In this document: piece by piece, positions 1 through 64,000 of the stretch | How the letters are laid out: each line of letters starts with the position of its first letter | Position numbering within the stretch: the first letter of the stretch is position 1 | Source of the DNA: Bacilli bacterium | Lineage (GTDB): Bacteria > Bacillota_I > Bacilli_A > RF39 > UBA660 | Length of the DNA: 64,000 bases | Assembly: GCA_017472015.1 (NCBI GenBank) | Contig: JAFURC010000049.1 | Location: forward strand, 22,220-86,219 | Direction: 5' to 3' | Notes under the pieces: generated by a model | Database searches by the model: none | Seen by the model: only the letters and a program-made list of their open reading frames with translations | Told to the model about the DNA's origin: nothing | Program-made: the position numbers and the translations under genes

Positions 1-2
1 TA

Positions 3-380
3 AAAATTGATGCTCATTTAGAGTCTATGGTATTAGGTGATTCAGATGAAGTTAAAGTTGGAGATACAATTACAGCAATAGGAAATCCTAATGGAGATTT
101 ATCCTTTTCAAAAGCTAAAGGTAAAGTATTAAATGTAGATAAAGAATTATTAGATAAAATAGATAAAGAAAGAAAATATATATGGTATGATGGTGATGTA
201 ATTTCAGGATACTCAGGTGGACCTGTATATGATAAAGAAGGAAAAAACATAGGAATACTAAATACTAAATATGTAGGCGATTTATCAAAATATGACTTTG
301 ATAATTTAAGTGGAATTATACCTATTAATAGAGTAAAGATAGTTATTAACAATATTATTGATAGTAATCAATTAAATTAA
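3..380 (+). CDS. Trypsin-like (S1) serine protease, C-terminal part; 5' end lies outside the window
   Basis: Frame is open from the window edge; LGDSDEVKVGD, AIGNP and catalytic-Ser motif GYSGGPV. Confidence 0.6.
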   Translation, partial: KIDAHLESMVLGDSDEVKVGDTITAIGNPNGDLSFSKAKGKVLNVDKELLDKIDKERKYIWYDGDVISGYSGGPVYDKEGKNIGILNTKYVGDLSKYDFDNLSGIIPINRVKIVINNIIDSNQLN

Positions 381-395
381 TTGAAGGTTAAATTT

Positions 396-1667
396 ATGAT
401 AGAAACACCAAAGATCGAGGTAAATAATATGTTAGAAATTTATAATGATACTCATAAAAATTTATATATAATTAATAATAAACCAAGTGAAAATTTATTA
501 GATTGTTTAAATAAAGTAAACTCAAATACTTTAAATTTATTATATAATACATACTTTGATAAGAAAGTAAGTAAAGATAAAAAAATAAAACTTTTACATG
601 AAAAAATATTAAATAGTTTTAAATATTATTTAAATGATTTAGATACTTATCATGAATATGTATTTGAAAGTGATAATATATTTGATTATATATTAGTAAA
701 ATTTGGTTATATGTTTATATTTGAAGATAACAATAAAGAATACTATATTATTCCCAAAGAATTAAAAAAATTATATAAAGAAAAATATACAAAAGAATAT
801 AAAAAACTAAAAAGAGAAAAAGATATTTCTAAATTCATAACTAGTTATTTACTTTTAAATGGAATAATTGATAAAGATGAATTAATTAAAATAATAAAGA
901 CTTATCATATAAATATAACTTATAAAGAATTAGATAATTTTATTAAAGATAATAAAGTTAAAACATATAATAATTATTTAATATTATTTGAATATTATTT
1001 AGATTTAATAAAAGAAAAGAAAGAATTAGATTATATAATTTTAAAAGAATTTGAATTAAAAGAATATGCTATGTTTTATTTAAATTTTCTTAATGAATTA
1101 AAAATAATTCTTAAAGAAAAATATTTAGAATTTAGTTATAAAATATTAAAAACTAATAATAATTTATATCGCAAATTAGATAAACTTATTAAAGAATATA
1201 ATTTAGAATCTAAAGAAAAAGAATTAAAAGATTTATTTTATAGTTCAATTCCTAATCTTCGTTTTTGGTCTTTAAATGGAAGAACATCTTTAGAATATCA
1301 AGATGAACTTGTAATAAACTTATTTACTTTAGAAGAAAAACCAAGTAAAACAGATTTATATAGTTGTTTAAGTGAATTAAATGAAGAACTATACTCTGAA
1401 TTAGTTTATATTTTATTTGATGAATATATATTTGATAAGAATAAAGTAATTAAAGAAATAATTCAAACTTTTAAAGATGATGTAGAAGAAGATAGAGGTA
1501 TATTAAAACATTTAAAAAGTTATCATAATGAAAAAATAACTAAATACTTTGATTTTACATCAGTTGAATTTGGACATGCTTTCTTATATAGAGATAATAA
1601 TGATATTAAAGTTTTAATTCCTAATGAAATAATGGAAATAATAAATAAAAGATCAAAAACTTCTTGA
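396..1667 (+). CDS. Hypothetical K/E/Y/N-rich protein
   Basis: Long ORF; GAAGG RBS 7 nt before ATG 396 (track start 381 is TTG); no motif recognised. Confidence 0.5.
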   Translation: MIETPKIEVNNMLEIYNDTHKNLYIINNKPSENLLDCLNKVNSNTLNLLYNTYFDKKVSKDKKIKLLHEKILNSFKYYLNDLDTYHEYVFESDNIFDYILVKFGYMFIFEDNNKEYYIIPKELKKLYKEKYTKEYKKLKREKDISKFITSYLLLNGIIDKDELIKIIKTYHINITYKELDNFIKDNKVKTYNNYLILFEYYLDLIKEKKELDYIILKEFELKEYAMFYLNFLNELKIILKEKYLEFSYKILKTNNNLYRKLDKLIKEYNLESKEKELKDLFYSSIPNLRFWSLNGRTSLEYQDELVINLFTLEEKPSKTDLYSCLSELNEELYSELVYILFDEYIFDKNKVIKEIIQTFKDDVEEDRGILKHLKSYHNEKITKYFDFTSVEFGHAFLYRDNNDIKVLIPNEIMEIINKRSKTS

Positions 1668-1691
1668 AAAATAAATTAATTATGATAGAAT
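1664..1691 (+). promoter_or_regulatory. Candidate sigma-A promoter of a short upstream transcription unit
   Basis: TTGAAA (1664-1669), 16-nt spacer, extended -10 TGaTAGAAT (1683-1691). Confidence 0.4.
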
Positions 1692-1725
1692 TAATTTATA
1701 AGAATAAGAGAGGTAGTTGAAAAAT

Positions 1726-1836
1726 ATGGGTAAAATAATTTGCAAATTAACAGAAAAAAATTTCAAAAAAACTAAATATTTTTCAATCTCTAAAAATCAA
1801 GGAGTTGACTCTGAGTCAACTATGGGGGGGGTATAA
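1726..1836 (+). CDS. Candidate 36-codon small ORF carrying the G8 tract (MGKIICKLTEKNFKKTKYFSISKNQGVDSESTMGGV)
   Basis: ATG 12 nt after GAGAGG; lies between a promoter-like element and a terminator; below the ORF-track cut-off. Confidence 0.2.
   Translation: MGKIICKLTEKNFKKTKYFSISKNQGVDSESTMGGV
1824..1831. repeat. G8 homopolymer tract
   Basis: Eight consecutive G read directly; conspicuous in this AT-rich sequence. Confidence 0.9.
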
Positions 1837-1881
1837 GCCGCCAATTTTTAACTGTATTAGTTATAAGATTCGACAAATTTA

Positions 1882-1939
1882 GGTACAAAGAATGTGGTAA
1901 GATTACGGTAAGTCTTATCATCCTTTTTTGTACCTTTTT
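1882..1939 (+). terminator. Long intrinsic-terminator-like hairpin
   Basis: GGTACAAA (1882-1889) pairs with TTTGTACC (1927-1934); inner 7-bp stem GGTAAGA/TCTTATC; followed by TTTTT. Confidence 0.6.
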
Positions 1940-1956
1940 AATTTAGAATTAAGAAG

Positions 1957-1985
1957 TTGCAAAAAAGAAAAAGATATACTATAAT
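1957..1985 (+). promoter_or_regulatory. Sigma-A promoter for 2030..4063
   Basis: TTGCAA, 17-nt spacer, TATAAT. Confidence 0.55.
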
Positions 1986-2029
1986 TATTATAGTAGAGGG
2001 TCTGAGTTGAAATATTAAACGGAGGAAAT

Positions 2030-4063
2030 ATGAAAAAGAAAACAAAGAACTTAATATTAAGTATTGTAGTAACCTTAATATTATTACTAACATTTACAGT
2101 AACATATGCTGTATTTACTTACCAACAAACAGGTGAGAATAACCAACAGTTAGTACTAGGTGATATTTACATGCATTATAATGAAACAACAACAACGATA
2201 GACATTGATAACATGATGCCAATAAAAAAAGAAAGTTACGAAGTAGAAATAACAGATGAACGAGTAGAATTATGTAAAGATTATATATATGATACCTATG
2301 GAACAAAATTAGGAGATTATGGGATACCAATGTCTAATATGGTTGATTCTGGAAAAGTAAAATTTATGGCAATCGATGATGAATATACTAATACACATGA
2401 ATATTTATGTAAAAATAATTTGTTACAAGAAATAAATAATGGATTATTTACCCAAAAGGATATAAATTATTTTATTGAAATAGGATTAATAAAAAATGTA
2501 ATAGACAATATAAAAAGTCTTGATTATTTTGAATTTACAATTTCAGGAAAAAATACCAATACCAAAGGAGATATTTCGTATAGTATTCAACTAGCAGAAG
2601 GTGAAGAACCAGTTCAAGAAGGGGAATTAATCCTTAATAGAATTGAACCAAGTTTTTTAAGATTTCGTTTAACTGAAGTAAATGGATCAGAAGAGACTAT
2701 TTTAAAAGATAATCAAGTATTTACATCATTTGAAAATGCTAATTTATATACAAGTATAATTTCTAATAATACAACAAATAAAATTAGTAAAACATACAGA
2801 CTTTATATGTGGATTGATGAAAATGTTGTGATTGGTAATACAAGTGACGCTGATTACTCAATGGAAGATTGGGCTAATTTATATGCAAGTATAAAAGTTC
2901 AAGTCAATGGAAAATATGTAAAGACAGAACCTGAACCTTTAAGTGAAAAAATTAAAAGCAAATTAGGAAGTGAAGGAGTAGTAGCTGTTAATACTGATGG
3001 GGACTTATATGACGGAACTGGGGAAATTCGAGAATATCGCTACTCCGGACTAGGTAATTATTGTACTTATACAGATGGTGCGAATGATTATAAATTAAAT
3101 GTTGAGGATAATACTTGTCCGCAAACGGCATGTTCACTAATTGGAATGTTTGTAATTAATGGTAATAGTGAAGGAATTCTATTAGAAGGTGGTGGAAGTT
3201 GTACATCAATGGGAGGAGTAGAATTTAGTTTAAAAGATAATCAAACAACACCAACTGATTCAGGACTTCGTAATTATGTAGAATTTAATGGAGAACTATG
3301 GAGAATCATTGGAGTATTTGGGGATAATGTAAAAATAGTTAAAGATACCCCTTTAGCAAATGATATATACAATGAAGAAACATATACATCTGGGGAAACA
3401 ACATATAATTTGAAATTTACAACCGAAGGAACTAAATATGGTTATTTTATATATAAACAATTAAGTGATAATAGTTATAATAATGACTGGACAACTTCAG
3501 GAGTAATGCATTACTTAAATGATGAAACGGGAAATAGTTATTATGTCAACAACTTATCGAATGAAGCCAAGAACATGATTCAAGAAACAACCTATTATTT
3601 AGGAAATGTATCGAGAGGTATGATGAGTGGAAAAGATGTATACGAACAAGAAAGAGGGAATGTTGTATGTGATTCTTCAGTAACAAGTAATTCCGATCAA
3701 AATGGTTGTAATATATGGAATGGAAATCAAGAAAATTGGACAGGAAATATTGCTTTAATATATCCAAGTGATTTTATGTATTCAATGCCAAGTAATAATT
3801 GGGCTTCAGAAGATGATATGACACTTTTAACTGCTTTTAGAGAGTCATGGTTAAGAAATAGTGAAGCATTAGGATATTGGCTTTTGTCTCCATCGGCTCT
3901 TTATCCTCCATATGTGTGCAATTGGTCCATCATTGGTGAGGTTGGCGGCAGCAATGCTGATGATAGCTACGCTCTTCGTCCCAGTCTTAATCTAAAATCC
4001 AACATAATGGTAACATCGGGAGATGGAAGTTATGATAATCCGTATAGATTGATAGGAGCATAA
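2030..4063 (+). CDS. Secreted/surface protein with TasA/camelysin-like (SipW-type) signal peptide and C-terminal WLxSP...RPxL module
   Basis: GGAGG RBS; N-terminal K-rich region, TM segment, then TYAVFTYQQTGENNQQLVLGDI; C-terminal YWLLSPS...YALRPSLNL...GDGSYDNPYRL. Confidence 0.65.
   Translation: MKKKTKNLILSIVVTLILLLTFTVTYAVFTYQQTGENNQQLVLGDIYMHYNETTTTIDIDNMMPIKKESYEVEITDERVELCKDYIYDTYGTKLGDYGIPMSNMVDSGKVKFMAIDDEYTNTHEYLCKNNLLQEINNGLFTQKDINYFIEIGLIKNVIDNIKSLDYFEFTISGKNTNTKGDISYSIQLAEGEEPVQEGELILNRIEPSFLRFRLTEVNGSEETILKDNQVFTSFENANLYTSIISNNTTNKISKTYRLYMWIDENVVIGNTSDADYSMEDWANLYASIKVQVNGKYVKTEPEPLSEKIKSKLGSEGVVAVNTDGDLYDGTGEIREYRYSGLGNYCTYTDGANDYKLNVEDNTCPQTACSLIGMFVINGNSEGILLEGGGSCTSMGGVEFSLKDNQTTPTDSGLRNYVEFNGELWRIIGVFGDNVKIVKDTPLANDIYNEETYTSGETTYNLKFTTEGTKYGYFIYKQLSDNSYNNDWTTSGVMHYLNDETGNSYYVNNLSNEAKNMIQETTYYLGNVSRGMMSGKDVYEQERGNVVCDSSVTSNSDQNGCNIWNGNQENWTGNIALIYPSDFMYSMPSNNWASEDDMTLLTAFRESWLRNSEALGYWLLSPSALYPPYVCNWSIIGEVGGSNADDSYALRPSLNLKSNIMVTSGDGSYDNPYRLIGA
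3881..3990 (+). other. A-depleted, GC- and NNC-codon-enriched patch (candidate DGR variable region)
   Basis: Hand count gives 53/110 G+C and 19/110 A; nine NNC codons (tgc tcc atc ggc ggc agc agc tac ccc) in 36 codons. Confidence 0.4.
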
Positions 4064-4230
4064 ATGTTTCCTTGAGGGATTACTCCTCAGGAAACGGGTA
4101 AAAATTAAATACACGAGAAGAGTAAAAAAATATATAAAGTAAATTATAGACCTCCAAGGTGGGTTTACCCATCTTGGTAGGGCTAAATTATATGATCTAC
4201 TCCTTTGCGCAAATAAAATAGGAGTTGTGA

Positions 4231-4587
4231 ATGAATATAATAAAAATAAGAAAAAGTGGAACATTTTATAATGTATTTGATGATAATTGTTATATATTAT
4301 ATTTCTTTTTTAATTATAATATTAAAAATAATAAAGTTGGATTTCCTAAATCGTCTTTAAATAAAGTTATTAATAAACTTGAAGAATTTAAAATAAATTA
4401 TGAAGTAATTGGAGATTGTAGTAATAATTTTAAGAACTTAAATAAGTATTCTAAATATTTAAAATTAGGATTTGAAAAATATAATAAAGATATAAAATAT
4501 ACTAATATAATGGAAAAATTAGGTACTGTAAGTGATTTGAAATTAGAAAGAATATTAATGAATATTGAGGCAATACTTGATGAATGA
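4231..4587 (+). CDS. Small MutS-domain-I-like protein
   Basis: GTFYNVFDDNCY...KVGFPKSSLNKVINKLEEFKINYEVI matches the MutS N-terminal pattern GDFYExFxxDA...GIPxxxxxxYxxKLxxxGxxVAI. Confidence 0.45.
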   Translation: MNIIKIRKSGTFYNVFDDNCYILYFFFNYNIKNNKVGFPKSSLNKVINKLEEFKINYEVIGDCSNNFKNLNKYSKYLKLGFEKYNKDIKYTNIMEKLGTVSDLKLERILMNIEAILDE

Positions 4588-4753
4588 TAAATTTAAAATA
4601 GCTAGATATATTAAAGGTTTTATAATTATCCTTGATGATTATTTAGTTAATTATCCTAAAAAATATTTTGAACTTAGAAATAGATTAGTAAATGATAGTT
4701 ATGAATTATTAGAACTTGTATATCTTGCAAATTATATGAATGTTTTTGATTGA
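4580..4753 (+). CDS. Truncated four-helix-bundle (Avd / 23S-rRNA-IVS-protein-like) ORF
   Basis: FIIILDDYLVNYPKKYFELRNRLVNDSYELLELVYLAN resembles the N-terminal half of that family; about half the usual length; ATGAATGA overlap with the upstream ORF. Confidence 0.35.
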   Translation: MNDKFKIARYIKGFIIILDDYLVNYPKKYFELRNRLVNDSYELLELVYLANYMNVFD

Positions 4754-4978
4754 AGAAATGTTAGTTTGTTATGATTAATTTTAATTAAAGGATTTAGAGA
4801 AATTAAATAATTCTCAGTAGTCCTTTTTTCTTTTAATTTATTGTCATCCGCTTTTTATAATTTACTTTTGTAATTTAGGGAATTAAGAAATTTAATTTTT
4901 TTCTTATTTAATCTATTAAATTTAATTTTATTATTGTATAATCTAATTAAATAGGAAACTATTTAGAATGGAGGATAT

Positions 4979-6718
4979 ATGAAAAAAGAAAAAAAATTTT
5001 TATTCGTGTTTTTAATAGGTCTATTTTTATCTATTCCAAATGTTAGTGCATTAGTAGGACCAATAGAAAATACGGAGTCAATAATATTTAAACATAATAA
5101 TCAAGTACATGTCATTAAGGAAAGGAATTTATCATGTATACAAGGTGAAGAAGTATATTTTGAAGAGTTTGACTTATATGGTAATTTCTACTATGAAGTA
5201 GATGGAGAAATGGTAAAAATTACTAAAGATAATAAATGTGCTCCTGTGACAGCTGAAGATAAAATTAATATTAATCAGTTTAATAGATATCAATATGAAT
5301 TTGAAACAACTACTGAAGGTAAAGTTGTTATTAATGCATATGATAAAAGATATGAAGAAGCTTTTTATGAAACTATTGACACAGAAGTTAATAGTGAAAA
5401 AACATATTATACATTTGATGAAGATAATGTAGAAATGATAGAATTTACAGGTACTACTTTTGATCATGATGCTACATACTATGAAGTTGGATATGTTGTA
5501 ATGATAAAAGAAATAAATCAAGATCCAAATCTAACTTATTATGATCGATATACAGCATATGTTCCAGATGGAAAATTAATATTTAAAACAGTTCAAGAAT
5601 TTAACAAAGATAATTTTAATGATTATTATATTGTAAATAACAATGTAACTAAACCAGAGAAAACTATTGAAGTAAATCAAGAAGTTTTTAAAGAACTATT
5701 AAATGATCCAGAACTTGATTATTATGATATCCTAAATATAGGAGAAAATTACTATATACAGATGTCATTTACAAATAATGATGAAAAAGTATATGATCTT
5801 GATGGAAATTTACTATTTACTAATGGCATGGTTTATCCATTAGGAGATGATTTATATGCAATTACAAGTTTTGAAAATTATAAAACAGCAATATATAATA
5901 AAGATACAAAATTAATAGATGTTGATAAATATTCGGCAATGGTAAATACATATTATTCTAATTATTATAATTTAGGACTAGCAATGAAAATAAGTGATAA
6001 TCAAGAAGAATACTATTTATTAGTTCATCAAATTTATCATATTATTTCCGGAGAAAATCAAAAATATGATAATAAAGATTTAAAGTTTACTTTCAGTGGT
6101 GAATCAGAATTATTTCATAGAATTTTAATTAATGGTGAAGAAATTTCTAGTAGTAATTATGAAGTAGAAGATGGAAGTACCATTATAACTTTAAAAAATG
6201 ATTATTTAAAAACTCTTGAAAATGGAACATACAAATTAAAAGTAGAATATAAAGATGGAGGATATGTTGAAACTACATTTGAAGTTGAGATAAAAACTTT
6301 CAAATTAACTTTTGATGCTAATGGTGGAGTATTTAAAGATCAATCGAAAACAATGAATTATGAAAATTGGGAATTTGGAATGTTACTAATTCAAGAAGAA
6401 CCAACAAAAGAAGGTTATAAATTTACGGGTTGGTATACTGAAAAAGAAGGTGGTTCGCCCTTAGCAGCTGAACCAGTTATGACTGATGATATGATAGTTT
6501 ATGCTAGATGGGAAGAAGAAAATAATACTTCAGAAGGCAATGTTAGTGAGGAAGATAAAACAGATACTTCAAAAGATAATGATACAGAAAATAATGTAGA
6601 TACGCCTCAAACATTTGATCAATTTGCAACAAGTATTCTGATGACAACTATTTCATTGATAGGTTTAGTAGGTACAATAATGTATTTAAAAAAACAAATA
6701 AAGAAGGAAATTAATTAA
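4979..6718 (+). CDS. Surface protein with signal peptide, Listeria-Bacteroides (InlB B-type) repeat and C-terminal membrane anchor
   Basis: GGAGG RBS; signal peptide ending NVSA-L; FKLTFDANGG...PTKEGYKFTGWYTEKEG...MIVYARWEE; C-terminal hydrophobic stretch followed by KKQIKKE. Confidence 0.7.
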   Translation: MKKEKKFLFVFLIGLFLSIPNVSALVGPIENTESIIFKHNNQVHVIKERNLSCIQGEEVYFEEFDLYGNFYYEVDGEMVKITKDNKCAPVTAEDKININQFNRYQYEFETTTEGKVVINAYDKRYEEAFYETIDTEVNSEKTYYTFDEDNVEMIEFTGTTFDHDATYYEVGYVVMIKEINQDPNLTYYDRYTAYVPDGKLIFKTVQEFNKDNFNDYYIVNNNVTKPEKTIEVNQEVFKELLNDPELDYYDILNIGENYYIQMSFTNNDEKVYDLDGNLLFTNGMVYPLGDDLYAITSFENYKTAIYNKDTKLIDVDKYSAMVNTYYSNYYNLGLAMKISDNQEEYYLLVHQIYHIISGENQKYDNKDLKFTFSGESELFHRILINGEEISSSNYEVEDGSTIITLKNDYLKTLENGTYKLKVEYKDGGYVETTFEVEIKTFKLTFDANGGVFKDQSKTMNYENWEFGMLLIQEEPTKEGYKFTGWYTEKEGGSPLAAEPVMTDDMIVYARWEEENNTSEGNVSEEDKTDTSKDNDTENNVDTPQTFDQFATSILMTTISLIGLVGTIMYLKKQIKKEIN

Positions 6719-6738
6719 GTTTTTTTGAACCATAAGTA

Positions 6739-6767
6739 AAAGTAGAACCAATTCTACTTTTTATTTT
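6739..6767 (+). terminator. Intrinsic terminator
   Basis: AAAGTAGAA / TTCTACTTT stem, loop CCAA, then TTATTTT. Confidence 0.7.
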
Positions 6768-6842
6768 GCAATAAATTTTATATAATATAATGACTTTTCT
6801 TTAGAAATTTGCTACAATAGTAATGTTTACAAGGAGGTAATT

Positions 6843-8150
6843 ATGTTTGAAGGACTAGGAGAAAGATTACAAAAGATAGTACATAAAGCAAAAGGGTATG
6901 GAAAAATAACTGAAGAAAACATTAGTGAAATGGTAAGAGAAGTTAGAATTGCCTTACTAGAAGCTGATGTTAATTATAAAGTAGTAAAAGAATTTACTAA
7001 TCGTGTTAAAGAAAAAGCACTTGGAGAAAAGGTTTTAGATAGTTTAAAACCAGGAGAAGTATTTGTTAAAATTGTTAGTGATGAATTAACGGAATTACTT
7101 GGTGGTGAGTATAAAGAATTAAATATTAAAGGAGATCCAGCTATATTAATGCTAGTTGGTCTTCAAGGAAGTGGTAAAACAACAACTATTGGGAAACTTG
7201 CTAATTTACTTCGTAAAAAATATCATAAAAAACCAATGATGGTAGCATGTGATGTGTATCGTCCAGCTGCCATTGATCAGTTAAAACAAATTGGAAAAGA
7301 ACTTGATATCTTTGTTTATGAAAATGGACTTAATAATCCAGTTGAAACAAGTAAGGACGCAATTAAATATGCTAAAGATAATGGGTATGATTACGTTTTA
7401 ATTGATACAGCAGGACGTTTACATATTGATGAAGAATTAATGAATGAACTTAAAAATATTAAAAGTGAGGTATCTCCAGAAGAAATATTATTAGTAATTG
7501 ATTCTATGATGGGACAAGATGCGATTAATGTTATAAGTGGATTTAATGAAGCCATTGATTTAACTGGAGTTATTCTAACTAAACTAGATGGTGATACAAG
7601 AGGTGGAGTTGCCCTATCCGCAAGACATTTAACCAATGTTCCAATTAAATTCATGGGAACAAGTGAAAAAATGGATGGACTTGAACCATTTGATCCGAAA
7701 AGAATGTCAGGACGTATTCTTGGAATGGGAGATATTGTTAGTTTAGTTGAAAAAGCAACAGAAGCAATTAGTCAAGAAGATGCTGAAAACTCAATTAAAA
7801 AAATGCAAAAAGGTAATTATAATTTAGATGACTTTTTAAAACAAATGAAACAAATACGTAGTATGGGACCACTTGAAAATTTATTAAAGTTATTCCCAGG
7901 GGCTAGTAAAATGGGATTTAATAAAATCCAAATTGATCCTAAACAAGTTGCTCGTATTGAGTCAATTATTTTATCAATGACTATGGAAGAAAGGAAAAAT
8001 CCTAATATCATTAAGGCGAGTAGAAAAACAAGAATTGCTAAAGGATCAGGAGTAAGTGTAACTGAAGTTAATCGTCTTTTAGAACAATTTGAAAATTATA
8101 AAAAAATGGTTAAAAATATAATGAATGGTAATATGAAATTACCTTTCTAA
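6843..8150 (+). CDS. ffh: Signal recognition particle protein Ffh
   Basis: GLQGSGKTTT, DTAGR, TKLDGD GTPase motifs; Met-rich M domain. Confidence 0.95.
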   Translation: MFEGLGERLQKIVHKAKGYGKITEENISEMVREVRIALLEADVNYKVVKEFTNRVKEKALGEKVLDSLKPGEVFVKIVSDELTELLGGEYKELNIKGDPAILMLVGLQGSGKTTTIGKLANLLRKKYHKKPMMVACDVYRPAAIDQLKQIGKELDIFVYENGLNNPVETSKDAIKYAKDNGYDYVLIDTAGRLHIDEELMNELKNIKSEVSPEEILLVIDSMMGQDAINVISGFNEAIDLTGVILTKLDGDTRGGVALSARHLTNVPIKFMGTSEKMDGLEPFDPKRMSGRILGMGDIVSLVEKATEAISQEDAENSIKKMQKGNYNLDDFLKQMKQIRSMGPLENLLKLFPGASKMGFNKIQIDPKQVARIESIILSMTMEERKNPNIIKASRKTRIAKGSGVSVTEVNRLLEQFENYKKMVKNIMNGNMKLPF

Positions 8151-8181
8151 TAAATAAAAAAAATTAGTAAGGGGTGTTATT

Positions 8182-8928
8182 ATGCAACTTGAAATTCAAA
8201 ATTTAAGTGTATTAGTTGATAATAAAAAAATTCTTGATAATTTGAATTTAAAAATTAATAAGGGAGAAATTCATGCTATCATGGGACCAAATGGTGTAGG
8301 AAAATCAACTTTATCGAAAATAATCATGGGGTATCCAAATTATAATATCGAATCGGGAGATATTTTAGTTAATTCAAATTCAATTTTAAAACTAGAAATA
8401 AATGAACGTAGTAAATTAGGAATATTTTTGGTTTATCAAAATCCAATTAGTATTGAAGGTGTGTTAAACCGTGAACTAATAAAAGCTAGTTTAGATGCTA
8501 ATGATATAAGTTATAAAAGTTTCTATGAATATGTTTTAGAACTTGATAAAAATATTCAAAAATTAGATATGCAAAAAGATATGGCTCATAGGAGTTTTAA
8601 TGTTGGTTTTTCAGGTGGCGAGAAGAAAAAAAATGAAATTCTTCAACTTTTGATGTTAAAACCTAAATTCATTATCTTAGATGAACTTGATTCCGGACTT
8701 GATGTCGATAGTTTAAAAGTAGTTTGTGATGCTATAAATGATTATTTAAAAGAAAATCCAACTACTAGTGTTTTAATAATAACTCATTATACAAGAATAC
8801 TTGAATATATAAAACCAAATTATGTTCATGTTTTAAAAGATGGAAATATTATTAAAAGTGGGGATTATAATCTTGCTAAATTAATTGAAAAAGATGGTTA
8901 TAATCAGTCATTTAGTGTAGGAGAATAA
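8182..8928 (+). CDS. sufC: Fe-S cluster assembly ATPase SufC
   Basis: GPNGVGKST Walker A, FSGGEKKKNE signature, ILDELDSGLD Walker B; suf context. Confidence 0.9.
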   Translation: MQLEIQNLSVLVDNKKILDNLNLKINKGEIHAIMGPNGVGKSTLSKIIMGYPNYNIESGDILVNSNSILKLEINERSKLGIFLVYQNPISIEGVLNRELIKASLDANDISYKSFYEYVLELDKNIQKLDMQKDMAHRSFNVGFSGGEKKKNEILQLLMLKPKFIILDELDSGLDVDSLKVVCDAINDYLKENPTTSVLIITHYTRILEYIKPNYVHVLKDGNIIKSGDYNLAKLIEKDGYNQSFSVGE

Positions 8929-8935
8929 TTGAATC

Positions 8936-9634
8936 ATGAATAAAATATTTATAGATACTAAAAATTATAATTTAAATATCGAAAATAATTTAGTATACGA
9001 AATTCATATTCAAAATGATACTGATATTACTATCTCGGTTTTAGAAAATATTAATTCCAAAATAAATTTATTCATTAAAAATAGTCAAGTTAAAATAACT
9101 ATTAATAATTTAGAAAATAGTGATTTAATTGTTAATCAATTAGCTATTAATTCAAGTATATCTTTAAATATTAATTTAAAGTTACATAGTAAAATAAGAT
9201 ATAATAATAGTATATTAACAAATATTGATTCCATTAATGATATTACGATTAATCACTTAGAAAGTAATAGTGAAGCTAATATCTTTGCAAATGGAATTAA
9301 TTTAAGTGATAATAAATTCTTCTTTATAATAGATGGAATAGTTAATAAAGATAGTTTAAATGTAGTACTTGATGAAAAGAGTAAAATTATTAATATTGGG
9401 GAAGGGAATAGTAAAATTATTCCTAATTTAATAGTTAATAATCAAGATGTTGTTGCTAATCATTCAGCATTTATTGGTAAATTTAATGATGAAGAAATTA
9501 ATTATTTAAAATCTCGAGGAATAAGTGATAAAACTGCTAAAAAATTATTGTTAATATCACTTTTACTTGGTAATATGGTAGATACCAGTTATTTAGAATT
9601 TAGAAATTTTATTGATAACAATATAATAATATAG
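8936..9634 (+). CDS. Short SufB/SufD-family Fe-S assembly protein (232 aa)
   Basis: C-terminal NHSAFIGKFNDEEINYLKSRGISDKTAKKLL matches the SufB/D C-terminal pattern; lies between sufC and sufS. Confidence 0.6.
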   Translation: MNKIFIDTKNYNLNIENNLVYEIHIQNDTDITISVLENINSKINLFIKNSQVKITINNLENSDLIVNQLAINSSISLNINLKLHSKIRYNNSILTNIDSINDITINHLESNSEANIFANGINLSDNKFFFIIDGIVNKDSLNVVLDEKSKIINIGEGNSKIIPNLIVNNQDVVANHSAFIGKFNDEEINYLKSRGISDKTAKKLLLISLLLGNMVDTSYLEFRNFIDNNIII

Positions 9635-9649
9635 AAAGGGGGAGTTTTT

Positions 9650-10846
9650 GTGAATCGTGAAGATTTTGAAATGCTTGATAGTGATTTAATTTATTTTGAT
9701 AATGGTGCAACTACTTTTAAACCTAATTTGGTAATTGATAAAATAGTTGATTATTATACAAAGTATACAGCCAATGCTCATCGAGGAGACTATGACATAA
9801 GTCAAAAAGTTGACTATGAATATGAGGAAACCCGTGAAGTTGTAAGAAAATTTATAAATGCTAGTAGTTCAAAAGAAATAGTTTTTACAAAAGGAACAAC
9901 AGAAAGCATGAATATGATAGTATTTTCTTTCATGCGATATTATTTAAAAAAAGGTGATGAAGTATTAATTACCAAAGCTGAGCATGCAAGTAATGTTCTA
10001 CCTTGGTTTGAACTTGAAAAAGAAATTGGTATTAAAGTTAAATTTATTCCTTTAACAGATGATTATAAAGTAACTCTTGATAATTTAAAAAAGGTTTTAA
10101 CTAAAAAAACTAAAGTTGTTTCTCTTGCATATATAACAAATGTAATTGGAGATATAAGACCAATTAAAGAAATATCTGAGTTTATTCACAAGCATAATAT
10201 TTTATTATGTGTTGATGGTGCTCAAAGTGTTCCGCATATAAAAACTGATGTTACACTTGATGATATCGATTTCTTAGCATTTTCATCTCATAAAATGTTA
10301 GGACCAACAGGAGTTGGAGTTTTATATGCTAAAAAGAAATATTTAGAAGTTATGCGTCCATTTAATTATGGTGGGGGAATGAACCAAAGATTTGAAAGTA
10401 CTAAGGAACTAGAATATAAAGAAGTTCCTTTAAGATTAGAAGCAGGAACTCAAAATATTGCTGGAGTTTTAGGACTTAAAGAAGCGATTCTTTATTTAGA
10501 AAAAGTAGGAATTGAAAAAATTCATGAACACGAAATGAATTTACGAAAATACTTAATTGAAAGACTAAAAGAAGTCGATAACATTACAGTTTATAATGAA
10601 TCTAGCGAATCCGGAATAGTTATATTTAATATAGATAAAATATTTGCAGAAGATACATCAAGATATTTAAATCATTATCATATATGTGTTCGTGCTGGTA
10701 ATCATTGTACTAAAATGGTTAAAGATGAATTAGGTGTTAAAAATACATGTCGTATTAGTTTATATTTATATAATACCAAAGAAGAAATAGATAAATTAAT
10801 TGAAGTTTTAAAAAATAGTAAAGACATATATAATATTATTTTATAA
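9650..10846 (+). CDS. sufS: Cysteine desulfurase SufS
   Basis: SSHKMLGPTGVGVLY (PLP lysine) and RAGNHC (active-site Cys). Confidence 0.9.
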   Translation: MNREDFEMLDSDLIYFDNGATTFKPNLVIDKIVDYYTKYTANAHRGDYDISQKVDYEYEETREVVRKFINASSSKEIVFTKGTTESMNMIVFSFMRYYLKKGDEVLITKAEHASNVLPWFELEKEIGIKVKFIPLTDDYKVTLDNLKKVLTKKTKVVSLAYITNVIGDIRPIKEISEFIHKHNILLCVDGAQSVPHIKTDVTLDDIDFLAFSSHKMLGPTGVGVLYAKKKYLEVMRPFNYGGGMNQRFESTKELEYKEVPLRLEAGTQNIAGVLGLKEAILYLEKVGIEKIHEHEMNLRKYLIERLKEVDNITVYNESSESGIVIFNIDKIFAEDTSRYLNHYHICVRAGNHCTKMVKDELGVKNTCRISLYLYNTKEEIDKLIEVLKNSKDIYNIIL

Positions 10847-10908
10847 AATTATTTGTATAGATTATCTATACAAATTTTTGTAATAATTAAAATAGAAATC
10901 GAGGTAAT

Positions 10909-11340
10909 ATGGATAATAATTTAAAAAGAGAATTAATAATAGATAATTTTGAAAATCCTTTTCATAAAGAAGTTAAAGAAAGTCAAGAATTTATAAAAGC
11001 CAATACACATAATGAATCATGTATTGATAATATTGACTTATATGTTAAAATAAATGATGATATTATAGTGGATGCTTATTTTGATGGAGAGGCTTGTGCA
11101 ATTACAACTAGTGCGACTAGTATTATGCTAAAAAATATTATTGGAAAAAGTATAAATGAAGCAAGAGAATTAATGACAGAATACTACCATATGATTGAAG
11201 AAGAGAATTACAAAGAAGAAATGCTTGGAGAACTTAATGCATATAATGATATAGCAAAGCAAGCAAGTCGGAAAAAATGTGCAACTTTGCCATTTCAAAC
11301 GCTTGAAAAAACAATTAAAATTTATGAAGAAAGTAGGTAA
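10909..11340 (+). CDS. sufU: SufU/IscU-like sulfur-transfer protein
   Basis: NPFHK..., CIDNIDLY, GEACAITTSATS, KCATLPF. Confidence 0.85.
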   Translation: MDNNLKRELIIDNFENPFHKEVKESQEFIKANTHNESCIDNIDLYVKINDDIIVDAYFDGEACAITTSATSIMLKNIIGKSINEARELMTEYYHMIEEENYKEEMLGELNAYNDIAKQASRKKCATLPFQTLEKTIKIYEESR

Positions 11341-11342
11341 TT

Positions 11343-12002
11343 ATGAAAACAAGTGAATTATTTAAACTAGGTGAGTCAATTGCTCATCAATATATAAAAA
11401 AATATGAATATCCTTATCTTGTTTTACCACATATAAAAGATATTATTTTAGAAATTGGTAAAAATTTAGATGATGATTATTACTTATTAAAAGAAAATAT
11501 ATGGGTACATAAAAGTGTTAAAATAGACGCGTCAGCAGTTATTAATGCGCCTTGTATAATTGATGAAGGAACAGAAATTCGTCCGTCAGCATATATCCGT
11601 GGAAATGCTATCATTGGTAAAAACTGTGTCTTTGGAAATTCTTGTGAAATTAAAAATGCTATTTTGTATGATAATGTTCAAGTTCCGCATTTTAACTATG
11701 TAGGAGATTCTATTTTAGGAAATTATTCTCATATGGGAGCTGGAAGCATTACATCAAATGTTAAAAGTGATAAAACTTTAGTGGTTATTAAAAATGGCGA
11801 GGAAAAAATAGAAACTAATTTAAAAAAAGTTGGAGCCTTTTTAGGCGACTATGTTGAAGTAGGATGCAACAGTGTTTTAACACCTGGTACAATTGTTATG
11901 AGAAATTCAAATATTTATCCTCTTACAATGGTTCGCGGAGTAATACCTGAAAATTCAATTGTTAAAAGTATGGATAAAATTGTTAAGAAGGAGAATCTAT
12001 GA
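11343..12002 (+). CDS. Left-handed beta-helix (hexapeptide) acyltransferase, GlmU C-terminal-domain-like
   Basis: Hexapeptide repeats (IGKNCVFGNSCEIKNAILYDNVQV...); ATGA overlap with glmM. Confidence 0.6.
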   Translation: MKTSELFKLGESIAHQYIKKYEYPYLVLPHIKDIILEIGKNLDDDYYLLKENIWVHKSVKIDASAVINAPCIIDEGTEIRPSAYIRGNAIIGKNCVFGNSCEIKNAILYDNVQVPHFNYVGDSILGNYSHMGAGSITSNVKSDKTLVVIKNGEEKIETNLKKVGAFLGDYVEVGCNSVLTPGTIVMRNSNIYPLTMVRGVIPENSIVKSMDKIVKKENL

Positions 12003-13324
12003 AAAAATTATTTGGAACTGATGGAGTAAGGGGCTTGGTTAATCAAGAATTGGATAGTTTACTAGCTTTAAAACTTGGAAGCAGTGTAGCAAGAATTTTA
12101 AAAAATAAATTACAAAAAGAAAAACTAACTTTTCTAGTTGGAAGTGATACTAGGATATCTAAAGATATGTTAAGCAATGCTTTAATAGCAGGATTTGTAA
12201 GTGAAGGTGACGATATTATTAATTTAGGAGTAATACCAACTCCAGCAATTGCTTATTTAATCAAAAAATACCAAGCTGATGGTGGATTTGTAATTTCTGC
12301 AAGTCATAATCCAAGCGAATATAATGGTATCAAAGTATTTGATAAAAATGGTTTAAAACTACCTGATGAAATTGAATCGGAAGTCGAAGAATTAATTTTA
12401 AATAATTATGAAACTAATAAAACTATTAATCAGGTAGGACAAATTTATTATAAAGATGGAATAAGTGACTATGTAAACTTTTTAAAAAGTACTATTAATG
12501 TTACCAAAATTCCTTTTAAAGTTTGTATTGATACCAGCAATGGAGCATCTTATGAAACTGCTAAACGTTTATTTTCTGAACTGGATATTGACTATACAAT
12601 CATTAATAATGAACCAGATGGCTATAACATTAATAAAAATTGTGGTTCAACCCATATGGAAGGTTTAAAAAACTATGTAGTAGAGAACAAATATGATTTA
12701 GGAATTGCTTTTGATGGAGATTGTGATCGTTGCTTATTTGTTGATGAAAATGGTGAAATTGTTGATGGTGATTATATCTTAGCAATATGCGCTAAATATT
12801 TAAATTTAGATAGTATTGTAGGAACAGTTATGTCAAATCTTGGCTTAATTAAATATTGTGAGGAAGAGAACATTAATTTTATATCAACTAAAGTAGGAGA
12901 TCGTTATGTACTTCTTGAAATGCTTAAGAATAACTACTTAATCGGGGGAGAACAAAGTGGACATATCATCTTCAAAAAATATTTAAGTACTGGTGATGGA
13001 GAATTAACCGCTTTACAAATATTAAATATCATGACTTTAGAAAATCAAAAATTATCTAGTTTAAAAAGTATCATGAAAAAATATCCTCAAGTATTAGTAA
13101 ATTTAAATGTAACTAGGGAACAAAAAGAAAACTTTGAATCAATTAAAGAAATTCAAGATAAAATTTTGGAATATGAAACTAAATTAAATGGAAATGGACG
13201 AATCGTTGTTCGTAAAAGTGGAACCGAAAATTTAATTAGAATTATGTTTGAAGGTGAAAACTTAGAAACAATTACTAATTATTCAAACGAACTAGCCGAA
13301 TATATAAAAAATATTTTAAATTAA
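11999..13324 (+). CDS. glmM: Phosphoglucosamine mutase
   Basis: FGTDGVRG, SASHNPSEYNGIK active-site Ser, FDGDCDR, GGEQSGH. Confidence 0.95.
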   Translation: MKKLFGTDGVRGLVNQELDSLLALKLGSSVARILKNKLQKEKLTFLVGSDTRISKDMLSNALIAGFVSEGDDIINLGVIPTPAIAYLIKKYQADGGFVISASHNPSEYNGIKVFDKNGLKLPDEIESEVEELILNNYETNKTINQVGQIYYKDGISDYVNFLKSTINVTKIPFKVCIDTSNGASYETAKRLFSELDIDYTIINNEPDGYNINKNCGSTHMEGLKNYVVENKYDLGIAFDGDCDRCLFVDENGEIVDGDYILAICAKYLNLDSIVGTVMSNLGLIKYCEEENINFISTKVGDRYVLLEMLKNNYLIGGEQSGHIIFKKYLSTGDGELTALQILNIMTLENQKLSSLKSIMKKYPQVLVNLNVTREQKENFESIKEIQDKILEYETKLNGNGRIVVRKSGTENLIRIMFEGENLETITNYSNELAEYIKNILN

Positions 13325-13347
13325 GGGAAGAATACTTCCTTTTTTTC
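13325..13347 (+). terminator. Weak intrinsic terminator after glmM
   Basis: GGAAG/CTTCC stem, loop AATA, T7. Confidence 0.45.
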
Positions 13348-13423
13348 TTAAATTTAGATTAATTAAGATAGTTGCAGAATCATAAAATTTATTGTATAAT
13401 ACAGATATCGTAGTGGAGGAAAT

Positions 13424-13918
13424 ATGAAATTTATAAAGAAAAATAAATTTACAATAATTGCTATTATATTTTTTATGGCTTTAGTAGTTTTAGGTGTTCA
13501 AGTTAAAAACTTATTAGTGCCCGATGAAGGAAAAGCTTCGTATGGAGATAGACTAGAAGGTATAGAAAATCATAAACTGGCAAGTGATCTATTAGGAAAT
13601 ATTGCTTCTAAATTAAAAGAAAATGAAAGAGTATTAGAGGTTACTAATAAAGTACATGGAAAAATTATTAATTTCATGATTACAGTAAATTCTGATATGA
13701 ATGTATCAGATGCGAAAGTAATTGCCAATAGTATTATTCCAATGTTTGAAAATAATGAATTATCCTACTACTCACTTCAAGTTTATGTTTTAAAAGAAGA
13801 TGAGGCTTTAAATAATTTTCCAATTATAGGTTATAAAGGAATAGAAGCAAGTGAATTAATATTTACAAAAGATCGCGAAATAACGATTCAGGAAGAGGCT
13901 GGTTCAAATGAAGAGTAA
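13424..13918 (+). CDS. Membrane-anchored hypothetical protein
   Basis: GGAGG RBS; one N-terminal TM segment. Confidence 0.6.
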   Translation: MKFIKKNKFTIIAIIFFMALVVLGVQVKNLLVPDEGKASYGDRLEGIENHKLASDLLGNIASKLKENERVLEVTNKVHGKIINFMITVNSDMNVSDAKVIANSIIPMFENNELSYYSLQVYVLKEDEALNNFPIIGYKGIEASELIFTKDREITIQEEAGSNEE

Positions 13919-15959
13919 TAAAAAATTTATATTTACAATTATTGCAATTGCTGTTTTAGTATTCATTGCACTATTCTTTATCTATTATTATCGTGAATCA
14001 AGTTTACTAACTTCTAATGATAAAAAATGGCTTAGTGAAAATGGTAAAAAAATAGTAGATATTGAAGTATTCAATGATGTTGCCGTTTATGGAATGAATG
14101 GAAATGGAGTAATTTTTAATTTCTTAGATTACATATCAAAAGAAACTGAATTAAAGTTCAATAAAATACCTTATCAAAAAGAAGAAGGAACCAAAACAAA
14201 TAGTTATAAAATTGAAATATTAGATGGAAGTGCAAGTATATCATCAAATCAATTATTCTTATTTCAAGATACCTATGTAGCTGTTGCAAAAAAGAATAAT
14301 CGAATTAACAAAATAACTGATTTTTCAGGAAATACAATTGGAGTTTTAGGAAGTGAAGAATCTAACATAAGTTACTATTTAAAAAGTGCTAAAGATATTA
14401 CCTATAATCCTTATGTATCATATGAAACATTATTCCAAGCCCTTGATAATAATGAAGTAAATATGATAATTGTTCCAAACATTTTATCACTTGAAAGAAC
14501 TATTAGTAATGATAATTATTACCTAAATTATTTCTTTACCGATATAACGAAAAATATTGTTTTAACACTTGATAGTGAAAATAAAGAACTAAATAATATT
14601 ATTACCAAATATTTTAATAACTGGTTAAACGAATATTATGTAACTGATTACAACAAATTACTTTTAGATTATTATGTTGATAAACGTGATATAAACGACA
14701 AAACAAGAACCGATTTACTTAGTAAAACCTATGTTTATGGTTATGTTGAAAATGCCCCATATGAAATAACGAAAGGTTCAAAACTTTTAGGAATAGCTGC
14801 AGAATACATTAACCGAGTAGTTCGTCTTACTGATATTGATTTCACATATAAAAAATATAAATCCCTTGATGAATTAAATGAAGCAATTGATAAAGGAGAA
14901 GTAGATATTTACTTTGACTATATTAAGAATCCAAATAATAAATATTTAAAAACAACTTCAACTTTCATTGAAAATTATGTTGTTCTAGGAAGAGTAGAAG
15001 ATGATTTTATTGTTTCCTCATTTGAAGGATTAAAAGGAAAAAACGTTTATTTACTAAACAACAATAAATATTTATCTGAATTTATTAAGTCAGGTGCCAT
15101 GGCTAATATTAAAAATTGTTTTAGTATAAAAGAATTAGTCGAAACTGCTTCTAAAAATTCGGGTTTAATAATTGTTGATAGAGAAGTATACTCATATTAC
15201 CGAAATGATGAATTAAAAGATTATGAAATAGTATATTCTGATATTATGACTAATGACTATTCATTTATGATTAAAAGTGACAATGAATCATTCTATAGTT
15301 TATTCAACTATGTAATTAATACTAATTCATATTATAAATACCGAAATAGTGGATTTAATAATCTAAATTTATCAATATTTGAAACATCTAGTTTTGAAGA
15401 AGTATATTTACTAGTTTTAGCAATTATTTTAATACCATTTTTCCTACTTATCATAATTATAATTGTTCTTAAAAATCGTCATAAATTAAAATTAGTCAAA
15501 AAAGAAGATCGTAAAAAATATACCGATATGTTAACATCTTTAAAAAACAGAAATTACTTAAACTTACAAATAGATTCTTGGAATTTAAGTAAAGTATATC
15601 CGCAAACTTTAGTAGTTGTTGATTTAAATAACTTAAAATATATAAATGATAACTACGGAAGAGAAAAAGGCGATAGTTTAATAGTTAAAGCCGCTAGTAT
15701 TTTAGTAAATACCCAACTTGAAAACACTGAAATTATAAGAACTGATGGAACTGAATTTATAATTTACTTAGTTGGTTATAGTGAAGATCAAATAGCCGTT
15801 TACTTAAAGAAATTAAAAAAAGAATTACACGAACTTCCTTATGGATTTGGAGCAAGTGTTGGTTCAAGTATGATATTTGATAATATAAAAACAATCGATG
15901 ATGCCATTAATGAAGCCATGATCGATATGCAAAGTGATAAAGAAAGTTATCGCTTATGA
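13908..15959 (+). CDS. Membrane sensor: two extracytoplasmic solute-binding-like regions, a TM segment, and a degenerate GGDEF domain
   Basis: C-terminal DLNNLKYINDNYGREKGDSLI...RTDGTEFIIYL (DGTEF in place of GGDEF); TM segment LVLAIILIPFFLLIIIIIVL. Confidence 0.6.
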   Translation: MKSNKKFIFTIIAIAVLVFIALFFIYYYRESSLLTSNDKKWLSENGKKIVDIEVFNDVAVYGMNGNGVIFNFLDYISKETELKFNKIPYQKEEGTKTNSYKIEILDGSASISSNQLFLFQDTYVAVAKKNNRINKITDFSGNTIGVLGSEESNISYYLKSAKDITYNPYVSYETLFQALDNNEVNMIIVPNILSLERTISNDNYYLNYFFTDITKNIVLTLDSENKELNNIITKYFNNWLNEYYVTDYNKLLLDYYVDKRDINDKTRTDLLSKTYVYGYVENAPYEITKGSKLLGIAAEYINRVVRLTDIDFTYKKYKSLDELNEAIDKGEVDIYFDYIKNPNNKYLKTTSTFIENYVVLGRVEDDFIVSSFEGLKGKNVYLLNNNKYLSEFIKSGAMANIKNCFSIKELVETASKNSGLIIVDREVYSYYRNDELKDYEIVYSDIMTNDYSFMIKSDNESFYSLFNYVINTNSYYKYRNSGFNNLNLSIFETSSFEEVYLLVLAIILIPFFLLIIIIIVLKNRHKLKLVKKEDRKKYTDMLTSLKNRNYLNLQIDSWNLSKVYPQTLVVVDLNNLKYINDNYGREKGDSLIVKAASILVNTQLENTEIIRTDGTEFIIYLVGYSEDQIAVYLKKLKKELHELPYGFGASVGSSMIFDNIKTIDDAINEAMIDMQSDKESYRL

Positions 15960-16780
15960 AAAGAAAAATAAAGTCCTATTTAAAAAGAATTTATAAATTA
16001 ATCAACTTACAAGAAATGAAAATATTACCAGGACATTTAGCCTTTAATATTGTTATGATGATTGTGCCAATTTTCTCCATAATTGGAGTTTTAGGTTCAA
16101 GTATTGATATAAAAAACTTATTAGATAGTTTACAATATAATGTACCTGATGCCGTTTTAACCATTATTGAGTCAGCATTGAATATAAGTTCAAATGAATT
16201 TAATTTAATTTTATTCGTAATCTTTGGATTATGGCTAGTATCAGGTGGGTGTCGAGCAATCATCACTTCAAGTGATATATTATATAAAGTAAAAGACAAA
16301 TCGACAATAAAAAAATATCTAAAATCATTTTTAATGGTAATTATTTTATTTCTTTTAATTGGTTTCATTATTATAGTACCAGTTTTAGGAGACTTGATAA
16401 TAAACTTTTTAAATAAATACATAAAAGCCGTAGGACTTATGAATTTAATAAGTAATATCTATCATTTATTAAAGTATCCAATTACAATTATTCTAATGTT
16501 TTTCTTAATTAAAGTTTTATATACCTTAGCACCTAGTATAAATGTAAAAAGCAACTTCATGACACCAGGTGCTTGGTTTACTACTATATCTTGGTTTATT
16601 CTAACAAGAATTTACTCATTTCATTTAAATAATTACAGCAACTACAATCTTTACTATGGTAGTTTATCAAATATTTTAATTTTACTAGTCTGGGTATATT
16701 TACTTGCTTATCTATTTACAATTGGACTTGCCTTAAATGCTGATAATTATTTAATATCCTTAAAAGAAAATGATGATTAA
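15956..16780 (+). CDS. YihY/BrkB-family membrane protein
   Basis: Multi-TM protein; LPGHLAFNIVMMIVPIF N-terminal pattern; ATGA overlap with the upstream gene. Confidence 0.6.
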   Translation: MKRKIKSYLKRIYKLINLQEMKILPGHLAFNIVMMIVPIFSIIGVLGSSIDIKNLLDSLQYNVPDAVLTIIESALNISSNEFNLILFVIFGLWLVSGGCRAIITSSDILYKVKDKSTIKKYLKSFLMVIILFLLIGFIIIVPVLGDLIINFLNKYIKAVGLMNLISNIYHLLKYPITIILMFFLIKVLYTLAPSINVKSNFMTPGAWFTTISWFILTRIYSFHLNNYSNYNLYYGSLSNILILLVWVYLLAYLFTIGLALNADNYLISLKENDD

Positions 16781-16803
16781 ACTCTACTTCGGTGGAGTTT
16801 TTT
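16780..16803 (+). terminator. Intrinsic terminator
   Basis: AACTCTAC/GTGGAGTT stem (one G.U pair), loop TTCG, T-run. Confidence 0.65.
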
Positions 16804-16905
16804 GAATTAGAAATAAAATTGCCACATTTTTTTATATGCGAATATAATTGTCAAATTAGTAAATTTATGATATAGTATCAAAAGAGAAATGAGTGGTGAT
16901 ATATT

Positions 16906-18315
16906 ATGCAAATACCAAATTATGAAGCTGCTAAAGTTAGAAGTAAAAAGGAAGTATTAATTAGAAAATTTAATTTAGATAATAAATATTTAAATTTAGG
17001 ACTTAATAAGAAATTTTATCTTAAGACTTATGGTTGTCAAATGAATGAGCATGATAGTGAAAACTTAAAAGGATTATTACATGAAATGAATTTCGAGGAA
17101 GTTTTTGATATGGAACAAGCTGATTTTATTTTACTCAATACTTGTTCAATTAGAGAAAATGCTCACAACAAAGCCTTTGGAATGTTAGGTCGTATTAAGC
17201 ATTTAAAAGAATCTAAACCCGATTTAGTAGTTGCTCTTTGTGGTTGTATGGCTCAAGAAGTTGGTGTTATTGAAGAAATTAAAAAGAAATACCGCTTTGT
17301 AAACTTTGTTTTTGGTACGCATAATCTTGATGATTTACCAAAATTATTATACGAAAATTTAACTAATAAAAAATTAAATATTGAAGTTTATAGTATGGAA
17401 GGTGATATAGTTGAAGAATTACCAGTTAGTCGTGATAGTAAATATAAAGCCTATGTAAATATTATCTATGGATGTGATAAATTCTGTACTTATTGCATAG
17501 TTCCATATACAAGAGGAAAACAAAGAAGTAGAAAGAAAGAAGATATTTTAAAAGAAATAAAAAGTTTAGTTCATGAAGGATATCAAGAAGTGACATTACT
17601 TGGTCAAAATGTAAATGCCTATGGAAAAGATTTATATGATGACTATGAACTAGCTGATTTACTAGTTGAAGTTAGTGAAACTAAAATACCAAGAATTCGT
17701 TTTATAACTAGTCATCCATGGGATTTTTCTGATAAATTAATTGAAGTAATAAAAGAACATAAAAATATCTTAAATTATGTTCACTTACCAATTCAATCAG
17801 GAAGCAATCGTATTTTAAAACTAATGGGAAGACGCTATACAAAAGAATCATACAAAGAATTATATGATAAGTTAAGAAGTATTGAAAATATTAGTATTAC
17901 AACAGATATTATCGTTGGTTTTCCAGGGGAAACTGAAGAAGATTTTCTGGATACTTTAGATATGGTTAATTACTGTAAATATGATAGTGCTTTCACGTTT
18001 ATTTATTCACCTCGTGAAAACACTCCAGCAAGTAGACTAGAAGATAATACTCCTTTAAGTGTTAAAGAAGAAAGATTATATCGCTTAAATGACTTAGTAA
18101 ATAAATACTCAAAAGAATCAAATTTAAAAATGTTAAATAACATATATGAAGTCCTAGTAGAAGGAGAAAGCACTAAAGAAGGAATGTTATTTGGTTATAC
18201 TGAAACTAATAAATTAATTAACTTTAAAGCTCATAAAGAATTAATTGGTTCTATTGTTAAAGTAAAAATAATCGATGCTAAAAGTTTTAGTTTAGATGGT
18301 GAGTTAGTTGAATAA
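16906..18315 (+). CDS. miaB: tRNA-i6A37 methylthiotransferase MiaB
   Basis: KTYGCQMNEHDSE, radical-SAM motif CDKFCTYC, C-terminal TRAM region. Confidence 0.9.
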   Translation: MQIPNYEAAKVRSKKEVLIRKFNLDNKYLNLGLNKKFYLKTYGCQMNEHDSENLKGLLHEMNFEEVFDMEQADFILLNTCSIRENAHNKAFGMLGRIKHLKESKPDLVVALCGCMAQEVGVIEEIKKKYRFVNFVFGTHNLDDLPKLLYENLTNKKLNIEVYSMEGDIVEELPVSRDSKYKAYVNIIYGCDKFCTYCIVPYTRGKQRSRKKEDILKEIKSLVHEGYQEVTLLGQNVNAYGKDLYDDYELADLLVEVSETKIPRIRFITSHPWDFSDKLIEVIKEHKNILNYVHLPIQSGSNRILKLMGRRYTKESYKELYDKLRSIENISITTDIIVGFPGETEEDFLDTLDMVNYCKYDSAFTFIYSPRENTPASRLEDNTPLSVKEERLYRLNDLVNKYSKESNLKMLNNIYEVLVEGESTKEGMLFGYTETNKLINFKAHKELIGSIVKVKIIDAKSFSLDGELVE

Positions 18316-18640
18316 TAAGGAAATTCAAAATAAAGTTTTAGAAATTGTTGATTATATTAAAGAAACAGATACTTACAAAAATTATTTAAAATCTAAAGAT
18401 TTATTAAGTAATGATAAAGAAATAACTTCTTTAATAGAAAAAATAAAAGATTATCAAAAAGAAATTGTTAAATATCCAAATAAAAAAGACGAACTAGAAA
18501 TTAAAATAAATAATATTTTCGATATTTTAAATAATAATCCAACTTATCTTGAATATTTAGAATATCAAGATGAATTAAATAATATGTTAACAATTTTTGA
18601 AAATAAAATTAATAAATACTTTTATGATGTATTTAATTAG
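18308..18640 (+). CDS. ymcA: YlbF/YmcA-family regulator
   Basis: Helical pattern ETDTYKNYLKSKDLL...; directly follows miaB as in Bacillus (ymcB-ymcA). Confidence 0.5.
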   Translation: MNNKEIQNKVLEIVDYIKETDTYKNYLKSKDLLSNDKEITSLIEKIKDYQKEIVKYPNKKDELEIKINNIFDILNNNPTYLEYLEYQDELNNMLTIFENKINKYFYDVFN

Positions 18641-18647
18641 GTGGTTT

Positions 18648-19118
18648 ATGAGTGAGAATTTAAAAAAGATAATAGATTTAGAAGAAGAACTTGCTAATTT
18701 TCTTGAAAAACAAATTGATGCAAATGATAAAAAATGTGAAAATATTATTTTAAATATTTCTAAATTATTAGAAAAAATTAATAATGAAGAATTAATTTAT
18801 ATACTTTTAAATATGGAATATATTCATAGAGTAATAAATGTTTCAGCTTATTTTAAAAAATATAAAATTAATAAAAAGAAAATTAAAGAAGAAAATTCTT
18901 ACAAGGAAACATTCAAAAAACTCGGGTTTTTCGTTGAGAGAATAAGAGAATGTTCTATTTGTGAAGAAGAATATATGTATATTTGCAACAAATGTGATGT
19001 TGATAATGTTGCCAATTATCTGCTTACTAATATGTCTAATGAAGATATCATGACTTTATCCCATGAAAGTGATGATTGGAATTATAAATTATTTTTATTT
19101 GAAAACTTAAAAAAATAG
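18648..19118 (+). CDS. Hypothetical Cys-containing protein
   Basis: ATG 18648 after GGTGG (the track start 18597 overlaps ymcA); CSICEEEYMYICNKCD. Confidence 0.5.
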   Translation: MSENLKKIIDLEEELANFLEKQIDANDKKCENIILNISKLLEKINNEELIYILLNMEYIHRVINVSAYFKKYKINKKKIKEENSYKETFKKLGFFVERIRECSICEEEYMYICNKCDVDNVANYLLTNMSNEDIMTLSHESDDWNYKLFLFENLKK

Positions 19119-19127
19119 TTTTCTAAT

Positions 19128-19202
19128 GTCCTCATAGTATAACGGATAGTACAAATCCCTCCTAAGGATTAAATGTAGGTTCGATTCCTACTGGGGACGC
19201 CA
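19128..19202 (+). tRNA. tRNA-Arg (anticodon CCU)
   Basis: Hand-folded cloverleaf: acceptor GTCCTCA/TGGGGAC, D stem GTAT/GTAC, anticodon stem AATCC/GGATT with loop CTCCTAA, T arm GTAGG-TTCGATT-CCTAC, encoded CCA. Confidence 0.9.
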
Positions 19203-19203
19203 T
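19185..19203 (+). repeat. attL core (TTCCTACTGGGGACGCCAT), the 3' end of tRNA-Arg
   Basis: Identical to 54528-54546. Confidence 0.85.
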
Positions 19204-19214
19204 ATTGATTTTAT

Positions 19215-19238
19215 CCCTTGATTTACAAGGGTTTTATT
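19215..19238 (+). terminator. Phage-supplied terminator for the regenerated tRNA
   Basis: CCCTTG/CAAGGG stem, loop ATTTA, TTTTATT. Confidence 0.6.
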
Positions 19239-19253
19239 ATATTTAAAATTAAA

Positions 19254-19274
19254 TTACCTCTTATTTACCTCTTA
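19254..19274 (+). repeat. Tandem TTACCTCTTA x2 (11-bp phasing), candidate arm-type Int sites
   Basis: Direct reading; related pair at 54404-54424. Confidence 0.4.
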
Positions 19275-19278
19275 ATTT

Positions 19279-20466
19279 TTATTTTTTTAATTTATTTATA
19301 ACATCAATAGTGTGTTTTTTCTTATCAGGAAACATGTGGTAATAAGTTCTTTCAACTTCTGTTGGAGTGTCTCCAATTCTTTCTGCAACTTCATATACAT
19401 CACAACCTAAATAGATAAGCAAAGATACATGACTATGTCTAAATCCATGTGGAGTTATTTTTTTAACTTTAGCATTATTGATATATTCTTCTAGTTTTCT
19501 TCTAAAAGTTGTTTTAGCAAAAAATCTAACATTACCAAATATAAAGAAGTTATTGTTAAATCCATATATTTTTTCTTCAATTTCTTTATGTTTTTGTAAC
19601 AGCATAATTAACTGATCATCTAAATTTACTATTCTAAATGAGTTTTTAGTTTTAGGATCGGTTATAATATAATCTTTTCCCTCTATCACTTTTAATTTTT
19701 TTTTATTGGCTTCTTCAATCATAGGCTTAAAGTCTTTTTTTTCAAATTTTGTAGTTAAAGTTTTGTTGATGCTTATCGTTTTTCTTTCAAAGTTAATATC
19801 ATTCCAATTTAAAGCATTAAATTCTCCGAAACGTAATCCTGTATAGTAAAGAAAGTTAAACATCAAATAATAAACGTCATTATCTACTACTTCAATGAAT
19901 TTTTGAAATTCTTCATAAGTCCAAAAATTCTTTTCACTATCCCTTGTGTCGCTACTTTTTTCAACTTTTTGTTTAATAATTTTTGAAGTAACTTTTCTAT
20001 CAAAATCATAATTGTTTTCAGCATATTCTAAAATTTCTTTCATTATCGAAATGATTCTATTTTTTTCGTCTAATCCAATGTTAGTTAAACCCAAAATATA
20101 ATTGTTCCATTTTGTGATAATATTGATTTTTATACTATGTAATTTATAGTCTTTAAAATAACTTAATATATATTTATTAGCCGTTAATTTTCTTGAGTAG
20201 AATGTTGAAGATTTTATAAAACTTTTTTTATATATCAACCATCCATTATATACATCTGCAAAAGAAATACTAATGTCCGAAATATCTTTTTTCGATACAG
20301 TTGTTAAAAACTCTCTTTCAGCATTCTTAGCTTCACTAGAAGTTAAAAACATTTTAGATACTTTTTGTTTTCTATTACCATACATATCGGTATAGTAGCA
20401 TTTATAATAATAATGCCTACCATCTTTAGTCCATTTATTTTTATTTTTTTCATTGTAAACTGCCAT
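19279..20466 (-). CDS. int: Tyrosine integrase
   Basis: HGFRHSHVSLL and ERTYYHM catalytic motifs; GGAGG RBS 8 nt before ATG at 20466 (track start 20481 is TTG); adjacent to attL. Confidence 0.9.
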   Translation of the reverse strand: MAVYNEKNKNKWTKDGRHYYYKCYYTDMYGNRKQKVSKMFLTSSEAKNAEREFLTTVSKKDISDISISFADVYNGWLIYKKSFIKSSTFYSRKLTANKYILSYFKDYKLHSIKINIITKWNNYILGLTNIGLDEKNRIISIMKEILEYAENNYDFDRKVTSKIIKQKVEKSSDTRDSEKNFWTYEEFQKFIEVVDNDVYYLMFNFLYYTGLRFGEFNALNWNDINFERKTISINKTLTTKFEKKDFKPMIEEANKKKLKVIEGKDYIITDPKTKNSFRIVNLDDQLIMLLQKHKEIEEKIYGFNNNFFIFGNVRFFAKTTFRRKLEEYINNAKVKKITPHGFRHSHVSLLIYLGCDVYEVAERIGDTPTEVERTYYHMFPDKKKHTIDVINKLKK

Positions 20467-20484
20467 AAATTTTACCTCCAATTA

Positions 20485-20513
20485 TTTACTTTATTTATGT
20501 TATTTGCTATAAT
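20485..20513 (+). promoter_or_regulatory. Strong promoter divergent from int
   Basis: TTTACT, 17-nt spacer, extended -10 TGcTATAAT. Confidence 0.5.
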
Positions 20514-20519
20514 TAGAGC

Positions 20520-20605
20520 ATAGAAAAAGAATTGTCTGACCGACTATTTAATTTCTATACCCCTATTGGGTTGATCTCGTATTACCAGTACGAGGTCTTT
20601 TTTTT
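20520..20605 (+). ncRNA. Candidate ~85-nt small RNA bounded by a promoter and a terminator
   Basis: No ATG or RBS; ends in a 9-bp hairpin GATCTCGTA/TACGAGGTC (20573-20597) followed by T8. Confidence 0.4.
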
Positions 20606-20847
20606 ACCTATTATATCAATTTTTTTTGATGTGTCAATTTTTAATTTGGTAAATTTTGTTTGTGTTTTATTAATTTTGTCCCTTTTAAGCAATAAAATGT
20701 GCATTTAACGCAAGTTTTTTGCTCTAACATAATTTTTAATTTAAAATAAAATAGGGGTGTAGTTTGAAAAATCTAAAAAAGTTCTATAAATATCTAAAAA
20801 AACATAATTATTATTACAATTTTATAAAGTTATTAGTAGGACAAATT

Positions 20848-20875
20848 AAAAAGCACCAATAAAAGGTGCTTTATC
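20848..20875 (-). terminator. Terminator after the PBECR-like gene
   Basis: AGCACC/GGTGCT stem flanked by an A-run and a T-run. Confidence 0.55.
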
Positions 20876-20890
20876 TATTAATGCCTGCTA

Positions 20891-21277
20891 TCATTCAATT
20901 CCTACTACATACTTATTATAATACTTGTTTTTTCTTTTATTTTCCAATTTTGTTTGTTTAACAGGGAAAAGTGTTTTCATTTTTAATTCTCTTCCAGGTT
21001 CAACCTTTACTCTTATAGTAATTCCTAATTCATCAAAAAATTTATAATACTCAAGTGTATCTTTTGCTTTAACATAGAAAACTTCATCAGGATTTGAAAT
21101 TATATAATCAAGATTTGTCATAACATAATAAAAAGATTCTTTAGAAGGAAATTCGTCCATATGCTTTTTACAATGTCTTTTATCATTATCATATAAAACA
21201 ATAGGTTTATTAGAATGTTCAGGTATATTATTATCTAGTGCTATTTTTTTACTAACTCGTCCTAATATTTGTTTCAT
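20891..21277 (-). CDS. PBECR-like (phage Barnase/EndoU/colicin-E5/RelE-type) nuclease-fold protein, 128 aa
   Basis: GAGAGG RBS before ATG 21277; IVLYDNDKRHCKKHMDEF...LDYIISNPDEVFYV...ITIRVKVEPG...KTLFPV pattern recalled from PBECR families; the track's N-terminal extension covers a terminator hairpin. Confidence 0.45.
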   Translation of the reverse strand: MKQILGRVSKKIALDNNIPEHSNKPIVLYDNDKRHCKKHMDEFPSKESFYYVMTNLDYIISNPDEVFYVKAKDTLEYYKFFDELGITIRVKVEPGRELKMKTLFPVKQTKLENKRKNKYYNKYVVGIE

Positions 21278-21290
21278 ATGTTTACCTCTC

Positions 21291-21317
21291 AAAAAGAAAG
21301 CCTGCAATAATGCAGGC
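21291..21317 (-). terminator. Terminator/attenuator hairpin immediately upstream of the PBECR RBS
   Basis: Minus strand reads GCCTGC-attatt-GCAGGC followed by TTTCTTTTT. Confidence 0.5.
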
Positions 21318-21491
21318 ATTGAATAATTAAGCCAGGCACAACTCTGGCATCCCATCGAATTTAAAAAATTCTACACTTAAGATATTTCTATCCGTAATAG
21401 TTAGTGACTTTCTACCTTTAGTTATTCAATTTAAGAATATCCATAGATATTCTATTAATATTATGTAATCGCCTTACTATAATATACATAA

Positions 21492-21520
21492 ATTATATCA
21501 CAATAAAATATAAATTGCAA
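21492..21520 (-). promoter_or_regulatory. Promoter for the PBECR leader
   Basis: Minus strand reads TTGCAA (21515-21520), 17-nt spacer, extended -10 TGaTATAAT. Confidence 0.5.
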
Positions 21521-21524
21521 TAAA
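21513..21524. promoter_or_regulatory. Operator-like 12-mer AATTGCAATAAA (O5) overlapping the -35
   Basis: Identical 12-mer at 23039-23050; 11/12 match at 23382-23393. Confidence 0.4.
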
Positions 21525-21574
21525 ACCTATGTCTAAGTATTATAGACTATTTTTTAGAAATGTCAAGCAATTTT

Positions 21575-21597
21575 TAAAAGCACTAGTTTTTAGTGCT
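21575..21597 (-). terminator. Weak terminator overlapping the stop codon of the Zn-ribbon gene
   Basis: AGCACTA/TAGTGCT stem, T4 on the minus strand. Confidence 0.35.
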
Positions 21598-22659
21598 TTC
21601 TTTGGTTAATTTTGTTTTTATATATTCAATGGTTTTTTCAGAATAATTACCATTTTTTTTATATTCTATATTGTCTTTGATATCTTTAACCAGAATATTA
21701 AACCTTTTTATATCTATATCAAATAATTCTAATAATTCTTTTCTAATGTATGGGTATTTAAATTTAAAATTATAGTAATCTTCTAAAGGCTTAATTTTGT
21801 TTTCATATCTATATTTGTATGGTATTTTTTGCTTTATAGAAAAATCTTTTTGATGTTTTATAAATTTATCTAAAACAGTTCTTGCGTTTTCAAAGTTCTT
21901 GTGTGTGATATAAAAACGACATAAATCTTCATATGCACCACCATTGTATTTAGATGCTTCTTTCATATAAAATTCATACAATTTATAATTCTTTTCTTTT
22001 GCGTATCCGTTTGCAATGTCTCTATATCTAATATAATGTTGGGCATTAATATAGTTTTGTTTATCAATGTCATCTATAAAACTATCATCTTCTGCTATAA
22101 TACCGTCATCTAAATATAATTTTGAATAATAAATTTTCTGTTTAGAAAAAGAAGAAGAATTTCCTTCGAATATTGTAGCCATAATACGTTTTTGTTGTGA
22201 CGTAATAGGTTTGCCACATAAACCAAATAAAATTAAATAGTTCATAAATCTACTAGTACAACCTTCAAAATATCCATATAACATATTTTCTGCTAAATCT
22301 GGGTTTGGGTGGAAATTATTTTGCATAAATATTTTCTTAGGTGTACTTTTGAAATATGTTTGATATTCGTCAAGAATTCCATTTTTTCTAAACATTTCTA
22401 TATATTCTTGTAAATTACCTGCATATTCTTTATATTGTAGTTGCAACATTTTAATTAAAGAAATTATAGACATATAGTCATCTAAGGTTGTATCATTTGT
22501 ATTTGCTATTTCAATATATTTTTCAATTAAATCACATAGTATTTCTTTTTCTGAGAAATTGTTATTAATTAAATTATTTTTTTTAATTTTAAAACCACAA
22601 TTAGCACAATAATTGTAGTTTTCTTTTATTTTATTTCCGCATTCTTCACAATAGTTCAT
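21583..22659 (-). CDS. Zn-ribbon protein with helical/TPR-like body (358 aa), function unknown
   Basis: N-terminal CEECGNKIKENYNYCANCG; lies in the lysogeny module downstream of cI. Confidence 0.6.
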   Translation of the reverse strand: MNYCEECGNKIKENYNYCANCGFKIKKNNLINNNFSEKEILCDLIEKYIEIANTNDTTLDDYMSIISLIKMLQLQYKEYAGNLQEYIEMFRKNGILDEYQTYFKSTPKKIFMQNNFHPNPDLAENMLYGYFEGCTSRFMNYLILFGLCGKPITSQQKRIMATIFEGNSSSFSKQKIYYSKLYLDDGIIAEDDSFIDDIDKQNYINAQHYIRYRDIANGYAKEKNYKLYEFYMKEASKYNGGAYEDLCRFYITHKNFENARTVLDKFIKHQKDFSIKQKIPYKYRYENKIKPLEDYYNFKFKYPYIRKELLELFDIDIKRFNILVKDIKDNIEYKKNGNYSEKTIEYIKTKLTKESTKN

Positions 22660-22668
22660 ATTAACTAC

Positions 22669-23025
22669 CTACTTATCATTTTTCAAAAATTCTTTATTAG
22701 CATTAACGAACTTCATTAATCTATCTAATTCTTCATCCGTTAAGTCTTCATCGTTTTCCATAAAACCAGATTTTTGAAGTATTTTTCTTAATATAGCTAA
22801 TTCCTCTGTTTCAGACATAGTTCTTTCATTTCCTATTAAAAAATCCACTGACACATCCAACAGTTTCGCCATTTCATAAACTACTTCGATTTTAGGTACA
22901 ATTAAATTATTTATATATCTTGAAAGTGTGGCTTCAGTTATTTCTAATTTATCAGCAAATTCTTTTTGACTGATATTTTTATTTTCAAGTAACGATTTTA
23001 GTCTAGCACCGAAATCCTTTCTCAT
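22669..23025 (-). CDS. CI-like repressor (XRE-family HTH)
   Basis: GGAGTG RBS before ATG 23025; ISQKEFADKLEITEATLSRYINN; divergent from the cro-like gene. Confidence 0.8.
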   Translation of the reverse strand: MRKDFGARLKSLLENKNISQKEFADKLEITEATLSRYINNLIVPKIEVVYEMAKLLDVSVDFLIGNERTMSETEELAILRKILQKSGFMENDEDLTDEELDRLMKFVNANKEFLKNDK

Positions 23026-23038
23026 ATTTATCACTCCT

Positions 23039-23060
23039 AATTGCAATAAATATAACATTA
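23039..23060. promoter_or_regulatory. Operator-like site O1 (AATTGCAATAAATATAACATTA)
   Basis: Near-identical to O3. Confidence 0.45.
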
Positions 23061-23105
23061 TTAATTAAAAAAATAACAAAAATTACAAAAAATATAATTT
23101 TACTA

Positions 23106-23134
23106 TTGACAAATTGCATTAAGTATAATAGAAT
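23106..23134 (+). promoter_or_regulatory. Rightward early promoter
   Basis: TTGACA, 17-nt spacer, TAGAAT; overlaps O2. Confidence 0.55.
23112..23133. promoter_or_regulatory. Operator-like site O2 (AATTGCATTAAGTATAATAGAA)
   Basis: Shares ATTGCA..TATAA with O1, O3 and O4. Confidence 0.35.
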
Positions 23135-23179
23135 TGAATTATCTTGCAAAAGATGAAAGAATACAAGGAGGTGAAAAAA

Positions 23180-23380
23180 ATGAAAAGTTTAGAATTAGTT
23201 GCTGAAAGAAATAGAAAAGGATTAAGGCAAAATGACATCTCTAAACTTCTTAATCTTTCTATAATTCAATATGGTAAAAAAGAGAGAGGTCAAGTTGATT
23301 TTACAATAAGTGAAGTAAAAAAAATCAAGAATATACTAAATTTAGATGCTAATCGAATTATAGAAATTTTTTTAACTTAA
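23180..23380 (+). CDS. Cro-like XRE HTH regulator
   Basis: AAGGAGG RBS before ATG 23180; GLRQNDISKLLNLSIIQYGKKERG. Confidence 0.75.
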   Translation: MKSLELVAERNRKGLRQNDISKLLNLSIIQYGKKERGQVDFTISEVKKIKNILNLDANRIIEIFLT

Positions 23381-23381
23381 T

Positions 23382-23404
23382 AATTGCAATAATTATAATG
23401 TTAT
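23382..23404. promoter_or_regulatory. Operator-like site O3 (AATTGCAATAATTATAATGTTAT), downstream of cro
   Basis: Matches O1 at about 19 of 22 positions. Confidence 0.45.
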
Positions 23405-23411
23405 AAAAAAA

Positions 23412-23427
23412 TATTGCATATTATAAC
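23412..23427. promoter_or_regulatory. Operator-like site O4 (TATTGCATATTATAAC)
   Basis: Degenerate copy of the same motif. Confidence 0.3.
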
Positions 23428-23477
23428 ACTAAATAGCAAAAGTGTCAAAAGAAAGAGGAATAAAGGAGTAAAAGAAT

Positions 23478-23723
23478 ATGGGAAAAGAAATATCAATAAC
23501 TACTAATTTATTTATTAACAAAGATGAAATAGTAAATGAAATAATTACACTTGAAACTTTGAAAAATAATTTAGTAAAGAAATTAAATGAAAATATTGGA
23601 TATTTAGATAGTTATAAAAGTGAAATAGAATTATTAAAAATAATTTTAGAAAATCAATTATTAAATGAAAAAGAAAAAGAACCAGCTCGTTGTACAGCTG
23701 ATTACAAATATAGTTTGGATTAA
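23478..23723 (+). CDS. Hypothetical coiled-coil protein
   Basis: AAGGAG RBS; no motif recognised. Confidence 0.55.
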   Translation: MGKEISITTNLFINKDEIVNEIITLETLKNNLVKKLNENIGYLDSYKSEIELLKIILENQLLNEKEKEPARCTADYKYSLD

Positions 23724-23980
23724 TCGTTAATCCAATTCCATTGATTTTTATTAAGCCAACCTTGTTCGTTGTTGGTATTAATTTCGACTATTATTAATTT
23801 ATCATCATCATCTATTTGGGGTTTTAAATTATCAAAAATATTTTGTGCAGATGAAGAACTTTTGATAATCCAAGTAGAATATAAGATTTTTATGCAATTA
23901 TATTTTTCAATAGCGTTAATTAATCCATCATAATTTTTACCTGACTTGTTTAAATCATAGGAAATTATATACTTTTTCAA
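23720..23980 (-). CDS. Small ferredoxin-like (Cas2/VapD-like pattern) protein, oriented opposite to the early operon
   Basis: AAAGGAGGA RBS 5 nt before TTG 23980; KKYIISYDLNKSGKNYDGLINAIEK...LYSTWIIKSSSSAQNIF...DKLIIVEI...GWL. Confidence 0.5.
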   Translation of the reverse strand: MKKYIISYDLNKSGKNYDGLINAIEKYNCIKILYSTWIIKSSSSAQNIFDNLKPQIDDDDKLIIVEINTNNEQGWLNKNQWNWIND

Positions 23981-24072
23981 AACAAATCCTCCTTTCATTA
24001 ATATTAGTAGTAAAACTACTTAGTTAATTATTGTAAAGGAGAGAAAAAATAAAATCAATAGGAGGAATAGAA

Positions 24073-24336
24073 ATGGAAAAAAATAATCGGTCAGACAAAA
24101 AAATTAATGCAAAAGATTTACTACAACTATTAAGTAGTCAATGGGCAACAACTGAAGATGTTATGAAAATAGGTGGAGTAGGTAGAGATAAAGCATTAGA
24201 TATAAAAAATGAAATAAAAGAGAACTTGGAAGAACAGGGATATAGAATGGCAAGAAAATTAGTTCCAATGGAAGAAGTTGTAAGATATTTCAAAATTAAT
24301 ATTAATTATTTAAAGAAAATAAGTGGTGAGAAGTAA
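24073..24336 (+). CDS. Hypothetical protein, DUF3173-like pattern (possible DNA-binding or excision accessory)
   Basis: AGGAGG RBS; INAKDLLQLL...GRDKALDIKNEIKENLEEQGY...LVPMEEVVRYF. Confidence 0.55.
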   Translation: MEKNNRSDKKINAKDLLQLLSSQWATTEDVMKIGGVGRDKALDIKNEIKENLEEQGYRMARKLVPMEEVVRYFKININYLKKISGEK

Positions 24337-24557
24337 TGAAGAGAATAAATTGGAAGAATGTTAGTTATTTATTAATGTTATTAGTTAGTTTAAGTGTTAT
24401 ATTACATGACTTTTATAGACTAGCACTAGAACCTATTTTTACGGGTTATTTAACGAGTTTAACATGGTTTGGTGTAATTACACTAGGAATAAGTTTTATA
24501 GCACTAGATAAGAGTTTTAGTCAATTAAAAAGTGCATGGATCAGATGCACTCAATAA
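24336..24557 (+). CDS. Small two-TM membrane protein
   Basis: Two hydrophobic helices; ATGA overlap with the upstream gene. Confidence 0.55.
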   Translation: MKRINWKNVSYLLMLLVSLSVILHDFYRLALEPIFTGYLTSLTWFGVITLGISFIALDKSFSQLKSAWIRCTQ

Positions 24558-24643
24558 ATAACATATAAAAATTATTTACGGCTAGATTATAACATGATTT
24601 AGCCCAAAATGCAAATTGGGTTTGGTTGGGAATAGGAGAATAA

Positions 24644-25300
24644 ATGAAAGATAGTTTTGTTTTCTATAAAAGTTTTTTTGATGCACTACAAGATTTAAAG
24701 GATAAAGATCGTTTAAAAGTTTATGATGCTATATGCAATTTAGCACTAAATGATGAAGATACAAAGTTATCAGGAATAGCAAAAACTATATTTACATTAA
24801 TTAAACCACAGGTTTTGGCTAATAAGAAAAGATACGAAAATGGAAAGAAAGGTGGAAGACCAAAAAAAGAAACCAATGGTTTTCAAAAAATAAAAACCAA
24901 TGGTTTTAAAAGTGACGAAACCAAAACAAAACCTAATGAAAATGTAAATGAAAATGAAAATGTAAATGTAAATGAAAATGGTTTAGGTTTTTCATTACAA
25001 CATAAAAGAATTATTGATTTATTTCAAGAAAACGGAATTTTGTATTTTAACACGCCTGTTGAATTTAACATTGTTAGAAGATTAGTAGATGTAGAAGAAG
25101 AAATGATTGTAGAAAGTATAGAAGATGCCAAAATCCAAAATAAATGTACTTTTAATTATGTTTACGGGGTTGTAAGAAATAAACTAAGGGAATTTAAAAA
25201 AGTTAAATCAGATTTTAAAATGCCTACTTGGTTTGACGAAAAAATTGAAAAAGACACAGAGGGTTTAGAAGAGTTAAATGATATTTTAAAAGATTTTTAG
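24644..25300 (+). CDS. Replication-initiation protein with a DnaD-type C-terminal domain
   Basis: N-terminal FYKSFFDAL...KKGGRPKK; C-terminal IIDLFQENG...NYVYGVVRNKL; position in the early operon. Confidence 0.55.
   Translation: MKDSFVFYKSFFDALQDLKDKDRLKVYDAICNLALNDEDTKLSGIAKTIFTLIKPQVLANKKRYENGKKGGRPKKETNGFQKIKTNGFKSDETKTKPNENVNENENVNVNENGLGFSLQHKRIIDLFQENGILYFNTPVEFNIVRRLVDVEEEMIVESIEDAKIQNKCTFNYVYGVVRNKLREFKKVKSDFKMPTWFDEKIEKDTEGLEELNDILKDF
24935..24982 (+). repeat. Eight tandem AATG(A/T)A hexamers (coding NENVNENENVNVNENG)
   Basis: Direct reading; preceded by two copies of AAACCAATGGTTTT (24870-24908). Confidence 0.85.
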
Positions 25301-25316
25301 GAGGAGAATTAGGAAT

Positions 25317-26120
25317 ATGGAAGATAGAATGAGAGTTAGTTATGATCAAATAAAAAAAGCAAACGAGGAAATTGAAAATATAAAACTAGGAAACAAAGGA
25401 TATGCCCAAGTAAACGAAAGAATTAAGGCGTTTAGGAAGGTTTATCCTACTGGACCTATTGAAACTACTATCGAGGAAATACGAGATGATTATGTTCGTA
25501 TTATGGCTAAAGTCAGCAATGAAGATGGCGAGGTTTTAGCAACAGGTAGAGCAAGCGAAGCTTTAACTGGTGATGCCAAAAAGGATTACATTAACAAGAC
25601 TTCAATGATTGAGAATTGTGAAACTTCAGCAGTAGGTCGTGCTTTAGGTTTTGCTGGGTTTGGCGTTGATAGTGCAATAGCAAGTGCGGAAGATATCGAG
25701 AGAAATAAAGCAAATTCAAAAACGTATGAAATCTATACAAACATGTTTATTCGTGAAGATGACGCCATCAAAGTTATTAAAACTTGTATTGCCGATTTAA
25801 TGCGAAAGATGGGAGTAGTTAAAGCAAGTTTAGGTGAAAAAGTTCAAAACGAATTGTGGACTTCACTTGAAGAAATGGGTGCTAATCAGTTAAAAAAATT
25901 GGAAACTAAATTAACAACTTTAAACATGAAAACTAACACTTGGCATGATTTATATAACGAGAATCTAAAAATTAAAACAGTGGTTCCAATAGGTCAAGAA
26001 GTAAGTTATGAGAGTAGTTCAGAGAAATTTGGTAAGTTAGCACTTGAAAGAGCGGGAACTGATGAAATGTTAAGAAATGAAATAATAGATTTCTATTCGG
26101 AAATGGGAACAAAACTATGA
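25317..26120 (+). CDS. Candidate Rad52/Sak-like single-strand annealing protein
   Basis: NCETSAVGRALGFAGFGVDSAIASAEDI resembles the Rad52-type ...A.A.fGlG....GED motif; an SSB gene follows. Confidence 0.45.
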   Translation: MEDRMRVSYDQIKKANEEIENIKLGNKGYAQVNERIKAFRKVYPTGPIETTIEEIRDDYVRIMAKVSNEDGEVLATGRASEALTGDAKKDYINKTSMIENCETSAVGRALGFAGFGVDSAIASAEDIERNKANSKTYEIYTNMFIREDDAIKVIKTCIADLMRKMGVVKASLGEKVQNELWTSLEEMGANQLKKLETKLTTLNMKTNTWHDLYNENLKIKTVVPIGQEVSYESSSEKFGKLALERAGTDEMLRNEIIDFYSEMGTKL

Positions 26121-26347
26121 TTTACCAAAAATTAGATGAAAATGAATTAGAAATCATTAAAAGAGTAAGTGAGAAGACATTTACTGATTATGAGTTGTTA
26201 GGTGAATTTATTCCAAACGAAAGTTTTATGTCAATAATTAAAGATTTACTATTTACGGTAGAAAGTTTAGAAGAAGAGTTAGAAGATTCAGAAAAAGAAA
26301 AGAGAGAACTTTATAGACCAATTACAAGAGAGGAAGAATTATTATGA
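26117..26347 (+). CDS. Hypothetical acidic protein
   Basis: ATGA-coupled ORF. Confidence 0.5.
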   Translation: MIYQKLDENELEIIKRVSEKTFTDYELLGEFIPNESFMSIIKDLLFTVESLEEELEDSEKEKRELYRPITREEELL

Positions 26348-26832
26348 ATCAAGTAGTTCTAGTAGGTAGATTAACAAAGAAACCAGAAGTTAGATACAAT
26401 GCTAACAATATAGCGATTTGTCGATTTAATATTGCAATAGATAGACCTAAATCAAAGGATAAAGAAGAAAGTGAAACAGATTATCCGGCTTGTGTATGTT
26501 TCAACAATACAGCAATTAATCTAGTTAAATACCAAGATAAAGGAAGTTTGCTAGCAATATCAGGAAGACTACAAACTGGATCTTATGATGATAAAGATGG
26601 TAAAAAAGTTTATACAACTGAAGTAAAGGTTAAAGAGATACAATTCTTGTCTTCCAAAAATTCTAAATGTGAACATGAATGTGGACAACAAGGTGAACAA
26701 CAAAGTGGTACACAAAATGATACACAAAGTGATACAGAAGTAGATAGATATAGTCAAATGAGTACGACTACTGTTATGAATGAAGATTATAATCCTGAGT
26801 TGCAAATTAGTGACGATATGTTGCCGTTTTAG
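26344..26832 (+). CDS. ssb: Single-stranded DNA-binding protein
   Basis: MNQVVLVGRLTKKPEVRY OB-fold start; acidic tail ending DDMLPF. Confidence 0.9.
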   Translation: MNQVVLVGRLTKKPEVRYNANNIAICRFNIAIDRPKSKDKEESETDYPACVCFNNTAINLVKYQDKGSLLAISGRLQTGSYDDKDGKKVYTTEVKVKEIQFLSSKNSKCEHECGQQGEQQSGTQNDTQSDTEVDRYSQMSTTTVMNEDYNPELQISDDMLPF

Positions 26833-26841
26833 GAGAAGTGT

Positions 26842-27078
26842 ATGCTAAAGATAAAAAATGATGTGGATTTAAAAGAATTAGAGAAATATGGATTTAAATC
26901 AGTGTTTTATATAAATGTAGGAACGATCTACAAAAAGGCAATAATGAGAGGTATTGAAATTAATAATTTCGTTATTGGTTCAGATAGAATTATTCACTAT
27001 AATCAAATGTCAGTACATAATGAATTAGAGGATGTCATATATGACTTAATTCAAGATGGACTAGTAGAAAAGATTTAG
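26842..27078 (+). CDS. Hypothetical protein, paralogue of 31410..31664
   Basis: Shared MLKIKxxVDLKELEKYGF and YDLIxDGLVEK termini. Confidence 0.55.
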   Translation: MLKIKNDVDLKELEKYGFKSVFYINVGTIYKKAIMRGIEINNFVIGSDRIIHYNQMSVHNELEDVIYDLIQDGLVEKI

Positions 27079-27082
27079 TATT

Positions 27083-27520
27083 ATGAAAGGAACAAGTGAA
27101 AAATTAGTTCAATGGTTATTTAATCAAGATAGAACTAAAATATTTGAAATCAAAGAATTTAAAGAAAAGAGAAGTTTAAGTCAAAATGCTTATGCTTGGA
27201 AGTTAATTACTCAAATAGGTGATATTTTAAGAAAATCAAAAGAAGAAGTATATTTGCAAATGTTAAAGGATTATGGTCAAAGTGAAATAGTAAGTATACT
27301 TTCTTCTATTAATCCAAAAGGTTATTTTAAGTATTATGAGGAAGTAGGTATAGGAATAGTTAATAGTAAAGAATTTACTCATTACAAAATATTTAAAGGT
27401 TCTAGTGAGTTTGATAGTAGGGAAATGACAATATTTATAGATGGAATAATACAAGAGTGTAATCAATTAGGAATTCCTACATTAACACCTAACGAGATAC
27501 AAAGTTTAAGATTAAATTAA
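27083..27520 (+). CDS. ninB: NinB-like recombination protein
   Basis: KEKRSLSQNAYAWKLITQIGD parallels lambda NinB ERNRSLDQNRKLWACLGD; similar length (145 aa). Confidence 0.55.
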   Translation: MKGTSEKLVQWLFNQDRTKIFEIKEFKEKRSLSQNAYAWKLITQIGDILRKSKEEVYLQMLKDYGQSEIVSILSSINPKGYFKYYEEVGIGIVNSKEFTHYKIFKGSSEFDSREMTIFIDGIIQECNQLGIPTLTPNEIQSLRLN

Positions 27521-27531
27521 GGAGAAGTTAA

Positions 27532-27810
27532 ATGAAACAACTAGATATATATGGTAACGAAATATCATTAGAAGAAACAGAAAGTAAACCACTAGATCAT
27601 CAAGGTGGAAGAACAACTTTGAAGACTTGGTTTAGAAATTGTCATGGTTTTAGACAAGGATTTTATTGTAAAAATTGCAAGTTCTTTGAAATAAAAATGA
27701 GAAAAGGACAAGTATATCATAAGTGCGTTAAAATGAGTACTTCATCGTGTAGAGAAACTGACATTAGAAAGAATGACATTGCTTGTAATTTGTATGAATC
27801 TAAAAAATAG
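27532..27810 (+). CDS. Hypothetical Cys-rich protein
   Basis: GGAG RBS; CHGF...CKNCKFF...HKC. Confidence 0.55.
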   Translation: MKQLDIYGNEISLEETESKPLDHQGGRTTLKTWFRNCHGFRQGFYCKNCKFFEIKMRKGQVYHKCVKMSTSSCRETDIRKNDIACNLYESKK

Positions 27811-27822
27811 AGGAGATAAGTT

Positions 27823-28173
27823 ATGATCAGAATAATGAATAAAAAAGCATTTACAAGGCAATTGCGAGCTTTAAGAAAATATTTTACAAAAGCATATAAA
27901 CAATTTCTTTTTGAAGTTCTTGATGAAATGAAAAGAGTAAGTAAAGAAGATGGCTATTATTTTACTACTTTAGATATTGATGAGTTATTTAATAAAGTTT
28001 ATGGTCAATTAAAAGTCAATTATATTGTTAAAGATGGAATAGTTTATATAGAAAATTTTGAGCCAGCAGATATATTACAAGAAATGTATTTTAAATTATT
28101 GCCAACATATGAAGGAATACCTTATAGGAATGAAAAAGATTTATTTAAAATTAAATTATTAAAAGGAGTTTAA
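27823..28173 (+). CDS. Hypothetical protein
   Basis: GGAG RBS. Confidence 0.55.
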   Translation: MIRIMNKKAFTRQLRALRKYFTKAYKQFLFEVLDEMKRVSKEDGYYFTTLDIDELFNKVYGQLKVNYIVKDGIVYIENFEPADILQEMYFKLLPTYEGIPYRNEKDLFKIKLLKGV

Positions 28174-28175
28174 AA

Positions 28176-28700
28176 GTGAAAAAAGAATTTAAATTGGGGT
28201 TTTGGGATTGGAATTTGAATAAAAAAAGATATATTAATCTATATTTTGAAAAGCAAGATAAAGTACAAGAATTAATTTTACAAAATAAAGAATTAGAAAA
28301 TGATTTAACAAGTGCTACTAGCGAATTTCTTGCTAAAAAAGAAAAATATAAATCAACTATTGAAGATTTACAAAAGCAGTTAATTGATAAATCAAATAGA
28401 GTATTAGTACTTGATCAAGCAGTATCTGATAGAAATAAAGAGATTCAAGAATTACATTACGAACTATCAAACATTAATTTAAGATTAGATAAAAAGATTA
28501 AAGCCTTTAATAAAATTCGTGGTTCTATTGGTGGTTATCAGAAAGAATTAAATAAGTTAAGAGAAGAATTTTCACTTGCTAAAAAGAAAATATCATTTTT
28601 GAAAGATAAAGTTCCTAGAAAAACTTTAGAAGAGATTAAAGCTTATGATTATGGTAGAAGAGAAGTTTTAAAAAGGAGTAAAACAAATAGTAATGATTAG
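28176..28700 (+). CDS. Hypothetical coiled-coil protein
   Basis: GTG start after AAAGGAG. Confidence 0.5.
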   Translation: MKKEFKLGFWDWNLNKKRYINLYFEKQDKVQELILQNKELENDLTSATSEFLAKKEKYKSTIEDLQKQLIDKSNRVLVLDQAVSDRNKEIQELHYELSNINLRLDKKIKAFNKIRGSIGGYQKELNKLREEFSLAKKKISFLKDKVPRKTLEEIKAYDYGRREVLKRSKTNSND

Positions 28701-28761
28701 TTTTATATTAGGAGGATTATTTGGAATTATGCTTATGTGTATATTTCAAATTAATAAGTAG
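28693..28761 (+). CDS. Candidate 22-aa hydrophobic mini-protein (MISFILGGLFGIMLMCIFQINK)
   Basis: ATG overlaps the end of the upstream gene; single TM-like segment; below the track cut-off. Confidence 0.3.
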   Translation: MISFILGGLFGIMLMCIFQINK

Positions 28762-28769
28762 GAGGAGAT

Positions 28770-29015
28770 ATGAAAAAATTAAAATTATTAATTATACCAG
28801 CTTTAACATTATTGCTATGTGGGTGTGGAAATAGGGATATGTGGGATACAAACTATACATTTCATAAAGCAATATGTGAAATTGGCGGAGAATATAAAGA
28901 AATAAAAATCAAACAATGGAGTGATTATGATGGTGAGCAAATTCAAATCATTTCAAAAGATGGAAATACATATTTAGTATCAATGAATAATTGTACATTA
29001 ATTAAGGAGTATTAA
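28770..29015 (+). CDS. Prophage lipoprotein
   Basis: GGAGGAG RBS; lipobox LLLCGC after a signal peptide. Confidence 0.65.
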   Translation: MKKLKLLIIPALTLLLCGCGNRDMWDTNYTFHKAICEIGGEYKEIKIKQWSDYDGEQIQIISKDGNTYLVSMNNCTLIKEY

Positions 29016-29398
29016 TGAAGATAATAGATTTATTTAGGAAAATAGCAAATGGAGAAGAAGCACCAATGAAATTTAAATATGACAATCATATTTTTATCTT
29101 TGATGATAAAACAAATGATTATATTTATGCAGATGGAAATGTATCATTTTTCACTGATTATTTTAGTTATATATATCATTTAGAGGATATATTGATGTTA
29201 TTAAATGATGAAATAGAAATAATTGAAGAAAAAGAAAAAATAGAAGAATTAAATTTAAATCATGGATATTATTTACCTTCAAAGGAATTTGTAGAAGATT
29301 ATGAGTTTAAAAAATTTGTATTAGATGAACTATTTGCTCAATATGATAAAATCAACGAATTAGTAAAAGCAGTAAACGAATTAAGAAAGGAAAAGTAA
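29015..29398 (+). CDS. Hypothetical protein
   Basis: ATGA-coupled ORF. Confidence 0.55.
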   Translation: MKIIDLFRKIANGEEAPMKFKYDNHIFIFDDKTNDYIYADGNVSFFTDYFSYIYHLEDILMLLNDEIEIIEEKEKIEELNLNHGYYLPSKEFVEDYEFKKFVLDELFAQYDKINELVKAVNELRKEK

Positions 29399-29400
29399 AT

Positions 29401-29688
29401 ATGGAATTATGGATAAGAAGTCAAAATAAAAAAAGATTAATGAAAGTTGAAATGGTTGAATTTGATAAACAAATAGATGGACCAGCGATAATATATTCAC
29501 ATGAATATATGTTAGGTGAATATAAAACAAAAGAGAGAGCATTGGAAGTTTTAGATGAAATACAATGCAAAATAGCACAAAATGAATGCTTAAAAACAAT
29601 GATGATTAAATTAAATAGTATAAAAGGAGAAGAAGAAAAGATAGGCAAATTGTTTAAGGAAACAATATATGAAATGCCTGAAAAGTAA
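29401..29688 (+). CDS. Hypothetical protein
   Basis: ORF tightly packed after the preceding gene. Confidence 0.55.
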   Translation: MELWIRSQNKKRLMKVEMVEFDKQIDGPAIIYSHEYMLGEYKTKERALEVLDEIQCKIAQNECLKTMMIKLNSIKGEEEKIGKLFKETIYEMPEK

Positions 29689-29690
29689 AT

Positions 29691-29759
29691 ATGAATAAAA
29701 AAGCAATAATAATATTCATTTTAATACTTTTAATGGTATTGGGGGTGATGTGGGAATGA
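29691..29759 (+). CDS. Candidate 22-aa hydrophobic mini-protein (MNKKAIIIFILILLMVLGVMWE)
   Basis: ATG 2 nt after the upstream stop; ATGA overlap with the next gene; below the track cut-off. Confidence 0.3.
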   Translation: MNKKAIIIFILILLMVLGVMWE

Positions 29760-29959
29760 ATAAGGAAGAATATAAAGTAATGGAAGAAATAAAAAGATTA
29801 GTTGATGAAATGTTAGCAACTATTAGAAGAAAAGAAAGTGATATTAAGGTATTACAAGCAGAAATAGAACAATTATATGTGTTTATTAATAATGTTGAAC
29901 ATATAGGCGAATTAGAAAGTTATAGATTGGAAAGGTTAAAGGATAGTGATATTAAATGA
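29756..29959 (+). CDS. Hypothetical protein ending LKDSDIK
   Basis: GGGGGTG RBS before ATG 29756. Confidence 0.5.
   Translation: MNKEEYKVMEEIKRLVDEMLATIRRKESDIKVLQAEIEQLYVFINNVEHIGELESYRLERLKDSDIK
29936..29955 (+). repeat. Gene-junction repeat copy 1 (TTAAAGGATAGTGATATTAA)
   Basis: Identical 20-mer at 30079 and 30348. Confidence 0.9.
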
Positions 29960-30102
29960 ATATGGAAGATACAGAAATTCAAATTATTTCATCAAAAAGT
30001 GCTTTAGATTTAAGTGAAATATTTGAAAATAGTAATAATATAGAGGGATTTAAAGAAAATGTAAAAGAAATAGAAGAATTAAAGGATAGTGATATTAAGT
30101 GA
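29956..30102 (+). CDS. Candidate 48-aa ORF ending LKDSDIK
   Basis: ATGA overlap upstream and GTGA overlap downstream; fills an otherwise empty gap; below the track cut-off. Confidence 0.4.
   Translation: MNMEDTEIQIISSKSALDLSEIFENSNNIEGFKENVKEIEELKDSDIK
30079..30098 (+). repeat. Gene-junction repeat copy 2
   Basis: Identical 20-mer. Confidence 0.9.
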
Positions 30103-30371
30103 AAGTAGAAAAAATATTTAATGAGTTAGGATTTAAAAAAGTAGATGGTTATACAGGAATTATGTATATAAAAGAAACTTTTGAAAATTTTGAATTAATA
30201 GGTAAAATGGCAAAAAGAATTTTTGTTCATTTTGTAGATAACAAAGTTAATGTTTCAAAAAGTTTTTTTATAGGTGCAGGAACTGATGAAGGAATTGATA
30301 TGGAACTATTAAAAGCCATAAATAAACAATGTGAAGAACTAGGATGGTTAAAGGATAGTGATATTAAATAA
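30099..30371 (+). CDS. Hypothetical protein ending LKDSDIK
   Basis: GTG start within the junction repeat. Confidence 0.5.
   Translation: MKVEKIFNELGFKKVDGYTGIMYIKETFENFELIGKMAKRIFVHFVDNKVNVSKSFFIGAGTDEGIDMELLKAINKQCEELGWLKDSDIK
30348..30367 (+). repeat. Gene-junction repeat copy 3
   Basis: Identical 20-mer. Confidence 0.9.
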
Positions 30372-30372
30372 T

Positions 30373-30819
30373 ATGAGTGAAGAGAAAAAACTAAGAGTTA
30401 GAGAAAATGCTAAAAGATATTATCATAAAAATAAAGAAAAAATTTTAAAAAGACAAAAAGAATATGCTAAAAAAAGATATAGGGAAGATGAAAAATTTAG
30501 AAACAAAATCAAAGAAAAAAATAAAAATTATGTTATAAACAATCCAGAAAAAGCAAGAGAAATAAAAAGAAAATCACAATATAAATATATTAACAAAAAA
30601 AGACTAAGTGGCGAATTGCCATTAACTCAAAAAATGTTAATAGATAATTTACAACAAGAAAACCAACAACTAAAAGATAGAATTGATAAAGCAATCGAAT
30701 ATATAGAAAAATGTAATCCTGATGTTGATTTACATAACATGTTCTTAAATGAAAATTATATATCAAATTATGGTGCATGTGAATTATTAGAAATATTAAA
30801 AGGTGATAAAGATGAGTGA
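30373..30819 (+). CDS. Hypothetical basic repeat protein
   Basis: K/R-rich repeats (YYHKNKEKILKRQKEYAKKRY...); shares the ENxQLKxRIDKA module with 31169..31423. Confidence 0.5.
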   Translation: MSEEKKLRVRENAKRYYHKNKEKILKRQKEYAKKRYREDEKFRNKIKEKNKNYVINNPEKAREIKRKSQYKYINKKRLSGELPLTQKMLIDNLQQENQQLKDRIDKAIEYIEKCNPDVDLHNMFLNENYISNYGACELLEILKGDKDE

Positions 30820-30973
30820 AGAAGGAATAATTAAAATTCTTATAACAGATGGTTCAATTAGTTATGAAATAAAACTTCATAATTGGAGTGTAAATAGCAA
30901 TACTAGAGAATATTTGATTGAAAAAGCAACTGAATATATAAATGAGATTTTTGAAAGAGGTAAAGATGAATAA
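30812..30973 (+). CDS. Candidate 53-aa ORF
   Basis: ATG within GGTGATAAAGATGAG; fills a gap; below the track cut-off. Confidence 0.4.
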   Translation: MSEEGIIKILITDGSISYEIKLHNWSVNSNTREYLIEKATEYINEIFERGKDE

Positions 30974-31166
30974 AGAAGAATTAGAAAAAATATTTGATTG
31001 GTTAGAAGAAAATATGAATATGAGGAATTGGTTTGATTTTAAATTAACTGATAGAAATCAAATAAGTGCATATTGGAAAAATACGAATAAAATATTTGCA
31101 GTATATTATGTAAATGTAATAAAGAATATTTTAAAAGGTGGTAATGGTGTTAAAGGTAGGAGTTAA
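30966..31166 (+). CDS. Hypothetical protein
   Basis: ATG 30966 after GAGG (the track start 30942 lies inside the previous ORF). Confidence 0.5.
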   Translation: MNKEELEKIFDWLEENMNMRNWFDFKLTDRNQISAYWKNTNKIFAVYYVNVIKNILKGGNGVKGRS

Positions 31167-31168
31167 AG

Positions 31169-31423
31169 ATGATAACCGAAAATGAAAGATTTATAGAAAT
31201 ACAAGGTATATTAGCAATGTCTGATATACATCCAGCGGATTGTATTAAGATTAATGATTTAATAATTGAATTATCGAAAGAAAACCGACAACTAAAATAT
31301 AGAATTGATAAGGCACTTAAACTAATAAAAGAAAATGTAAAAGATGAATACGGAATTATTGATGTTGCTGTTGTTTGGGAAATTGAAAGTGTATTAGAAG
31401 GAGGTAAAGTTGTTAAAGATTAA
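31169..31423 (+). CDS. Hypothetical protein
   Basis: AGGAG RBS. Confidence 0.55.
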   Translation: MITENERFIEIQGILAMSDIHPADCIKINDLIIELSKENRQLKYRIDKALKLIKENVKDEYGIIDVAVVWEIESVLEGGKVVKD

Positions 31424-31664
31424 AGATAATGTAGATTTAAAAGAATTAGAGAAATATGGGTTTGTATATTTTATAAATGGTTGTAGAACTTATGGTTATT
31501 CTTATGAAGCTTTAAATGGTGGTTATTCTATTATTATTGAAAAAAATAATGAGTTTCCAAACTATCCTAATAAAAGAAAAATACCTCTTAATATTCCACA
31601 AGATTTATTATACGACTTAATAAAAGATGGACTAGTAGAAAAGGTAGAAGATAAAGATGAATAA
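31410..31664 (+). CDS. Hypothetical protein, paralogue of 26842..27078
   Basis: TTG start after GGAGG; a 26-nt identical stretch is shared with the paralogue. Confidence 0.5.
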   Translation: MLKIKDNVDLKELEKYGFVYFINGCRTYGYSYEALNGGYSIIIEKNNEFPNYPNKRKIPLNIPQDLLYDLIKDGLVEKVEDKDE

Positions 31665-31914
31665 AGAAGATTATTTCAAATATTATATTCAAGGTTCAGA
31701 TCATTATTTGATACCAAAAGATATATTTGATGAGTTATTTGATGAAATGATTAATTGGAAAAATGAAAGTAAACAATCAAAAAAAGTTATTTATGAATTG
31801 GAAAAATGGTTAAAAAGTTTTACAACCGAAGAATTTAATTATAATTTTTTAGTAGTAAGAGTAAAAGATATTTTTGATAAAGTAAATGAATTAAAAGGAG
31901 TTATAGATGACTAA
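31657..31914 (+). CDS. Hypothetical protein
   Basis: Coupled ORF. Confidence 0.5.
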   Translation: MNKEDYFKYYIQGSDHYLIPKDIFDELFDEMINWKNESKQSKKVIYELEKWLKSFTTEEFNYNFLVVRVKDIFDKVNELKGVIDD

Positions 31915-32035
31915 AGAAGAATTAATTAACTTTATTTACTATTTAGAAGATAAAGTTGAAGAATGTTATAAAAAAGAAGTTAGAAAAGCAGTTGAACGAG
32001 TTGTAAAGGAGATAGAAAAATATGAAAGTAAGTAA
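31907..32035 (+). CDS. Candidate 42-aa ORF
   Basis: ATG after AAAGGAG; fills a gap; below the track cut-off. Confidence 0.35.
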   Translation: MTKEELINFIYYLEDKVEECYKKEVRKAVERVVKEIEKYESK

Positions 32036-32309
32036 ACCAAAAGAAAATCAATTATTATTTGAAGATGATAATTTAAAACAATTAAAATTAGAAGTTAAAA
32101 GTAAGACAGGACTATCTAAAAGTGTATTAAATGAAATCTATGAGGGTTTAATTTTAGGTTATAGAACAGTTGGTATGGAGGCTAGTAAACAAGTGTTTGT
32201 TGGAGATAAATTGTCATTAATGACTTTATTTTCAAGTATGATAGAAAATATGCTTACATACAAAATATTAACTGAAAAAGAATTGCAACAAATGATAAAT
32301 TTGGTTTAG
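32022..32309 (+). CDS. Hypothetical protein
   Basis: GGAG RBS. Confidence 0.5.
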   Translation: MKVSKPKENQLLFEDDNLKQLKLEVKSKTGLSKSVLNEIYEGLILGYRTVGMEASKQVFVGDKLSLMTLFSSMIENMLTYKILTEKELQQMINLV

Positions 32310-32367
32310 AAAAAATCGAAAAAGAAAAGGAGTAGATAATCAAATAATTGGGGGTATTTGGTATAAT

Positions 32368-32790
32368 ATGGAGGTAATAGTGTATAAAGATTTAAAAGAT
32401 ATGCTTGAAGATAAAAAAATACTTGAAGAATTGGTTAAAGGTTTAGAAGAAACAATTAAATATAAAATTCAAAAAGAACTTGGATTACATAGTACAACTT
32501 TTTCTGAGTTAAAAGTAGAAACCATGAATGTAATTGATGATAAATTTGCAAGAGTATTTGCTAAACTGGAATCGTTAGATAAGAAAAGAGAATTAAGGCA
32601 AGGTGAATTAGATATTATAAACCATACATTAGATAAAATTGAGACAATGATAGAAAAAATGTCAGGTAAAGAGAAAAAAGTATTTAGATGTAGGTATTAT
32701 TGGGGATTATCAGTTAATCAAACTGCTGAAAGATTAGGGTATAGTCCTGATAGAGTAAAACAAATTACAAGAAATTTGTTTGAAAAGTGA
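32368..32790 (+). CDS. Sigma-70 region-4-like late transcription regulator (ArpU/RinA-type)
   Basis: C-terminal KKVFRCRYYWGLSVNQTAERLGYSPDRVKQITRN; last gene before the packaging module; alternative GTG start at 32380. Confidence 0.6.
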   Translation: MEVIVYKDLKDMLEDKKILEELVKGLEETIKYKIQKELGLHSTTFSELKVETMNVIDDKFARVFAKLESLDKKRELRQGELDIINHTLDKIETMIEKMSGKEKKVFRCRYYWGLSVNQTAERLGYSPDRVKQITRNLFEK

Positions 32791-33073
32791 AAGATTACAC
32801 TTTTATTACACCCCCTATGTGGTATATTTGATATGATGAAATCATTATATAGATTTTATCCTTCTTACACTAGTTAATTGCTAGTGTACTGAATAGTATA
32901 GGCGAATGTCGAAACGATATATTATTTAGTACAATATCACTTAGGCTTCTTTCATAACAAAACATACTAACTATTAAAGTTAGTATACTGATTATATCGG
33001 TGAAAGCTATAGTTTAACTATAATGAGTAGATATGATTGGTATAGTACTTTTAATAATATATAAATCACCTCT

Positions 33074-33098
33074 AAGAACTAGAAATAGTTCTTTTATA
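33074..33098 (+). terminator. Intrinsic terminator just upstream of the phage tRNA
   Basis: AAGAACTA/TAGTTCTT stem, loop GAAA, T-rich tail. Confidence 0.5.
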
Positions 33099-33099
33099 T

Positions 33100-33174
33100 T
33101 GTCTCGTAGCCAAAAGGTAAGGCATAAGGCTTTGAACCTTAGATGTATTAGTTCGAATCTAATCGAGACAACCA
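33100..33174 (+). tRNA. Phage-encoded tRNA-Gln (anticodon UUG)
   Basis: Hand-folded cloverleaf: acceptor TGTCTCG/CGAGACA (U1-A72), D arm GCC-AAAAGGTAA-GGC, anticodon stem TAAGG/CCTTA with loop CTTTGAA, T arm ATTAG-TTCGAAT-CTAAT, encoded CCA. Confidence 0.85.
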
Positions 33175-33189
33175 ATAATAGAGATAATT

Positions 33190-33570
33190 ATGAAAAATAT
33201 AACAAAAATAATGATTAATCGATATAGTATTAGCAAGATAGACTGGATGGGATATAAAGTTAGTAAAGATAATCCGTATACTTATCATCATCTATTAAAA
33301 AAAGAGAATGGTGGTAAAGAGACTATTGAAAATGGTGCTATTCTAACAAAGATAGGACATGAATACTTAAATATTATTGAGAGTAGAGATATAGAATTAT
33401 ACAACTATATAAACAATATTCTAAAGCAAATAAATGAACAAGGATTTATGCCACTTGAGAGGCAATTACTAGCAATAGATGCTATGTTAAAGATGTTTGA
33501 AAAAGATCATAGATATGATAGGATCAGTAAAAACAAGAGATTAATCAAAGAGAATTATTTAAAGAGATGA
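33190..33570 (+). CDS. HNH endonuclease (terminase-associated type)
   Basis: YTYHHLLKKENGGKETIENGAILTKIGHEYLN; lies upstream of terS/terL. Confidence 0.7.
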   Translation: MKNITKIMINRYSISKIDWMGYKVSKDNPYTYHHLLKKENGGKETIENGAILTKIGHEYLNIIESRDIELYNYINNILKQINEQGFMPLERQLLAIDAMLKMFEKDHRYDRISKNKRLIKENYLKR

Positions 33571-33584
33571 GGTGATAATTAGGT

Positions 33585-33797
33585 ATGAATATAGACAGAA
33601 TTATAAAAATGCAGATGATTAAATTAAGCAATAAATATGAAATGTCTATGATTGAAATATCTAAAGTTAAAGAAGATAGAGTAAGAAAGACTATTAACTT
33701 TAATATAAAACTAAAAGGTTCGTCTCCAAAAGATAATTTATGTATGAGATTTAATAATAAAAGAGAATTAGTGAGTTGGTTGGTATGTCAAAGTTAA
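33585..33797 (+). CDS. Hypothetical protein
   Basis: GAGGTG RBS. Confidence 0.45.
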   Translation: MNIDRIIKMQMIKLSNKYEMSMIEISKVKEDRVRKTINFNIKLKGSSPKDNLCMRFNNKRELVSWLVCQS

Positions 33798-34231
33798 CTG
33801 ATATACAAAAGAAGAAAATTATTGCTGATTATATAGAAACTCAAAATTATACTGAAGCAGGAAAAATGAATAATGTTGCTGACAACACCGTTAGAGCAAT
33901 TGTTAATGGTAATGAAGAGGTATCGAAAAAACTCGAGAGAAAAAAAGAAGAAAACACTCAAGATATCCTACAATATATGGATTCGATTTCTGAAAAACAA
34001 AAAAGAATAATAGATTTATCATTAGATGCTTTGGAAAAAAAATTAGAAAATCCTGATATGTTTACCAATGTAAAAGATATAGCAACAGTTTATGGTGTTA
34101 TATTTGATAAGGCATTAAAATATAAAGAAATGAAAATAAGACAACAAGAATTAAAAAATACTAGAAGAGATATAGAAGATTTAACAACACTTGCAGATAT
34201 GTTAGGTTTTAATAAAAAGGAAGAGAAGTAA
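33785..34231 (+). CDS. terS: Terminase small subunit
   Basis: N-terminal HTH-like region IIADYIETQNYTEAGKMNNVADNTVRAIVNG; ATG-TAA overlap with terL. Confidence 0.55.
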   Translation: MSKLTDIQKKKIIADYIETQNYTEAGKMNNVADNTVRAIVNGNEEVSKKLERKKEENTQDILQYMDSISEKQKRIIDLSLDALEKKLENPDMFTNVKDIATVYGVIFDKALKYKEMKIRQQELKNTRRDIEDLTTLADMLGFNKKEEK

Positions 34232-35577
34232 TGCAAACAATACAATGGTTGCCATTTAGTCAAAAACATATTGATTATATATTAGCAAGTAAAGATAATA
34301 AAGCGAATGTTGCAGAAGGAGCAGTTCGTGCTGGTAAAACAATAGATAACTGTATAATGTTTGCGTTAAATCTTGAATATACTCCAGATAAAATACATCT
34401 AGCAAGTGGAAGTACCTTAGCAAACGCAAAGTTAAATATAGGTGAGTGTAATGGTTTCGGATTAGAACATTTATTTAAAGGGAGATGTCGTTGGGGAAAA
34501 TTCAAAGAGAATGAAGCCTTATTCGTTGAAACTAAAACTGGTGAAAAGGTAGTAATATTTGCAGGTGGTGGAAAGGCTGATAGCTATAAAAAAATATTAG
34601 GTAACTCATACGGGTTATGGATAGCAACCGAAATAAATGAACATTATGATAGTGATAATTCTAAGGAGTCATTTATTAAGGTAGCGTTTGCTCGTCAATT
34701 AGCGAGTAAAAATCCGAAATGGTTCTGGGATTTAAATCCTGGTAATCCATTAGATACGATATATACTGATTATCTTGACTTATGGGAAAAACAAGATTTA
34801 ATAGGTGGTTATAATTATAAACACTTTACAATATACGATAACAATGCAATAACAGAGGATAGAAAACAAGAAATAATAAGTCAATATGATGAAACTTCTA
34901 TTTGGTATCAAAGAGATATATTAGGTAGGAGAGTAGTTGCAGAAGGACTTATCTATCAGGAGTTTAAAGATTATCATATAATAAAAATGGCTGACTGGAA
35001 TACGGTTGATGATAAAGGCAATTATGTAAACGAATTAAGAAAATCATTAAAGTTCATAACCGTAGGAGTTGACTTTGGTGGAAATATATCAGCACATAGT
35101 TTCAATGCAACTGGTTATACATATAACTTTAGAAAGTTTGGAACTATTAAACATAAGAGAATAGCAAAACGTATAGATGATAAGGAACTAACAGAGCAAT
35201 TTGTTAGTTTTATTATGGAATTAAAAACTGAATATCCAACGATAAATATTGTTGATATTCGTTGTGATAGTGCTGAACAGACTCTAATTGCTGGTTTTCA
35301 AAGAGCGTTAAGAGAGCATCAAATAGGAATACCTATTAATAATGCAATAAAAGGACCTATATTAAATAGAATTAGGTTCTATTGTAAGATGTTTAGTTCT
35401 AATAAATACTTTGTCTTAGAGAGTTGTAATGACTTAATAATAGCATATAAAACAGCAATATGGGAGAAAGATAAAAATGATGTAAGATTAGATGATGGAA
35501 AACAAGATGTTGATAGTTTGGATGCTCAAGAGTATTCAACAGAACCTTATATGAATGTATTAGTTCAAATAAATTAA
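34231..35577 (+). CDS. terL: Terminase large subunit
   Basis: Walker A-like GAVRAGKT; size and position. Confidence 0.85.
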   Translation: MQTIQWLPFSQKHIDYILASKDNKANVAEGAVRAGKTIDNCIMFALNLEYTPDKIHLASGSTLANAKLNIGECNGFGLEHLFKGRCRWGKFKENEALFVETKTGEKVVIFAGGGKADSYKKILGNSYGLWIATEINEHYDSDNSKESFIKVAFARQLASKNPKWFWDLNPGNPLDTIYTDYLDLWEKQDLIGGYNYKHFTIYDNNAITEDRKQEIISQYDETSIWYQRDILGRRVVAEGLIYQEFKDYHIIKMADWNTVDDKGNYVNELRKSLKFITVGVDFGGNISAHSFNATGYTYNFRKFGTIKHKRIAKRIDDKELTEQFVSFIMELKTEYPTINIVDIRCDSAEQTLIAGFQRALREHQIGIPINNAIKGPILNRIRFYCKMFSSNKYFVLESCNDLIIAYKTAIWEKDKNDVRLDDGKQDVDSLDAQEYSTEPYMNVLVQIN

Positions 35578-35589
35578 AGGAGTGATACA

Positions 35590-36981
35590 ATGGAAAAAGT
35601 TGTTAAAGATTTTTTGATAGGATTAGGATATAGTAGTGATATCATAGATGAAGAACAAGAAAAGAGAGTTGCGGAATGGTTAACTTGGTTTGGTGGTAAA
35701 ACTAAGAAACATGAATATTACGTTTACAATGGGAAAAAGAAGGTTAAACGAGAATATAAAAGTTTGAATATTGCTAGTCAAAGTTGTGGCGATTTATCAG
35801 ACTTTTTCTTTAACGAAAAATTAGATATAACAATTGATAAAGAAAAAGTACAAAAACAGATTAATGCTTGTTTAGAACAAAATGGATTTTTAGATAATTC
35901 TAATAAACTTATGCAATTAGTTAAGGCATTAGGAACAGGTGCCTATGTTCCGTATTTAGATAATAATGTATTAAGAATAAATTATATTAATGCGACTAAT
36001 ATAATGATTTTAGATTCTGATAAAAACGATGTTAAATCAGTTTTGTTTTGGAATAAAAGAAAAACACTTGAGGGAACAGAATTATATGTCAATGCTCATA
36101 TTTTAACTGAAACAGGTTATGTAATTCATAATAGAAAATATTTACAAAAGAATAATAGCGAAAATTATATTGAACAAGACCTTGAAGAAGAAATAAAAGT
36201 AATAGATACTAAATCGTTTGTTCCTAAATTTGCATTATTATTTACCCCAGAAGTTAATAATTTAGATATTAATAGTCCATATGGAATAAGTTGCTATGCT
36301 AATGCATTAGATACGATAATTTCAATAGATCATGGATATGATAGTTTTGATAATGAGATAACAACAGGTAGAAAAAGGGTATATGTTCCTACAAGTGGAG
36401 TTCAGTTTAACATTGACGAAAGTGGAAATACAGTACCAGTATTTGATGAAAACGATATTGTCTATTATGCATATCCAGGAAAAGAAAATGACAAATTACA
36501 AGAATCTAGTTTTGATTTAAGGATTGACCAAATTACAGACGCAATTCAAGCTCAATTAAACTTATATACTGCTAAAGTAGGTTTAGGACATAACTATTAC
36601 AAGTTTAAAAATGGTGAAGTATATGTAAATACTGATAATGTAATGAGTGCTAATAGTGATGTTTATCGTAAAATTAAAAAACAAGAAAATATCATTACAA
36701 AAGCAATCACTCAATTAATCTATGGTATTGCTGAGTTAATAGGAATAAAAACTAAATTTAGTGTATCAGTATTCTATGATGATTCAATAATTGAAGACAC
36801 TGAGAAGACTAGATTACAGGCTCAAAGTGAATATAATTCAAAGTTAATAAGTAAAGCTCAATACTATAGAGATGTATATAAATTAAAAGACACCGAGGCT
36901 ATAAAATTCGCAGAACAAATGAATAAAGAGATAAAAGAACAAACTATAATTGATGGAAGTGAGTTTGATTTAGTGGAGTGA
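35590..36981 (+). CDS. Portal protein (SPP1 gp6-like)
   Basis: N-terminal EWLTWFGGKTKKHEYYVYNG...SLNIASQSCGDLSDFFFNEKLDI pattern; follows terL. Confidence 0.75.
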   Translation: MEKVVKDFLIGLGYSSDIIDEEQEKRVAEWLTWFGGKTKKHEYYVYNGKKKVKREYKSLNIASQSCGDLSDFFFNEKLDITIDKEKVQKQINACLEQNGFLDNSNKLMQLVKALGTGAYVPYLDNNVLRINYINATNIMILDSDKNDVKSVLFWNKRKTLEGTELYVNAHILTETGYVIHNRKYLQKNNSENYIEQDLEEEIKVIDTKSFVPKFALLFTPEVNNLDINSPYGISCYANALDTIISIDHGYDSFDNEITTGRKRVYVPTSGVQFNIDESGNTVPVFDENDIVYYAYPGKENDKLQESSFDLRIDQITDAIQAQLNLYTAKVGLGHNYYKFKNGEVYVNTDNVMSANSDVYRKIKKQENIITKAITQLIYGIAELIGIKTKFSVSVFYDDSIIEDTEKTRLQAQSEYNSKLISKAQYYRDVYKLKDTEAIKFAEQMNKEIKEQTIIDGSEFDLVE

Positions 36982-36987
36982 TAGTTT

Positions 36988-38592
36988 GTGGATGAAAAAA
37001 TAGAAAAAGCAATAAAACCACTTGTTGAAATGTATGAAAATATCGAAAATGAATTGTTAGAGATAATAGCAAGGCATTTTTTATTTTCAGAAGAATTTGA
37101 AAATAGTGACTACTGGAGGATTAAGAAACTTGATGAAATGGGACTATTTAATCAAGAGATAGTTGAATATATTACTAGGTACACCAATAAATCTAAAAAA
37201 GAAGTTTTGACAGCACTAAACGAGATAGGTATAGAAACAGTTAATATCGATAATTTAAATAGGTTGTTTGAAGATGAAGTGTTAAAAGTAAATCCTAATA
37301 TATTAGTTGAAAATTACACCATTCAAAACATGATAAATTTTGCCTACAATGAGGTTTCTAATAGATTTATAGAAATGTCTGATAAGATAGAACAAGCAAC
37401 AAGAGATGCCTATTTAAACGTTATAGAGGAGTGTTATTTAAAAACATCTATGGGAACACATTCTTATCAAGAAGCAATTAGACAATCGATAGATAATCTA
37501 GGAAATATAGGTATTACTACTTTAATCTATAACACGACTGATGAAGAAGGAAATGTTGTTGGAATAAGAAGATATGATGTCGCTGGAACTGCTAGAAGAG
37601 AAATATTAACAGGTGCTAGACAATTATCTAATAATGTTTATTTAGAAGTTGCTAATAAATTAGAAGTAGAATACTTATATCTAAGTGAACATTTACAATG
37701 TAGACCAGAACACTTTGACTGGCAAGGAACAATAATTAAACGCGAGGATTTAGTTGAAATAACTGATTATGGTTCTATTACTGGACTTGCTGGTATTAAC
37801 TGTAAACATTATGCTGAACCGTATTTTGGCGATAAACGTGGTGATGAACTTAAAACATTTACTGAAGAAGAAACATCAAAAGCATACGAATTATCACAAA
37901 AACAAAGATACCTAGAACGAGGTGTTAGGAAATGGAAACGTAAAGCAGAGATGTTTAAAGTTAATGGTGATAAAGAAGCATATCTTAAATCAAACAATAA
38001 AGTAAAAGAATGGCAATTAAGAGTTAAAGATTTTACTGAAAAGAATGATTTAAAGAGAGATTATACAAGAGAATATATTAGTAAATTAGAATTAAAAGGT
38101 TTAAGTGCTAATAGTAAGTTTACTGTTGATAATCATCCAAAACCTAAAGTTTTAGATAATATAAAATTAAGTAATAAAAATATAGAAAAGATATTTAATA
38201 TGTATGAAAATCAAATAAAGAATGATACAATAGAAAATGCAATAATTATTACTAAAAAAGGCAAGATATATCAGTGTTTTGGTAATGAAACTAATGTGTG
38301 GCCTGATATAGATTTAGGTGATGAATTAAAAGAAGCATATGTTACTCATAATCATCCAAAAGATGAAACCTATTATAGTTTTAGTGAGGCAGATATTAAG
38401 TTATTTGATAAATATAAATTATCTAAATTAAGAGGTGTAGATAATGAATATACATATGAATTAGATAGAACTAGAAAACCAGTTCTTGATATGCCTATTG
38501 ATTTTGATGAAGAATATGGTTTAGAACATTTAAGATGTATTCAATATGCAATAGATAATGACATTTGTTATACGAGGTGGAAAAATGAATGA
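36988..38592 (+). CDS. MuF/SPP1-gp7-like head morphogenesis protein with ~170-aa C-terminal extension
   Basis: LSEHLQCRPEHFDWQG core; follows the portal gene; extension carries THNHPKDETYYSFSEADI. Confidence 0.7.
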   Translation: MDEKIEKAIKPLVEMYENIENELLEIIARHFLFSEEFENSDYWRIKKLDEMGLFNQEIVEYITRYTNKSKKEVLTALNEIGIETVNIDNLNRLFEDEVLKVNPNILVENYTIQNMINFAYNEVSNRFIEMSDKIEQATRDAYLNVIEECYLKTSMGTHSYQEAIRQSIDNLGNIGITTLIYNTTDEEGNVVGIRRYDVAGTARREILTGARQLSNNVYLEVANKLEVEYLYLSEHLQCRPEHFDWQGTIIKREDLVEITDYGSITGLAGINCKHYAEPYFGDKRGDELKTFTEEETSKAYELSQKQRYLERGVRKWKRKAEMFKVNGDKEAYLKSNNKVKEWQLRVKDFTEKNDLKRDYTREYISKLELKGLSANSKFTVDNHPKPKVLDNIKLSNKNIEKIFNMYENQIKNDTIENAIIITKKGKIYQCFGNETNVWPDIDLGDELKEAYVTHNHPKDETYYSFSEADIKLFDKYKLSKLRGVDNEYTYELDRTRKPVLDMPIDFDEEYGLEHLRCIQYAIDNDICYTRWKNE

Positions 38593-38800
38593 TAATTTTG
38601 AAAATTATAAAAAAGAATTGAATGAAGAAATACAGTTGTTTTTAAAAAATACTGAAAAATTACCAAGAAATAATCCAGATCAAGATAGTGAATGGAAATA
38701 TTCTAAAGAAACATATAAAAAATTAAATAAAGAAATTAAAGACATATACAAAAGATTACAAAAAAAATACAATATAAAATTAGATAGCACTCAAAAATAG
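38585..38800 (+). CDS. Small protein overlapping the MuF stop (candidate immunity or partner)
   Basis: GAGGTGG RBS, ATGAATGA overlap; 71 aa. Confidence 0.5.
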   Translation: MNDNFENYKKELNEEIQLFLKNTEKLPRNNPDQDSEWKYSKETYKKLNKEIKDIYKRLQKKYNIKLDSTQK

Positions 38801-38927
38801 GGTGCTTTTATTATGCCTTAATAGTATTGGTAGGTGCAATTCCTACAAAGGCACTAAATATGTCTAACTTATCGACAATAAATGTAAGGGTAAAGACCAA
38901 CTTAAATGTCTTTAAAGAAAGGGAAAA

Positions 38928-39455
38928 ATGGAACAAGATAAACCAATTGTAGATAATACTACTGAAAATGTTGCTACTCAAACAACAGAACAAAATGAGG
39001 GTGCTTTCAAAGTGTTTAAAACGAAGGAAGATTATGACAAGGCTTTTGATTCAATAAAAGCTTCAATACTTCCACCCAAAGAAGAAATGGATGAGTTTAA
39101 AGCATGGAAAGAAAGTAAAAAAACTGATGCTGAAAAACAGCAAGAAAAAGATTTATTAATTGAGAACTTAACTAAAGAGAATAATGAACTTAAAAATATG
39201 TCAGCAGTTGCAAATGTTGGTGTAGATACTAAGTTTCAAAAATTTGTATTGAGTGAAGTTCTACAAATGGAAGGAGAATTTACGGATAATCTAACAAGTT
39301 ATTTGAAGGATAATCCACAATTCTTATTTCAAAAACAAGACGAAAAGAAACCCACAACAACTGGGTTTTCTCAAAACATTGCTAACAAAAGTGTTAGCGA
39401 AGAAAAGGCGTATTTAGATAAAAAATATGCTAATAATCCATATTATAAAAAATAA
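38928..39455 (+). CDS. Scaffolding protein
   Basis: Acidic and helical; lies between MuF and the capsid gene. Confidence 0.5.
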   Translation: MEQDKPIVDNTTENVATQTTEQNEGAFKVFKTKEDYDKAFDSIKASILPPKEEMDEFKAWKESKKTDAEKQQEKDLLIENLTKENNELKNMSAVANVGVDTKFQKFVLSEVLQMEGEFTDNLTSYLKDNPQFLFQKQDEKKPTTTGFSQNIANKSVSEEKAYLDKKYANNPYYKK

Positions 39456-39475
39456 AAATAAAGGAGTGATTAATA

Positions 39476-40330
39476 ATGGCAATTTTATATGGAAATCAAT
39501 ATGTTGATGAAAAATATTCAACAGCAATAGAACCAAATTTATATAGTGATACAGTTTTAATTCCAGGAGTGACATTTACTGATAAATATCAAGTAGGTCC
39601 AACAGGTGGAATTTATGTACACAAAATTGATAGTGGAGAGGAAGTTGAACCAGGAACACCAGGTAGAGATTTTAATGATGAGGCAGCAAAAGATGTTTTA
39701 ATTCCAATTGTATTTAATAATAACTATCAAAAATCAAGAAAAATCTATGGTGTTCAAGCAGCAGCAGTAGGTTTTGCAATGGCAGAAGAATATCTAGCAG
39801 ATGCCTTAAATATGACTAAACAAGGACGTCAATATTCAGGTATTGCTTGTATGGTAAATGAAGGTACATTAAGCACTGATACTGAAGCAGTAACTGAAGA
39901 CAATGCAGTTGAAAAATTAACAGCATTAAGAAAACAAATTAAAGATAACAAAGGTACTGCAAACTTCGCATTAGTATCAACTGATATCTATGCTAAACTA
40001 TTAAACAAATTAGGATTAGCACAAGTAATGGATTCAGCAGTAGTAAGTGGTGAACTTATGAAACGTTTTGGTTTAACTATAATTGAATGTAATTCATTCG
40101 ATAAAGCAGAAGCAAAATATTATGACAAAACTGGTGCATTACAAACAGTTGATTTAACTGCTGTAGATATGATTGTAGGTAATTATCTAGCAAACTCAGT
40201 ATTAGATAACTTTAATATGTATCGTTTAAAAGATAGCGAAAATTTTGCTGGTACAAAAGCACAAGTTGAATATAACACAGCATTTACAATTAATAGTCCA
40301 GTTCAAATCGTTGTAAAAAAACACGCTTAA
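39476..40330 (+). CDS. Major capsid protein
   Basis: AAGGAG RBS; position and size. Confidence 0.65.
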   Translation: MAILYGNQYVDEKYSTAIEPNLYSDTVLIPGVTFTDKYQVGPTGGIYVHKIDSGEEVEPGTPGRDFNDEAAKDVLIPIVFNNNYQKSRKIYGVQAAAVGFAMAEEYLADALNMTKQGRQYSGIACMVNEGTLSTDTEAVTEDNAVEKLTALRKQIKDNKGTANFALVSTDIYAKLLNKLGLAQVMDSAVVSGELMKRFGLTIIECNSFDKAEAKYYDKTGALQTVDLTAVDMIVGNYLANSVLDNFNMYRLKDSENFAGTKAQVEYNTAFTINSPVQIVVKKHA

Positions 40331-40353
40331 TAAAAAAATAAGGAGGGATAACA

Positions 40354-40764
40354 ATGAGTAATTATGTAGATAGTGCTTATTATTATAATACCTATAATGG
40401 GGAGTTAATCCCTCATGATGAATTAGAAAAATACGTAATGAAAGCAAGTAGTATTATTAGAAATAGAATTCTTAATAGAGATATAAAAAACTATGAAGAA
40501 ATTGTAAAAAATACTACTTGCCAAGTTGCAGATTTACTCTTTAACCAAAATGAATTTGAAGAAAGAATAAAGTCAGTTGCTAGTGGTACTGAAAAAGTAA
40601 TCACATCTGAAAAAGTTGGAGATTATAGTAGAAACATAAGTGCCACTACGCTCACTGATTTAAAAAATCTTAGTTTAGATACAAAGAAAAAAATAGATGA
40701 AGTGATAGAAGAAAATTTATTTTTTACTGGTCTATTATATATGGGTATTAGTGATGTTCGATAA
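40354..40764 (+). CDS. Head-tail connector protein
   Basis: AAGGAGG RBS; position. Confidence 0.5.
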   Translation: MSNYVDSAYYYNTYNGELIPHDELEKYVMKASSIIRNRILNRDIKNYEEIVKNTTCQVADLLFNQNEFEERIKSVASGTEKVITSEKVGDYSRNISATTLTDLKNLSLDTKKKIDEVIEENLFFTGLLYMGISDVR

Positions 40765-41137
40765 AGATATTACAGTAGTCAATAAAGTGTATGATAAAGA
40801 AGCTAAGATGAATAAATATAGAATTAATCATATTAAAGGTTTTTGGAGTTCTAATAAAGGCATTACAATTTCTAACACAGAACTATTAAAAAGTGATGGA
40901 TTGGTGTGCAGAATATTGATGTCTCAAAAAGGTTATGTAAAACCTAACGAGTTTCAAAAAAGTGAAGAGTCAAAGTGGACATTAAAAAATGATGATTATC
41001 TTGTTAAAGGAATAGTTAATAGTATAAGTACTATTGCTAATCTTAAGGATAATTATGAGTGTATGAAAATAACAAATGTGGCTGTTAAAGATTACGGTTC
41101 ATGCGATATGCAACATTTTGAGATTAGCGGGGAATAA
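40751..41137 (+). CDS. Head closure / neck protein
   Basis: Position; coupled ORF. Confidence 0.45.
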   Translation: MMFDKDITVVNKVYDKEAKMNKYRINHIKGFWSSNKGITISNTELLKSDGLVCRILMSQKGYVKPNEFQKSEESKWTLKNDDYLVKGIVNSISTIANLKDNYECMKITNVAVKDYGSCDMQHFEISGE

Positions 41138-41586
41138 TGCAAATCAGAATGGATGCTAGTTTTTCTTTAAAGCAAAAAGATGTCTTGAAGAAAGAATTAG
41201 GTATAAATCCAGGAGGGAGAGTACAAAAGGTGATAGACACATCAGTAATTCATTATTTAAGGTTATTAATGCCTATGGATAGTGGAATGATGATGGCGAA
41301 TACCAAAAATCTCGTACCTGGATTAATAACTGTTGAAACACCTTATGCTCATTATATGAATGAAGGAATATTGTATGTTGATCCAATTACTAGTAAAGGA
41401 GCATTTCATGATCCAATAAGTGGTAGATATTGGAGTAGACCTAATACAAAGAAAGTTCCTAGTTCAAGAAAACTTAATTACAATACTCAAAATGGACCAA
41501 ACAGGGGAGCACACTTTGTTGAAAGAACGATTGATGGACATTTTAATGACATCTTAAATGAAGCCAAGAAAGAGGTTGGAAAATGA
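41137..41586 (+). CDS. Neck / minor capsid protein
   Basis: Position; ATGA coupling. Confidence 0.45.
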   Translation: MQIRMDASFSLKQKDVLKKELGINPGGRVQKVIDTSVIHYLRLLMPMDSGMMMANTKNLVPGLITVETPYAHYMNEGILYVDPITSKGAFHDPISGRYWSRPNTKKVPSSRKLNYNTQNGPNRGAHFVERTIDGHFNDILNEAKKEVGK

Positions 41587-42005
41587 TTGAAAAAGTAAGA
41601 GCGTATATAGCAACTTGTCCTTATTTAGAAGAATTTACTGCTGTTAATGTTAATTATTTGGTTGATAAGGTAAAAGCATATTCAGTTAATGAGGGAGTTG
41701 GATATAATCCGGTTTTAAAAAAGGACATAATCGGAAATGAAGAATGTCAATTTCAATTTATATTTGATGCCAAGTTATATTGGAACGAAGAAATAGCCAA
41801 CAACATAGATAATTCTGTATTCTTTGAAAAATATAGTAATTGGTTAAGAGAAAATAATAAGAACAAAATATTTCCTCAAATAGAGGATGAAAATATTCAA
41901 ATACAATCCATTGGTGCTACTACTAATGGTTATATTTTTGCAACAAATGCTGATGAAGCAATTTATCGTATTAGTTGTATTATGAAATATAGGAGGAAAA
42001 GATAA
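41583..42005 (+). CDS. Tail completion protein
   Basis: Position. Confidence 0.4.
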   Translation: MIEKVRAYIATCPYLEEFTAVNVNYLVDKVKAYSVNEGVGYNPVLKKDIIGNEECQFQFIFDAKLYWNEEIANNIDNSVFFEKYSNWLRENNKNKIFPQIEDENIQIQSIGATTNGYIFATNADEAIYRISCIMKYRRKR

Positions 42006-42532
42006 TGAATGAAGATGTAATTCAAATTACAAGAGAACAAATTGCAAGTTATTTAGATACTACACCGAATACAGAGACACCTACACTATCATTAATTGGT
42101 ATAGGTATTACTGATTATGGTATAGATTTTAATCCTCAAATGTCTACAAAAAAATATATTTGCAATAAAAATGCAACTACGAAATTAACTAGTTTCCAAA
42201 TGCAAGGAGCGGTATCTCAAGAATGTATTAAAGGAGATCCTGTTTATGATTTTGTAAACAAATTACGTAGAGAATTAAAAATAGGTTCTGAAGTAAAAAC
42301 TCATGTTTATGATGTAGATATGTATGATTCAACTGGTACAGGGCAAGAAACAAAATATCAAGCAACTAAATATGAATGTATTGTTGCAGTAACCAGTTAT
42401 GCCAAAGGTGAAGATCCAATGATTGAATATTCAATCTATTACAATGGAGATCCAACTTTAGGAACTGTTTCATTTGATGAAAGCGGAATTGCTACATTTA
42501 CCGATGCTACATTTACCGAAACAACCGAATAA
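42005..42532 (+). CDS. Major tail protein
   Basis: Position; followed by a strong terminator. Confidence 0.55.
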   Translation: MNEDVIQITREQIASYLDTTPNTETPTLSLIGIGITDYGIDFNPQMSTKKYICNKNATTKLTSFQMQGAVSQECIKGDPVYDFVNKLRRELKIGSEVKTHVYDVDMYDSTGTGQETKYQATKYECIVAVTSYAKGEDPMIEYSIYYNGDPTLGTVSFDESGIATFTDATFTETTE

Positions 42533-42547
42533 ATACGATAATAATGA

Positions 42548-42582
42548 ATGGTGGGTGGATTAATTCGCCTACCATTTTTTTT
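42548..42582 (+). terminator. Strong intrinsic terminator after the major tail gene
   Basis: 10-bp stem ATGGTGGGTG/CGCCTACCAT (two G.U pairs) followed by T8. Confidence 0.7.
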
Positions 42583-42593
42583 ATAGGAGAAAT

Positions 42594-43037
42594 ATGGAAA
42601 AATTAATAATTAATAGAGATGATGAGTTTTATCGTTTAGAAGTAAATGATAAGGGTGAATATATAGAATTTGATTTAACTGATATAAATTTACCAAATAA
42701 ATTTATTAAGGCAAGTGAAGAACTATCTAAAATACATAAGGTTCATGATAGCAATATTGCAAAAATATTAGAAGAAAATAAGGAGAATATTCCGAAAAGA
42801 AATGATTTAATCATTAAATATGAACTAAACGATTGTCAAAAGATGCGTAAGATATTTGATAATTTATTAGGTGAAGGTGCTTGTCAAAAGATATTTGGTG
42901 ATAAAAATAATTATTGCATGTTTGAAAATTTGATGGAAGCCTTAGAACCTCATTTTGAAAAAATGGAAATAAAAATGGAAAAAGCGAAAAAGAAATTAAT
43001 TGATAAATATATGCCTAAGAATAGTGATGTGATGTAA
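42594..43037 (+). CDS. Tail assembly chaperone
   Basis: Position before the tape measure gene. Confidence 0.45.
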   Translation: MEKLIINRDDEFYRLEVNDKGEYIEFDLTDINLPNKFIKASEELSKIHKVHDSNIAKILEENKENIPKRNDLIIKYELNDCQKMRKIFDNLLGEGACQKIFGDKNNYCMFENLMEALEPHFEKMEIKMEKAKKKLIDKYMPKNSDVM

Positions 43038-43604
43038 GTGTATCCAACTAAGATGGAAGTTAATGGTCGCATTTATGATATAAATACTGATTATCGTGTA
43101 GCATTGGCATGTTTAAAAGCAATAGATGATGATACTATTAGTGGTTATGAAAAATTTATTGCCGTTGAAAGTTTGTTATTGGGGGTAAATGTGTTACGAC
43201 AAGATGAGCTAGCATTAAAACCTAAGATAATGAAATATTTGCGTTGTGGTAGAGATATAAATGTTAATACTAGTGAGGTTGATATGGATTATATTCAAGA
43301 CGAAACCATTATTAGAACTTCTATAAGGCAGTGTTATAACAACTTAGATATTGGAAAAATTGATTATCTTCATTGGTATGAATATAACGAACTTATCGAA
43401 GGTTTAACAACTGAAACATTGCTTAATAAGATACGTGAATTACGTACTTATGATGTAAGTAAGGAAACAGATTTAAAACGTAAAAAAGAAATAGAAAATG
43501 CTAAAAAAAGAGTAGCATTGAAGAAAAAGGTATCATTAACTGATGAACAGAAAAGTAAAAGAGAACAATTTTTAAAACTCGCCAAAATTAATGTAAAGGG
43601 GTGA
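43038..43604 (+). CDS. Gp15-family tail assembly protein
   Basis: VNGRIYDINTDYRVALACLKAIDDD pattern; position. Confidence 0.5.
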   Translation: MYPTKMEVNGRIYDINTDYRVALACLKAIDDDTISGYEKFIAVESLLLGVNVLRQDELALKPKIMKYLRCGRDINVNTSEVDMDYIQDETIIRTSIRQCYNNLDIGKIDYLHWYEYNELIEGLTTETLLNKIRELRTYDVSKETDLKRKKEIENAKKRVALKKKVSLTDEQKSKREQFLKLAKINVKG

Positions 43605-43608
43605 TAAA

Positions 43609-45369
43609 ATGGACGGAAAATTAAGAATAGATACTGAATTAGAAACTAAAAATTTTGAAGCACAATTAAACGAATTGAAATCAAAATTACAAGTAATGCA
43701 AAAAACTTTATTAACTGAAAATGAAATTCCGGTTAAATATAGAATGAGTGAATCTGAAAGAATGGCTCTTGAAAGTAGCATAGAAAGAACTAAAAATCAA
43801 ATAATTGATTTAGAACAAAAAATTTCTAATGCTGGAGATGAAAGCGAAAGCACTGGTAAAAAAATGTCAATTAATTTTGAAAAAGGTGTTAGATCGTTGA
43901 AACGATTTGGTTTATCTTTATTTAGTCTTAGATCGATATATTCTTTAGTTAGTAAAGCAAGTTCAGCGTATCTATCACAAAACACTGAATTAGCACAAAA
44001 GTTGCAAAATGTTTGGGTGGGGTTAGGCAGTTTTTTATCTCCAGTTATCGAATATTTGTCTGATGTTTTAATGAAAGGACTAGGATATTTAAATGTCTTT
44101 ATTAAAGCATTAACAGGTACTGATTTTATAGCTAATGCAAACGCTAAGGCGTTAGATAAACAAGCCAAAGCACAAGCAAATTTAAATAAACAAACAGCAT
44201 CTTTTGATGAAATAAATAAGGTTAGTGACACGTCTTCAAGTGGAACTAGTGATTTGAATTTAATAGAAACACCAGAATTAGATGATAAAATGGTAAAAAA
44301 ATTAGAGGATTTAGCCAATTGGTTAATTGAAAATCGTGAATTGATAAAAGATGTAGGAATTGCATTAGGTGTTACGTTTGGAGCAGTTAAAATAGCAGGT
44401 TTGTTAAGTAATATTAGTAAACTAATCGGAAGTGCAGGAACTACTACAGGTTTAATAGGTATAAAAGTAGGATTAATGGCTATTGCAGCTGCATTGGCTA
44501 CCAAATGGGCAGTTGATAATTGGATTGATTTAAAAAACGGAATAGACAACACTAAAGCCTCGTTAGATGATATGAACAATCGTTATACAGAAGGAACTAG
44601 AAGTGCTCAAAAATACAGTGATAAAATGTGGGGAATAGTTGAAAGTGGTAAAGCAACTGAAGAGGTATATGGTTCATTTAAGAGATCATTAAATGAAACT
44701 AACGATGATTTTAAAAGCCATATAAAAACCTTGCAAGATGGAAAAAATTGGTTAGGTCAAATAACTGGTACTAATCAACAATTAACTGAAAGTCAAGCAG
44801 AAGTTTCGCGAGCATTATCAGTAGCAACAGCTGATTTTATTAAATTAAAAGAAGAAGGAAAAGTAACTGATGTTGAATTACAAGAATTTTGTAATACTTT
44901 AGCAAATAATATTAGATATTTAGAAGAATGTGGTGTAAATGCTTTAGATTTAAAAGAAGATTATGAGACTTTAACTGGAAAAAAATACGAGACAACAGTT
45001 TCGGCACAACTTAAGGATGATGTAACTTGGAAATTTAAAAATTTAATTAATAGTTTAACAGGTATGAACATTTATGTTGGAACAACATTTCACGAAAGTT
45101 CTTCTGGAAGAACTCACGGAGGAAACGGTAGAGCATTTGCTAAAGGTGATATTGTGTATCAACCTACTAGAGCCTTAATTGGTGAAGCAGGTTATCCAGA
45201 AGCGATAGTTCCGATGACACCAGATTACTTATCCGTATTAGCGAGTGAAATATCTAGGTATGGTAATAACGGTGGACCTTCAGTTACGAATGTTTATTTA
45301 GATGGTAAATTAATACAAAGACAGTTTTCTAAAAAACAAGAAATATATGATTTTTCTACAAATAATTAG
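43609..45369 (+). CDS. Tape measure protein
   Basis: Coiled-coil and hydrophobic segments; C-terminal LIGEAGYPEAIVPM motif. Confidence 0.8.
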   Translation: MDGKLRIDTELETKNFEAQLNELKSKLQVMQKTLLTENEIPVKYRMSESERMALESSIERTKNQIIDLEQKISNAGDESESTGKKMSINFEKGVRSLKRFGLSLFSLRSIYSLVSKASSAYLSQNTELAQKLQNVWVGLGSFLSPVIEYLSDVLMKGLGYLNVFIKALTGTDFIANANAKALDKQAKAQANLNKQTASFDEINKVSDTSSSGTSDLNLIETPELDDKMVKKLEDLANWLIENRELIKDVGIALGVTFGAVKIAGLLSNISKLIGSAGTTTGLIGIKVGLMAIAAALATKWAVDNWIDLKNGIDNTKASLDDMNNRYTEGTRSAQKYSDKMWGIVESGKATEEVYGSFKRSLNETNDDFKSHIKTLQDGKNWLGQITGTNQQLTESQAEVSRALSVATADFIKLKEEGKVTDVELQEFCNTLANNIRYLEECGVNALDLKEDYETLTGKKYETTVSAQLKDDVTWKFKNLINSLTGMNIYVGTTFHESSSGRTHGGNGRAFAKGDIVYQPTRALIGEAGYPEAIVPMTPDYLSVLASEISRYGNNGGPSVTNVYLDGKLIQRQFSKKQEIYDFSTNN

Positions 45370-45380
45370 GTGGTGATATT

Positions 45381-45755
45381 ATGTTTATAAATAAAGATTC
45401 TATAATTATTGATGATATATCATTTGGAAAATATTTAGTAAGTGCAAAATATGGTTATCATAAATTATGGGGAAAAGATACAGGTAGAACTTTAAGTTTT
45501 AAAATGACAGGTACTCTTGGTGGAATATTCCCGAAAATTACTTTGAATTTTAGTGATGAATTAACGCAAGAAGATTTAAATATAATAACTCCTATTTTAG
45601 ATAAAGAAGAACAGACTTTAAAATATGATGATCCAAATTTAAAGAAGCAAGTTACTTTAAAGACTTATACTGGTGATTATGAAATTTTATATAAAGGTAT
45701 AGAAGAACACGAAGCATTTTCATGTTCTTTTATTTCTAAGGAGAAAAGAAAGTAA
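45381..45755 (+). CDS. Small distal-tail component
   Basis: Position. Confidence 0.4.
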   Translation: MFINKDSIIIDDISFGKYLVSAKYGYHKLWGKDTGRTLSFKMTGTLGGIFPKITLNFSDELTQEDLNIITPILDKEEQTLKYDDPNLKKQVTLKTYTGDYEILYKGIEEHEAFSCSFISKEKRK

Positions 45756-47320
45756 TGAAAGTAAGAAGTGAAGAATTTAAAAATAAAGTAAACGCTTATG
45801 GTAGAGAGTTATCTTCGATAATTAGTTACAATGATAACATATTAGATGATGATGATATTAATAAAGTAAATCCATATTTTAACGCAACAATATTAAAGTC
45901 AGTAATGAAAAATTTAATAATAGATGTCAATTCACCTCTACCTATAAATACTATTATAAATTTGAAAATAGGTGTCAAAGTATCAAATGAGTATGAATAT
46001 TTAAATTATGGTAATTATATAGTTCAAAAAAGTGATTATAATGCAGATACAAATAGCTTTTCATGTCTATGTTACGATAAAATGCTTTATTCAATGAAAG
46101 AGTATATGAATTTACAAAATGGAACTTTTCCGATGACAATAAGGGAATATCTAACTAATTTATGTTTAGATATTGGTATGATTTTTAAAAACACTAATGA
46201 TGTATTTGCTAATTATGATAAAGTTATCGAAAGCGATTTATATGCTAATTTAGGCTATACATATAGAGATATTTTTGATGAGTTATCTCAAGTGACTGCT
46301 AGTACAATATGCATAGATGAAAATGATTTGGTTGAGGTTAGATATATAGTTGATACTAATGATACAATTAATGAAGATTTTTTTCCTGATGTCAATGTCT
46401 CTTTTGGTGAAAAATACGGACCAGTAAACTCAATAGTATTAAGTCGTAGTGCTGAATCTGATAATATTTACTTACAAGACGAAGAAAGCGTAAATTTAAA
46501 TGGTTTATGTGAGATAAAAATTATCGATAATTTGATAATGAACAATAACGATAGAAATGAATATTTGCCAGCTATTTTAGAAAAATTAAATGGTTTAGAG
46601 TATTATACAAATGATTTTACAAGTACAGGTATTTTGTATTACGAACTATGTGATAGATATAAGGTTCAAATTGGTGAGAACACATATGATTGTGTTCTTT
46701 TTAACGATGAAGTAAAAATTAGTCAAGGATTAACTGAAGATATCTATACCGAAAAGCCAAAAGAGAGTGTTACTGATTATACTAAGTCAGATAAAACAGA
46801 TAAAAAGATAAATCAAGCCTATTTAATGGTTGATAAACAAAATCAAACTATAGAGGGTTTAACAAGTAAAGTTTACGGTATACAAATAGAAAACGAAAAC
46901 AGTTATCAAGAAATATTAGAAAAATTTGATGGATATACTCCAAAAAATCAAACACTGGAATTAGAAAATTCTGTAAAAACATTGCAGACAGATACTTATA
47001 CTAAAACAGAAATAAATACTAAATTAACTGATGGTAGCGTAACAATGGTTCAAACAACAAGCGGAACTTTTGATGAAGATGGACTAACAATCGAAAAGAC
47101 AAATGCCAAAACCAAAGGAAATTTCAATGAAAAAGGTGTGCTTGTTATGGACGCAACTGGTAACCAAGAAGAAGAGTTACTTTTCGCCGGATATGATGAA
47201 GATTTAGGTTCAACAATTGTTAGATCTAAAAACATTAGAGTAGAAAAATATCTTAACATTGGAACTCATAGTCGAATTGAAGATTATGAAGATGGAACAG
47301 GTATTTTTTTTGTTGGGTAA
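45755..47320 (+). CDS. Tail-tip / baseplate structural protein
   Basis: Position and size. Confidence 0.5.
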   Translation: MKVRSEEFKNKVNAYGRELSSIISYNDNILDDDDINKVNPYFNATILKSVMKNLIIDVNSPLPINTIINLKIGVKVSNEYEYLNYGNYIVQKSDYNADTNSFSCLCYDKMLYSMKEYMNLQNGTFPMTIREYLTNLCLDIGMIFKNTNDVFANYDKVIESDLYANLGYTYRDIFDELSQVTASTICIDENDLVEVRYIVDTNDTINEDFFPDVNVSFGEKYGPVNSIVLSRSAESDNIYLQDEESVNLNGLCEIKIIDNLIMNNNDRNEYLPAILEKLNGLEYYTNDFTSTGILYYELCDRYKVQIGENTYDCVLFNDEVKISQGLTEDIYTEKPKESVTDYTKSDKTDKKINQAYLMVDKQNQTIEGLTSKVYGIQIENENSYQEILEKFDGYTPKNQTLELENSVKTLQTDTYTKTEINTKLTDGSVTMVQTTSGTFDEDGLTIEKTNAKTKGNFNEKGVLVMDATGNQEEELLFAGYDEDLGSTIVRSKNIRVEKYLNIGTHSRIEDYEDGTGIFFVG

Positions 47321-47330
47321 GAGGTGAGAC

Positions 47331-49385
47331 ATGACTGAAATATTTAATAAAATAATATATACATTTGGTTCAACATCTGCTTTAAAAGCGATTGTTAGTT
47401 ATGAAAAGAAACGAGAAGGAGCAAATATGCTTTATCGTTTCAACTATAAAATCCTGATTACAAACAAATCAGGAGAAGATTATGGATATGGTTCTTATGC
47501 TAACAATTTGCAAGCCGTATTTACCTTGAATGGAGTCAATGTTTGGACTCAAAACACGAAATCAAGTGATACTAGTTGGTCTTTTGAATATACAAGTGAG
47601 TGGCTCACTGTTAAGAATAAAACAACAGGTACAGTACCGTTTAAATTCACTATAAAAGATACTCAAAACTCAAGTTGGTGTAATTATACATCAGGTACAT
47701 ATAGTCTTGGTGTTGATCCAGCAGGTAGTGATATAGGTGCAGTTGCAAACTTCAACATAGGAAATGCAATAACTGTTCCTATAACCAAATATGCAAGTAT
47801 GTATGATGTTTTAGTTGTTAAAATGGGAAGCACATTTATTAAGACAATTAATAATGCTAGTAGTCCTACAACAATAACATTTACTTCAAGTGAGTTAAAT
47901 ACAATTTATGGTTTGACTACAACTGTTCAAAGCACAGTATTTACATTTGAATTAACTACATACGAAGATAGTTCAAAAGCAACGATAGTTGGAACAACAA
48001 AAAGTACAACTGCAAGAGGTTATATAGTTGGCTCTTATCCTTTGATTAATAGCATAACTGCAATAGACACTAATTCAACAACAACTACATTAACAGGCAA
48101 TAGTTCAAAGATAGTCAGGTATAAGTCTAATGTTAAAATAAGTGTAAGTGTAAGCCCTGTAAATCAAGCAACAATAAAAAGTGTTACGATTAACGGAAAA
48201 ACTGCGACTTTGAGTAGTGGTTATTATGTGGCTACATTTAATTCTGTTAATACAAATAGTTTTGATGTAAAAGTTATAGATAGTCGTGATTTTCCAACTG
48301 ATAAAAATTTAACTATATCAAGTTCAAATTATATTCAATATATTCCTTTAACATTAAGTGCTAGTGTTCGTAGAAATCAACCGACAGATGGTAAAGTAGT
48401 AATTGAATTTAGTGGTAATTACTTTAATGGCTCGTTTGGAAGTGTAAGTAATACTTTAACTGTTCAATATCGTTATATTCAAAAAGGTGGCTCTTGGGTT
48501 AATACATGGAACTCACTTACACCAACCATAAGTGGAAATACTTATAAAGGTAGTTTAACCATAGAGGGTTTTGATTATCAAAAACAATATGTATTCCAAG
48601 TTAGAGCAACTGATAAATTTGGTACACCTAGTCCAACAGAAGTTAATGTTACAAAAGGACAACCAATTTTATGGTGGAACGAAACTGATGTTACTGCAAC
48701 CAATAATATGATTGTTGGACAAAATCTAAATGTAGAAAAAAATATTTATAATGGGATACAATTTAGCAAGAATTTTTTAGAGGATTTTAGAAGTCAATTA
48801 TTTAATAAAACAGGTAGATTTAAGGCTTTTAAGGTAATTCGTTCAGCCGTAACTGGTAATAGTGATTTTCCGCAATATAGTGCAGGGATGGCATGGGCTA
48901 TTGAAGACACACAAGGTTTTATCTTAACTAAATATGGTAGTGAAGATGTCATTGTCGGTGGAGGTAATGGAGATGTAATTAAATGGATTAAACATCTTGC
49001 TTTTAAAAATGATTTAGATAGTTATCAATTACAAGAAACCGTATTATACAATAATACAACAGGAACAACAGGAACTATAACATTAAGTCAAAGTTCTGCT
49101 AATTTTACTTATTTAGAGTTCTTTTACAATAAAGAAATTGATGGTAAAAAGATGTTTAGTTCAACGAAAGTTTATCAACCTAACGGAAAATATGTAGCAT
49201 TAGATTTAAGTGCTTATTGGGATGATAGTTCAACAATGCAAACACTTTCAAAATGTGTATATATATCAGGAACTTCTATTGGTGTTCAAACTGCTAATAC
49301 TGCACATGGGAATGTAACTAATGGGGGAACTTTTGCAGGTTTGGAAAACCAAGTATATATAACTCGAATAGTTGGTTATAAATAA
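47331..49385 (+). CDS. Tail fibre / receptor-binding candidate
   Basis: S/T/N-rich beta-type sequence; position. Confidence 0.5.
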   Translation: MTEIFNKIIYTFGSTSALKAIVSYEKKREGANMLYRFNYKILITNKSGEDYGYGSYANNLQAVFTLNGVNVWTQNTKSSDTSWSFEYTSEWLTVKNKTTGTVPFKFTIKDTQNSSWCNYTSGTYSLGVDPAGSDIGAVANFNIGNAITVPITKYASMYDVLVVKMGSTFIKTINNASSPTTITFTSSELNTIYGLTTTVQSTVFTFELTTYEDSSKATIVGTTKSTTARGYIVGSYPLINSITAIDTNSTTTTLTGNSSKIVRYKSNVKISVSVSPVNQATIKSVTINGKTATLSSGYYVATFNSVNTNSFDVKVIDSRDFPTDKNLTISSSNYIQYIPLTLSASVRRNQPTDGKVVIEFSGNYFNGSFGSVSNTLTVQYRYIQKGGSWVNTWNSLTPTISGNTYKGSLTIEGFDYQKQYVFQVRATDKFGTPSPTEVNVTKGQPILWWNETDVTATNNMIVGQNLNVEKNIYNGIQFSKNFLEDFRSQLFNKTGRFKAFKVIRSAVTGNSDFPQYSAGMAWAIEDTQGFILTKYGSEDVIVGGGNGDVIKWIKHLAFKNDLDSYQLQETVLYNNTTGTTGTITLSQSSANFTYLEFFYNKEIDGKKMFSSTKVYQPNGKYVALDLSAYWDDSSTMQTLSKCVYISGTSIGVQTANTAHGNVTNGGTFAGLENQVYITRIVGYK

Positions 49386-49410
49386 AAAAGAAAAGGATGT
49401 GATCTTTTAA

Positions 49411-49740
49411 ATGAAAAAAAATATTAAAATGTATCGTGGCAATAGTTACAATTTAAAAATATCTGTTCTAAATTATGAAAAAGAATTAGATAAAATCTAT
49501 TTCACAGTAAGAGACGATAACGATAATGTAAAAATTGCTAAAAATTTAACTGATGGAATAACAAAAATAACTGATGAGAATGCTTATCGGTTATTTTTAG
49601 TTCCTGAAGATACAGAGAATTTGGAGATTGAAAGTTATAAGTACGACATAGAGATACATGCAGGTGATTACGTTGCAACTAAGGTAACAGGCAAATTTGT
49701 TCTAATGGAAGAACAAACAAGAAAGGAGCAAGAAATATAA
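49411..49740 (+). CDS. Hypothetical tail-module protein
   Basis: Position. Confidence 0.45.
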   Translation: MKKNIKMYRGNSYNLKISVLNYEKELDKIYFTVRDDNDNVKIAKNLTDGITKITDENAYRLFLVPEDTENLEIESYKYDIEIHAGDYVATKVTGKFVLMEEQTRKEQEI

Positions 49741-50354
49741 TGTTTGAAGAAATTGAGTTAGATTTAAAGGAAGATGTTACAGCAGTAGGTTATAGTGACA
49801 ATAACTATAACAAATTAGAGAATAAACCGAAAATTAATGGTGTTGAAGTAGTTGGTAATAAAACCTTAGATGATTTAGGAATACAACCTAAAGGCGAATA
49901 TGCTAAAACAAGCGATATACCTACTAAAACAAGCGTTTTAACAAACGATAGTGGTTTTATAACTAGTATTCCATCTGAATATAAAACAAAGGCTGAAAAT
50001 GACGAATTATATCAACCTAAAGGAAATTATTCTTTTGAAGAAAGCGATCCAACAGTTCCAACACATGTTAAAAACATTAAAGAACAAGATATAACAAATT
50101 GGAATGGTAAAAGTAATTTTGATGGTAATTATGAAAACCTAAGTAATAAACCAACATTATTTAGTGGTTCTTATAATGACTTAAGAGATAAGCCAAATAT
50201 TCCAGACAAAACAAGTGAATTAACAAATGATAGTGGCTTTTTAACAGAACATCAAGATTTATCTAACTATGCTGATAAAGATTATGTAAATAATTTAGTA
50301 GGAAATATTAATGAAGAACTTGCAACCTTAACAACAGTTATCGAGGTGGAATAA
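49740..50354 (+). CDS. Tail-fibre repeat protein
   Basis: Duplicated KTS(V/E)LTNDSGF(I/L)T motif. Confidence 0.5.
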   Translation: MFEEIELDLKEDVTAVGYSDNNYNKLENKPKINGVEVVGNKTLDDLGIQPKGEYAKTSDIPTKTSVLTNDSGFITSIPSEYKTKAENDELYQPKGNYSFEESDPTVPTHVKNIKEQDITNWNGKSNFDGNYENLSNKPTLFSGSYNDLRDKPNIPDKTSELTNDSGFLTEHQDLSNYADKDYVNNLVGNINEELATLTTVIEVE

Positions 50355-51310
50355 TGGCAACAACAACTGATTACTTAAATCAATTAAAAAAAGATTTAAC
50401 AACGGCAAAAACCAATCTAGCAAATTTGGGCGTAGAAGTACTTGAAAGTGATACATTTACGGAAGTTAGTGCTAAAATGGCTGATATTAAAGCTAGTGGA
50501 AGTGGGGAAGTCGAGGTTCAAGCTAATGGTAATAGTTCGAATTATGCTTGGATGCATGCTGTTACTGAACTACCAAAAATTATTGTTAGGAACGTTTCTA
50601 CAAAAGGTTTAAATCATTTTTTCAAATTTTATAGTGGGGAAATATTAAATATAGATTTTACCAAAATGGATCAATCTGCTAGTAGTATAGCAAACATGTT
50701 TGAGTCATGTGCTAGTTTAAAAGAAATACATGGGTTAGAAGGTTTGGATACTAAAGATGTAACAACTATGACAAACTTATTTCAAAACTGTAGAAATTTA
50801 TTATCTGTTGATTTAAGTAATTTTGACACTGGCAATGTTACCTCTATGTCTAACATGTTTAGTGAATGTAAAATGTTAACCAGTTTAAATTTAAGTAATT
50901 TCAATACTAGTAAGGTTACTAATATGACTTCTATGTTTTATTTGTGTTCCAGTTTATCTAGTTTAGATATTAGTAGTTTCGATATGTCTAAAGTTACAAG
51001 TGTAAGTGGTATGTTTGCATTACCTATTAAAAATACATCTTTAACTGACCTAAAATTTGGTTATAATTACGGTGCAGGTTTCTCAACTACTCAAAGTTCA
51101 AATTACTCATATTATAGATTAGATGTATCTAAATATGAGGGTTTAACTGAAACATCTATAATAAGTATATTAAATGGTTTATACGATATAAAAAGCAAAG
51201 GTTGTAATCCTCAACAATGTATATTAGGAGAAACTAACCTAGCAAAACTAACAAGTGAAGGACAACAAGCACTTGCTCAAGCACAGGCTTATGGTTGGAC
51301 GGTGAGTTAA
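50354..51310 (+). CDS. BspA/DUF285-type leucine-rich-repeat protein within the tail module
   Basis: Repeats such as LLSVDLSNFDTGNVTSMSNMF, LTSLNLSNFNTSKVTNMTSMF and LSSLDISSFDMSKVTSVSGMF. Confidence 0.65.
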   Translation: MATTTDYLNQLKKDLTTAKTNLANLGVEVLESDTFTEVSAKMADIKASGSGEVEVQANGNSSNYAWMHAVTELPKIIVRNVSTKGLNHFFKFYSGEILNIDFTKMDQSASSIANMFESCASLKEIHGLEGLDTKDVTTMTNLFQNCRNLLSVDLSNFDTGNVTSMSNMFSECKMLTSLNLSNFNTSKVTNMTSMFYLCSSLSSLDISSFDMSKVTSVSGMFALPIKNTSLTDLKFGYNYGAGFSTTQSSNYSYYRLDVSKYEGLTETSIISILNGLYDIKSKGCNPQQCILGETNLAKLTSEGQQALAQAQAYGWTVS

Positions 51311-51315
51311 TAATT

Positions 51316-51525
51316 ATGAAAGTAATTGAAGAAAACGGATTTAAAAAATTAATTGCCGATGAAGGTAAGAAAATAAGAAATATCAATGATGTTTACGGAA
51401 TCGATGAAGAAGGAGAACACTATCCATATTACGCAACCGAAATTTATTTAGCCAAAAACTTAGATATTTCAAAAATAGAAGAACTTTACACAGAAGAAGA
51501 GGTTTCTGATGAAAAAGTTAGTTGA
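51316..51525 (+). CDS. Hypothetical protein
   Basis: ATG 51316 after GGTGAG. Confidence 0.45.
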   Translation: MKVIEENGFKKLIADEGKKIRNINDVYGIDEEGEHYPYYATEIYLAKNLDISKIEELYTEEEVSDEKVS

Positions 51526-51781
51526 ACAAATTAAATTATGGGAATTCTTAATAGGTTTATTAATTACAATAATCGTAACTATTTGGGGAGTTTTTCTTGT
51601 AGTAAATAATTTTATGGATGAATTAAAATTAATTCAAAAAATGACTCTTAGAAACACCATTTGGAATGAGTCCATTCCAATGGGGGATAGATTAGAAAGT
51701 TGTGATCATTATTTAGAACTAGGTTTTAATTCTCAAACAAAAAAATATTGCAACCAATTATTAAATAGGAGTGAAATATAG
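51509..51781 (+). CDS. Membrane protein (holin-associated)
   Basis: One TM segment LIGLLITIIVTIWGVFLVV; lysis-module position. Confidence 0.45.
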   Translation: MKKLVEQIKLWEFLIGLLITIIVTIWGVFLVVNNFMDELKLIQKMTLRNTIWNESIPMGDRLESCDHYLELGFNSQTKKYCNQLLNRSEI

Positions 51782-51993
51782 TGAATAATAAAATTAAAGA
51801 TAAAATTGCTAAATTAATAGATTTAAAATCTATAATAACTTTAACTTTGATAATTACTTTAGAAATTTTAATAGTAAAAGGAACAGCTCTAAATAGTGAT
51901 TTATTCCTTTTGTTTTCGAATATACTGACAATGGTGATTACTTATTTTTTCACAAAAAAATCTAATAATGAAAGGAGTGATAGTAATGAGTAA
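51781..51993 (+). CDS. Holin
   Basis: Two TM segments and a charged C-terminus; directly upstream of the lysin. Confidence 0.6.
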   Translation: MNNKIKDKIAKLIDLKSIITLTLIITLEILIVKGTALNSDLFLLFSNILTMVITYFFTKKSNNERSDSNE

Positions 51994-52840
51994 AAATGGT
52001 AAATTAATATTTAAGAATTTCGATCCAGTAGTGACTAGTGCATTTGGTTATAGAATTAATCCAATAACAAAAAAAAAACAATTCCATGCAGGAGTTGATT
52101 ATGGAACAAATGGAAAAAAATTACCTCAATATGCTCTTGAAGATGGTTATGTAACAGGTTGTGGAAAAGATAGTACAGGTGCTTTATTCGTTTATGTAAA
52201 ATATCCTAGACTTGGTAAAACTGCAATACATTACCATTTAGACAGTTATAAAGTTGCTAACAATCAAAAAGTAAATGCTAATACTATAATTGGTTATACA
52301 GGAACAACAGGTAATTCAACAGGAATACATCTTCATTTTGGTTGGTTTCCAACAGAGGATAGATACAAAGCATGGGATAAGAAAAGATGGGAAGATTTTG
52401 AAAAATACGAGTTTCCAAAAGTAGAAAATAAATCTAATACATTAAAATACAAAATAGGAGATACTGTTAAAATAAATGCAGTTTATGTATCAAGTACAAG
52501 CAATAAAAAAGTTAATCCAGCAATAACAACAGGAAAAATTACAAGAATTGTTGTAGGTGCTAGAAATCCATATTTACTTGAAAATGGCAATATTGGTTGG
52601 GTAAATAATGATTGCATTGTAAATTCTAATGGATATATTCAAATTAATACAAAAGATGGTGTATGGTGTAGAACAGGTGGTTATGGCTTTAAATATCCTA
52701 AATATAAAGTAATTCCATATCAAACTAAATGTGAATTACTTGCTAAAAATATAGGCTATGCTAATGGATATAATTGGGATAAAGTTATTTATGAAAATAG
52801 AGAAGTTTATTTGCCTAATACTTGGAATAAATATTTGTAA
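51986..52840 (+). CDS. Endolysin: M23 peptidase plus SH3-type wall-binding domains
   Basis: GGAG RBS before ATG 51986; HAGVDY and GIHLHFG metal-binding motifs. Confidence 0.8.
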   Translation: MSKNGKLIFKNFDPVVTSAFGYRINPITKKKQFHAGVDYGTNGKKLPQYALEDGYVTGCGKDSTGALFVYVKYPRLGKTAIHYHLDSYKVANNQKVNANTIIGYTGTTGNSTGIHLHFGWFPTEDRYKAWDKKRWEDFEKYEFPKVENKSNTLKYKIGDTVKINAVYVSSTSNKKVNPAITTGKITRIVVGARNPYLLENGNIGWVNNDCIVNSNGYIQINTKDGVWCRTGGYGFKYPKYKVIPYQTKCELLAKNIGYANGYNWDKVIYENREVYLPNTWNKYL

Positions 52841-52911
52841 TTTATTTTAGGATTCTCACGAGCGTTTTTATTTGTCTTTTGCATTTTAGACGTTAAAGAA
52901 AAATGATGAAA

Positions 52912-52940
52912 AGAGAGTACCCAAATTACTCTCTTTTTTT
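52912..52940 (+). terminator. Terminator closing the lysis operon
   Basis: AGAGAGTA/TACTCTCT stem followed by T6. Confidence 0.7.
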
Positions 52941-52962
52941 GCATTTATTTGGGAGGTGCAAT

Positions 52963-53517
52963 ATGCAAGAAATTTGGAAAGATATAAAAGGATATGAAGG
53001 ATTATATAAAGCAAGTAATTTAGGAAGAATTAAAAGTATGCCTAGACACGGAACACATGTAAGAGAAGAACATATTTTAAAACAAAACGTAAATCGTAAA
53101 GGATATTCAATAGTTGGGCTTACTAAAAATAGTAAAACATCAACTATAACAGTTCATAGGTTGGTAGCAAATGCTTTTATTCCAAATCCTAATAATTTGC
53201 CTCAAGTTGATCATATTAATGATAACAAAAAAGACAATAGTATAAATAATCTTCAATGGATAACTAATGAAGATAATATGAAAAAGGCATGGTTGACCGG
53301 TGCGCGAAGTATAGAAAAAACATACAAAAGAGGTAAGGAAAATTGTCGTGCTAAAATAGTTAATCAGTATGATTTGAAAAATAATTATATAAGAACTTGG
53401 TATTGTATAAGAGATATAGAAAAAGAATTAGGATTTGACAATCGTAACATAAGTGCTTGTTGTAGAAATAAAAGACCAACTGCCTATGGATATAAATGGA
53501 AGTATGTTGATTCGTAG
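52963..53517 (+). CDS. HNH homing-type endonuclease (NUMOD4 plus HNH_3-like)
   Basis: GGGAGG RBS; EIWKDIKGYEGLYKASNLGRI; VHRLVANAF...QVDHINDNKKDNSINNLQW. Confidence 0.75.
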   Translation: MQEIWKDIKGYEGLYKASNLGRIKSMPRHGTHVREEHILKQNVNRKGYSIVGLTKNSKTSTITVHRLVANAFIPNPNNLPQVDHINDNKKDNSINNLQWITNEDNMKKAWLTGARSIEKTYKRGKENCRAKIVNQYDLKNNYIRTWYCIRDIEKELGFDNRNISACCRNKRPTAYGYKWKYVDS

Positions 53518-53525
53518 AATAATAA

Positions 53526-53566
53526 TAGAGGTAGGTATGTTTAATAGCATATTTACCTCTTTTTTT
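53526..53566 (+). terminator. Intrinsic terminator
   Basis: AGAGGTA/TACCTCT stem with inner TATG/CATA pairs, followed by T8. Confidence 0.65.
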
Positions 53567-53572
53567 TATTGT

Positions 53573-53600
53573 TTTCGACAAAATTCGACAAAATTCGACA
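53573..53600 (+). promoter_or_regulatory. Three phased Spo0A-box sequences (TTCGACA x3, reverse complement of TGTCGAA)
   Basis: TTCGACA at 53573, 53584 and 53594; each reads TTTGTCGAA on the minus strand. Confidence 0.55.
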
Positions 53601-53608
53601 AAGGAATT

Positions 53609-53617
53609 TGATATAAT
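53609..53617 (+). promoter_or_regulatory. Extended -10 element TGATATAAT without a clear -35
   Basis: Direct reading; 0A boxes occupy the -35 and upstream region. Confidence 0.45.
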
Positions 53618-53643
53618 ATCGGCAATCAAAGGGGGAATATTGA

Positions 53644-53802
53644 TTGAAATTAAGTAATGAACAATTAGAAAGGTTTACTGAAATCTTTGAGATTAAAGTT
53701 AAATCAGTGATTCTAATTGAAAAGAAAAATGTAATTACAATTGTAATTAATTCTGTAATTATATTTGATGTCAAAAAAGATCTTGTAAAAGATTTGTTTT
53801 AA
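53644..53802 (+). CDS. Candidate 52-aa ORF (MKLSNEQLERFTEIFEIKVKSVILIEKKNVITIVINSVIIFDVKKDLVKDLF)
   Basis: GGGGGA RBS 7 nt before TTG; below the track cut-off; its 3' end overlaps the stop of the convergent gene by 4 nt. Confidence 0.4.
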   Translation: MKLSNEQLERFTEIFEIKVKSVILIEKKNVITIVINSVIIFDVKKDLVKDLF

Positions 53803-54401
53803 TCTAAATAATTTCTTTTAAAAATTTCAACGAAATCCAAACTAGGATAAACCTCGTTGAATTTTTTTTGTGCAATTCTATGATGCTTATCTTGAAGAAT
53901 GATATCATTATGTATCTTCATATGACAATCAAAGCAAACAGGAATAACAAGACCATACTTGATAGAATTAAGTCTATTTTTGCCAAAGCAGACTTCGTGG
54001 ATATGTTCTTTCTTTGCACCACATACAAAACAATGATTCATATCATCAGTTATTATACTAGTTCTGTTTCGCTCCATTTTGGCAAGTTTGTTGCTTTTCT
54101 TTGACATTTTAGGAGTTTTTTTCTCATACTTTGCACTATTTTTTGAAAATTTAGTGTTTTTTTCCATTTTAGGGTGGACTTTTTCTTTTATAACCGGACT
54201 TTTGTTTATTTGATGGTTATTTGATACCATTTTACCGACGTCGGGAATTTGTTCAATTGCATTATTAATATTCTTAAATGTGCAGTTATATTCTTTATAT
54301 ATGCAATTAGAACAATCTTTAAACGTTATTATTTTATTTGTTAGTTTACATTCTAGTTTTCTATTTAATTTTTGTTTTAAATATTTACAATTATTATTCA
54401 T
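53799..54401 (-). CDS. Cys-rich Zn-finger / HNH-like protein with NinG-like architecture
   Basis: AAGAGGT RBS; N-terminal Cys cluster, K-rich linker, C-terminal CFVCGAKKEHIHEVCFGKNR...PVCFDCHMKIH; 200 aa. Confidence 0.5.
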   Translation of the reverse strand: MNNNCKYLKQKLNRKLECKLTNKIITFKDCSNCIYKEYNCTFKNINNAIEQIPDVGKMVSNNHQINKSPVIKEKVHPKMEKNTKFSKNSAKYEKKTPKMSKKSNKLAKMERNRTSIITDDMNHCFVCGAKKEHIHEVCFGKNRLNSIKYGLVIPVCFDCHMKIHNDIILQDKHHRIAQKKFNEVYPSLDFVEIFKRNYLD

Positions 54402-54403
54402 TT

Positions 54404-54424
54404 TTTACCTCTTAATTACATCTT
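54404..54424 (+). repeat. TTACCTCTTA and TTACATCTTA (11-bp phasing), candidate arm-type Int sites
   Basis: Matches the pair at 19254-19274; the first copy also serves as the RBS complement of 53799..54401. Confidence 0.3.
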
Positions 54425-54527
54425 ATTTTTATAAATTAAGGTAAATCGAGGTAATTAATTTTAGATATTATTGGCATAAAACAAGGTATTTTAGTAATAG
54501 TTAGGTGTAATTAAAGTGTTTAATCAT

Positions 54528-54546
54528 TTCCTACTGGGGACGCCAT
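54528..54546 (+). repeat. attR core (TTCCTACTGGGGACGCCAT)
   Basis: Identical to 19185-19203. Confidence 0.85.
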
Positions 54547-54554
54547 TTAAATAT

Positions 54555-54586
54555 AGTTATTTTGCTTGAAATAACTTCTTTTTTTT
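54555..54586 (+). terminator. Original host terminator of tRNA-Arg
   Basis: AGTTATTT/AAATAACT stem followed by a T-run. Confidence 0.6.
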
Positions 54587-54617
54587 AGTAAAATAAAATT
54601 AGAAAATAGGAGTGGTT

Positions 54618-56249
54618 ATGAAAGAAATTTTAAATTTTATTGATGAAGGTATTCAATTATGTTTATTTATTAATAATGGTAATTTAGTTTATGGAAAAAG
54701 ATTAGATGATAAGATTTCCTATGATATTACAGATAATCAAAGAGAACTTATAAAAAATGTTTTTTATAGTTTATTACCATCAAATATAATTAAAGATTTA
54801 GGATATATAAAATATAATAATAAAAGTATTAAACATTTATATGATTTAAATAATAATTATCATATTTTTTATGAAGATAATTATCAAATAACTGAAGATA
54901 TACTAAATTTAAATTCTTTATTCAACAATCAAGAAGAATATCTTGCAAGTTACAATAAGAAAAATTCATTTAAAAGAAGTGAATCGAGATATACCAGAAG
55001 AAGAGTAAAAATTAAAGATAAGGTTATACCAGTTTTAGTACTAAGTACATCCTTAATATTAATGACCTTACTTTCTATAGAAGGAATTAAAAGAATTGAC
55101 TTTAGTATTCAAAATTATAAAGAAAATGAATTAGTTTCCAAATATCAAGATAATGATGTTAAGTTAGAAGATATTATTCAATTTATTAACAGTAATCCTA
55201 ATTTAACAAATGAAGAAAAAGAATTTTTCTTATCATGTCCTGAGTACTTTCAAGATAATTTAGAATATTTCGATTATTATACATTAGTTAATAATTTAAG
55301 TAATATTTATATAAATTATATTAATGATCCATCTAATGATGGATTTTCTGGGGATTATACTTATTATGGAAAGAATAAAAATCGAATTCGAATTTATGAA
55401 TCAACTGATTTTACTAATTGTAAAAAATCAGCTTTAAGTCATGAATACTTACATTCATTTACAAATCATTCTCTTCAAGATAATTATTTTTATGAAATAG
55501 TTAATGTTATTTTTAATAATGAATATTTTGGTAGTGATTCAGAATTATTTTATGATAGCAGTTATCCAACTTTAAGAAAATATTTTTATATAATTGCCGA
55601 AATAATTGATCCAAATATTTTAAGACAATATCATGCTAATAATGATATTAATTATTTAATTGAAGAATTAATAAAAATTATTCCTGATAGAGATTTAGCA
55701 ACTAATTTATTCTTAAATATAGATTTTATTTTTAGAATAGATTTATTAAAAGAAACTGATCCTATAGAATATGAAAAATATAAAGAAGAATATAAATTAA
55801 AAAAACAAGAAGTTGATAATCTTTTAAAACAGTATTATGAAATTAAATATCAAAGTAGTATTGAAAATAATATAAACGTTTTCTATTGGTTTAATCAAAA
55901 TGTGGCTGTAACCAAAATAGCCGCAGAATTAAATTTAGATAGAACTGCTATTTTAAATGCTGATAATTTTACAGCAATTAAACAATTTAAAAAAGTTTTT
56001 AATAAAGATGATAATGATAATGATAATTTAATTTTATATATTCCAAATGGGTATAAAGAAGTTGAAAAAATCTATACTTTAGAAGAAGTTTTAAATGGAG
56101 AAACTGGATTTTTATATAAAACGGAGGAAGAAATTGACTTACCAAAACTTCCTGATGGGAGATATTTAGGAGTTGTATATTTACCAAGCACTTACCTTGA
56201 TTATCAAGTTCCTTATGAATTTTCTAAAGAATTAACAGGTCATATATAA
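54618..56249 (+). CDS. Membrane-anchored protein with HExxH motif
   Basis: AGGAG RBS before ATG 54618; TM segment VIPVLVLSTSLILMTLLSI; ALSHEYLHSF. Confidence 0.55.
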   Translation: MKEILNFIDEGIQLCLFINNGNLVYGKRLDDKISYDITDNQRELIKNVFYSLLPSNIIKDLGYIKYNNKSIKHLYDLNNNYHIFYEDNYQITEDILNLNSLFNNQEEYLASYNKKNSFKRSESRYTRRRVKIKDKVIPVLVLSTSLILMTLLSIEGIKRIDFSIQNYKENELVSKYQDNDVKLEDIIQFINSNPNLTNEEKEFFLSCPEYFQDNLEYFDYYTLVNNLSNIYINYINDPSNDGFSGDYTYYGKNKNRIRIYESTDFTNCKKSALSHEYLHSFTNHSLQDNYFYEIVNVIFNNEYFGSDSELFYDSSYPTLRKYFYIIAEIIDPNILRQYHANNDINYLIEELIKIIPDRDLATNLFLNIDFIFRIDLLKETDPIEYEKYKEEYKLKKQEVDNLLKQYYEIKYQSSIENNINVFYWFNQNVAVTKIAAELNLDRTAILNADNFTAIKQFKKVFNKDDNDNDNLILYIPNGYKEVEKIYTLEEVLNGETGFLYKTEEEIDLPKLPDGRYLGVVYLPSTYLDYQVPYEFSKELTGHI

Positions 56250-56308
56250 AATACTTTAGTTAAAATAAATCATTCGTGGTATACTAATACTATATTGAGG
56301 AGGAACTT

Positions 56309-57169
56309 ATGAGTAAGGTTTATTTTACCAAAGATTTAACCAGTCAAGGATTAATTAAAATTTATCAGGCTTTAAATGAAAAATTAGAAGGACATGTTGG
56401 AGTAAAAATTCATTCAGGAGAAAAGGGAAATCAAAACTTTTTAAGACCAGAATTTATGAAGCAACTAATTGATTTAGTAAATGGAACAATTATTGAATGT
56501 AATACAGCATATGATGGAGAAAGAAATACTACCGAAAAACATATAAAACTATTAGAAGATCATGAATGGATTAAAAACTTTAAAGTTGATATTTTAGATA
56601 GTGAAGGAGATTTGGAATTAAAAGTTTTAAACGGAAAACACTTAACAACTAATTATGTTGGTTCTAATATTGCTAATTATGATTCTATCTTAGTTTTATC
56701 GCATTTTAAAGGACATCCAATGGGAGGATTTGGCGGAAGTTTAAAAAATATTTCCATAGGACTTGCTTCAAGTTATGGTAAAGCCGTTATTCATGGAGCT
56801 GGTGATCCTGATAAAATTTGGACTGCCGATCATAATTCATTCTTAGAATCAATGGCTGAAGCTGCCAGTAGTATCATGGAATATAAAAAAGATAAAATTG
56901 CTTTTATTAATGTTATGAAAAACATGTCAGTTGATTGTGATTGTTGTAGTGTTGCCGAAGATCCTAAAATATCTGATATAGGAATTCTCGCATCATGTGA
57001 TCCTGTTGCCCTTGATAAAGCATGTCTTGATTTAGTTTATAATTCAACCGATCCGAAAAAAGATGATTTAATAGAAAGAATTGAATCAAGAAATGGTATT
57101 TTAACAGTTTTAAAAGCCGCAGAACTAAATGTAGGTTCTTTAGAATATGAACTTATAAATATTGACTAA
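56309..57169 (+). CDS. DUF362-like protein
   Basis: GAGGAGG RBS; N-terminal VYFTKDL...VGVKIHSGEKGN pattern; CDCC cluster. Confidence 0.5.
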   Translation: MSKVYFTKDLTSQGLIKIYQALNEKLEGHVGVKIHSGEKGNQNFLRPEFMKQLIDLVNGTIIECNTAYDGERNTTEKHIKLLEDHEWIKNFKVDILDSEGDLELKVLNGKHLTTNYVGSNIANYDSILVLSHFKGHPMGGFGGSLKNISIGLASSYGKAVIHGAGDPDKIWTADHNSFLESMAEAASSIMEYKKDKIAFINVMKNMSVDCDCCSVAEDPKISDIGILASCDPVALDKACLDLVYNSTDPKKDDLIERIESRNGILTVLKAAELNVGSLEYELINID

Positions 57170-57177
57170 AAAACAGT

Positions 57178-58029
57178 TCACTTTGAACTGCTTTTTTTAA
57201 TTTCTTTAATAAAATTTAATAATTCATCATGCATATCACTTCTTTTTAGTCCAAAGTAAATATTTGCTTTTAAATAACCAAGTTTACTACCAATATTAAA
57301 ATACAATCCTTCATAAACAACACATCTAACTTGATCTTTAAAATGTAGAAGGGCAGTAGGTAATTGTAATTCATTACTATGATACACAAGTTTATTTTTA
57401 ACTTTAAAAATATCTGAATTTAAAATAAATCTTCCTTGAATAATATCATTACTTGGATTAATACTATCTTTATAACAAATATTATCTAAAACATTTCCAT
57501 CTTTATATTTAACAATACCAAAATTCGGTAATTCATCTTCTTTTAAAGTCCTACAAGCAACAACCATATTATTAGTTCTTTCATATTCCATTATTAATTG
57601 TTTTAAAAGAGGAGTATCACTAATAACTAAATCATCTCCATACATTACTCCAAAAGTTTCATTCTTTAAATAATTTCTAGCTGACCACAAAGCACCATAA
57701 GTACCTCTAATCTTTTGAATAACATAAGTAAATTTCATGTTTTTAATAATTTCTAAAACTTCTTCCATCATTTTTACTTTTTCTTTATTACCTTGAATTT
57801 CTTTCATCAAAGAATTATCGATACTAAAAAAACTTTTAATTAAATCAATATTCTTTTTAGAAACCACAAAAATAATTTCTTTAAAACCACTTAAATAGGC
57901 TTCTTTAACTTGCAAAAAAATCGTTGGAACATCAATTATGGGAATCATTTCCTTAGATACAGTTTTAGTAATTGGTAACATTCTAGTACCAAGTCCTCCA
58001 ATAGTAATTACACATTTCTTTAACTTCAT
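57178..58029 (-). CDS. galU: UTP-glucose-1-phosphate uridylyltransferase
   Basis: GGLGTRMLPITKTVSKEMIPI N-terminal motif. Confidence 0.75.
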   Translation of the reverse strand: MKLKKCVITIGGLGTRMLPITKTVSKEMIPIIDVPTIFLQVKEAYLSGFKEIIFVVSKKNIDLIKSFFSIDNSLMKEIQGNKEKVKMMEEVLEIIKNMKFTYVIQKIRGTYGALWSARNYLKNETFGVMYGDDLVISDTPLLKQLIMEYERTNNMVVACRTLKEDELPNFGIVKYKDGNVLDNICYKDSINPSNDIIQGRFILNSDIFKVKNKLVYHSNELQLPTALLHFKDQVRCVVYEGLYFNIGSKLGYLKANIYFGLKRSDMHDELLNFIKEIKKSSSK

Positions 58030-58118
58030 AAGTCACCTCTAAAACAATTATAATATAAATTTACTTTAAACAAAATATAAATACGAAAAAAATCATTTTA
58101 ATAACAAAATTAACTATC

Positions 58119-58147
58119 AAAAAATGCTAAATTATTTGTCGAATAAA
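58119..58147 (+). repeat. 29-bp intergenic repeat copy A containing TTTGTCGAA
   Basis: AAAAAATGCTA-N6-TTGTCGAATAAA; about 23/29 identical to copy B. Confidence 0.7.
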
Positions 58148-58282
58148 TTTACTTCCTTGAAATATAAGATAAATAAAATATGTAAAATTCTTTATAAAAA
58201 AATTTAAAATAAGAAAATAAATTTACATCTATTATTATAAGTGTTATACTAAATTTGTTTTTATAAGACATATTATGCTTTT

Positions 58283-58311
58283 AAAAAATGCTATATAATT
58301 TGTCGAATAAA
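58283..58311 (+). repeat. 29-bp intergenic repeat copy B containing TATAAT and TTTGTCGAA
   Basis: Same architecture as copy A, 164 bp downstream. Confidence 0.7.
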
Positions 58312-58323
58312 CTTGGAGGCTAT

Positions 58324-58533
58324 ATGAAAAAGAATTATAAATTATTTTATTTACTTTCAATTATTTTAGTAATTATATTTTTAGTAATACTTCTTATAGA
58401 TTATATTAATTATGATATTACAACCTCATTTCCTTTTTATGCAACGATAATATTTAGAATTATTCAATTATTAATACCTAGTTTAATTTCATTTATAATA
58501 GGCTTTATCTTAAATAAGAAAAATAAAAAATAG
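58324..58533 (+). CDS. Small membrane protein
   Basis: GGAGG RBS before ATG 58324; two TM segments. Confidence 0.55.
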   Translation: MKKNYKLFYLLSIILVIIFLVILLIDYINYDITTSFPFYATIIFRIIQLLIPSLISFIIGFILNKKNKK

Positions 58534-58588
58534 ATAAGAATAATTTTTTTAATAAGTTAAATACTATAAATAGTTAATTGGTGATTAT

Positions 58589-59293
58589 ATGAAAAAGAAT
58601 TTAATTATTTATATGACTTTATTAAGAATATTAGTTCTTATTTTTTTAATTAAAGAAATTTTTACGAATTATTTAGTTAGTATATTATATGGAGTTATAT
58701 TATTAGTATTTATAATAGGTTTATTTAAGAATATGAATAATAATAAATTAAAATATCTTTATAATTTTGAAAATTTAATATATTTATTAATATTTACTTA
58801 TGAATTTAATTTATTATATACTAATTCTCCTTATTGGGATACCGGTATGCATGCTTTAACTGGGTATCTTGCTGTTTTATTTATTTATACATTTTTCATT
58901 TATTTAAAACGAATTAATAAGTTTAAAAAAATATATCCCTTTTTAATAACACTCGTTGGTTTTTGTTTTTCAATTACTGTTGGATTCATGTGGGAAATAT
59001 TAGAATATTCGGTTGATAAAGTTTTAATCCAAGATAATCAAAGAGATTATTTAGTTAATGAAATAGCATCTTATAAATTTAGTAAAAATGGATTAAAGAC
59101 TGAAAGAATTTATAATATTTATGAAACAATTATTTATTATAAAGAAAAAGATATGGTTAAAACCTTAAAAATAAATGATGGTTATTTAGATATTGGAATA
59201 AATGATACTATGAAAGATTTATATGTTAATTTAATTGGATCAGTTATGGGAAGTTGTTTTGTTTATTTAATTTTAAAAGAAAAAGATATTTAA
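58589..59293 (+). CDS. Multi-TM membrane protein (YjdF/DUF2238-like)
   Basis: Hydrophobic profile; WDTGMHALTG...MWEILEY. Confidence 0.5.
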   Translation: MKKNLIIYMTLLRILVLIFLIKEIFTNYLVSILYGVILLVFIIGLFKNMNNNKLKYLYNFENLIYLLIFTYEFNLLYTNSPYWDTGMHALTGYLAVLFIYTFFIYLKRINKFKKIYPFLITLVGFCFSITVGFMWEILEYSVDKVLIQDNQRDYLVNEIASYKFSKNGLKTERIYNIYETIIYYKEKDMVKTLKINDGYLDIGINDTMKDLYVNLIGSVMGSCFVYLILKEKDI

Positions 59294-59333
59294 AAACTTA
59301 TAATCTTATGGTATATTTTAAATGGAGGTAATT

Positions 59334-60074
59334 ATGTTAAATGGAAAAGTTGCAGTTATAACTGGTGGAACAAGAGGAATTGGTTATAGCATTGTTAAAA
59401 AGTTTTTAGATAATGGTTGTAAAGTTGCTTTACTTGGTTCTAAAGAAGAAACAGTTTCTAAGGCAATTAAAGATTTAAAAGTAATAAATGAAAATTATGA
59501 AGTAATAGGTTTTTATCCAAATTTATGTAGTCAAGATGAAATGGGAGAAATTTTTAAAAAAGTTAAAGAAACATATGGGAAAATTGATATATTAGTTAAT
59601 AATGCCGGAATTTCATCTAAAACTAAATTAGAAGATTACGAGGAAAGTGAATATGATAAAATAAGTGATTTGAATATTAAATCGGTATTTACTTCTAGTA
59701 AAATGGTTTTACCTTATTTAAAAGAAACCAAAGGAGTAATATTAAATACTAGTTCTATGGTAAGTATTTATGGTCAACCATCTGGGGTAATGTATCCGGC
59801 TAGTAAGTTTGCTGTTAATGGAATAACTAAGTCATTGTCTCGTGAACTTGCTCCTTATGGAATTCGGGTGAATGCGGTTTTACCTGGAATAACCGAAACC
59901 GATATGGTTAAAAATTTACCTAAAGAAATGATTGAACCTTTAATAAAAACAATTCCTCTTGGAAGAATTGGAACACCTGATGATATTAGTAATGCTTTTC
60001 TGTTCTTAGCAAGTGATATGGCAAGTTATATAACTGGGGAATTATTAAGTGTTGATGGAGGATCAAGAAGTTAA
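59334..60074 (+). CDS. SDR-family oxidoreductase (FabG-like)
   Basis: GGAGG RBS; TGGTRGIG, NNAGI, YPASK. Confidence 0.8.
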   Translation: MLNGKVAVITGGTRGIGYSIVKKFLDNGCKVALLGSKEETVSKAIKDLKVINENYEVIGFYPNLCSQDEMGEIFKKVKETYGKIDILVNNAGISSKTKLEDYEESEYDKISDLNIKSVFTSSKMVLPYLKETKGVILNTSSMVSIYGQPSGVMYPASKFAVNGITKSLSRELAPYGIRVNAVLPGITETDMVKNLPKEMIEPLIKTIPLGRIGTPDDISNAFLFLASDMASYITGELLSVDGGSRS

Positions 60075-60118
60075 AAAAATAAACTAAAGTTTATATAATC
60101 AATATATTCTTTAGTTTT

Positions 60119-60613
60119 TTATTTTTCAGTATAGTCTTTAATTTGAGAATAAGATTTAATTAATTTTTCGTATATTCCTTTAGGAGAATTAGCGGGTGAT
60201 GTACTCGGTAAGTAAATTGCTTCAATTTTAGTATCTTTAAAACAATATTTTTGATATAAATTATAAGCTTTCCTACCAGTTGTAAAGATAACTTTAATAT
60301 CACTTTCTTTCAAGATATCAGTTAAATTATTTGGAATAGGATTTTTAATTGAAGAATCACTTGATGATGTGATTTCACAACTTTTAATTACATCATAAAG
60401 TGCAATATGATGATTTTTTAAAAATTTAATTTTATCTTCTTTAGTATTTTCAATTTTTTCATTATAAACTTTTTCTAAAATAGACCAAAAACGATTTTTA
60501 GGATGTGCATAGTAAAATCCTTCTTCTCTTGATTTAATAGATGGAATACTTCCAAGAATTAAAACCTTAGAATTTTTATCATATATGGGTTCTAATGTAT
60601 GAAAAACTTGCAT
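60119..60613 (-). CDS. DNA-deoxyinosine glycosylase (UDG superfamily)
   Basis: ILGSIPSIKSREEGFYYAHPKNRFWSIL. Confidence 0.65.
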   Translation of the reverse strand: MQVFHTLEPIYDKNSKVLILGSIPSIKSREEGFYYAHPKNRFWSILEKVYNEKIENTKEDKIKFLKNHHIALYDVIKSCEITSSSDSSIKNPIPNNLTDILKESDIKVIFTTGRKAYNLYQKYCFKDTKIEAIYLPSTSPANSPKGIYEKLIKSYSQIKDYTEK

Positions 60614-60724
60614 TTAAATCACCTAAGTTAATATACTATAAATTTAATAAAACAACAATAGAAAATATTGATTATTAGATAAAATTTTGTTATGATTAAT
60701 TTAAGTTTAAGGATAGGTGAAATA

Positions 60725-61084
60725 ATGAATAAAAAGGGATTTACTTTAGCTGAATTATTAGCTGTTATTGCACTACTTGCATTAGTTATGATGTTAGTAG
60801 TACCAGGAGTATCAAGTTTAAAAAGAAATAATGATAGAAAACAATATCAAACTTATGGTGATATGATGGTTGAGTATACTAAAACTATACCTTTATATAA
60901 ACAAAAGGGACATGTTTGTTTAAGTGACTTGAATATGCAACCAATTAATAATAAAATTACTTGTAATGGTTATGTTTTAATAACCAATAATGGTAATACT
61001 TTAACTCCATATTTATCATGTACTAATAGTAATGGAGAAGAAACATATAAAACAACTGGTTATAGTTTACCAAGTGGTTGCTAA
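60725..61084 (+). CDS. Prepilin-type (ComGC/type IV) pilin
   Basis: KKGFTLAELLAVIALLAL N-terminal cleavage/methylation motif. Confidence 0.75.
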   Translation: MNKKGFTLAELLAVIALLALVMMLVVPGVSSLKRNNDRKQYQTYGDMMVEYTKTIPLYKQKGHVCLSDLNMQPINNKITCNGYVLITNNGNTLTPYLSCTNSNGEETYKTTGYSLPSGC

Positions 61085-61126
61085 TTTAAATAAAATATAG
61101 TATAATTAAGCCTCAAGGAGATAATT

Positions 61127-61561
61127 ATGGAAATTAATTTAATGGATTTAAATAATCAAGAAAAAATTATTATTGATGAACTTATAAGTTATTCAGAGGA
61201 ATTTTTAAAAACTACAGAGATTATTTCACTTAATGATGTATCAGTTGTTGGGGAAATAAAAAGAGATTATGAAAACAATAATCTGGTTAAATTAGATGTT
61301 AGTGGGCAAATGTATATAACTGATGCCATCACATCAGAAGAAGTTCCTTATGAATTTCAAATAGAAATTGAAGAAATTTTAGAAAATTCATTAAAAACAC
61401 TTGATTTAATTGAATTTTTATGGCATTATATTGTATTGGAAATTCCTATTCGCTATACAACTAGTGATACCAAGGAACTAAAGGATAAATATAGTGATAT
61501 TTATTTTGAAGATGAAGTAAAGGAAATAAATAATCCATTTAAAGATTTCTTTAAAGAATAA
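61127..61561 (+). CDS. yceD: YceD/DUF177 protein
   Basis: Acidic protein directly upstream of rpmF. Confidence 0.6.
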   Translation: MEINLMDLNNQEKIIIDELISYSEEFLKTTEIISLNDVSVVGEIKRDYENNNLVKLDVSGQMYITDAITSEEVPYEFQIEIEEILENSLKTLDLIEFLWHYIVLEIPIRYTTSDTKELKDKYSDIYFEDEVKEINNPFKDFFKE

Positions 61562-61576
61562 GAAAGGAGCAATGAC

Positions 61577-61759
61577 ATGGCTGTACCATTTAGAAAAGTT
61601 TCAAAAACAAGAAAAAGAATGAGAAGATCTCATAATGCTTTAACAGCAAAAACTGTAACTTCTTGCCCAAATTGTGGTGAAATGATTAAACCACATCGTG
61701 TTTGCAAAAACTGTGGATATTATAAGAAAGAAGAAATAATTAGTAAAGATGAGAAATAA
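61577..61759 (+). CDS. rpmF: 50S ribosomal protein L32
   Basis: [19 protein letters not shown]...CPNCGE...CKNCGYY. Confidence 0.95.
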
Positions 61760-62315
61760 TCATCTTTTTTTTGGATTATTTGTTGGATCATTTAATCCAG
61801 TAACAACTAGTCATTTAAAAATAACTTTAGATTTATTAGAAGATAAAATAGTAAATCATATTTATTTTCTACCAGTTAATAGTAAAAAAACTAATTTAGA
61901 ATCTATAGATAGAAGACTTGATATGCTTAATTTAGTTTTAACTAAAAATATGACATCTTTAAATATATATAATTATAGTGATTCAGGAATATTCAATTAT
62001 TTTGTTTTAGAAAAAATAAATAAAGATAAAAAAATAACCCATATAATTATGGGAAGTGATTTATTTTTAAAGTTTTATACATTTACTAACTACGAAGATA
62101 TATTAAAAAAATATTCTTTAATTATTATTAATCGAGGAAATAATTTAGAAAAAGAATTAGAAAAATATGAAAATTATCGAGATAAAATAATAATAATTAA
62201 TAAAACCTATCCCGGCTCATCAACTGAATCAAGAAATTCTTTAAAAGAAACCAAGAATATTTATTTAGATAATAAAGTATTAGATTATATTAAGAAAAAT
62301 AACTTATATAACTAA
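61749..62315 (+). CDS. NMN/NaMN adenylyltransferase-like protein
   Basis: [11 protein letters not shown] matches the GSFNPxTxxH nucleotidyltransferase motif. Confidence 0.55.
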
Positions 62316-62371
62316 TACTTTTTTGTTATAAAAAAATAAATTATTCATACACTTAAGTGAATGGAGGATAT

Positions 62372-63094
62372 ATGAAAAAAATTGTACCTTTTACAAAAGA
62401 TTTAATGTTTAAAACCAAGATAGGGGAGATTACATCAATTGCTCTTGATAATACACTTACTTTAGATTTACAAAATGTATCTGGGGAATTTATTATTAGT
62501 GGAACTTATAAAATATTAGAAAGTAGTCAATTAGAAGAGGAGTTTAAATATAATATTCCAGTTGATATAACAATTGATTCTAAATATGAAACAAGTTCTT
62601 GTTCTATTAGTATTGATGATTTTTCTTATGAAATAATCAATGAAGAAAAATTAAAAGTTAATATAAGTGTTATGTTAGATGACTTGGATATTAAAGAAGA
62701 TAAAATCGAAAAAATAGAAGTAGTTTTACCAAATGAAGATTTAGAAAGAGAATTTAAGGGAGAAGAGGAAAATAGAGAAGATAGTGAATTTGAACTATTA
62801 GATAGTAGTATGGAAGAAGAATTGGAAAATTTAGTTTTAGAGAATAAAAAAATAGAGACTAAAAATCAAATGACATATCAAGAAAATAAACTTAATTTTC
62901 AAGAAAAATTATTAGAAAATGTGGAAAATGAAAAAGAATATTCAATTTATAGAGTATATACAGTTAAAGAAGATGATACACTAGATTTAATTTATGAAAA
63001 GTTTAATACAACTAAAGAAATATTAAGTGATTATAATGATCTTGATAATTTAGTAGTTGGTAGTAAAATAATTATTCCATCAGAAGATGAATAA
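62372..63094 (+). CDS. SpoVID-like sporulation protein with C-terminal LysM domain
   Basis: GGAGG RBS before ATG 62372; N-terminal VPFTKDLMFKTKIGEITSIALD; LysM YTVKEDDTLDLIYEKF...GSKIIIP. Confidence 0.5.
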   Translation: MKKIVPFTKDLMFKTKIGEITSIALDNTLTLDLQNVSGEFIISGTYKILESSQLEEEFKYNIPVDITIDSKYETSSCSISIDDFSYEIINEEKLKVNISVMLDDLDIKEDKIEKIEVVLPNEDLEREFKGEEENREDSEFELLDSSMEEELENLVLENKKIETKNQMTYQENKLNFQEKLLENVENEKEYSIYRVYTVKEDDTLDLIYEKFNTTKEILSDYNDLDNLVVGSKIIIPSEDE

Positions 63095-63980
63095 CTTAAA
63101 AAAAGCTTTAGATAATTTAAATTTAAAAATTAAATCTCTTAAATATATTAAAAATGCTTGTATAGTTGAAACCGATAAAGGCAAATTAGTTTATAAAGAA
63201 AATAGTAATAATTATGATATATATGAATATTTAAAAACAAGGGATTTTAATTATTTTCCAAGAACTTTAAATGATAAAAATGTTTCGTATGATTTATTAG
63301 AATTTGTTAATACTAATGATGTCCCCAAGGAACAAAAAATATCTGATTTAATCCATTTAAGTGGTATTTTACATAGAAAAACTTCTTTTAATAAAGAAAT
63401 TGATATGGATGAAGTTAAAGAAATATATGAAAATATTTTAAAAGAAGTTAATTTTTTAATGAATTATTATAGTGATTTAAATAATTATATTGATACGATT
63501 GTTTTTATGTCACCTAGTGAATATCTATTAGTTTCTAATATCGATGTAATTTATTATTTACTTAATTTTGTTAAAGTAGAAATTAATAATTGGTATAATT
63601 ATATTAAAAGTAAGAAAGTAATTCGTTATAGCATGATTCATAATAATTTAGATTTATCACATATTTTAGAATCAGATAGGAAATATTTAATTAGTTGGTC
63701 GAAATCAAAACTTGATATGCCAATAAATGATTTAATTAAATTATATCAAGATAATTATTATGATTTAGACTTAGAATATTTTATAAGAGAATATGAAATG
63801 GAAAATAAAATAGATGAATATGAATACTTATTTTTCTTAATAAAACTTGCAATTCCTAAGCGAATTGAGTTTACTAAAAATACATATGATGATTGTTATA
63901 AAATAAATGAATACCTAGTTTATCTTAAGAAAATTGCTTCATTAGTACAAAAATATGGACGAAAATACGAAAAAATTTGA
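63087..63980 (+). CDS. YsxE/CotS-family spore-coat kinase-like protein
   Basis: Follows the spoVID-like gene as in Bacillus; HNNLDLSHIL kinase-like motif. Confidence 0.45.
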   Translation: MNNLKKALDNLNLKIKSLKYIKNACIVETDKGKLVYKENSNNYDIYEYLKTRDFNYFPRTLNDKNVSYDLLEFVNTNDVPKEQKISDLIHLSGILHRKTSFNKEIDMDEVKEIYENILKEVNFLMNYYSDLNNYIDTIVFMSPSEYLLVSNIDVIYYLLNFVKVEINNWYNYIKSKKVIRYSMIHNNLDLSHILESDRKYLISWSKSKLDMPINDLIKLYQDNYYDLDLEYFIREYEMENKIDEYEYLFFLIKLAIPKRIEFTKNTYDDCYKINEYLVYLKKIASLVQKYGRKYEKI

Positions 63981-64000
63981 CTTTTCTAACTTATAATAGT

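Follow-up and report, generated by a model that had tools for sequence, protein, structure and literature searches.

Background

Diversity-generating retroelements (DGRs) that contain a small MutS-like (MSL) gene have been classified as "Architecture D", with the Legionella DGR as the named example (Wu et al. 2018, NAR 46:11, PMC5758913). MSL proteins were described there as small (112–283 aa), always accompanied by avd, and with a mean pI of 7.2 ± 1.7. Remote targets of DGRs were reported in the same work to differ from the template repeat (TR) by A-to-N changes only, the highest non-A count for one target being 11. In the DGR of Bordetella phage BPP-1, an inverted repeat is located within 24 bp directly after the variable region (VR; PMC3240598). 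The DUF6273 fold has been described as C-type-lectin-like in the literature on tentaclins (PMC10743442) and on Faecalibacterium prophages (PMC11792537).

The locus reported here is part of a 64-kb stretch of a metagenome-assembled genome (MAG) of the Bacilli lineage; the whole stretch that was analysed is henceforth called the window. The locus is most probably (rough probability 0.85) a second, now decayed copy of an MSL-type chromosomal DGR, with a frozen VR, an intact MSL gene, and a broken avd (Table 1). It adds no new DGR mechanism; this kind of system is well understood, and the window holds a remnant of it.

Table 1. Features of the locus, with positions given within the window
Feature	Position	Strand	Basis and remarks
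DGR target gene, 677 aa, IJ501_06445	2030..4063	+	intact ORF; N-terminal signal/TM segment; C-terminal DUF6273-like domain with the VR
Putative fossil VR, aa 618–654 (A-depleted, GC-rich, NNC-rich)	3881..3991	+	composition; alignment with TR_L242, TR_L243, and TR_L251
Conserved hairpin 1, directly 3' of the target stop	4066..4095	+	locus comparison; fold energy; compensatory pair
Conserved hairpin 2, target–MSL spacer	4151..4181	+	RNA fold, dG −21.1 kcal/mol, z −4.3
Perfect palindrome TTTGCGCAAA	4204..4213	.	27 nt before the start codon of MSL
MSL (MutS-like) DGR accessory gene, 118 aa, intact	4231..4587	+	paralogue identity; AF2/Foldseek; family profile
Putative gene-conversion tract, most of MSL and avd 5' half	4258..4738	+	96.9% identity to L242
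avd pseudogene	4580..4786	+	57-aa ORF 4580..4753 stopped by TGA at Arg58; homology through the stop to Avd residue 69
Putative deletion scar, AT-rich spacer	4787..4978	.	place of avd 3' half, RT, TR, and a ~90-aa ORF in intact cassettes

Composition of the patch and relation to template repeats

A sequence-only reading of the window had pointed to a GC-rich, A-poor patch at the 3' end of the target gene and had proposed it as a DGR variable region. Composition counts bore this anomaly out, with 48.2% G+C and 17.3% A in positions 3881–3990 against 25.9% and 41.1% in the whole window and 28.9% and 41.3% in the gene outside the patch. The patch is thus near the extreme of all 110-nt segments of the 64 kb (quantiles of 0.9998 for G+C and 0.0004 for A), the most GC-rich of which begins at position 3879. 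The hand counts of 14 G/C-ending and nine NNC codons were exact on recount; these amount to 14/37 codons vs 15.6% in the remaining gene (Fisher p = 0.002) and 9/37 vs 6.4% (p = 0.0008), respectively, and A-ending codons to 2/37 vs 44%. The TRs themselves have ~41% GC, which makes some of the GC excess a property of the repeat family itself.

As the sequence-only reading had stated, neither a TR nor a reverse transcriptase (RT) was found in the 64 kb, either by an adenine-tolerant sliding comparison of both strands and a repeat search for the TR, or by tblastn/blastn with related RT, Avd, and TR sequences; the 8 kb further upstream of the window likewise contained no RT or TR. An apparent RT remnant in ORF 381..1667 (22% identity over 345 aa in tblastn without composition correction) was rejected, as the match was gone after compositional adjustment. 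A complete paralogous cassette (L242) was found on another contig of the same MAG, based on shared IJ501_ locus tags and on co-occurrence in ERZ27256817. It consists of a 719-aa target, a 118-aa MSL, a 113-aa Avd, a 369-aa RT, and a TR, and its gene order (target-MSL-avd-RT-TR, all on one strand) is the same in the intact cassettes L249 and L251. The RT matched RVT_1, had BPP-1 bRT as its best solved homologue (E 1e-15), and carries LGAMTSQ aligned to IGSLTSQ, i.e., the (I/L/V)GxxxSQ motif of a DGR-clade RT that is missing at the window locus. Among the named RT homologues, a single one has the IJ501_ prefix. The option of a TR and RT elsewhere in the genome was therefore correct as to their presence, but this TR mismatches the patch at 22 of 66 non-A sites.

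The patch could be aligned, one codon to one codon, with genuine TRs from related cassettes (TR_L242, TR_L243, and TR_L251). Its 22/66 non-A mismatches to TR_L242 are as many as separate TRs from two different organisms (likewise 22/66), and TR_L242 is hence not its template. The best match was TR_L251, from a related cassette of another sample, against which 20 of 34 adenine sites were changed vs 12 of 63 non-A sites, with nine of these 12 at codon position 3; restricted to codon positions 1–2, the counts were 20/34 A sites vs 3/31 non-A sites (p = 3e-5). Genuine TR/VR pairs have 0/66 (L242, with 13 of 31 adenines differing) or 1/63 (L251) non-A differences; the 12 non-A mismatches to the best TR mean that the true template of the patch was a TR other than those compared, and no TR/VR pair with differences confined to TR adenines was obtained for the patch from the window, TR_L242, or TR_L251. 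The differences concentrate on TR adenines in AAY codons, of which TR_L242 has 14, and the variable columns and entropy maximum of the family coincide with these codons. The scaffold residues of the repeat region (LSPS...V...G...A...LRP.L) are conserved, and the VR ends in CGT CCC AGT in the window vs CGC CCA GTC in L242. The TR homology and the significant adenine bias support the patch being a former VR, as had been proposed from its composition.

A TR pattern of 49 fixed bases, with N at the known TR-adenine sites, had no match in JGI metagenomes or IMG/VR; since NCBI and ENA assemblies are the only ones with this organism, which may be absent from the collections searched, this blank result is uninformative. 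The lone target L246 was considered as a trans target of the TR of L243 from the same metagenomes, and was discarded due to 23/66 non-A mismatches. Three assemblies carrying the locus were compared (NCBI MAG window, ERZ27256817 k141_86371, and ERZ28654512 scaffold_2158). The patch was identical in all of them, with 11–23 differences at other sites, so that the hypervariability anticipated for the patch was not seen among these three, possibly related, samples. The target protein of L242 was also identical in the three contigs on which it occurs. Because the target of the active cassette is equally invariant and the assemblies may stem from related samples, the invariance of the patch is weak evidence for a frozen VR.

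Target domain and accessory genes

Pfam DUF6273 (PF19789) matched aa 478–657 of the target with an E-value of 8e-5 and 23.0 bits, which is below the gathering threshold of 23.5. The AF2 model of aa 440–677 (pLDDT 79.7) matched the T. ramosa IgAse (9qa6; N-terminal domain = DUF6273) at an E-value of 1e-6 and phage DUF6273 proteins at 2e-5 to 1e-3. These model-based matches support a placement of the C-terminal domain in the wider DUF6273 fold family. A C-type-lectin fold had been suggested for the last ~130 aa and was not recovered directly by Foldseek against the PDB, where the canonical C-type lectins MBP-C and LOX-1 appeared only at a probability of ≤0.06. The target has 604 homologues, and its paralogue P0002 sits in a complete DGR.

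Both short downstream ORFs (4231..4587 and 4565/4580..4753) were present as the sequence-only reading had described them. The protein encoded by the first of these is 91% identical to the MSL of L242, and its AF2 model (pLDDT 86.4) retrieved almost only MutS/MSH domain I in Foldseek (60–67 aa, rmsd 1.3–2.4 Å, probability near 1). The family profile retrieved 803 representative clusters, nearly all of them small proteins; 46 of 57 sampled diverse members individually matched Pfam MutS_I (best E-value 4.8e-10), and one sampled member also carries RVT_1. The window protein itself had no direct match in Pfam or NCBIfam, and the profile had no significant match to PDB sequences. The proposed similarity to MutS domain I consequently holds for the fold and for family members, and not as a direct profile match. 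The Phe of the MutS Phe-X-Glu motif aligned with the invariant F12 of MSL, with the Glu position being variable. The protein is basic (pI 9.1) and, in the window as well as in the intact cassettes L242, L249, and L251, is a small protein encoded in a DGR cassette together with avd. The MutS-like accessory class that the sequence-only reading had linked with DGR surveys is real (Wu et al., PMC5758913). A ~90-aa ORF after the TR, MutS-like by eye, was rejected as a second MSL (hhalign probability 0.13).

The second ORF encodes 62 aa from a TTG or 57 aa from the homologous ATG and matched NCBIfam DivGenRetAVD (NF033474) at profile positions 3–49 of 104 (E 0.0026, 18 bits). Using the Avd of L242 as a tblastn query, aa 1–69 aligned to 4580–4786 at 81% identity, across the stop. 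The stop corresponds to AGA->TGA, with T at position 4751 in the window, L250, and L001 and A in L242 and L249, and TGA at codon 58 was common to all three assemblies. The 113-aa Avd of L242 covered positions 2–103 of 104 of DivGenRetAVD and 7–105 of 107 of Pfam bAvd (PF22296), still under the curated 80-bit NCBIfam cut-off, and Avd had no match among PDB sequences. A complete four-helix-bundle Avd of ~104–130 aa matching the model end to end was not present in the window. The view that this ORF corresponds to the N-terminal half of Avd and is cut short by a stop is thus upheld by the partial profile match and the full-length paralogue. An extension of the pseudogene to ~4900, suggested by MAFFT, was dismissed since its 38–52% identity is AT-rich background and tblastn homology stops at 4786. 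The following spacer (4787..4978) showed no resemblance, as protein or as DNA, to Avd aa 70–113, the RT, the TR, or the ~90-aa ORF and contained no Rfam family. The next gene downstream (4979..6718) encodes an unrelated Flg_new surface protein.

Probable gene conversion and spacer elements

The tract 4258–4738 differs from L242 at 15 positions in 481 bp, with flanks that are at most 70% identical. Its identity to L251 is only 77%, although the TR of L251 best matches the patch. Because the tract is 97% identical to L242 vs 77% to L251, the comparison indicates gene conversion, with the active cassette as donor, across the larger part of MSL and the 5' half of avd. L001 carries the L242 base at 11 of the 15 differences, and the clustered tract differences between the assemblies could derive from assembler cross-talk rather than from biological gene conversion. 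Eight of the 15 differences fall on an A of L242, which is near the estimate from the A content of the tract and hence gives no sign of RT involvement.

Hairpin 1 was found in the window, L242, L249, L243, and L251 and was missing from the lone targets L246 and L252. Its DNA fold has a dG of −8.4 kcal/mol (z −3.6), and L251 shows a compensatory change of a G:C to a T:A pair; as no T run is present, it was not called an intrinsic terminator. It lies ~75 nt past the end of VR homology, and the IMH is definable only with the cognate TR. At the position of hairpin 2, L242 and L251 also have hairpins (dG −20.2 and −16.6, respectively) with different inner-stem sequences. The palindrome TTTGCGCAAA has one copy in the window and one, correspondingly placed, in each of L242, L249, and L251, and is missing from the MSL-less loci L243, L246, and L252. 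Both spacer hairpins and the palindrome are thus retained at the window locus.

Origin of the locus

Of the two options that the sequence-only reading had left side by side, a fossil cassette or action in trans, the former is the better one, with conversion of the accessory tract to be added; the resident TR is not the template (22/66). According to the fossil reading, the last rewriting of the VR would have been through adenine-specific mutagenic retrohoming, with a cognate TR, now gone from the locus, as its source; such an origin would account for the low A content and the abundance of G+C and NNC codons in the patch, given a genome with 26% GC. The cassette would then have lost the avd 3' half, the RT, and the TR, and avd would have gained its nonsense codon, which would leave the VR frozen and the protein with one fixed binding surface. 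Later, conversion from L242 would have replaced the bulk of MSL together with the 5' half of avd. The data show the homology of the VR with TRs and its adenine bias, the truncation of avd, the absence of RT and TR from the window, the mosaic identity, and the complete cassette in the same MAG; we infer the order of events, as well as a VR that is no longer diversified and a target protein that is still made. As the MAG is incomplete, a second matching RT/TR pair could sit on an unassembled contig.

Such a second, L251-type DGR on unassembled or unbinned DNA might still diversify the patch in trans, with the local avd as debris. This is improbable, even though the patch is nearer to the TR of L251 than to the resident one (12 vs 22 non-A mismatches), the avoidance of NNA codons is undecayed toward genomic usage and suggests recent templating, the MAG is a draft, and lone targets without an adjacent RT are common among relatives (L246, L252). 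Against it stand the single IJ501_ RT among the named RT homologues, the invariance of the patch in three assemblies, the lack of TR or VR variants in the JGI and IMG/VR pattern search (where the organism may be absent), and the demonstrably broken adjacent cassette. Very unlikely, in turn, is that L242 still uses the window gene as a remote target, with its RT, Avd, and TR acting in trans on 3881–3991. DGRs are known to act in trans on targets that lie apart from them (Wu et al., PMC5758913), the genome does encode an intact RT, Avd, and MSL, and the post-stop hairpin is common to the window and the active cassette; however, non-A mismatches as numerous as between the TRs of two organisms exceed the published maximum of 11 for a single target and would have been erased by one homing event, and the VR 3' end is unlike that of L242. 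The mismatch spectrum thus largely refutes rewriting by L242.

Misjoins in metagenome assemblies classically arise at near-identical repeats, and the assemblies differ at 11 clustered sites inside the ~0.5-kb MSL/avd repeat of 97% identity. A chimera at this repeat, with the target gene wrongly joined to foreign downstream DNA and the real locus having an intact avd-RT-TR, is nonetheless highly improbable given that the same junctions were present on both sides in three separate assemblies and that, to the right of the tract, avd homology runs on for ~50 nt at low identity including the TGA, as in a diverged paralogue and unlike an abrupt change to unrelated DNA where the repeat ends. Hardly credible is a patch unrelated to retrohoming, such as a transferred or intrinsically GC-rich conserved DUF6273 motif. 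The GC content of the TRs and the conserved scaffold residues would fit such a motif; it is already contradicted by the divergence excess on TR adenines at codon positions 1–2, by the coincidence of the patch positions with the family entropy maximum, and by MSL and avd following the gene in just the arrangement of cassettes that possess RT and TR.

With the fossil reading, the locus is a worked example of cassette decay, in which avd gained a nonsense codon and lost its 3' half, RT and TR disappeared, and part of the locus was homogenised with a surviving paralogue. Even after its TR and RT have gone, a former DGR VR stands out in local composition more sharply than anything else in a very AT-rich genome, and such anomalies offer a practical route to orphan or fossil VRs that are invisible to detectors of TR/VR pairs. 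The little-studied MSL class gains a confident MutS-domain-I fold and ~800 representative clusters. It is conceivable, if rather unlikely, that DGR cassettes of this Bacilli lineage form a small multigene family which exchanges modules by conversion and in which a dead cassette is kept as a reserve. In that case, the window MSL would be maintained at 97–99% identity to the active copy, by conversion that reaches differently far in different populations, and a further conversion event across the 3' end of the VR, or across the TR, could re-enlist the target for the resident RT; cassette decay would be reversible, and one RT could swap target paralogues.

Comparison with known systems

The locus shares with the MSL-containing DGRs of Wu et al. 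a small MutS-like gene accompanied by avd, a VR at the 3' end of the target, and a chromosomal cassette. It differs in that the window copy has no RT or TR, a truncated avd, and a basic MSL, with MSL being compared by published description only; the target domain of the Legionella group is of the DUF1566 type, whereas here it is DUF6273-like. With the BPP-1 DGR (mtd-avd-TR-brt), the intact paralogue shares an RT closest to bRT with the (I/L)GxxxSQ motif, and further common traits are a four-helix-bundle Avd, an AAY-rich TR, TR/VR differences at A only, and a hairpin-forming repeat somewhere 3' of the VR. In contrast to BPP-1, the TR is located downstream of the RT, an extra MSL gene is present, the cassette is chromosomal and outside the prophage of the window, the window copy is non-functional, and its hairpin is ~75 nt past VR homology instead of directly after the VR. 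The remote targets of Treponema denticola (Wu et al. 2018) resemble the window gene in having a VR without RT or TR beside it and a DGR elsewhere in the genome. They differ in the mismatch spectrum, as the patch departs from the resident TR by more than A-to-N changes (22/66 non-A sites), and since the window locus still has leftovers of accessory genes of its own, it is a cassette in decay rather than a satellite target. In the phage DUF6273 targets (tentaclins and Faecalibacterium prophages), the VR is carried by the same domain family, with the Pfam match of the window protein being borderline; those proteins are tail components, whereas the window protein is cellular, 677 aa in length, and has a signal peptide, and the VR is N-terminal in tentaclins and C-terminal in the window protein.

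Composition of the patch and its target domain

The A-poor, GC-rich patch at window 3881-3990, in the 3'-terminal part of gene 2030..4063, was confirmed as a compositional anomaly: it holds 48.2% G+C and 17.3% A in a window of 25.9% G+C and 41% A (composition count, 64 kb), and among the 110-nt stretches of the 64 kb it is the most extreme for both. The codon counts of the sequence-only reading were exact on recount, with 14 of 37 codons ending in G or C against 15.6% in the remaining gene (p = 0.002) and nine of 37 being NNC against 6.4% (p = 0.0008); only two of 37 end in A, compared with 44% in the remaining gene.

The target protein (IJ501_06445, 677 aa, from an uncultured 'Bacilli bacterium' MAG) has a signal/TM segment at its N-terminus, and its C-terminal domain scores just below threshold against Pfam DUF6273. 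An AF2 model of residues 440-677 (pLDDT 79.7) has structural matches in phage DUF6273 proteins and in the IgA peptidase of Thomasclavelia ramosa, where DUF6273 forms the N-terminal domain; this domain is already on record as a C-lectin-like target of diversity-generating retroelements (DGRs) (PMC10743442). In the protein-family alignment, entropy within the C-terminal domain peaks on the columns templated by AAY codons of the template repeat (TR), and this peak overlaps the patch.

Complete cassettes in the same MAG and in relatives

A paralogue of the target (IJ501_04925, 62% identical) is encoded on another contig of the same MAG, in a complete cassette (L242) of target, 118-aa MutS-like accessory protein (MSL), 113-aa Avd with full-length matches to both Avd models, 369-aa reverse transcriptase (RT), and a TR just 3' of the RT; both loci co-occur in one ENA assembly (ERZ27256817). 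The solved structure closest to this RT is BPP-1 bRT, and the DGR motif aligns. The TR encodes 14 AAY codons; its own variable region (VR) departs from it at 13 of 31 adenines and none of 66 other sites. The same architecture was found in L249, a strain variant of this active cassette, and in L251, a related cassette from another sample.

The L249 TR is one base off that of L242, its VR differs from the L242 VR at 31 of 111 positions against only two of 67 just upstream, and 11 of its 26 TR/VR mismatches are non-canonical, lying outside the adenines, which is unusually many. A conserved ORF of about 90 aa (58-87% identical) stands 3' of the TR in each of the three intact MSL-type cassettes; it was matched by neither Pfam nor NCBIfam, showed no relation to MSL that could be detected, left no trace in the window, and may be an additional accessory gene. 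Relatives commonly carry lone paralogous targets that have no MSL, avd or RT beside them (L246, L252); that of L246 sits between hexapeptide-transferase and GGDEF genes in a neighbourhood syntenic with window 11343-15959, and its VR is matched by none of the available TRs (23 non-A mismatches).

Accessory genes and conserved features of the window locus

Both ORFs that had been described downstream of the target are present. For the 118-aa ORF, the proposed likeness to MutS domain I held for fold and family but not as a direct profile match (Pfam, NCBIfam): its AF2 model (pLDDT 86.4) has structural matches almost exclusively to MutS/MSH domain I, its family profile retrieved 803 representative clusters, mostly small proteins, and 46 of 57 sampled members individually match Pfam MutS_I, one of the 57 also carrying an RT domain (Pfam RVT_1, E 5e-17). 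This model and these family matches place the ORF in the MSL class of accessory proteins that Wu et al. defined (PMC5758913). The RVT_1-bearing member is likely P0373 (489 aa), because its MSL-like region sits at residues 372-486; it would then be an RT-MSL fusion, independently tying MSL to reverse transcriptase.

The 62-aa ORF proved to be a truncated Avd, as had been proposed: its single NCBIfam match is the DGR Avd model, of which it spans no more than profile positions 3-49 of 104. Homology to Avd extends over 4580-4786 (residues 1-69), and the codon for Arg58 (AGA in L242 and L249) is TGA in 3/3 independent assemblies of the locus, the window included. Past 4786, no sequence like the avd remainder, RT, TR or ~90-aa ORF was found, and the next gene encodes an unrelated surface protein. 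An adenine-tolerant scan, a repeat search and tblastn/blastn upheld the earlier finding of neither TR-like copy nor RT in the window; an RT-like alignment to ORF 381..1667 was discarded as a composition artefact.

The remnant retains two conserved non-coding hairpins (see table). Hairpin 2, a strong one (RNA dG -17 to -21 kcal/mol, z -3.8 to -6.5), is conserved in position, with an inner stem of different sequence in each locus, and no T run was found after either hairpin. The perfect 10-bp palindrome TTTGCGCAAA has a single copy in the 64-kb window and precedes each MSL start examined by 27-29 nt (27 in the window; four of four MSL-bearing loci); it was not found in loci without MSL, and may be an operator or other cassette-specific site.

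Coordinates of features in the window and in related loci
Feature	Position	Strand	Remark
Hairpin 1	window 4066-4095		directly 3' of target stop codon; compensatory pair change in L251
Hairpin 2	window 4151-4181; L242 12254-12283; L251 6038-6069		target-MSL spacer
Palindrome TTTGCGCAAA	window 4204-4213; L242 12327; L249 416; L251 6109		
VR of L249	69-179		
TR of L249	2255-2365		
~90-aa ORF	L242 14394-14663; L249 2483-2755; L251 8177-8455		
Lone paralogous targets	L246 4982-7111; L252 3279-5282		
Prophage integrase	window 19279..20481	minus	
tRNA-Gln	window 33100		inside prophage
Prophage portal	window 35590..36981		
Prophage minor head protein	window 36988..38592		
Prophage tape-measure-like protein	window 43609..45369		
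Prophage tail protein	window 47331..49385		
Prophage M23 peptidase	window 51968..52840		

Genomic surroundings

A prophage is integrated next to tRNA-Arg (19128-19202) and occupies window 19128-~53000; no DGR components were found in it, either among sampled proteins or in searches of the whole window for RT, Avd and TR. The 428-aa ORF 381-1667, immediately 5' of the target gene, has no Pfam or NCBIfam match. The 117-aa ORF at 27-380 matches only the C-terminal half of Trypsin_2 (profile 70-144 of 144); in L001, another assembly of the locus, short ORFs of 208 and 89 aa come before it (7008-8351), and it may be part of a fragmented protease gene. An AbiEi/AbiEii toxin-antitoxin pair lies at L001 3910-5357, some 3-4 kb before the window begins, and further upstream follows a GPR spore protease gene, which suggests that the host forms spores.

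Origin of the patch and status of the locus

Although the patch and the resident L242 TR are homologous, they differ at 22 of 66 non-adenine sites. TRs of two different organisms diverge by the same amount, and the number far exceeds 11, the highest reported for any one target gene among curated DGRs (PMC5758913); the resident TR was accordingly rejected as the writer of the patch. The L251 TR is a much closer fit, with differences at 20 of 34 adenines and 12 of 63 other sites; nine of these 12 are at third codon positions, and at codon positions 1-2 the differences affect 20 of 34 adenines against three of 31 other sites (p = 3e-5). Because of the mismatches to the resident TR, this adenine-biased fit and the lineage-specific codons common to patch and L251, the patch is best explained as the outcome of adenine mutagenesis templated by an L251-type TR that has been lost.

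The accessory tract is of L242 type, since 4258-4738 (most of MSL and the 5' half of avd) shares 96.9% identity with L242, where the flanks share at most 70%, and no more than 77% with L251. The simplest explanation of this tract is gene conversion, with the active cassette as donor. L001 has the L242 base at 11 of its 15 differences there, and such differences between assemblies could also reflect assembler cross-talk between repeats.

With an L251-type VR, an avd cut by TGA, and neither RT nor TR in the window, the interpretation of the sequence-only reading as a fossil DGR cassette is supported, at a probability of about 0.85. The main residual alternative, diversification of the patch in trans by a second, unassembled L251-type DGR, would share the fit to the L251 TR and is judged improbable. 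Three assemblies agree throughout the patch and vary at 11-23 positions elsewhere; this invariance weighs little, since the target of the active cassette is just as constant across the three contigs that carry it.

The functional hairpin of BPP-1 is no more than 24 bp away from the VR (PMC3240598), much closer than in the window locus. As a fossil cassette, the locus would be a previously unannotated case of a known kind of system, involving no new mechanism.

Follow-up and report, generated by a model that had tools for sequence, protein, structure and literature searches.

A predicted PBECR3-family RNase gene in a prophage is paired with a skipping-rope-like RNA, a possible RNA antidote

Layout of the nuclease locus

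The stretch of DNA that was analysed (the window, 64,000 nt) comes from a Bacilli bacterium and contains a prophage that has integrated at a tRNA gene. A gene for a small predicted nuclease is placed between the integrase and cI of this prophage. The following features were assigned on and around it.

20850..20872, (-) strand: terminator-like hairpin closing the module, upstream of the integrase promoter
20891..21277, (-) strand: predicted PBECR3-family RNase gene, 128 aa plus stop
21285..21290, (-) strand: ribosome-binding site GAGAGG, 7 nt ahead of the ATG
21291..21317, (-) strand: intrinsic terminator, 7-bp stem GCCUGCA/UGCAGGC, loop UUAU, then UUUCUUUUU; dG -12.0 kcal/mol
21321..21427, (-) strand: skipping-rope-like RNA core, 107 nt; covariance-model match 115.9 bits, E 8.6e-23
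21434..21453, (-) strand: 5' hairpin P0, AGAAUAUC-UAUG-GAUAUUCU, read from the sequence; DNA arms AGAATATC/GATATTCT
21492..21520, (-) strand: second promoter-like site, TTGCAA-17-TGaTATAAT, 10/12 match plus the TG
21513..21524, (+) strand: 12-mer AATTGCAATAAA, overlapping the -35 of the second promoter-like site
21539..21566, (-) strand: upstream sigma-70-type promoter, TTGACA-16-TATAAT, consensus match 12/12

An earlier reading of this DNA from its letters (the sequence-only reading) had described a stand-alone nuclease gene with a promoter, a structured leader and a terminator ahead of the ribosome-binding site. The sequence features that it listed are all present, and both leader hairpins and the terminator were found in place. 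Its promoter is there as a promoter-like site at 21520..21492, but it missed the perfect promoter at 21566..21539, which lies 46 nt further upstream and just past the terminator of the preceding gene. The -10 of the upstream promoter ends 111 nt ahead of the RNA helix P1, and that of the second site ends 64 nt ahead of it. In related loci a -10 element is found 65–115 nt ahead of the RNA, and therefore both candidates fit. In a relative that is 98% identical (L015), the -10 of the second site reads AATAAG.

The 12-mer was correctly said to be shared with the cI/cro switch. The window has two exact copies, one starting at 21513 and the other at 23039-23050 between cI and cro, against an expectation of 0.16, and two copies were reached by 1 of 100 shuffles. 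With one mismatch or fewer, 6 matches were found versus 4.2 expected, which is no significant excess. The copy at 21513 has just the initial 12 nt of the 17-nt unit found three times at the switch, at 23039, 23081 and 23382. It is a candidate operator for CI, the repressor encoded at 22669-23025.

The terminator (in DNA form GCCTGCA-TTAT-TGCAGGC, then TTTCTTTTT) begins 3 nt past P1 and ends right at the ribosome-binding site. The nuclease gene has this ribosome-binding site and no promoter of its own behind the terminator. Terminator-like sites are enriched in the surrounding 5.5-kb region (8 versus 0.7 expected), and a strong terminator stands 0–6 nt 3' of the RNA in all 20 distinct loci of the variant type that were tested for it. 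The order of promoter, structured RNA, terminator and nuclease gene in one transcription unit, which the sequence-only reading had noted, is thus a conserved layout (20/20 loci for the terminator). That reading also saw no tandem repeats in the leader, and TRF found none there; a single weak array was detected inside the coding region. A 23-codon ATG frame in the leader was rejected as a leader peptide, being without a ribosome-binding site and not conserved in L015. At the P0 position, related leaders have by eye a hairpin of other sequence.

The modules of relatives are located after lysis genes or beside recombinases. Here, between int and cI, and in most relatives, the position is a lysogeny or accessory-gene site and not one among early lytic genes.

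The predicted RNase

The longest open reading frame at the locus spans 20891..21355 (154 aa). Since all 16 aligned homologues begin with MK(Q/R)ILG, the start was set at 21277, which agrees with the start proposed earlier. The resulting 128-aa protein scores above the Pfam cut-offs for both PBECR3 (40.9 bits, E 2.2e-10; cut-off 30) and PBECR2 (36.5 bits; cut-off 27.1), so that the PBECR membership first recognised by eye is upheld by profiles, and PF18812/PF18810 matches are precomputed for its homologues. Residues H35, K38, H39, R89, E97, K101 and T102 are invariant among homologues (17 sequences for H35, H39 and T102). H35 and H39 are at or just past a predicted helix (30-37), and T102 is within the last strand, which gives the His...Thr active-site pattern of the PBECR family (pattern per PMC5512222).

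The fold matched known structures weakly. The AlphaFold2 model (pLDDT 90) had no match in the PDB at E<=1e-3; the best one was the RelE-like toxin BrnT, a weak match (E 0.07, probability 0.91). In BFVD the best match was a phage minor capsid protein (E 1.7e-4, TM 0.62), followed by polyvalent-protein domains. A PDB sequence search with the family profile returned no significant match, and the PADLOC and PHROGs libraries contained no match for the nuclease. Neither the 3.1-kb region (blastn) nor the protein (tblastn) matched any of 50,697 phage records, and no relative was found in a single-protein scan of IMG/VR.

PBECR proteins are a predicted clade of metal-independent endoRNases with the BECR fold; RNase activity is a prediction in that source as well (PMC5512222). 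By these criteria the gene product is a predicted PBECR3/PBECR2 RNase with its catalytic residues intact, which may be toxic and may act in defence.

The leader RNA belongs to the skipping-rope class

The leader contains a multi-helix RNA fold with the following elements.

21427-21418 with 21330-21321, (-) strand: RNA helix P1
21416-21412 with 21400-21396, (-) strand: RNA hairpin P2
21393-21389 with 21384-21380, (-) strand: RNA hairpin P3, closing a GAAA loop
21381-21371, (-) strand: near-invariant linker CUUAAGUGUAG
21371-21366 with 21362-21357, (-) strand: RNA hairpin P4
21356-21349, (-) strand: conserved linker GAUGGGAU
21348-21344 with 21335-21331, (-) strand: RNA hairpin P5 (DNA GCCAG/CTGGC at 21348..21331)
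CAC 21406-21404 with GUG 21339-21337, (-) strand: loop-loop pseudoknot between the P2 and P5 loops

Among 26 distinct copies of this RNA, 95.3% of the cells are paired and compensatory changes occur in 23 of the 29 pairs. These values were reached by none of 500 shuffles, and slid controls were at most 43% paired. The pseudoknot is 98.7% paired in the variant set, with covariation AU/GC/CG/UA and CG/UA. The (-) strand of the RNA is fixed by G-U pairs. The single-stranded junctions CUUAAGUGUAG and GAUGnGAU are near-invariant among the copies. An early search pattern, TTAAGTGTAG N{6,36} GATGNGAT, was too loose, as real loci made up 1 of 120 stored genome matches and 8 of 120 stored viral matches. 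Ribozyme, T-box and tRNA identities were rejected because Rfam and ARAGORN reported nothing at the site; for skipping-rope, Weinberg et al. did not observe self-cleavage (PMC5737381).

The closest known RNA is skipping-rope (Rfam RF02924), an orphan motif of the 2017 survey of Weinberg et al. (PMC5737381). Its Rfam model did not match the window copy at E<=10 when 161 nt and 3.1 kb were searched (cut-off 36.7 bits), and 5 of the 26 distinct RNAs collected with the variant model pass this cut-off with 39.3–46.5 bits. The two RNAs share a multi-stem junction closed by P1. The junctions are conserved, with (G/A)AGG ahead of P2 and GAGAUG ahead of the last hairpin, so that AAGG-P2 ... GAUGGGAUG-P5 in the window compares with the consensus GAGG-P2 ... 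GAGAUG-P(last). In both, the loop of the first hairpin pairs with that of the last one (canonical GGU/ACC and GGC/GCC, read by eye). A Rho-independent terminator follows the RNA on its 3' side in the window and in the description of 2017 (PMC5737381), and the motif is tied to one protein family encoded nearby, as that survey describes it. In contrast to the canonical form, the window RNA includes P4 as an additional hairpin, together with the CUUAAGUGUAG linker; the two appear as a 39-nt insertion in the Rfam alignment. Its pseudoknot triplet is CAC/GUG instead of GGU/ACC, and it lies upstream of the gene, whereas canonical RNA lies downstream.

Judged by its sequence and pairing, the leader is a divergent four-hairpin member or variant of skipping-rope RF02924 and not a set of hairpins specific to this locus. 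The structured leader is a conserved RNA of the skipping-rope class instead of an ad hoc attenuator.

The RNase gene is constantly accompanied by the RNA

In the clade of the window protein, the RNA is upstream of the nuclease gene in every homologue examined (9/9 distinct loci found through the protein). In the canonical clade, a skipping-rope RNA is found 45–90 nt downstream in all 39 assessable PBECR3 genes, and the order is PBECR3 gene, promoter, RNA and terminator; a TTGACA-17-TATAAT promoter separates gene and RNA in 19 of 21 loci. The proteins of the two clades are about 20% identical. In their joint alignment both His columns are invariant, and the Thr position is Thr, with Ser in one canonical sequence. 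In all of these genes (39/39 and 9/9) the RNA is immediately adjacent and on the same strand, and each clade has its matching RNA architecture. A PBECR3 gene without the RNA was not seen in either clade (9 distinct and 39 assessable loci).

From the RNA side the association is looser. The gene adjoins 23 of 28 variant RNA copies and is missing from the other 5, and 30 of 41 canonical copies have no PBECR3 gene within 2.5 kb. The orphan variant copies are in unrelated contexts and without terminators. Since most of the canonical RNAs found in phage contigs are without a nearby PBECR3 gene, the RNA may function independently of the protein.

Besides the RNase gene, no conserved protein neighbour of the RNA was found. 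The RNase gene is its sole conserved protein neighbour, and therefore no protein immunity gene is present. The sequence-only reading had also found no obvious immunity gene. This holds for proteins, but it overlooked the RNA, which is the constant partner of the gene and likely the missing immunity factor of the nuclease; for the same reason the gene is not a stand-alone one. A pairing that is obligate on the protein side and asymmetric is the pattern expected of an antitoxin and a toxin. From the arrangement of promoters and terminators, both gene orders are predicted to make the RNA a highly expressed unit of its own.

Other orphan RNA motifs, namely drum, FuFi-1, DUF3800-I and 6A, were observed in such loci. 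A PemK-like ORF at one locus (L300) was considered as an alternative toxin partner of skipping-rope and was dropped. Drum is the likelier partner of this ORF, because two drum RNAs are directly upstream of it.

A possible RNA antidote of the RNase

The explanation that we favour, tentatively and at a probability somewhat short of even, is that the locus is a two-component RNA-protein module, in which the RNA is the partner or antitoxin of the predicted RNase and the toxin is made through terminator read-through. One or two strong promoters of the constitutive type are placed ahead of the leader with P0 and the 107-nt RNA, and transcription would be expected to start near 21532 or 21485. Most transcripts would stop at the terminator, at about 21291, and provide abundant small RNA of about 170–240 nt, and a minority would read through and encode the RNase. 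The RNA would be in excess over the protein because most transcripts end at the terminator and few read through. By analogy with type III toxin-antitoxin systems and AbiF/RCd22, the RNA might bind and neutralise the RNase directly. If the supply of RNA fell or the RNA was destroyed, for example when an infecting phage shuts off transcription, the RNase would be freed and could cleave cellular or phage RNA, which would amount to prophage-encoded abortive infection or addiction. The gene-less RNA copies of other phages might be tolerated antitoxin-only copies or counter-defence decoys.

An excess of RNA would also agree with a function as cofactor or scaffold. Instead of inhibiting the RNase, the RNA could be its positive partner, in the form of a cofactor, scaffold, specificity subunit or processed substrate, and the ribonucleoprotein would then serve the phage, for instance in RNA processing or in breaking down RNA of the host or of competitors. 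This is rather unlikely, though more probable than the other rivals. The obligate association of gene and RNA fits it equally well, and the near-invariant junctions CUUAAGUGUAG and GAUGnGAU resemble a core for protein binding or catalysis. Skipping-rope was judged by Weinberg et al. to have features of a "sophisticated biochemical function" (PMC5737381), and offensive roles in the service of phages were proposed for PBECR domains by Iyer et al. (PMC5512222). Against it, gene-less RNAs are common and RNA-less genes were not seen, an asymmetry more typical of an antidote. With a strong terminator ahead of its gene, the protein would be scarce and the RNA plentiful by comparison, and the lysogeny or accessory positions of the window and most relatives are not those of early lytic genes.

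The sequence-only reading had suggested that transcription stops ahead of the nuclease unless it is antiterminated. A riboswitch or regulated attenuator, in which a ligand or factor decides on terminator formation and so gates the nuclease, is suggested by the variant architecture, where a multi-stem junction that is conserved and has invariant nucleotides at the junction is part of a 5' UTR and is followed by the terminator in 20/20 distinct loci. However, P1 and the terminator co-fold in minimum-energy structures, and shuffled arms match the RNA in complementarity as well as the terminator's own 5' arm does. The differences from shuffled arms are centred on zero; 18 of 20 loci have about the shuffled duplex energy, and a deviation of about 2 sd was reached in just 2 of 20. 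In canonical relatives the RNA comes after the PBECR3 gene and has a promoter and a terminator to itself, and orphan copies occur alone in unrelated contexts without terminators. Skipping-rope was also deemed an improbable riboswitch by Weinberg et al. (PMC5737381). A riboswitch or regulated antitermination is thus not supported, and we consider it quite improbable.

At a slightly lower probability still, the RNA could be a small RNA that acts independently in trans, or a mobile RNA element, and share accessory-gene hot-spots of phages with PBECR3 genes without a direct functional tie to them. Numerous orphan copies and the clustering of drum, FuFi-1, DUF3800-I and 6A at such loci would agree with this. 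It is opposed by the adjacent same-strand RNA in 39/39 and 9/9 genes of two clades that are about 20% identical, each with its matching architecture, and by the variant architecture, in which the gene lacks its own promoter. Processive antitermination by a put/EAR-like element, which would modify RNA polymerase to read through the adjacent terminator, is suggested by a phage-borne structured RNA right ahead of a terminator and can be given almost no weight, as canonical copies have the terminator but no downstream partner gene, and no similarity to any Rfam antitermination family was found.

The antidote reading can be carried further. With its acceptor-like closing stem, its three or four arms and the tertiary pairing that joins the first loop to the last, the RNA is in outline reminiscent of a tRNA cloverleaf, whether or not a long variable arm is present. 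It could therefore mimic a substrate and so serve as a decoy for a nuclease that cleaves tRNA or RNA. In general terms, skipping-rope RNAs might be the antitoxins of a new class of RNA-antitoxin toxin-antitoxin or abortive-infection systems with a BECR-fold (PBECR3) toxin; in this breadth the proposal is speculative and rather improbable. If it is true, the numerous copies found without the gene in large phages with tRNA genes would be counter-defence decoys, analogous to pseudo-ToxI. By extension, drum, FuFi-1 and DUF3800-I, further motifs of the 2017 survey that have a 3' terminator and occur at the same loci, would be RNA partners of other toxins, the drum RNA pair ahead of the PemK-like ORF in L300 being an example.

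Skipping-rope has been unexplained since 2017, and no hypothesis of its function was found in the literature searched. A constant protein partner, the PBECR3 RNase, can now be named, a second, four-hairpin architecture missed by Rfam has been recognised, and an asymmetry was revealed in which the gene is not seen without the RNA and the RNA is often without the gene. With these three results, one concrete mechanism becomes testable. If it is confirmed, the large BECR toxin superfamily would be added to the reach of RNA-antitoxin systems, a new defence or addiction module could be annotated in prophages, and counter-defence might explain why orphan structured RNAs are so widespread in phage genomes.

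Comparison with known systems

A precedent is AbiF/RCd22. The abiF RNA motif stems from the same 2017 survey and is reported to be RCd22, which acts as an RNA antitoxin by binding the AbiF toxin of a C. difficile prophage (bioRxiv 10.1101/2025.04.15.648962). Both systems are prophage-encoded and, as that preprint presents its own case, both have a structured ncRNA, known as an orphan motif since 2017, upstream of a gene for a toxic RNA-targeting protein, which is a putative function here. RCd22 is described there as binding the toxin directly, neutralising it and lowering its expression. The AbiF toxin is of the Abi_2/AbiD/F type and Cas13-related, in contrast to the BECR protein here, and the RNA fold differs. 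The AbiF/RCd22 system was shown experimentally, whereas the present one is predicted from sequence.

The resemblance to type III toxin-antitoxin loci pointed out by the sequence-only reading is apt for how the locus may work. Type III systems (ToxIN, CptIN, TenpIN) are described as having a constitutive promoter, an antitoxic RNA, an intrinsic terminator and an endoRNase gene, with the toxin made by read-through, and as abortive-infection systems that are often on mobile elements (according to the accounts in PMC5772629 and PMC12283969); read-through would apply here as well. Tandem RNA repeats are typical of type III and absent from this leader, whose RNA of about 107 nt forms one complex fold. 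The type III toxin is ToxN/AbiQ (PemK/MazF-like), whereas the protein here matches Pfam PBECR3/PBECR2 alone.

Polyvalent and MuF proteins with PBECR domains share the Pfam families and the His...Thr/Ser pattern with the window protein (PMC5512222). Their domain is virion-packaged and fused to MuF or portal proteins (PMC5512222); the one here is without such a fusion, a solo 128-aa protein encoded in a lysogeny region and paired with an RNA. Colicins D and E5 and CDI toxins of the BECR type are likewise small metal-independent BECR RNases that need a dedicated inhibitor (PMC5512222). For these toxins immunity is provided by a protein, whereas here the RNA is the sole constant partner of the predicted RNase.

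The PBECR3 nuclease and its prophage setting

The nuclease gene belongs to a prophage that is integrated at a tRNA gene, and sits within its lysogeny module. The module has the following features.

Features of the lysogeny module (window positions)
19128-19199, + strand: tRNA gene, abutting the integrase gene
19279-20481, - strand: tyrosine integrase
20891-21277, - strand: 128-aa PBECR3 protein
21583-22659, - strand: 358-aa protein with an N-terminal zinc ribbon, between cI and the RNA-nuclease module
22669-23058, - strand: cI-like helix-turn-helix repressor
23144-23380, + strand: cro-like gene, divergent
33100-33171, + strand: second tRNA gene, inside or beyond the prophage

The attachment site is likely the tRNA gene at 19128-19199, which abuts the integrase. 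The only matches of the 358-aa protein were to PHROG families without an assigned function (phrog_2546 among them), and the comparison of neighbouring ORFs in the variant loci showed that it is not kept beside the module elsewhere. Upstream of the integrase gene, a perfect TTGACA-16-TGnTATAAT promoter (20637..20610, - strand) is overlapped in part by an 11-bp terminator-like hairpin (20573-20597, + strand), and the region 20573-20637 gave a weak, sub-threshold ctRNA-like match in Rfam.

The 128-aa protein had been assigned to the PBECR nucleases from sequence alone, and Pfam supports this for both PBECR3 (40.9 bits, curated cut-off 30) and PBECR2 (36.5 bits, cut-off 27.1). Its start, which had been corrected to 21277, is right, because every homologue begins with MK(Q/R)ILG. 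Residues H35, K38, H39, R89, E97, K101 and T102 are invariant among the homologues, a set that fits the His...Thr/Ser active-site pattern by which PBECR domains are defined (PMC5512222). The AlphaFold2 model of the protein is confident (pLDDT 90). Its top match among solved structures, the RelE-like RNase toxin BrnT, is weak (E 0.07, with none at E ≤ 1e-3). Among viral structures it comes closest to a phage "minor capsid protein" (E 1.7e-4, TM 0.62) and next to polyvalent-protein domains, and MuF-fused PBECR domains occur in exactly such minor capsid/polyvalent proteins (Iyer et al., PMC5512222). Only 17 homologues were found among 5.8 billion clusters. In relatives the gene usually sits at a prophage end, after lysis genes or beside a recombinase, and 320-740 nt free of genes precede it on every fetched homologue contig. 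In five of 19 loci with the variant RNA described below (L001, L002, L013, L260 and L261), a 152-181-aa ORF on the opposite strand converges on the nuclease gene from about 30-65 nt downstream; it is missing from the window and has no Pfam match on record where it was looked up.

The leader contains a conserved structured RNA

The near-consensus promoter, the two leader hairpins and the terminator just ahead of the ribosome-binding site named by the sequence-only reading were all located, together with a perfect promoter that it had missed.

Features of the leader (window positions)
21566..21539, - strand: perfect promoter TTGACA-16-TATAAT, 46 nt 5' of the next
21520..21492, - strand: near-consensus promoter TTGCAA-17-TGaTATAAT
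21453..21434, - strand: hairpin P0, AGAATATC/GATATTCT, a 5' accessory stem
21348..21331, - strand: hairpin P5, GCCAG/CTGGC
21317..21291, - strand: terminator GCCTGCA-TTAT-TGCAGGC + TTTCTTTTT, directly 5' of the ribosome-binding site
Immediately 3' of the terminator: ribosome-binding site GAGAGG

The aligned upstream regions of the homologues share a block of about 105-135 nt, with near-invariant single-stranded segments (AGAAA, CGG, CUUAAGUGUAG and GAUGnGAU) and helices whose sequence changes are compensatory. A covariance model built on nine RNA copies found more copies in IMG/VR and metagenome contigs, which were fetched through RNA sequence patterns alone. In the covariation alignment of 28 sequences (26 distinct rows), standard pairs fill 95.3% of the cells, versus 77% after shuffling and at most 43% with slid partners; 23 of the 29 pairs change on both sides, and none of 500 shuffles reached any observed pairing measure. 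Conserved G-U pairs place the RNA on the same strand as the gene. A pseudoknot joins CAC of the P2 loop to GUG of the P5 loop; it is 98.7% paired and shows AU/GC/CG/UA and CG/UA covariation. The hairpins of the structured leader described earlier are real, but GCCAG/CTGGC is P5 of a conserved, covarying RNA rather than a separate hairpin. At the position of P0, other leaders carry a hairpin of unlike sequence, as judged by eye.

A 161-nt stretch with the window RNA did not match the skipping-rope model RF02924 even at E ≤ 10; five of the RNAs matched by the covariance model above passed its gathering score of 36.7 bits (39.3-46.5 bits). The Rfam model covers 80 positions, with P1 and three hairpins. 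The extra hairpin and CUUAAGUGUAG linker of the variant RNA force a 39-nt insertion into the Rfam alignment, and for this reason Rfam misses the window RNA. The window RNA represents a new form of RF02924 with four hairpins, which escapes the Rfam model. The canonical pseudoknot was read by eye.

The RNA and the PBECR3 gene are neighbours in both gene orders

The gene had been described as stand-alone, which does not hold. In the window clade, the RNA lies upstream of the gene in 9/9 distinct loci found via the protein. The canonical-clade protein search gave 68 loci with 43 distinct PBECR3 genes, of which four were unassessable, the sequence ending within 110 nt of the gene; all 39 others have the RNA 45-90 nt downstream (37 by pattern and two by eye). 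The two clades are about 20% identical, and each has its own RNA architecture and gene order. In their joint alignment two His columns are invariant, and the Thr position holds Thr, with Ser in one sequence.

From the RNA side, a terminator and then a same-strand PBECR homologue come downstream of 23 of the 28 variant copies. The other five (L163, L256, L203, L238 and L161) have no PBECR gene within the fetched flanks, and no PBECR protein was found among the 26 neighbouring ORFs of L163, L203 and L161. Two of these gene-less loci, L203 (8173-10749) and L161 (1868-1971, 13673-14765), lie in phage contigs with tRNA gene clusters: L203 has six tRNAs within 2.5 kb and L161 has nine. Among the ORFs neighbouring the RNA in L203, L163 and L161, one matched HAD_SAK_2, the HAD domain found in 'Swiss Army Knife' RNA-repair proteins. 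Such surroundings would befit a means of countering nucleases that cleave tRNA. For the canonical form, an Rfam-consensus pattern retrieved 81 IMG/VR loci with 41 distinct RNAs, and Rfam confirmed those tested as RF02924 (59.9-77.8 bits). In 11 of the 41, a same-strand ORF of about 130 aa precedes the RNA, its end lying 49-77 nt 5' of the matched GAGG, which is some 12 nt into P1; these ORFs are PBECR3 by Pfam (E down to 1.3e-27). The adjacency is obligate on the gene side, and the RNA often occurs without the gene.

Apart from the RNase gene (19/19 loci), no protein gene is conserved beside the variant RNA. The next commonest ORF family occurs in five of the 19 and is missing from the window, in agreement with the earlier remark that no obvious immunity gene was seen. 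A link of skipping-rope RNA to some nearby protein appears in the 2017 survey (Weinberg et al., PMC5737381). The literature searched contained no subsequent study of what the motif does, and PBECR3 as its constant partner, the two mirrored gene orders and an antitoxin reading were in none of it.

Other neighbours were also observed. L382 has a tandem pair of skipping-rope RNAs after one PBECR3 gene (1896-2141). IscB-like (RRXRR + HNH) and TnpB-like (OrfB_IS605 / Cas12f-like TNB domain) proteins adjoin some canonical RNAs (L296 3357-4901, - strand, A6 members), and others adjoin integrases, ClpP or endolysins. In two loci the module is grouped with further orphan RNAs from the 2017 survey: in L404 (731-2105) FuFi-1 RNA lies 5' of the PBECR3 gene and 6A RNA after the skipping-rope RNA, and in L258 (3653-5283) some 500 nt separate the variant RNA from a DUF3800-I RNA, which is beside RNase P RNA. 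For the related DUF3800-associated motifs, the survey states that "no specific hypothesis" of function is obvious (Weinberg et al. 2017, PMC5737381).

Transcription of the RNA-nuclease unit

The best promoter in related loci ends 65-115 nt 5' of the RNA. The two window candidates end 111 and 64 nt 5' of it, so both are plausible, and the unit may have two tandem promoters. Each of the 20 distinct variant loci tested has, 0-6 nt after P1, a strong hairpin with a U-run (dG -9.7 to -19.2 kcal/mol). Since the gap between terminator and ATG has space for a ribosome-binding site only, the RNase would be made solely via read-through. In the canonical layout, only a short spacer separates the stop codon of PBECR3 from the RNA, and it holds a TTGACA-17-TATAAT promoter (at least 10/12 matches in 19 of 21 representative loci, 12/12 in ten), and a visible terminator follows the RNA in many of the 21. 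Both gene orders would set the RNA up as its own strongly expressed unit, exceeding the protein.

The 12-mer AATTGCAATAAA, said to be common to the nuclease promoter and the cI/cro switch, has exactly two copies in the window, at 21513 and 23039 (0.16 expected; one of 100 shuffles reaches two). The 17-nt unit AATTRCAAWAAWTATAA has three exact + strand copies within and flanking the cI/cro intergenic region (23039-23055, 23081-23097 and 23382-23398) and two near-copies at 23072 and 23112; these are candidate operators. The operator reading of the 21513 copy is weakened, because it matches only the first 12 of the 17 nt, the 12-mer carries a substitution in the 98%-identical relative L015, and the window count with one mismatch allowed is not above chance. 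CI control of the near-consensus promoter is possible.

Possible function of the RNA and comparison with known systems

The RNA would be a direct partner of the RNase, most likely its antitoxin, and the prophage would keep the pair on in the lysogenic state, for abortive infection or addiction. This is the leading reading, held a little short of an even chance. Three observations argue for it: no gene was seen to lack the RNA while many RNA copies lack the gene, as in toxin-antitoxin pairs; the wiring would enforce an excess of RNA over protein; and the abiF motif of the same 2017 survey proved to be an RNA antitoxin. That later study shows the abiF RNA (RCd22) binding, in cis as well as in trans, to the AbiF toxin of a C. 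difficile prophage (bioRxiv 10.1101/2025.04.15.648962).

The main rival is less likely, at about one chance in four; here the RNA would act positively, as cofactor, scaffold or substrate, in a ribonucleoprotein that serves the phage. A riboswitch or attenuator is unlikely. The terminator ahead of the ribosome-binding site had suggested gating by antitermination; however, no antiterminator was found. P1 and the terminator co-fold in minimum-energy structures, and the 5' arm of the terminator shows no excess of complementarity to the RNA over its shuffled versions (20 distinct variant loci), which argues against an antiterminator or a riboswitch-type expression platform. The 2017 survey likewise calls a riboswitch improbable and reports no self-cleavage for skipping-rope RNA (Weinberg et al. 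2017, PMC5737381). Slightly less likely again is a small RNA merely co-located with PBECR3; the RNA often occurs alone, and the gene in none of the assessable loci. A put-like antiterminator is very improbable.

A type III-like layout was also seen for another motif. In L300, a locus with a canonical skipping-rope RNA (6835-6915), two adjoining 'drum' RNAs (RF02958; 5703-5810 and 5880-5981) lie 5' of a PemK/MazF-like ORF (6313-6708; 24.6 bits, cut-off 23.1), which precedes the skipping-rope RNA; this resembles a type III toxin-antitoxin arrangement for drum.

The layout of the window locus had itself been likened to type III systems. It lies outside the classic type III families, because it has neither antitoxin tandem repeats, as noted before, nor a ToxN-fold toxin. 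The likeness stands for the predicted mode of working, which would be that of a classic type III toxin-antitoxin pair.

Follow-up and report, generated by a model that had tools for sequence, protein, structure and literature searches.

A candidate Spo0A-responsive promoter ahead of a small accessory gene in a prophage of an endospore-forming member of the Bacilli

The DNA site of Spo0A is the 0A box, with the core TGTCGAA, and boxes set 3 bp apart form the bound unit in phages phi29 and Nf (PMC2731898). Consensus TGTCGAA boxes in the DNA of these lytic phages couple phage expression to the sporulation state of the host by repressing early promoters and blocking activation of the late promoter; in phi29 only, boxes also block the replication origins, and the genome is trapped in the spore (PMC2731898). 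Spo0A of Clostridioides difficile has the same DNA specificity (PMC3485338). At spoIIG of Bacillus subtilis, activation proceeds via contact between Spo0A and sigma-A, as cited in one later paper (PMC12090719), and the 0A boxes are weak according to Baldus et al. 1994, again as cited by a later paper. Phages of spore-formers are also known to carry truncated spo0A genes, sigF/sigG-like sigma factors and Rap-Phr systems, by which they sense sporulation or interfere with it (PMC10294663), and one report on Alphaproteobacteria phages describes genes controlled by CtrA boxes (PMC9437464). The locus analyzed here is read, with a probability of about 0.7, as a self-contained prophage moron that a dimer of host Spo0A~P bound near -42 would activate.

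The window, a stretch of 64,000 nucleotides, holds a prophage of ~35 kb integrated in a tRNA-Arg gene and bounded by an exact 19-mer repeat: attL is the 3' end of tRNA-Arg(CCT) at 19185-19203, and the attR core TTCCTACTGGGGACGCCAT lies at 54528-54546. The integrase is encoded on the minus strand at 19279-20481 and the repressor region spans ~22.6-24.6 kb. The cassette of interest sits at the far right end of the prophage, about 0.9 kb from attR. It is insulated by a plus-strand terminator at 53527-53569, recognized in a terminator scan as a hairpin (53527-53560) followed by a T-run, which closes a late/lysis operon after a NUMOD4-HNH homing endonuclease gene; L003 has a hairpin and T-run at the corresponding position. 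The locus being an insulated cassette beside attR and away from the lysis-lysogeny repressor region, the "prophage switch" that had been suggested for it is not supported. A phi29-type suppression of lytic genes, also considered previously, is not supported either, as the array lies at an accessory gene beside attR and the early promoters of the phage, a temperate one, carry no box cluster; the scan of the window found none in the repressor/early region of the prophage. One isolated box occurs at 32907, in an intergenic position after a phrog_36 regulator.

Inspection of the sequence downstream of the terminator reveals three minus-strand 0A boxes: a distal box at 53574-53580 (TTCGACA on the plus strand, TGTCGAA on the minus strand), a middle box at 53584-53590 and a promoter-proximal box, also perfect here, at 53594-53600. 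Each TTCGACA copy corresponds to TTTGTCGAA on the minus strand. Counted from the predicted transcription start, the boxes would cover about -50 to -44, -40 to -34 and -30 to -24, respectively, and the first two form a head-to-tail pair with a 3-bp spacer centered near -42. A preliminary description had placed the second and third boxes correctly, at 53584 and 53594, but the first begins at 53574 and not at 53573, so that the phasing of the head-to-tail copies is 10/10 bp with 3-bp spacers and not 11/10. The array displays features of promoters of the Spo0A regulon, namely the TGTCGAA core (three perfect copies), the 3-bp head-to-tail tandem and conservation in orthologous promoters.

Tandem Repeats Finder describes the array as a perfect 2.9-copy tandem repeat of TTCGACAAAA, spacers included. 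The triple pattern, with up to three mismatches allowed, occurs once in the window and in none of 100 dinucleotide-preserving shuffles, whereas single TTCGACA/TGTCGAA heptamers are only mildly enriched in the window (7 versus 2.7 expected). The perfection of the copies and of their spacers would also be expected of a functionless 10-bp microsatellite, made by slippage, in which the 0A heptamer occurs by chance, and long TGTCGAA-bearing microsatellites do exist in GC-rich non-Firmicutes. Such a chance origin is barely credible: the shuffles speak against it, the comparative data set out below contradict it, with heptamers kept and spacers differing, and the distance to the -10 element is fixed across unrelated genes. 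Recent slippage or homogenization could contribute in part to the perfect 10-bp tandem seen at this locus. A genome-wide scan for triple boxes also matched GC-rich non-Firmicutes, where Spo0A is not expected; these matches were long, unrelated microsatellites.

The extended -10 element TGATATAAT lies on the plus strand at 53609-53617 (hexamer 53612-53617), 8 nt past the third box. By sequence inspection, no -35 hexamer is present 16-18 bp upstream of the -10. An element of the form TGATATAAT is a strong extended -10 that is able to work without a -35. The distance from TCGACA of the middle box to TATAAT is 21 bp, and transcription would start at ~53621-53625. An AGGGGGA ribosome-binding site (53630-53636) precedes by 7 nt the TTG start codon of a 52-codon open reading frame at 53644-53802, all on the plus strand. 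The terminator, the extended -10 without a -35, the ribosome-binding site, the 52-codon frame and its 4-nt overlap with the convergent gene had been recorded in the preliminary description and were all confirmed. A Spo0A protomer on the third box would occupy the promoter spacer, where it could get in the way of RNA polymerase, and with three perfect boxes repression is conceivable. Two host boxes elsewhere in the window lie directly downstream of -10-like elements, a repressor-like position. A sigma-H promoter was also considered for the segment AAGGAATT between the boxes and the -10 and, judged against the generally known sigma-H consensus, was discarded: no GAAT is found at the correct distance, and homologues do not keep the motif.

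Homologues of the 52-amino-acid protein were retrieved by protein similarity alone, and the 23 distinct promoters upstream of them were compared. At every position of the first and second units, the consensus TTCGACA base is kept in 19-23 of the 23 promoters. The 3-nt spacers are variable and synonymous sites have diverged among homologues, while the distal boxes stay TTCGACA; the two distal boxes are, as judged from this alignment, under selection. The third box, by comparison, is mostly degenerate in homologues (TATGACA, ATCGACA). The 8-nt gap between the third box and the -10 holds in all but four of the 23 rows (L203, L206, L193 and L210); L203, which has four units, and L206 are out of register, and the remaining two have a gap of 9-10 nt. 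Some promoters have no perfect box, those of L188-190 reading TTCTACA, TATGACA and TATGACA, and those of L182-185 reading TTCAACA, TGCGACA and TTCAACA. The ribosome-binding motif AAAGGGGGAA is kept in homologues, and many of the homologous promoters have no TG extension and carry weaker -10 elements such as TAGTAAAAT.

A search of other phages for tandem 0A boxes, proposed in the earlier account, was productive. The pattern TTCGACA-N3-TTCGACA-N18-TGnTAnAAT matched 89 stretches of viral contigs (~80 uncultured phage contigs), whereas control scans of the viral contigs yielded 0 matches with inverted boxes and 0 matches with the spacing increased by 5 bp. Only the pair centered near -42 is kept in this wider phage promoter set, in which the third unit is not conserved. 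The layout heads at least 18 unrelated, mostly small open reading frame families. In the A3 family of small proteins, the same promoter stands in the equivalent slot, following the lysis genes (L009, L017, L019/L090 and L214), and the A3 cassette is also found ahead of the integrase end (L007, L017 and L214). Homology between the A3 family and the A2 family, to which the 52-amino-acid protein belongs, was rejected at an hhalign probability of 0.4%. One of the families headed by this layout is weakly Spo0E-like, with the motif SQKLDKLI and a sub-threshold match to PF09388 (21.6 bits against a cut-off of 23). Phages that carry such promoters probably sense a host that is preparing to sporulate.

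The sign of regulation might nevertheless be the opposite one, with the extended -10 constitutive in the vegetative lysogen and Spo0A~P, bound over -50 to -24, occluding polymerase and shutting off the small protein at the onset of sporulation. The -10 is indeed of a kind able to work without a -35, the third box falls between the positions of the -35 and the -10, phi29-family phages repress through 0A boxes (PMC2731898), and the two host boxes in the window stand in a repressor-like position. This reading is unlikely, though it deserves to be kept in mind. The strict orientation and distance found in viral contigs (89 matches versus 0 and 0) are predicted by stereospecific activation and not by simple occlusion, and what the wider phage set retains is the pair near -42 rather than the proximal unit. 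Many homologous promoters, moreover, have weaker -10 elements and no TG extension and would need an activator. The same layout is also found ahead of comK (PF06338) and of membrane histidine kinases in low-GC Bacilli metagenome-assembled genomes (MAGs), and comK and sensor kinases are genes expected to be turned on by Spo0A~P. Direct binding of Spo0A~P to comK has been described in B. subtilis (PMC3297582).

The host is an uncultured, low-GC gut bacterium of the Bacilli that forms endospores. The host spore genes noted previously are present as a SpoVID-like and YsxE-like gene pair at 62357-63980, with matches at or below the curated cut-offs. Spo0A is common in related low-GC "Bacilli bacterium" MAGs, although none of the Spo0A proteins recovered from them bears the IJZ77 locus tag; one low-GC Bacilli MAG (L071) contains both a spo0A gene, whose product has a conserved recognition helix, and a triple-box promoter. 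Five MAG loci carry a triple array 117-190 bp upstream of spo0A. Because the arrays at spo0A promoters are oriented oppositely relative to the gene, orientation alone is no proof of activation.

The boxes could conceivably be read by a factor other than host Spo0A, such as a phage-encoded truncated Spo0A consisting of the DNA-binding domain only, or a response regulator with a similar half-site. Truncated spo0A homologues are known in gut phages (PMC10294663), and drifted units such as TATGACA and TTCTACA could reflect a different specificity. This is very improbable: no Spo0A or Spo0A_C homologue is encoded within the 64-kb window, so no phage-borne copy is present there, the arrays at chromosomal spo0A, comK and kinase genes argue for a host factor, and the heptamer equals the 0A core exactly, with the canonical 3-bp spacer. 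A role of the boxes as integrase arm sites was likewise dismissed, given that the array lies ~930 bp from the att core and that the cassette is seen both in phages with a tyrosine integrase and in phages that use a serine recombinase; the occurrence in both contexts implies that the boxes are not arm sites. Taken with the conservation upstream of homologues, the viral contig scans and the arrays at spo0A, comK and kinase genes, the initial assignment of the repeats as Spo0A-type promoter sites is upheld, and the comparative data support the view that they behave as functional sites of this type in the promoter of a real small gene.

That gene was thought to be untracked, yet the identical protein is already annotated as hypothetical in GenBank MAGs (IJZ77_06255, MBQ8207048.1 and MBQ8473202.1). 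It is a conserved small cytoplasmic protein with 35 homologues at 67-100% identity, in which the invariant residues are present; both the frame and its promoter, for which the 23 sequences above largely retain the distal boxes, are therefore conserved in relatives, as the earlier proposal would have it. The median dN/dS was 0.17 over 170 homologue pairs (dS of 0.5-1.4 in the listed pairs), and on this pattern of substitution the 52-codon frame is a real protein-coding gene under purifying selection. The AlphaFold model, a confident prediction (pLDDT of 89), is compact, with a helix, three strands and a second helix, and contains no long hydrophobic helix. Zero matches were returned by Pfam (E<=1), by PHROG and by Foldseek searches of PDB and BFVD. 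A profile search of 1.84 billion representative proteins recovered just 20 relatives, all of them small standalone proteins, and no fusion that would inform on function. Among GenBank phages, a protein search with both small proteins (A2 and A3) found nothing, and a DNA search with 52850-54600 matched the homing-endonuclease gene only.

Several assignments of the 52-amino-acid protein were considered and rejected. The Sda checkpoint peptides, to which a faint resemblance had been suggested, are of similar size and share a KLSxE-type N terminus. Sda is a helical hairpin, whereas the model here has a helix-three strands-helix arrangement without structural neighbors in PDB or BFVD, and no Pfam match of the Sda type (PF08970) was obtained at E<=1; the resemblance was accordingly abandoned. 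No match was found to the Spo0E-like phosphatases (PF09388, SQELD motif). A type I toxin-antitoxin or antisense pair is disfavored by the lack of a long hydrophobic helix in the model and by the dispensability of the convergent partner, and a role as an excisionase or recombination directionality factor is unlikely in view of the fold and of the occurrence with both tyrosine and serine recombinases.

The convergent gene (53799-54401, minus strand) encodes a 200-amino-acid Zn-finger, HNH-like protein (phrog_7566, HNH phrog_22514; its relatives match PF16784 and PF06147), and its stop overlaps that of the small gene by 4 nt, an overlap of equal length being found in L017 and L188-190. The small-gene terminator at 53826-53869 on the plus strand, composed of a hairpin (53826-53861) and U8 (53862-53869) with an RNA fold of -12.8 kcal/mol (z = -3.15), lies within the final codons of the convergent gene, where the encoded C terminus, FNEVYPxLDFVEIF, is highly conserved, and the terminator scan flags the minus strand too. 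The recurrent stop overlap and the terminator inside the convergent gene would suit an arrangement in which the RNA is the functional product, convergent transcription or a 71-nt antisense overlap controlling the HNH-like gene while the open reading frame is incidental. This is highly improbable in light of the purifying selection on the frame (dN/dS of 0.17), its conserved ribosome-binding site, the retention of the cassette without the HNH-like gene (L178-185 and L214) and the existence of HNH-like relatives at 90% identity without the cassette (L001 and L002). Antisense control, proposed earlier as a possible function, is thus not supported as the core function of the locus, each partner occurring without the other. 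Downstream of 31 distant HNH-like relatives in viral contigs the cassette was likewise found in none (0/31), and the two genes are therefore not obligately linked. With its own promoter, terminators on both sides and a presence or absence that is independent of the HNH-like neighbor, the cassette has the attributes of a prophage moron.

Activation by host Spo0A~P can be explained by the following sequence of events. Spo0A~P would build up at the transition to stationary phase or sporulation, and its dimer would fill the two conserved distal boxes. In this class-II-like position, the dimer would replace the absent -35 contact and thereby activate sigma-A RNA polymerase. The resulting transcript of ~245 nt would code for the 52-amino-acid cytoplasmic protein and stop at the hairpin-U8 within the 3' end of the HNH-like gene, and the lysogen would make the protein when nearing the sporulation decision. 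The third box, weaker in most relatives, may adjust the output or set a ceiling on it when Spo0A~P is abundant. That Spo0A binds, that it activates and where transcription starts are what we infer from the arrangement of these elements.

The wider phage set suggests, tentatively and with odds against it, a more general proposal: temperate phages of gut and rumen spore-formers may possess a dedicated class of Spo0A-sensing promoters, made of a dimer site near -42 and an extended -10, that serves as a plug-in module for expressing small effectors when the host commits to dormancy. Such effectors, among them the 52-amino-acid family, the unrelated 56-59-amino-acid family, the Spo0E-like family, Zn-ribbon proteins and membrane proteins, might influence whether the host sporulates or how the phage is maintained meanwhile, for example by feeding back negatively on Spo0A~P and so delaying sporulation of the lysogen. 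If confirmed, the promoter layout would provide a simple signature with which to find phage genes expressed at sporulation entry, as well as a set of small proteins to consider as possible modulators of dormancy in gut Firmicutes. Prophage sensing or influencing of host sporulation would then be testable in B. subtilis or C. difficile, the Spo0A specificity being the same.

Phage 0A boxes are known mainly from the lytic phi29 family, in which they serve silencing and entrapment in the spore; at the present locus the same signal is apparently put to a different use, in that Spo0A seems to switch an accessory gene of an integrated prophage. Unlike in phi29 and Nf, the phage is temperate and integrated, the boxes form the promoter of one accessory gene, and their geometry points to activation. 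The closest promoter likeness is to the sigma-A promoters of spoIIG and spoIIE in B. subtilis, where 0A boxes likewise stand in place of a properly spaced -35 and a -35-like hexamer lies 21-22 bp from the -10. The present promoter differs from these in its perfect boxes, three in a strict 10-bp register, in its extended -10 and in serving a phage-borne gene. With the phage-carried sporulation regulators it is the phage that acts on the host, whereas at this locus the direction seems reversed, a phage promoter responding to a regulator of the host; the account of those regulators makes no mention of such a promoter class, the terms "promoter" and "binding site" being absent from it (PMC10294663). 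The CtrA-box phages, as far as that report describes them, offer a parallel in that phage promoters bear sites for a master developmental response regulator of the host, although the regulator, the host phylum and the lifestyle are other ones. A moron, or lysogenic-conversion cassette, is an autonomous promoter-gene-terminator unit, and the cassette resembles one in being such a unit at the end of a late operon beside the attachment site, presumably expressed from the prophage. It departs from the usual morons in having a promoter that appears to be wired to a specific developmental regulator of the host and whose type recurs ahead of at least 18 unrelated cargo genes.

Tandem Repeats Finder resolved positions 53574-53602 as a perfect 2.9-copy tandem repeat of TTCGACAAAA, which yields three plus-strand TTCGACA heptamers starting at 53574, 53584 and 53594, each reading TTTGTCGAA (the 0A-box core) on the minus strand. 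The preliminary description had placed the second and third copies correctly and the first at 53573; its alternating 11- and 10-bp phasing gives way to a period of strictly 10 bp. The triple-box pattern, with up to three mismatches allowed, occurred once in the window and in none of 100 dinucleotide-preserving shuffles. The remaining features described earlier were all present: a terminator-like hairpin (53527-53560) and T-run directly 5' of the array, an extended −10 element (TGATATAAT, 53609-53617) 8 nt past box 3, an AGGGGGA ribosome-binding site (53630-53636) and a TTG-start ORF of 52 codons (53644-53802), the stop of which overlaps by 4 nt that of a convergent gene encoding a 200-aa HNH-like protein (53799-54401). 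No −35 hexamer was found 16-18 bp from the −10 element. A second hairpin (53826-53861, plus strand; −12.8 kcal/mol, z = −3.15), followed by U8, is embedded in the final codons of the HNH-like gene. The ORF thus forms a cassette with its own promoter and terminator, the predicted transcript of which would be ∼245 nt. The hairpin of this bidirectional terminator is built from the final ∼20 codons of that gene (53799-53870; FNEVYPxLDFVEIF), which also encode the best-conserved part of the protein among 25 relatives; this suggests a dual constraint on protein and RNA structure.

A search of 5.8 billion proteins returned 35 homologues of the 52-aa product (family A2) at 67-100% identity, nearly all 52-64 aa long, with K2, L3, F11, F15, E16, I17, I23, I25, K27, N36, I40 and F41 invariant. 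Across 170 pairs drawn from 19 coding sequences, the median Nei-Gojobori dN/dS was 0.17, and the listed pairs had dS values of 0.5-1.4; on this comparative evidence, the 52-codon ORF is a real gene. The AlphaFold2 model built from the homologue alignment (pLDDT 89) comprises a helix (residues 5-15), three strands (22-26, 30-35 and 38-44) and a second helix (45-51). Foldseek comparison with the PDB and BFVD revealed nothing significant (best E ∼0.5-1.7), no Pfam or PHROGs match was obtained, and a profile search run exhaustively on 1.84 billion representatives recovered only 20 relatives, all small and standalone. The likeness to Sda-type checkpoint peptides raised earlier fails on both sequence and fold.

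Contigs chosen by homology to the small protein, blind to the boxes, provided 23 distinct upstream regions for alignment. Three units in 10-bp register were seen in almost all of these promoters (L203 has four, L206 two clear ones), and the gap between unit 3 and T(G/A)nTA(T/A)AAT was 8 nt in most, the exceptions being L193 and L210 (9-10 nt) and L203 and L206, which are out of register as tabulated. At each position of units 1 and 2, the TTCGACA base was retained in 19-23 of the 23 promoters; the promoter-proximal unit 3 was looser, typically TATGACA or ATCGACA. Because the heptamers are largely kept while the 3 nt between them differ among promoters (aaa, aat, tat, att, aag and aga) and adjacent synonymous sites are heavily diverged, the array appears to have been maintained rather than to be a recent slippage product. 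The promoters of two lineages carry near-consensus units only (TTCAACA, TGCGACA and TTCAACA in L182-185; TTCTACA, TATGACA and TATGACA in L188-190); in phage Nf, TGTtGAA pairs are still footprinted by Spo0A (PMC2731898).

No cassette lies downstream of genes whose products share 90-91% identity with the HNH-like neighbour (L001 and L002), a 69%-identical copy is accompanied by the whole cassette (L003), and the cassette was absent beside all 31 more distant HNH-like relatives inspected on viral contigs. Conversely, no convergent HNH-like gene accompanies the cassette in L178-181, where its neighbours are HTH repressors, or in L182-185, where genes on the same strand follow it. Since cassette and neighbour occur independently, the antisense purpose proposed in the preliminary description is unlikely to be the core function. 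The boxes are likewise unlikely to be integrase arm sites, because the cassette accompanies tyrosine integrases in some phages (L186/187) and a serine recombinase in another (L189).

Two copies of a 19-nt direct repeat (TTCCTACTGGGGACGCCAT), one at 19185 forming the 3' end of tRNA-Arg(CCT) and the other at 54528, bound a prophage of ∼35 kb. It contains a tyrosine integrase (19279-20481, minus), an HTH repressor-like gene (22669-23058, minus), replication and structural genes on the plus strand, an M23-peptidase lysin (51968-52840) and, between lysin and cassette, a NUMOD4/HNH homing endonuclease (HNH_3/NUMOD1 domains; 52903-53517). The convergent gene belongs to the HNH-like family phrog_7566, and its relatives match PF16784 and PF06147. 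The cassette lies beyond the end of the late operon, ∼0.9 kb from the right prophage end (attR) and away from the lysis-lysogeny switch, which argues against the earlier notion that it switches prophage development. Such a location is the classical slot for accessory "moron" genes. Two "Bacilli bacterium" MAGs include an annotated protein identical to the 52-aa product, and GCA_017465035.1 holds the same prophage end. In several related phages (L009, L017, L019/L090 and L214), the homing endonuclease is replaced by a protein of 93-98 aa that bears an HHxPP motif and lacks a Pfam match. The lysogeny module also includes, by the integrase, a gene with a PBECR3/PBECR2 (barnase/EndoU/colicin-like) nuclease domain (20891-21355, minus) that may be a toxin or defence gene. 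In the early region (29900-31950), several direct-repeat families (34-75 nt, 73-95% identity) lie across the 5' ends of successive small ORFs, suggesting a series of paralogous small genes.

The spore-gene neighbours noted earlier were seen in the host flank as an overlapping SpoVID-like and YsxE-like pair, at scores below or near cut-offs. The SpoVID-like protein scored 28.5 bits for LysM and 26.7 bits for SPOCS_spoVID-N (cut-off, 27.1), and the YsxE-like protein matched TIGR02904 at E = 9e-21, under the curated cut-off. Their order matches that of the B. subtilis spoVID-ysxE locus, and the pair supports an endospore-forming host, short of proof. In L002 (1388-2865), a prophage end with the 90%-identical HNH-like gene adjoins host spoIIGA (Peptidase_U4) and a sigma-E-like gene, a neighbourhood that indicates spore-forming hosts for this phage group.

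Other perfect 0A boxes were observed in the window. A 37-nt element present twice (58114-58150 and 58278-58314) contains one in each copy (58137 and 58301; ATTTGTCGAATAAA), just downstream of a −10-like TGCTA(A/T)AT and hence at a site suited to repression; a small ORF that by eye appears hydrophobic begins at 58325, immediately after the second copy. Spo0A may repress a host promoter here. A lone box at 32907-32913, within chance expectation for a single box, lies in a 400-nt intergenic region (32791-33189) after a phrog_36 transcriptional-regulator gene (32368-32790) and upstream of a prophage-borne tRNA-Gln(TTG) (33100-33174) and structural and late genes. By analogy with phi29, it could affect late transcription. 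For the cassette, the phi29 comparison made in the preliminary description is unsupported in its mechanistic sense.

A scan for three perfect boxes revealed phage contigs in which the boxes, 8 nt, TGnTAnAAT and a ribosome-binding site drive a 56-59-aa family (A3) with no detectable homology to A2 (hhalign probability 0.4%); neither protein was found in any GenBank phage. A3 occupies the same slot, in the order lysin, small 93-98-aa gene, boxes and small ORF, and on some contigs a convergent HNH-like gene and integrase come next. One member found by protein alone (L214) is preceded by TTCGACA-taa-TTCGACA-aat-aTCGACA, 8 nt and then TGCTATAAT. Tandem boxes in other phages, a search proposed earlier, were also sought in IMG/VR: the pattern TTCGACA-N3-TTCGACA-N18-TGnTAnAAT matched 89 stretches, against a rough chance expectation of ∼0.1 (30% G+C, ∼1e11 bases, collection size assumed) and 0 stretches each for inverted boxes with N18 and for boxes as in the window with N23. 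The ORFs downstream of 80 two-box promoters (56 distinct sequences; contig G+C, 23-39%) are mostly small and fall into at least 18 unrelated families, including a Zn-ribbon protein of 82-95 aa (23 contigs), an uncharacterised family mostly of 57-66 aa (14 contigs), XRE-type HTH proteins (5 contigs) and several membrane proteins. A further family of 48-60 aa, marked by SQKLDKLI or a variant of that motif (IMG/VR contigs L225, L289, L262, L285, L239 and L226), resembles Spo0E-like PF09388 at a sub-threshold score (E = 2e-4, 21.6 bits versus a cut-off of 23) and, if the match is real, would be a candidate negative-feedback device on Spo0A∼P. Unit 3 is not conserved across these promoters; the core of the class is therefore an extended −10 together with a two-box site that covers about −50 to −34 and has its centre near −42.

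The TTCGACA/TGTCGAA heptamer is the 0A core defined for B. subtilis, and Spo0A∼P binds as a dimer, boxes 3 bp apart being the protected unit in phi29 and Nf (PMC2731898); C. difficile Spo0A shares this specificity and contacts the bases G2, C4 and G5 (PMC3485338). In Clostridia MAGs, the triple-box scan placed spo0A itself 117-190 bp downstream of the array at five loci (L128, L093, L121, L107 and L094), all in the sense orientation, opposite to that of the phage promoters. These loci accord with the established autoregulation of spo0A (PMC12090719) and serve as a positive control. The window-type layout, in which three perfect boxes keep a fixed spacing to an extended −10, was found before comK (PF06338, E = 2e-46 for L029) in low-GC MAGs labelled "Bacilli", "Tenericutes" or "Mollicutes" (L029, L049, L058, L083, L098, L100, L108, L144 and L146), and the same layout precedes membrane histidine kinases (HisKA and HATPase_c; L027, L101 and L140). 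Spo0A∼P targets comK directly in B. subtilis (PMC3297582). These arrays imply a compact, very consensus-like putative Spo0A regulon in these uncultured low-GC lineages. One low-GC Bacilli MAG (L071) combines a triple-box promoter with a 256-aa Spo0A, the recognition helix of which (SRVERAIRHAIE) is intact and close relatives of which are annotated as Spo0A in "Bacilli bacterium" MAGs. No Spo0A-like DNA-binding domain is encoded by the prophage, which matters given that gut phages can carry truncated spo0A (PMC10294663). Box conservation and layout support the central idea of the preliminary description, a prophage gene coupled to Spo0A, and we consider it probable (∼0.7) that a Spo0A-controlled promoter drives a real small gene.

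In the proposed mechanism, a host Spo0A∼P dimer at a class-II-like position would contact sigma-A and thereby activate the cassette promoter. Activation is consistent with the strictly kept orientation and spacing, the missing −35, the weaker, TG-less −10 elements of many homologous promoters and the conservation of only the −50/−40 pair in the wider class. Pure repression by Spo0A is the less likely but still credible alternative; given Spo0A control, activation is about four times as probable. In the cassette promoter, 21 bp separate TATAAT from the TCGACA of box 2, and the −35-like and −10 elements of spoIIE and spoIIG are spaced 21-22 bp apart. Box 3, at the unusual position of −30 to −24, could add cooperativity to activation or close the promoter at high Spo0A∼P, giving a pulse of expression such as that proposed for comK (PMC3297582). 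According to work cited in PMC12090719, spoIIG requires a Spo0A-sigma interaction and the Spo0A regulon has high- and low-threshold genes (Fujita et al. 2005). Consensus boxes would be expected to form a high-affinity site, and by analogy with these thresholds we infer that the cassette may be an early-responding target. A literature search found neither a temperate-phage accessory cassette with a Spo0A-site promoter nor recurrence of such a promoter in front of a wide range of small phage genes. Phage-borne 0A boxes and promoters activated by Spo0A are each already known.
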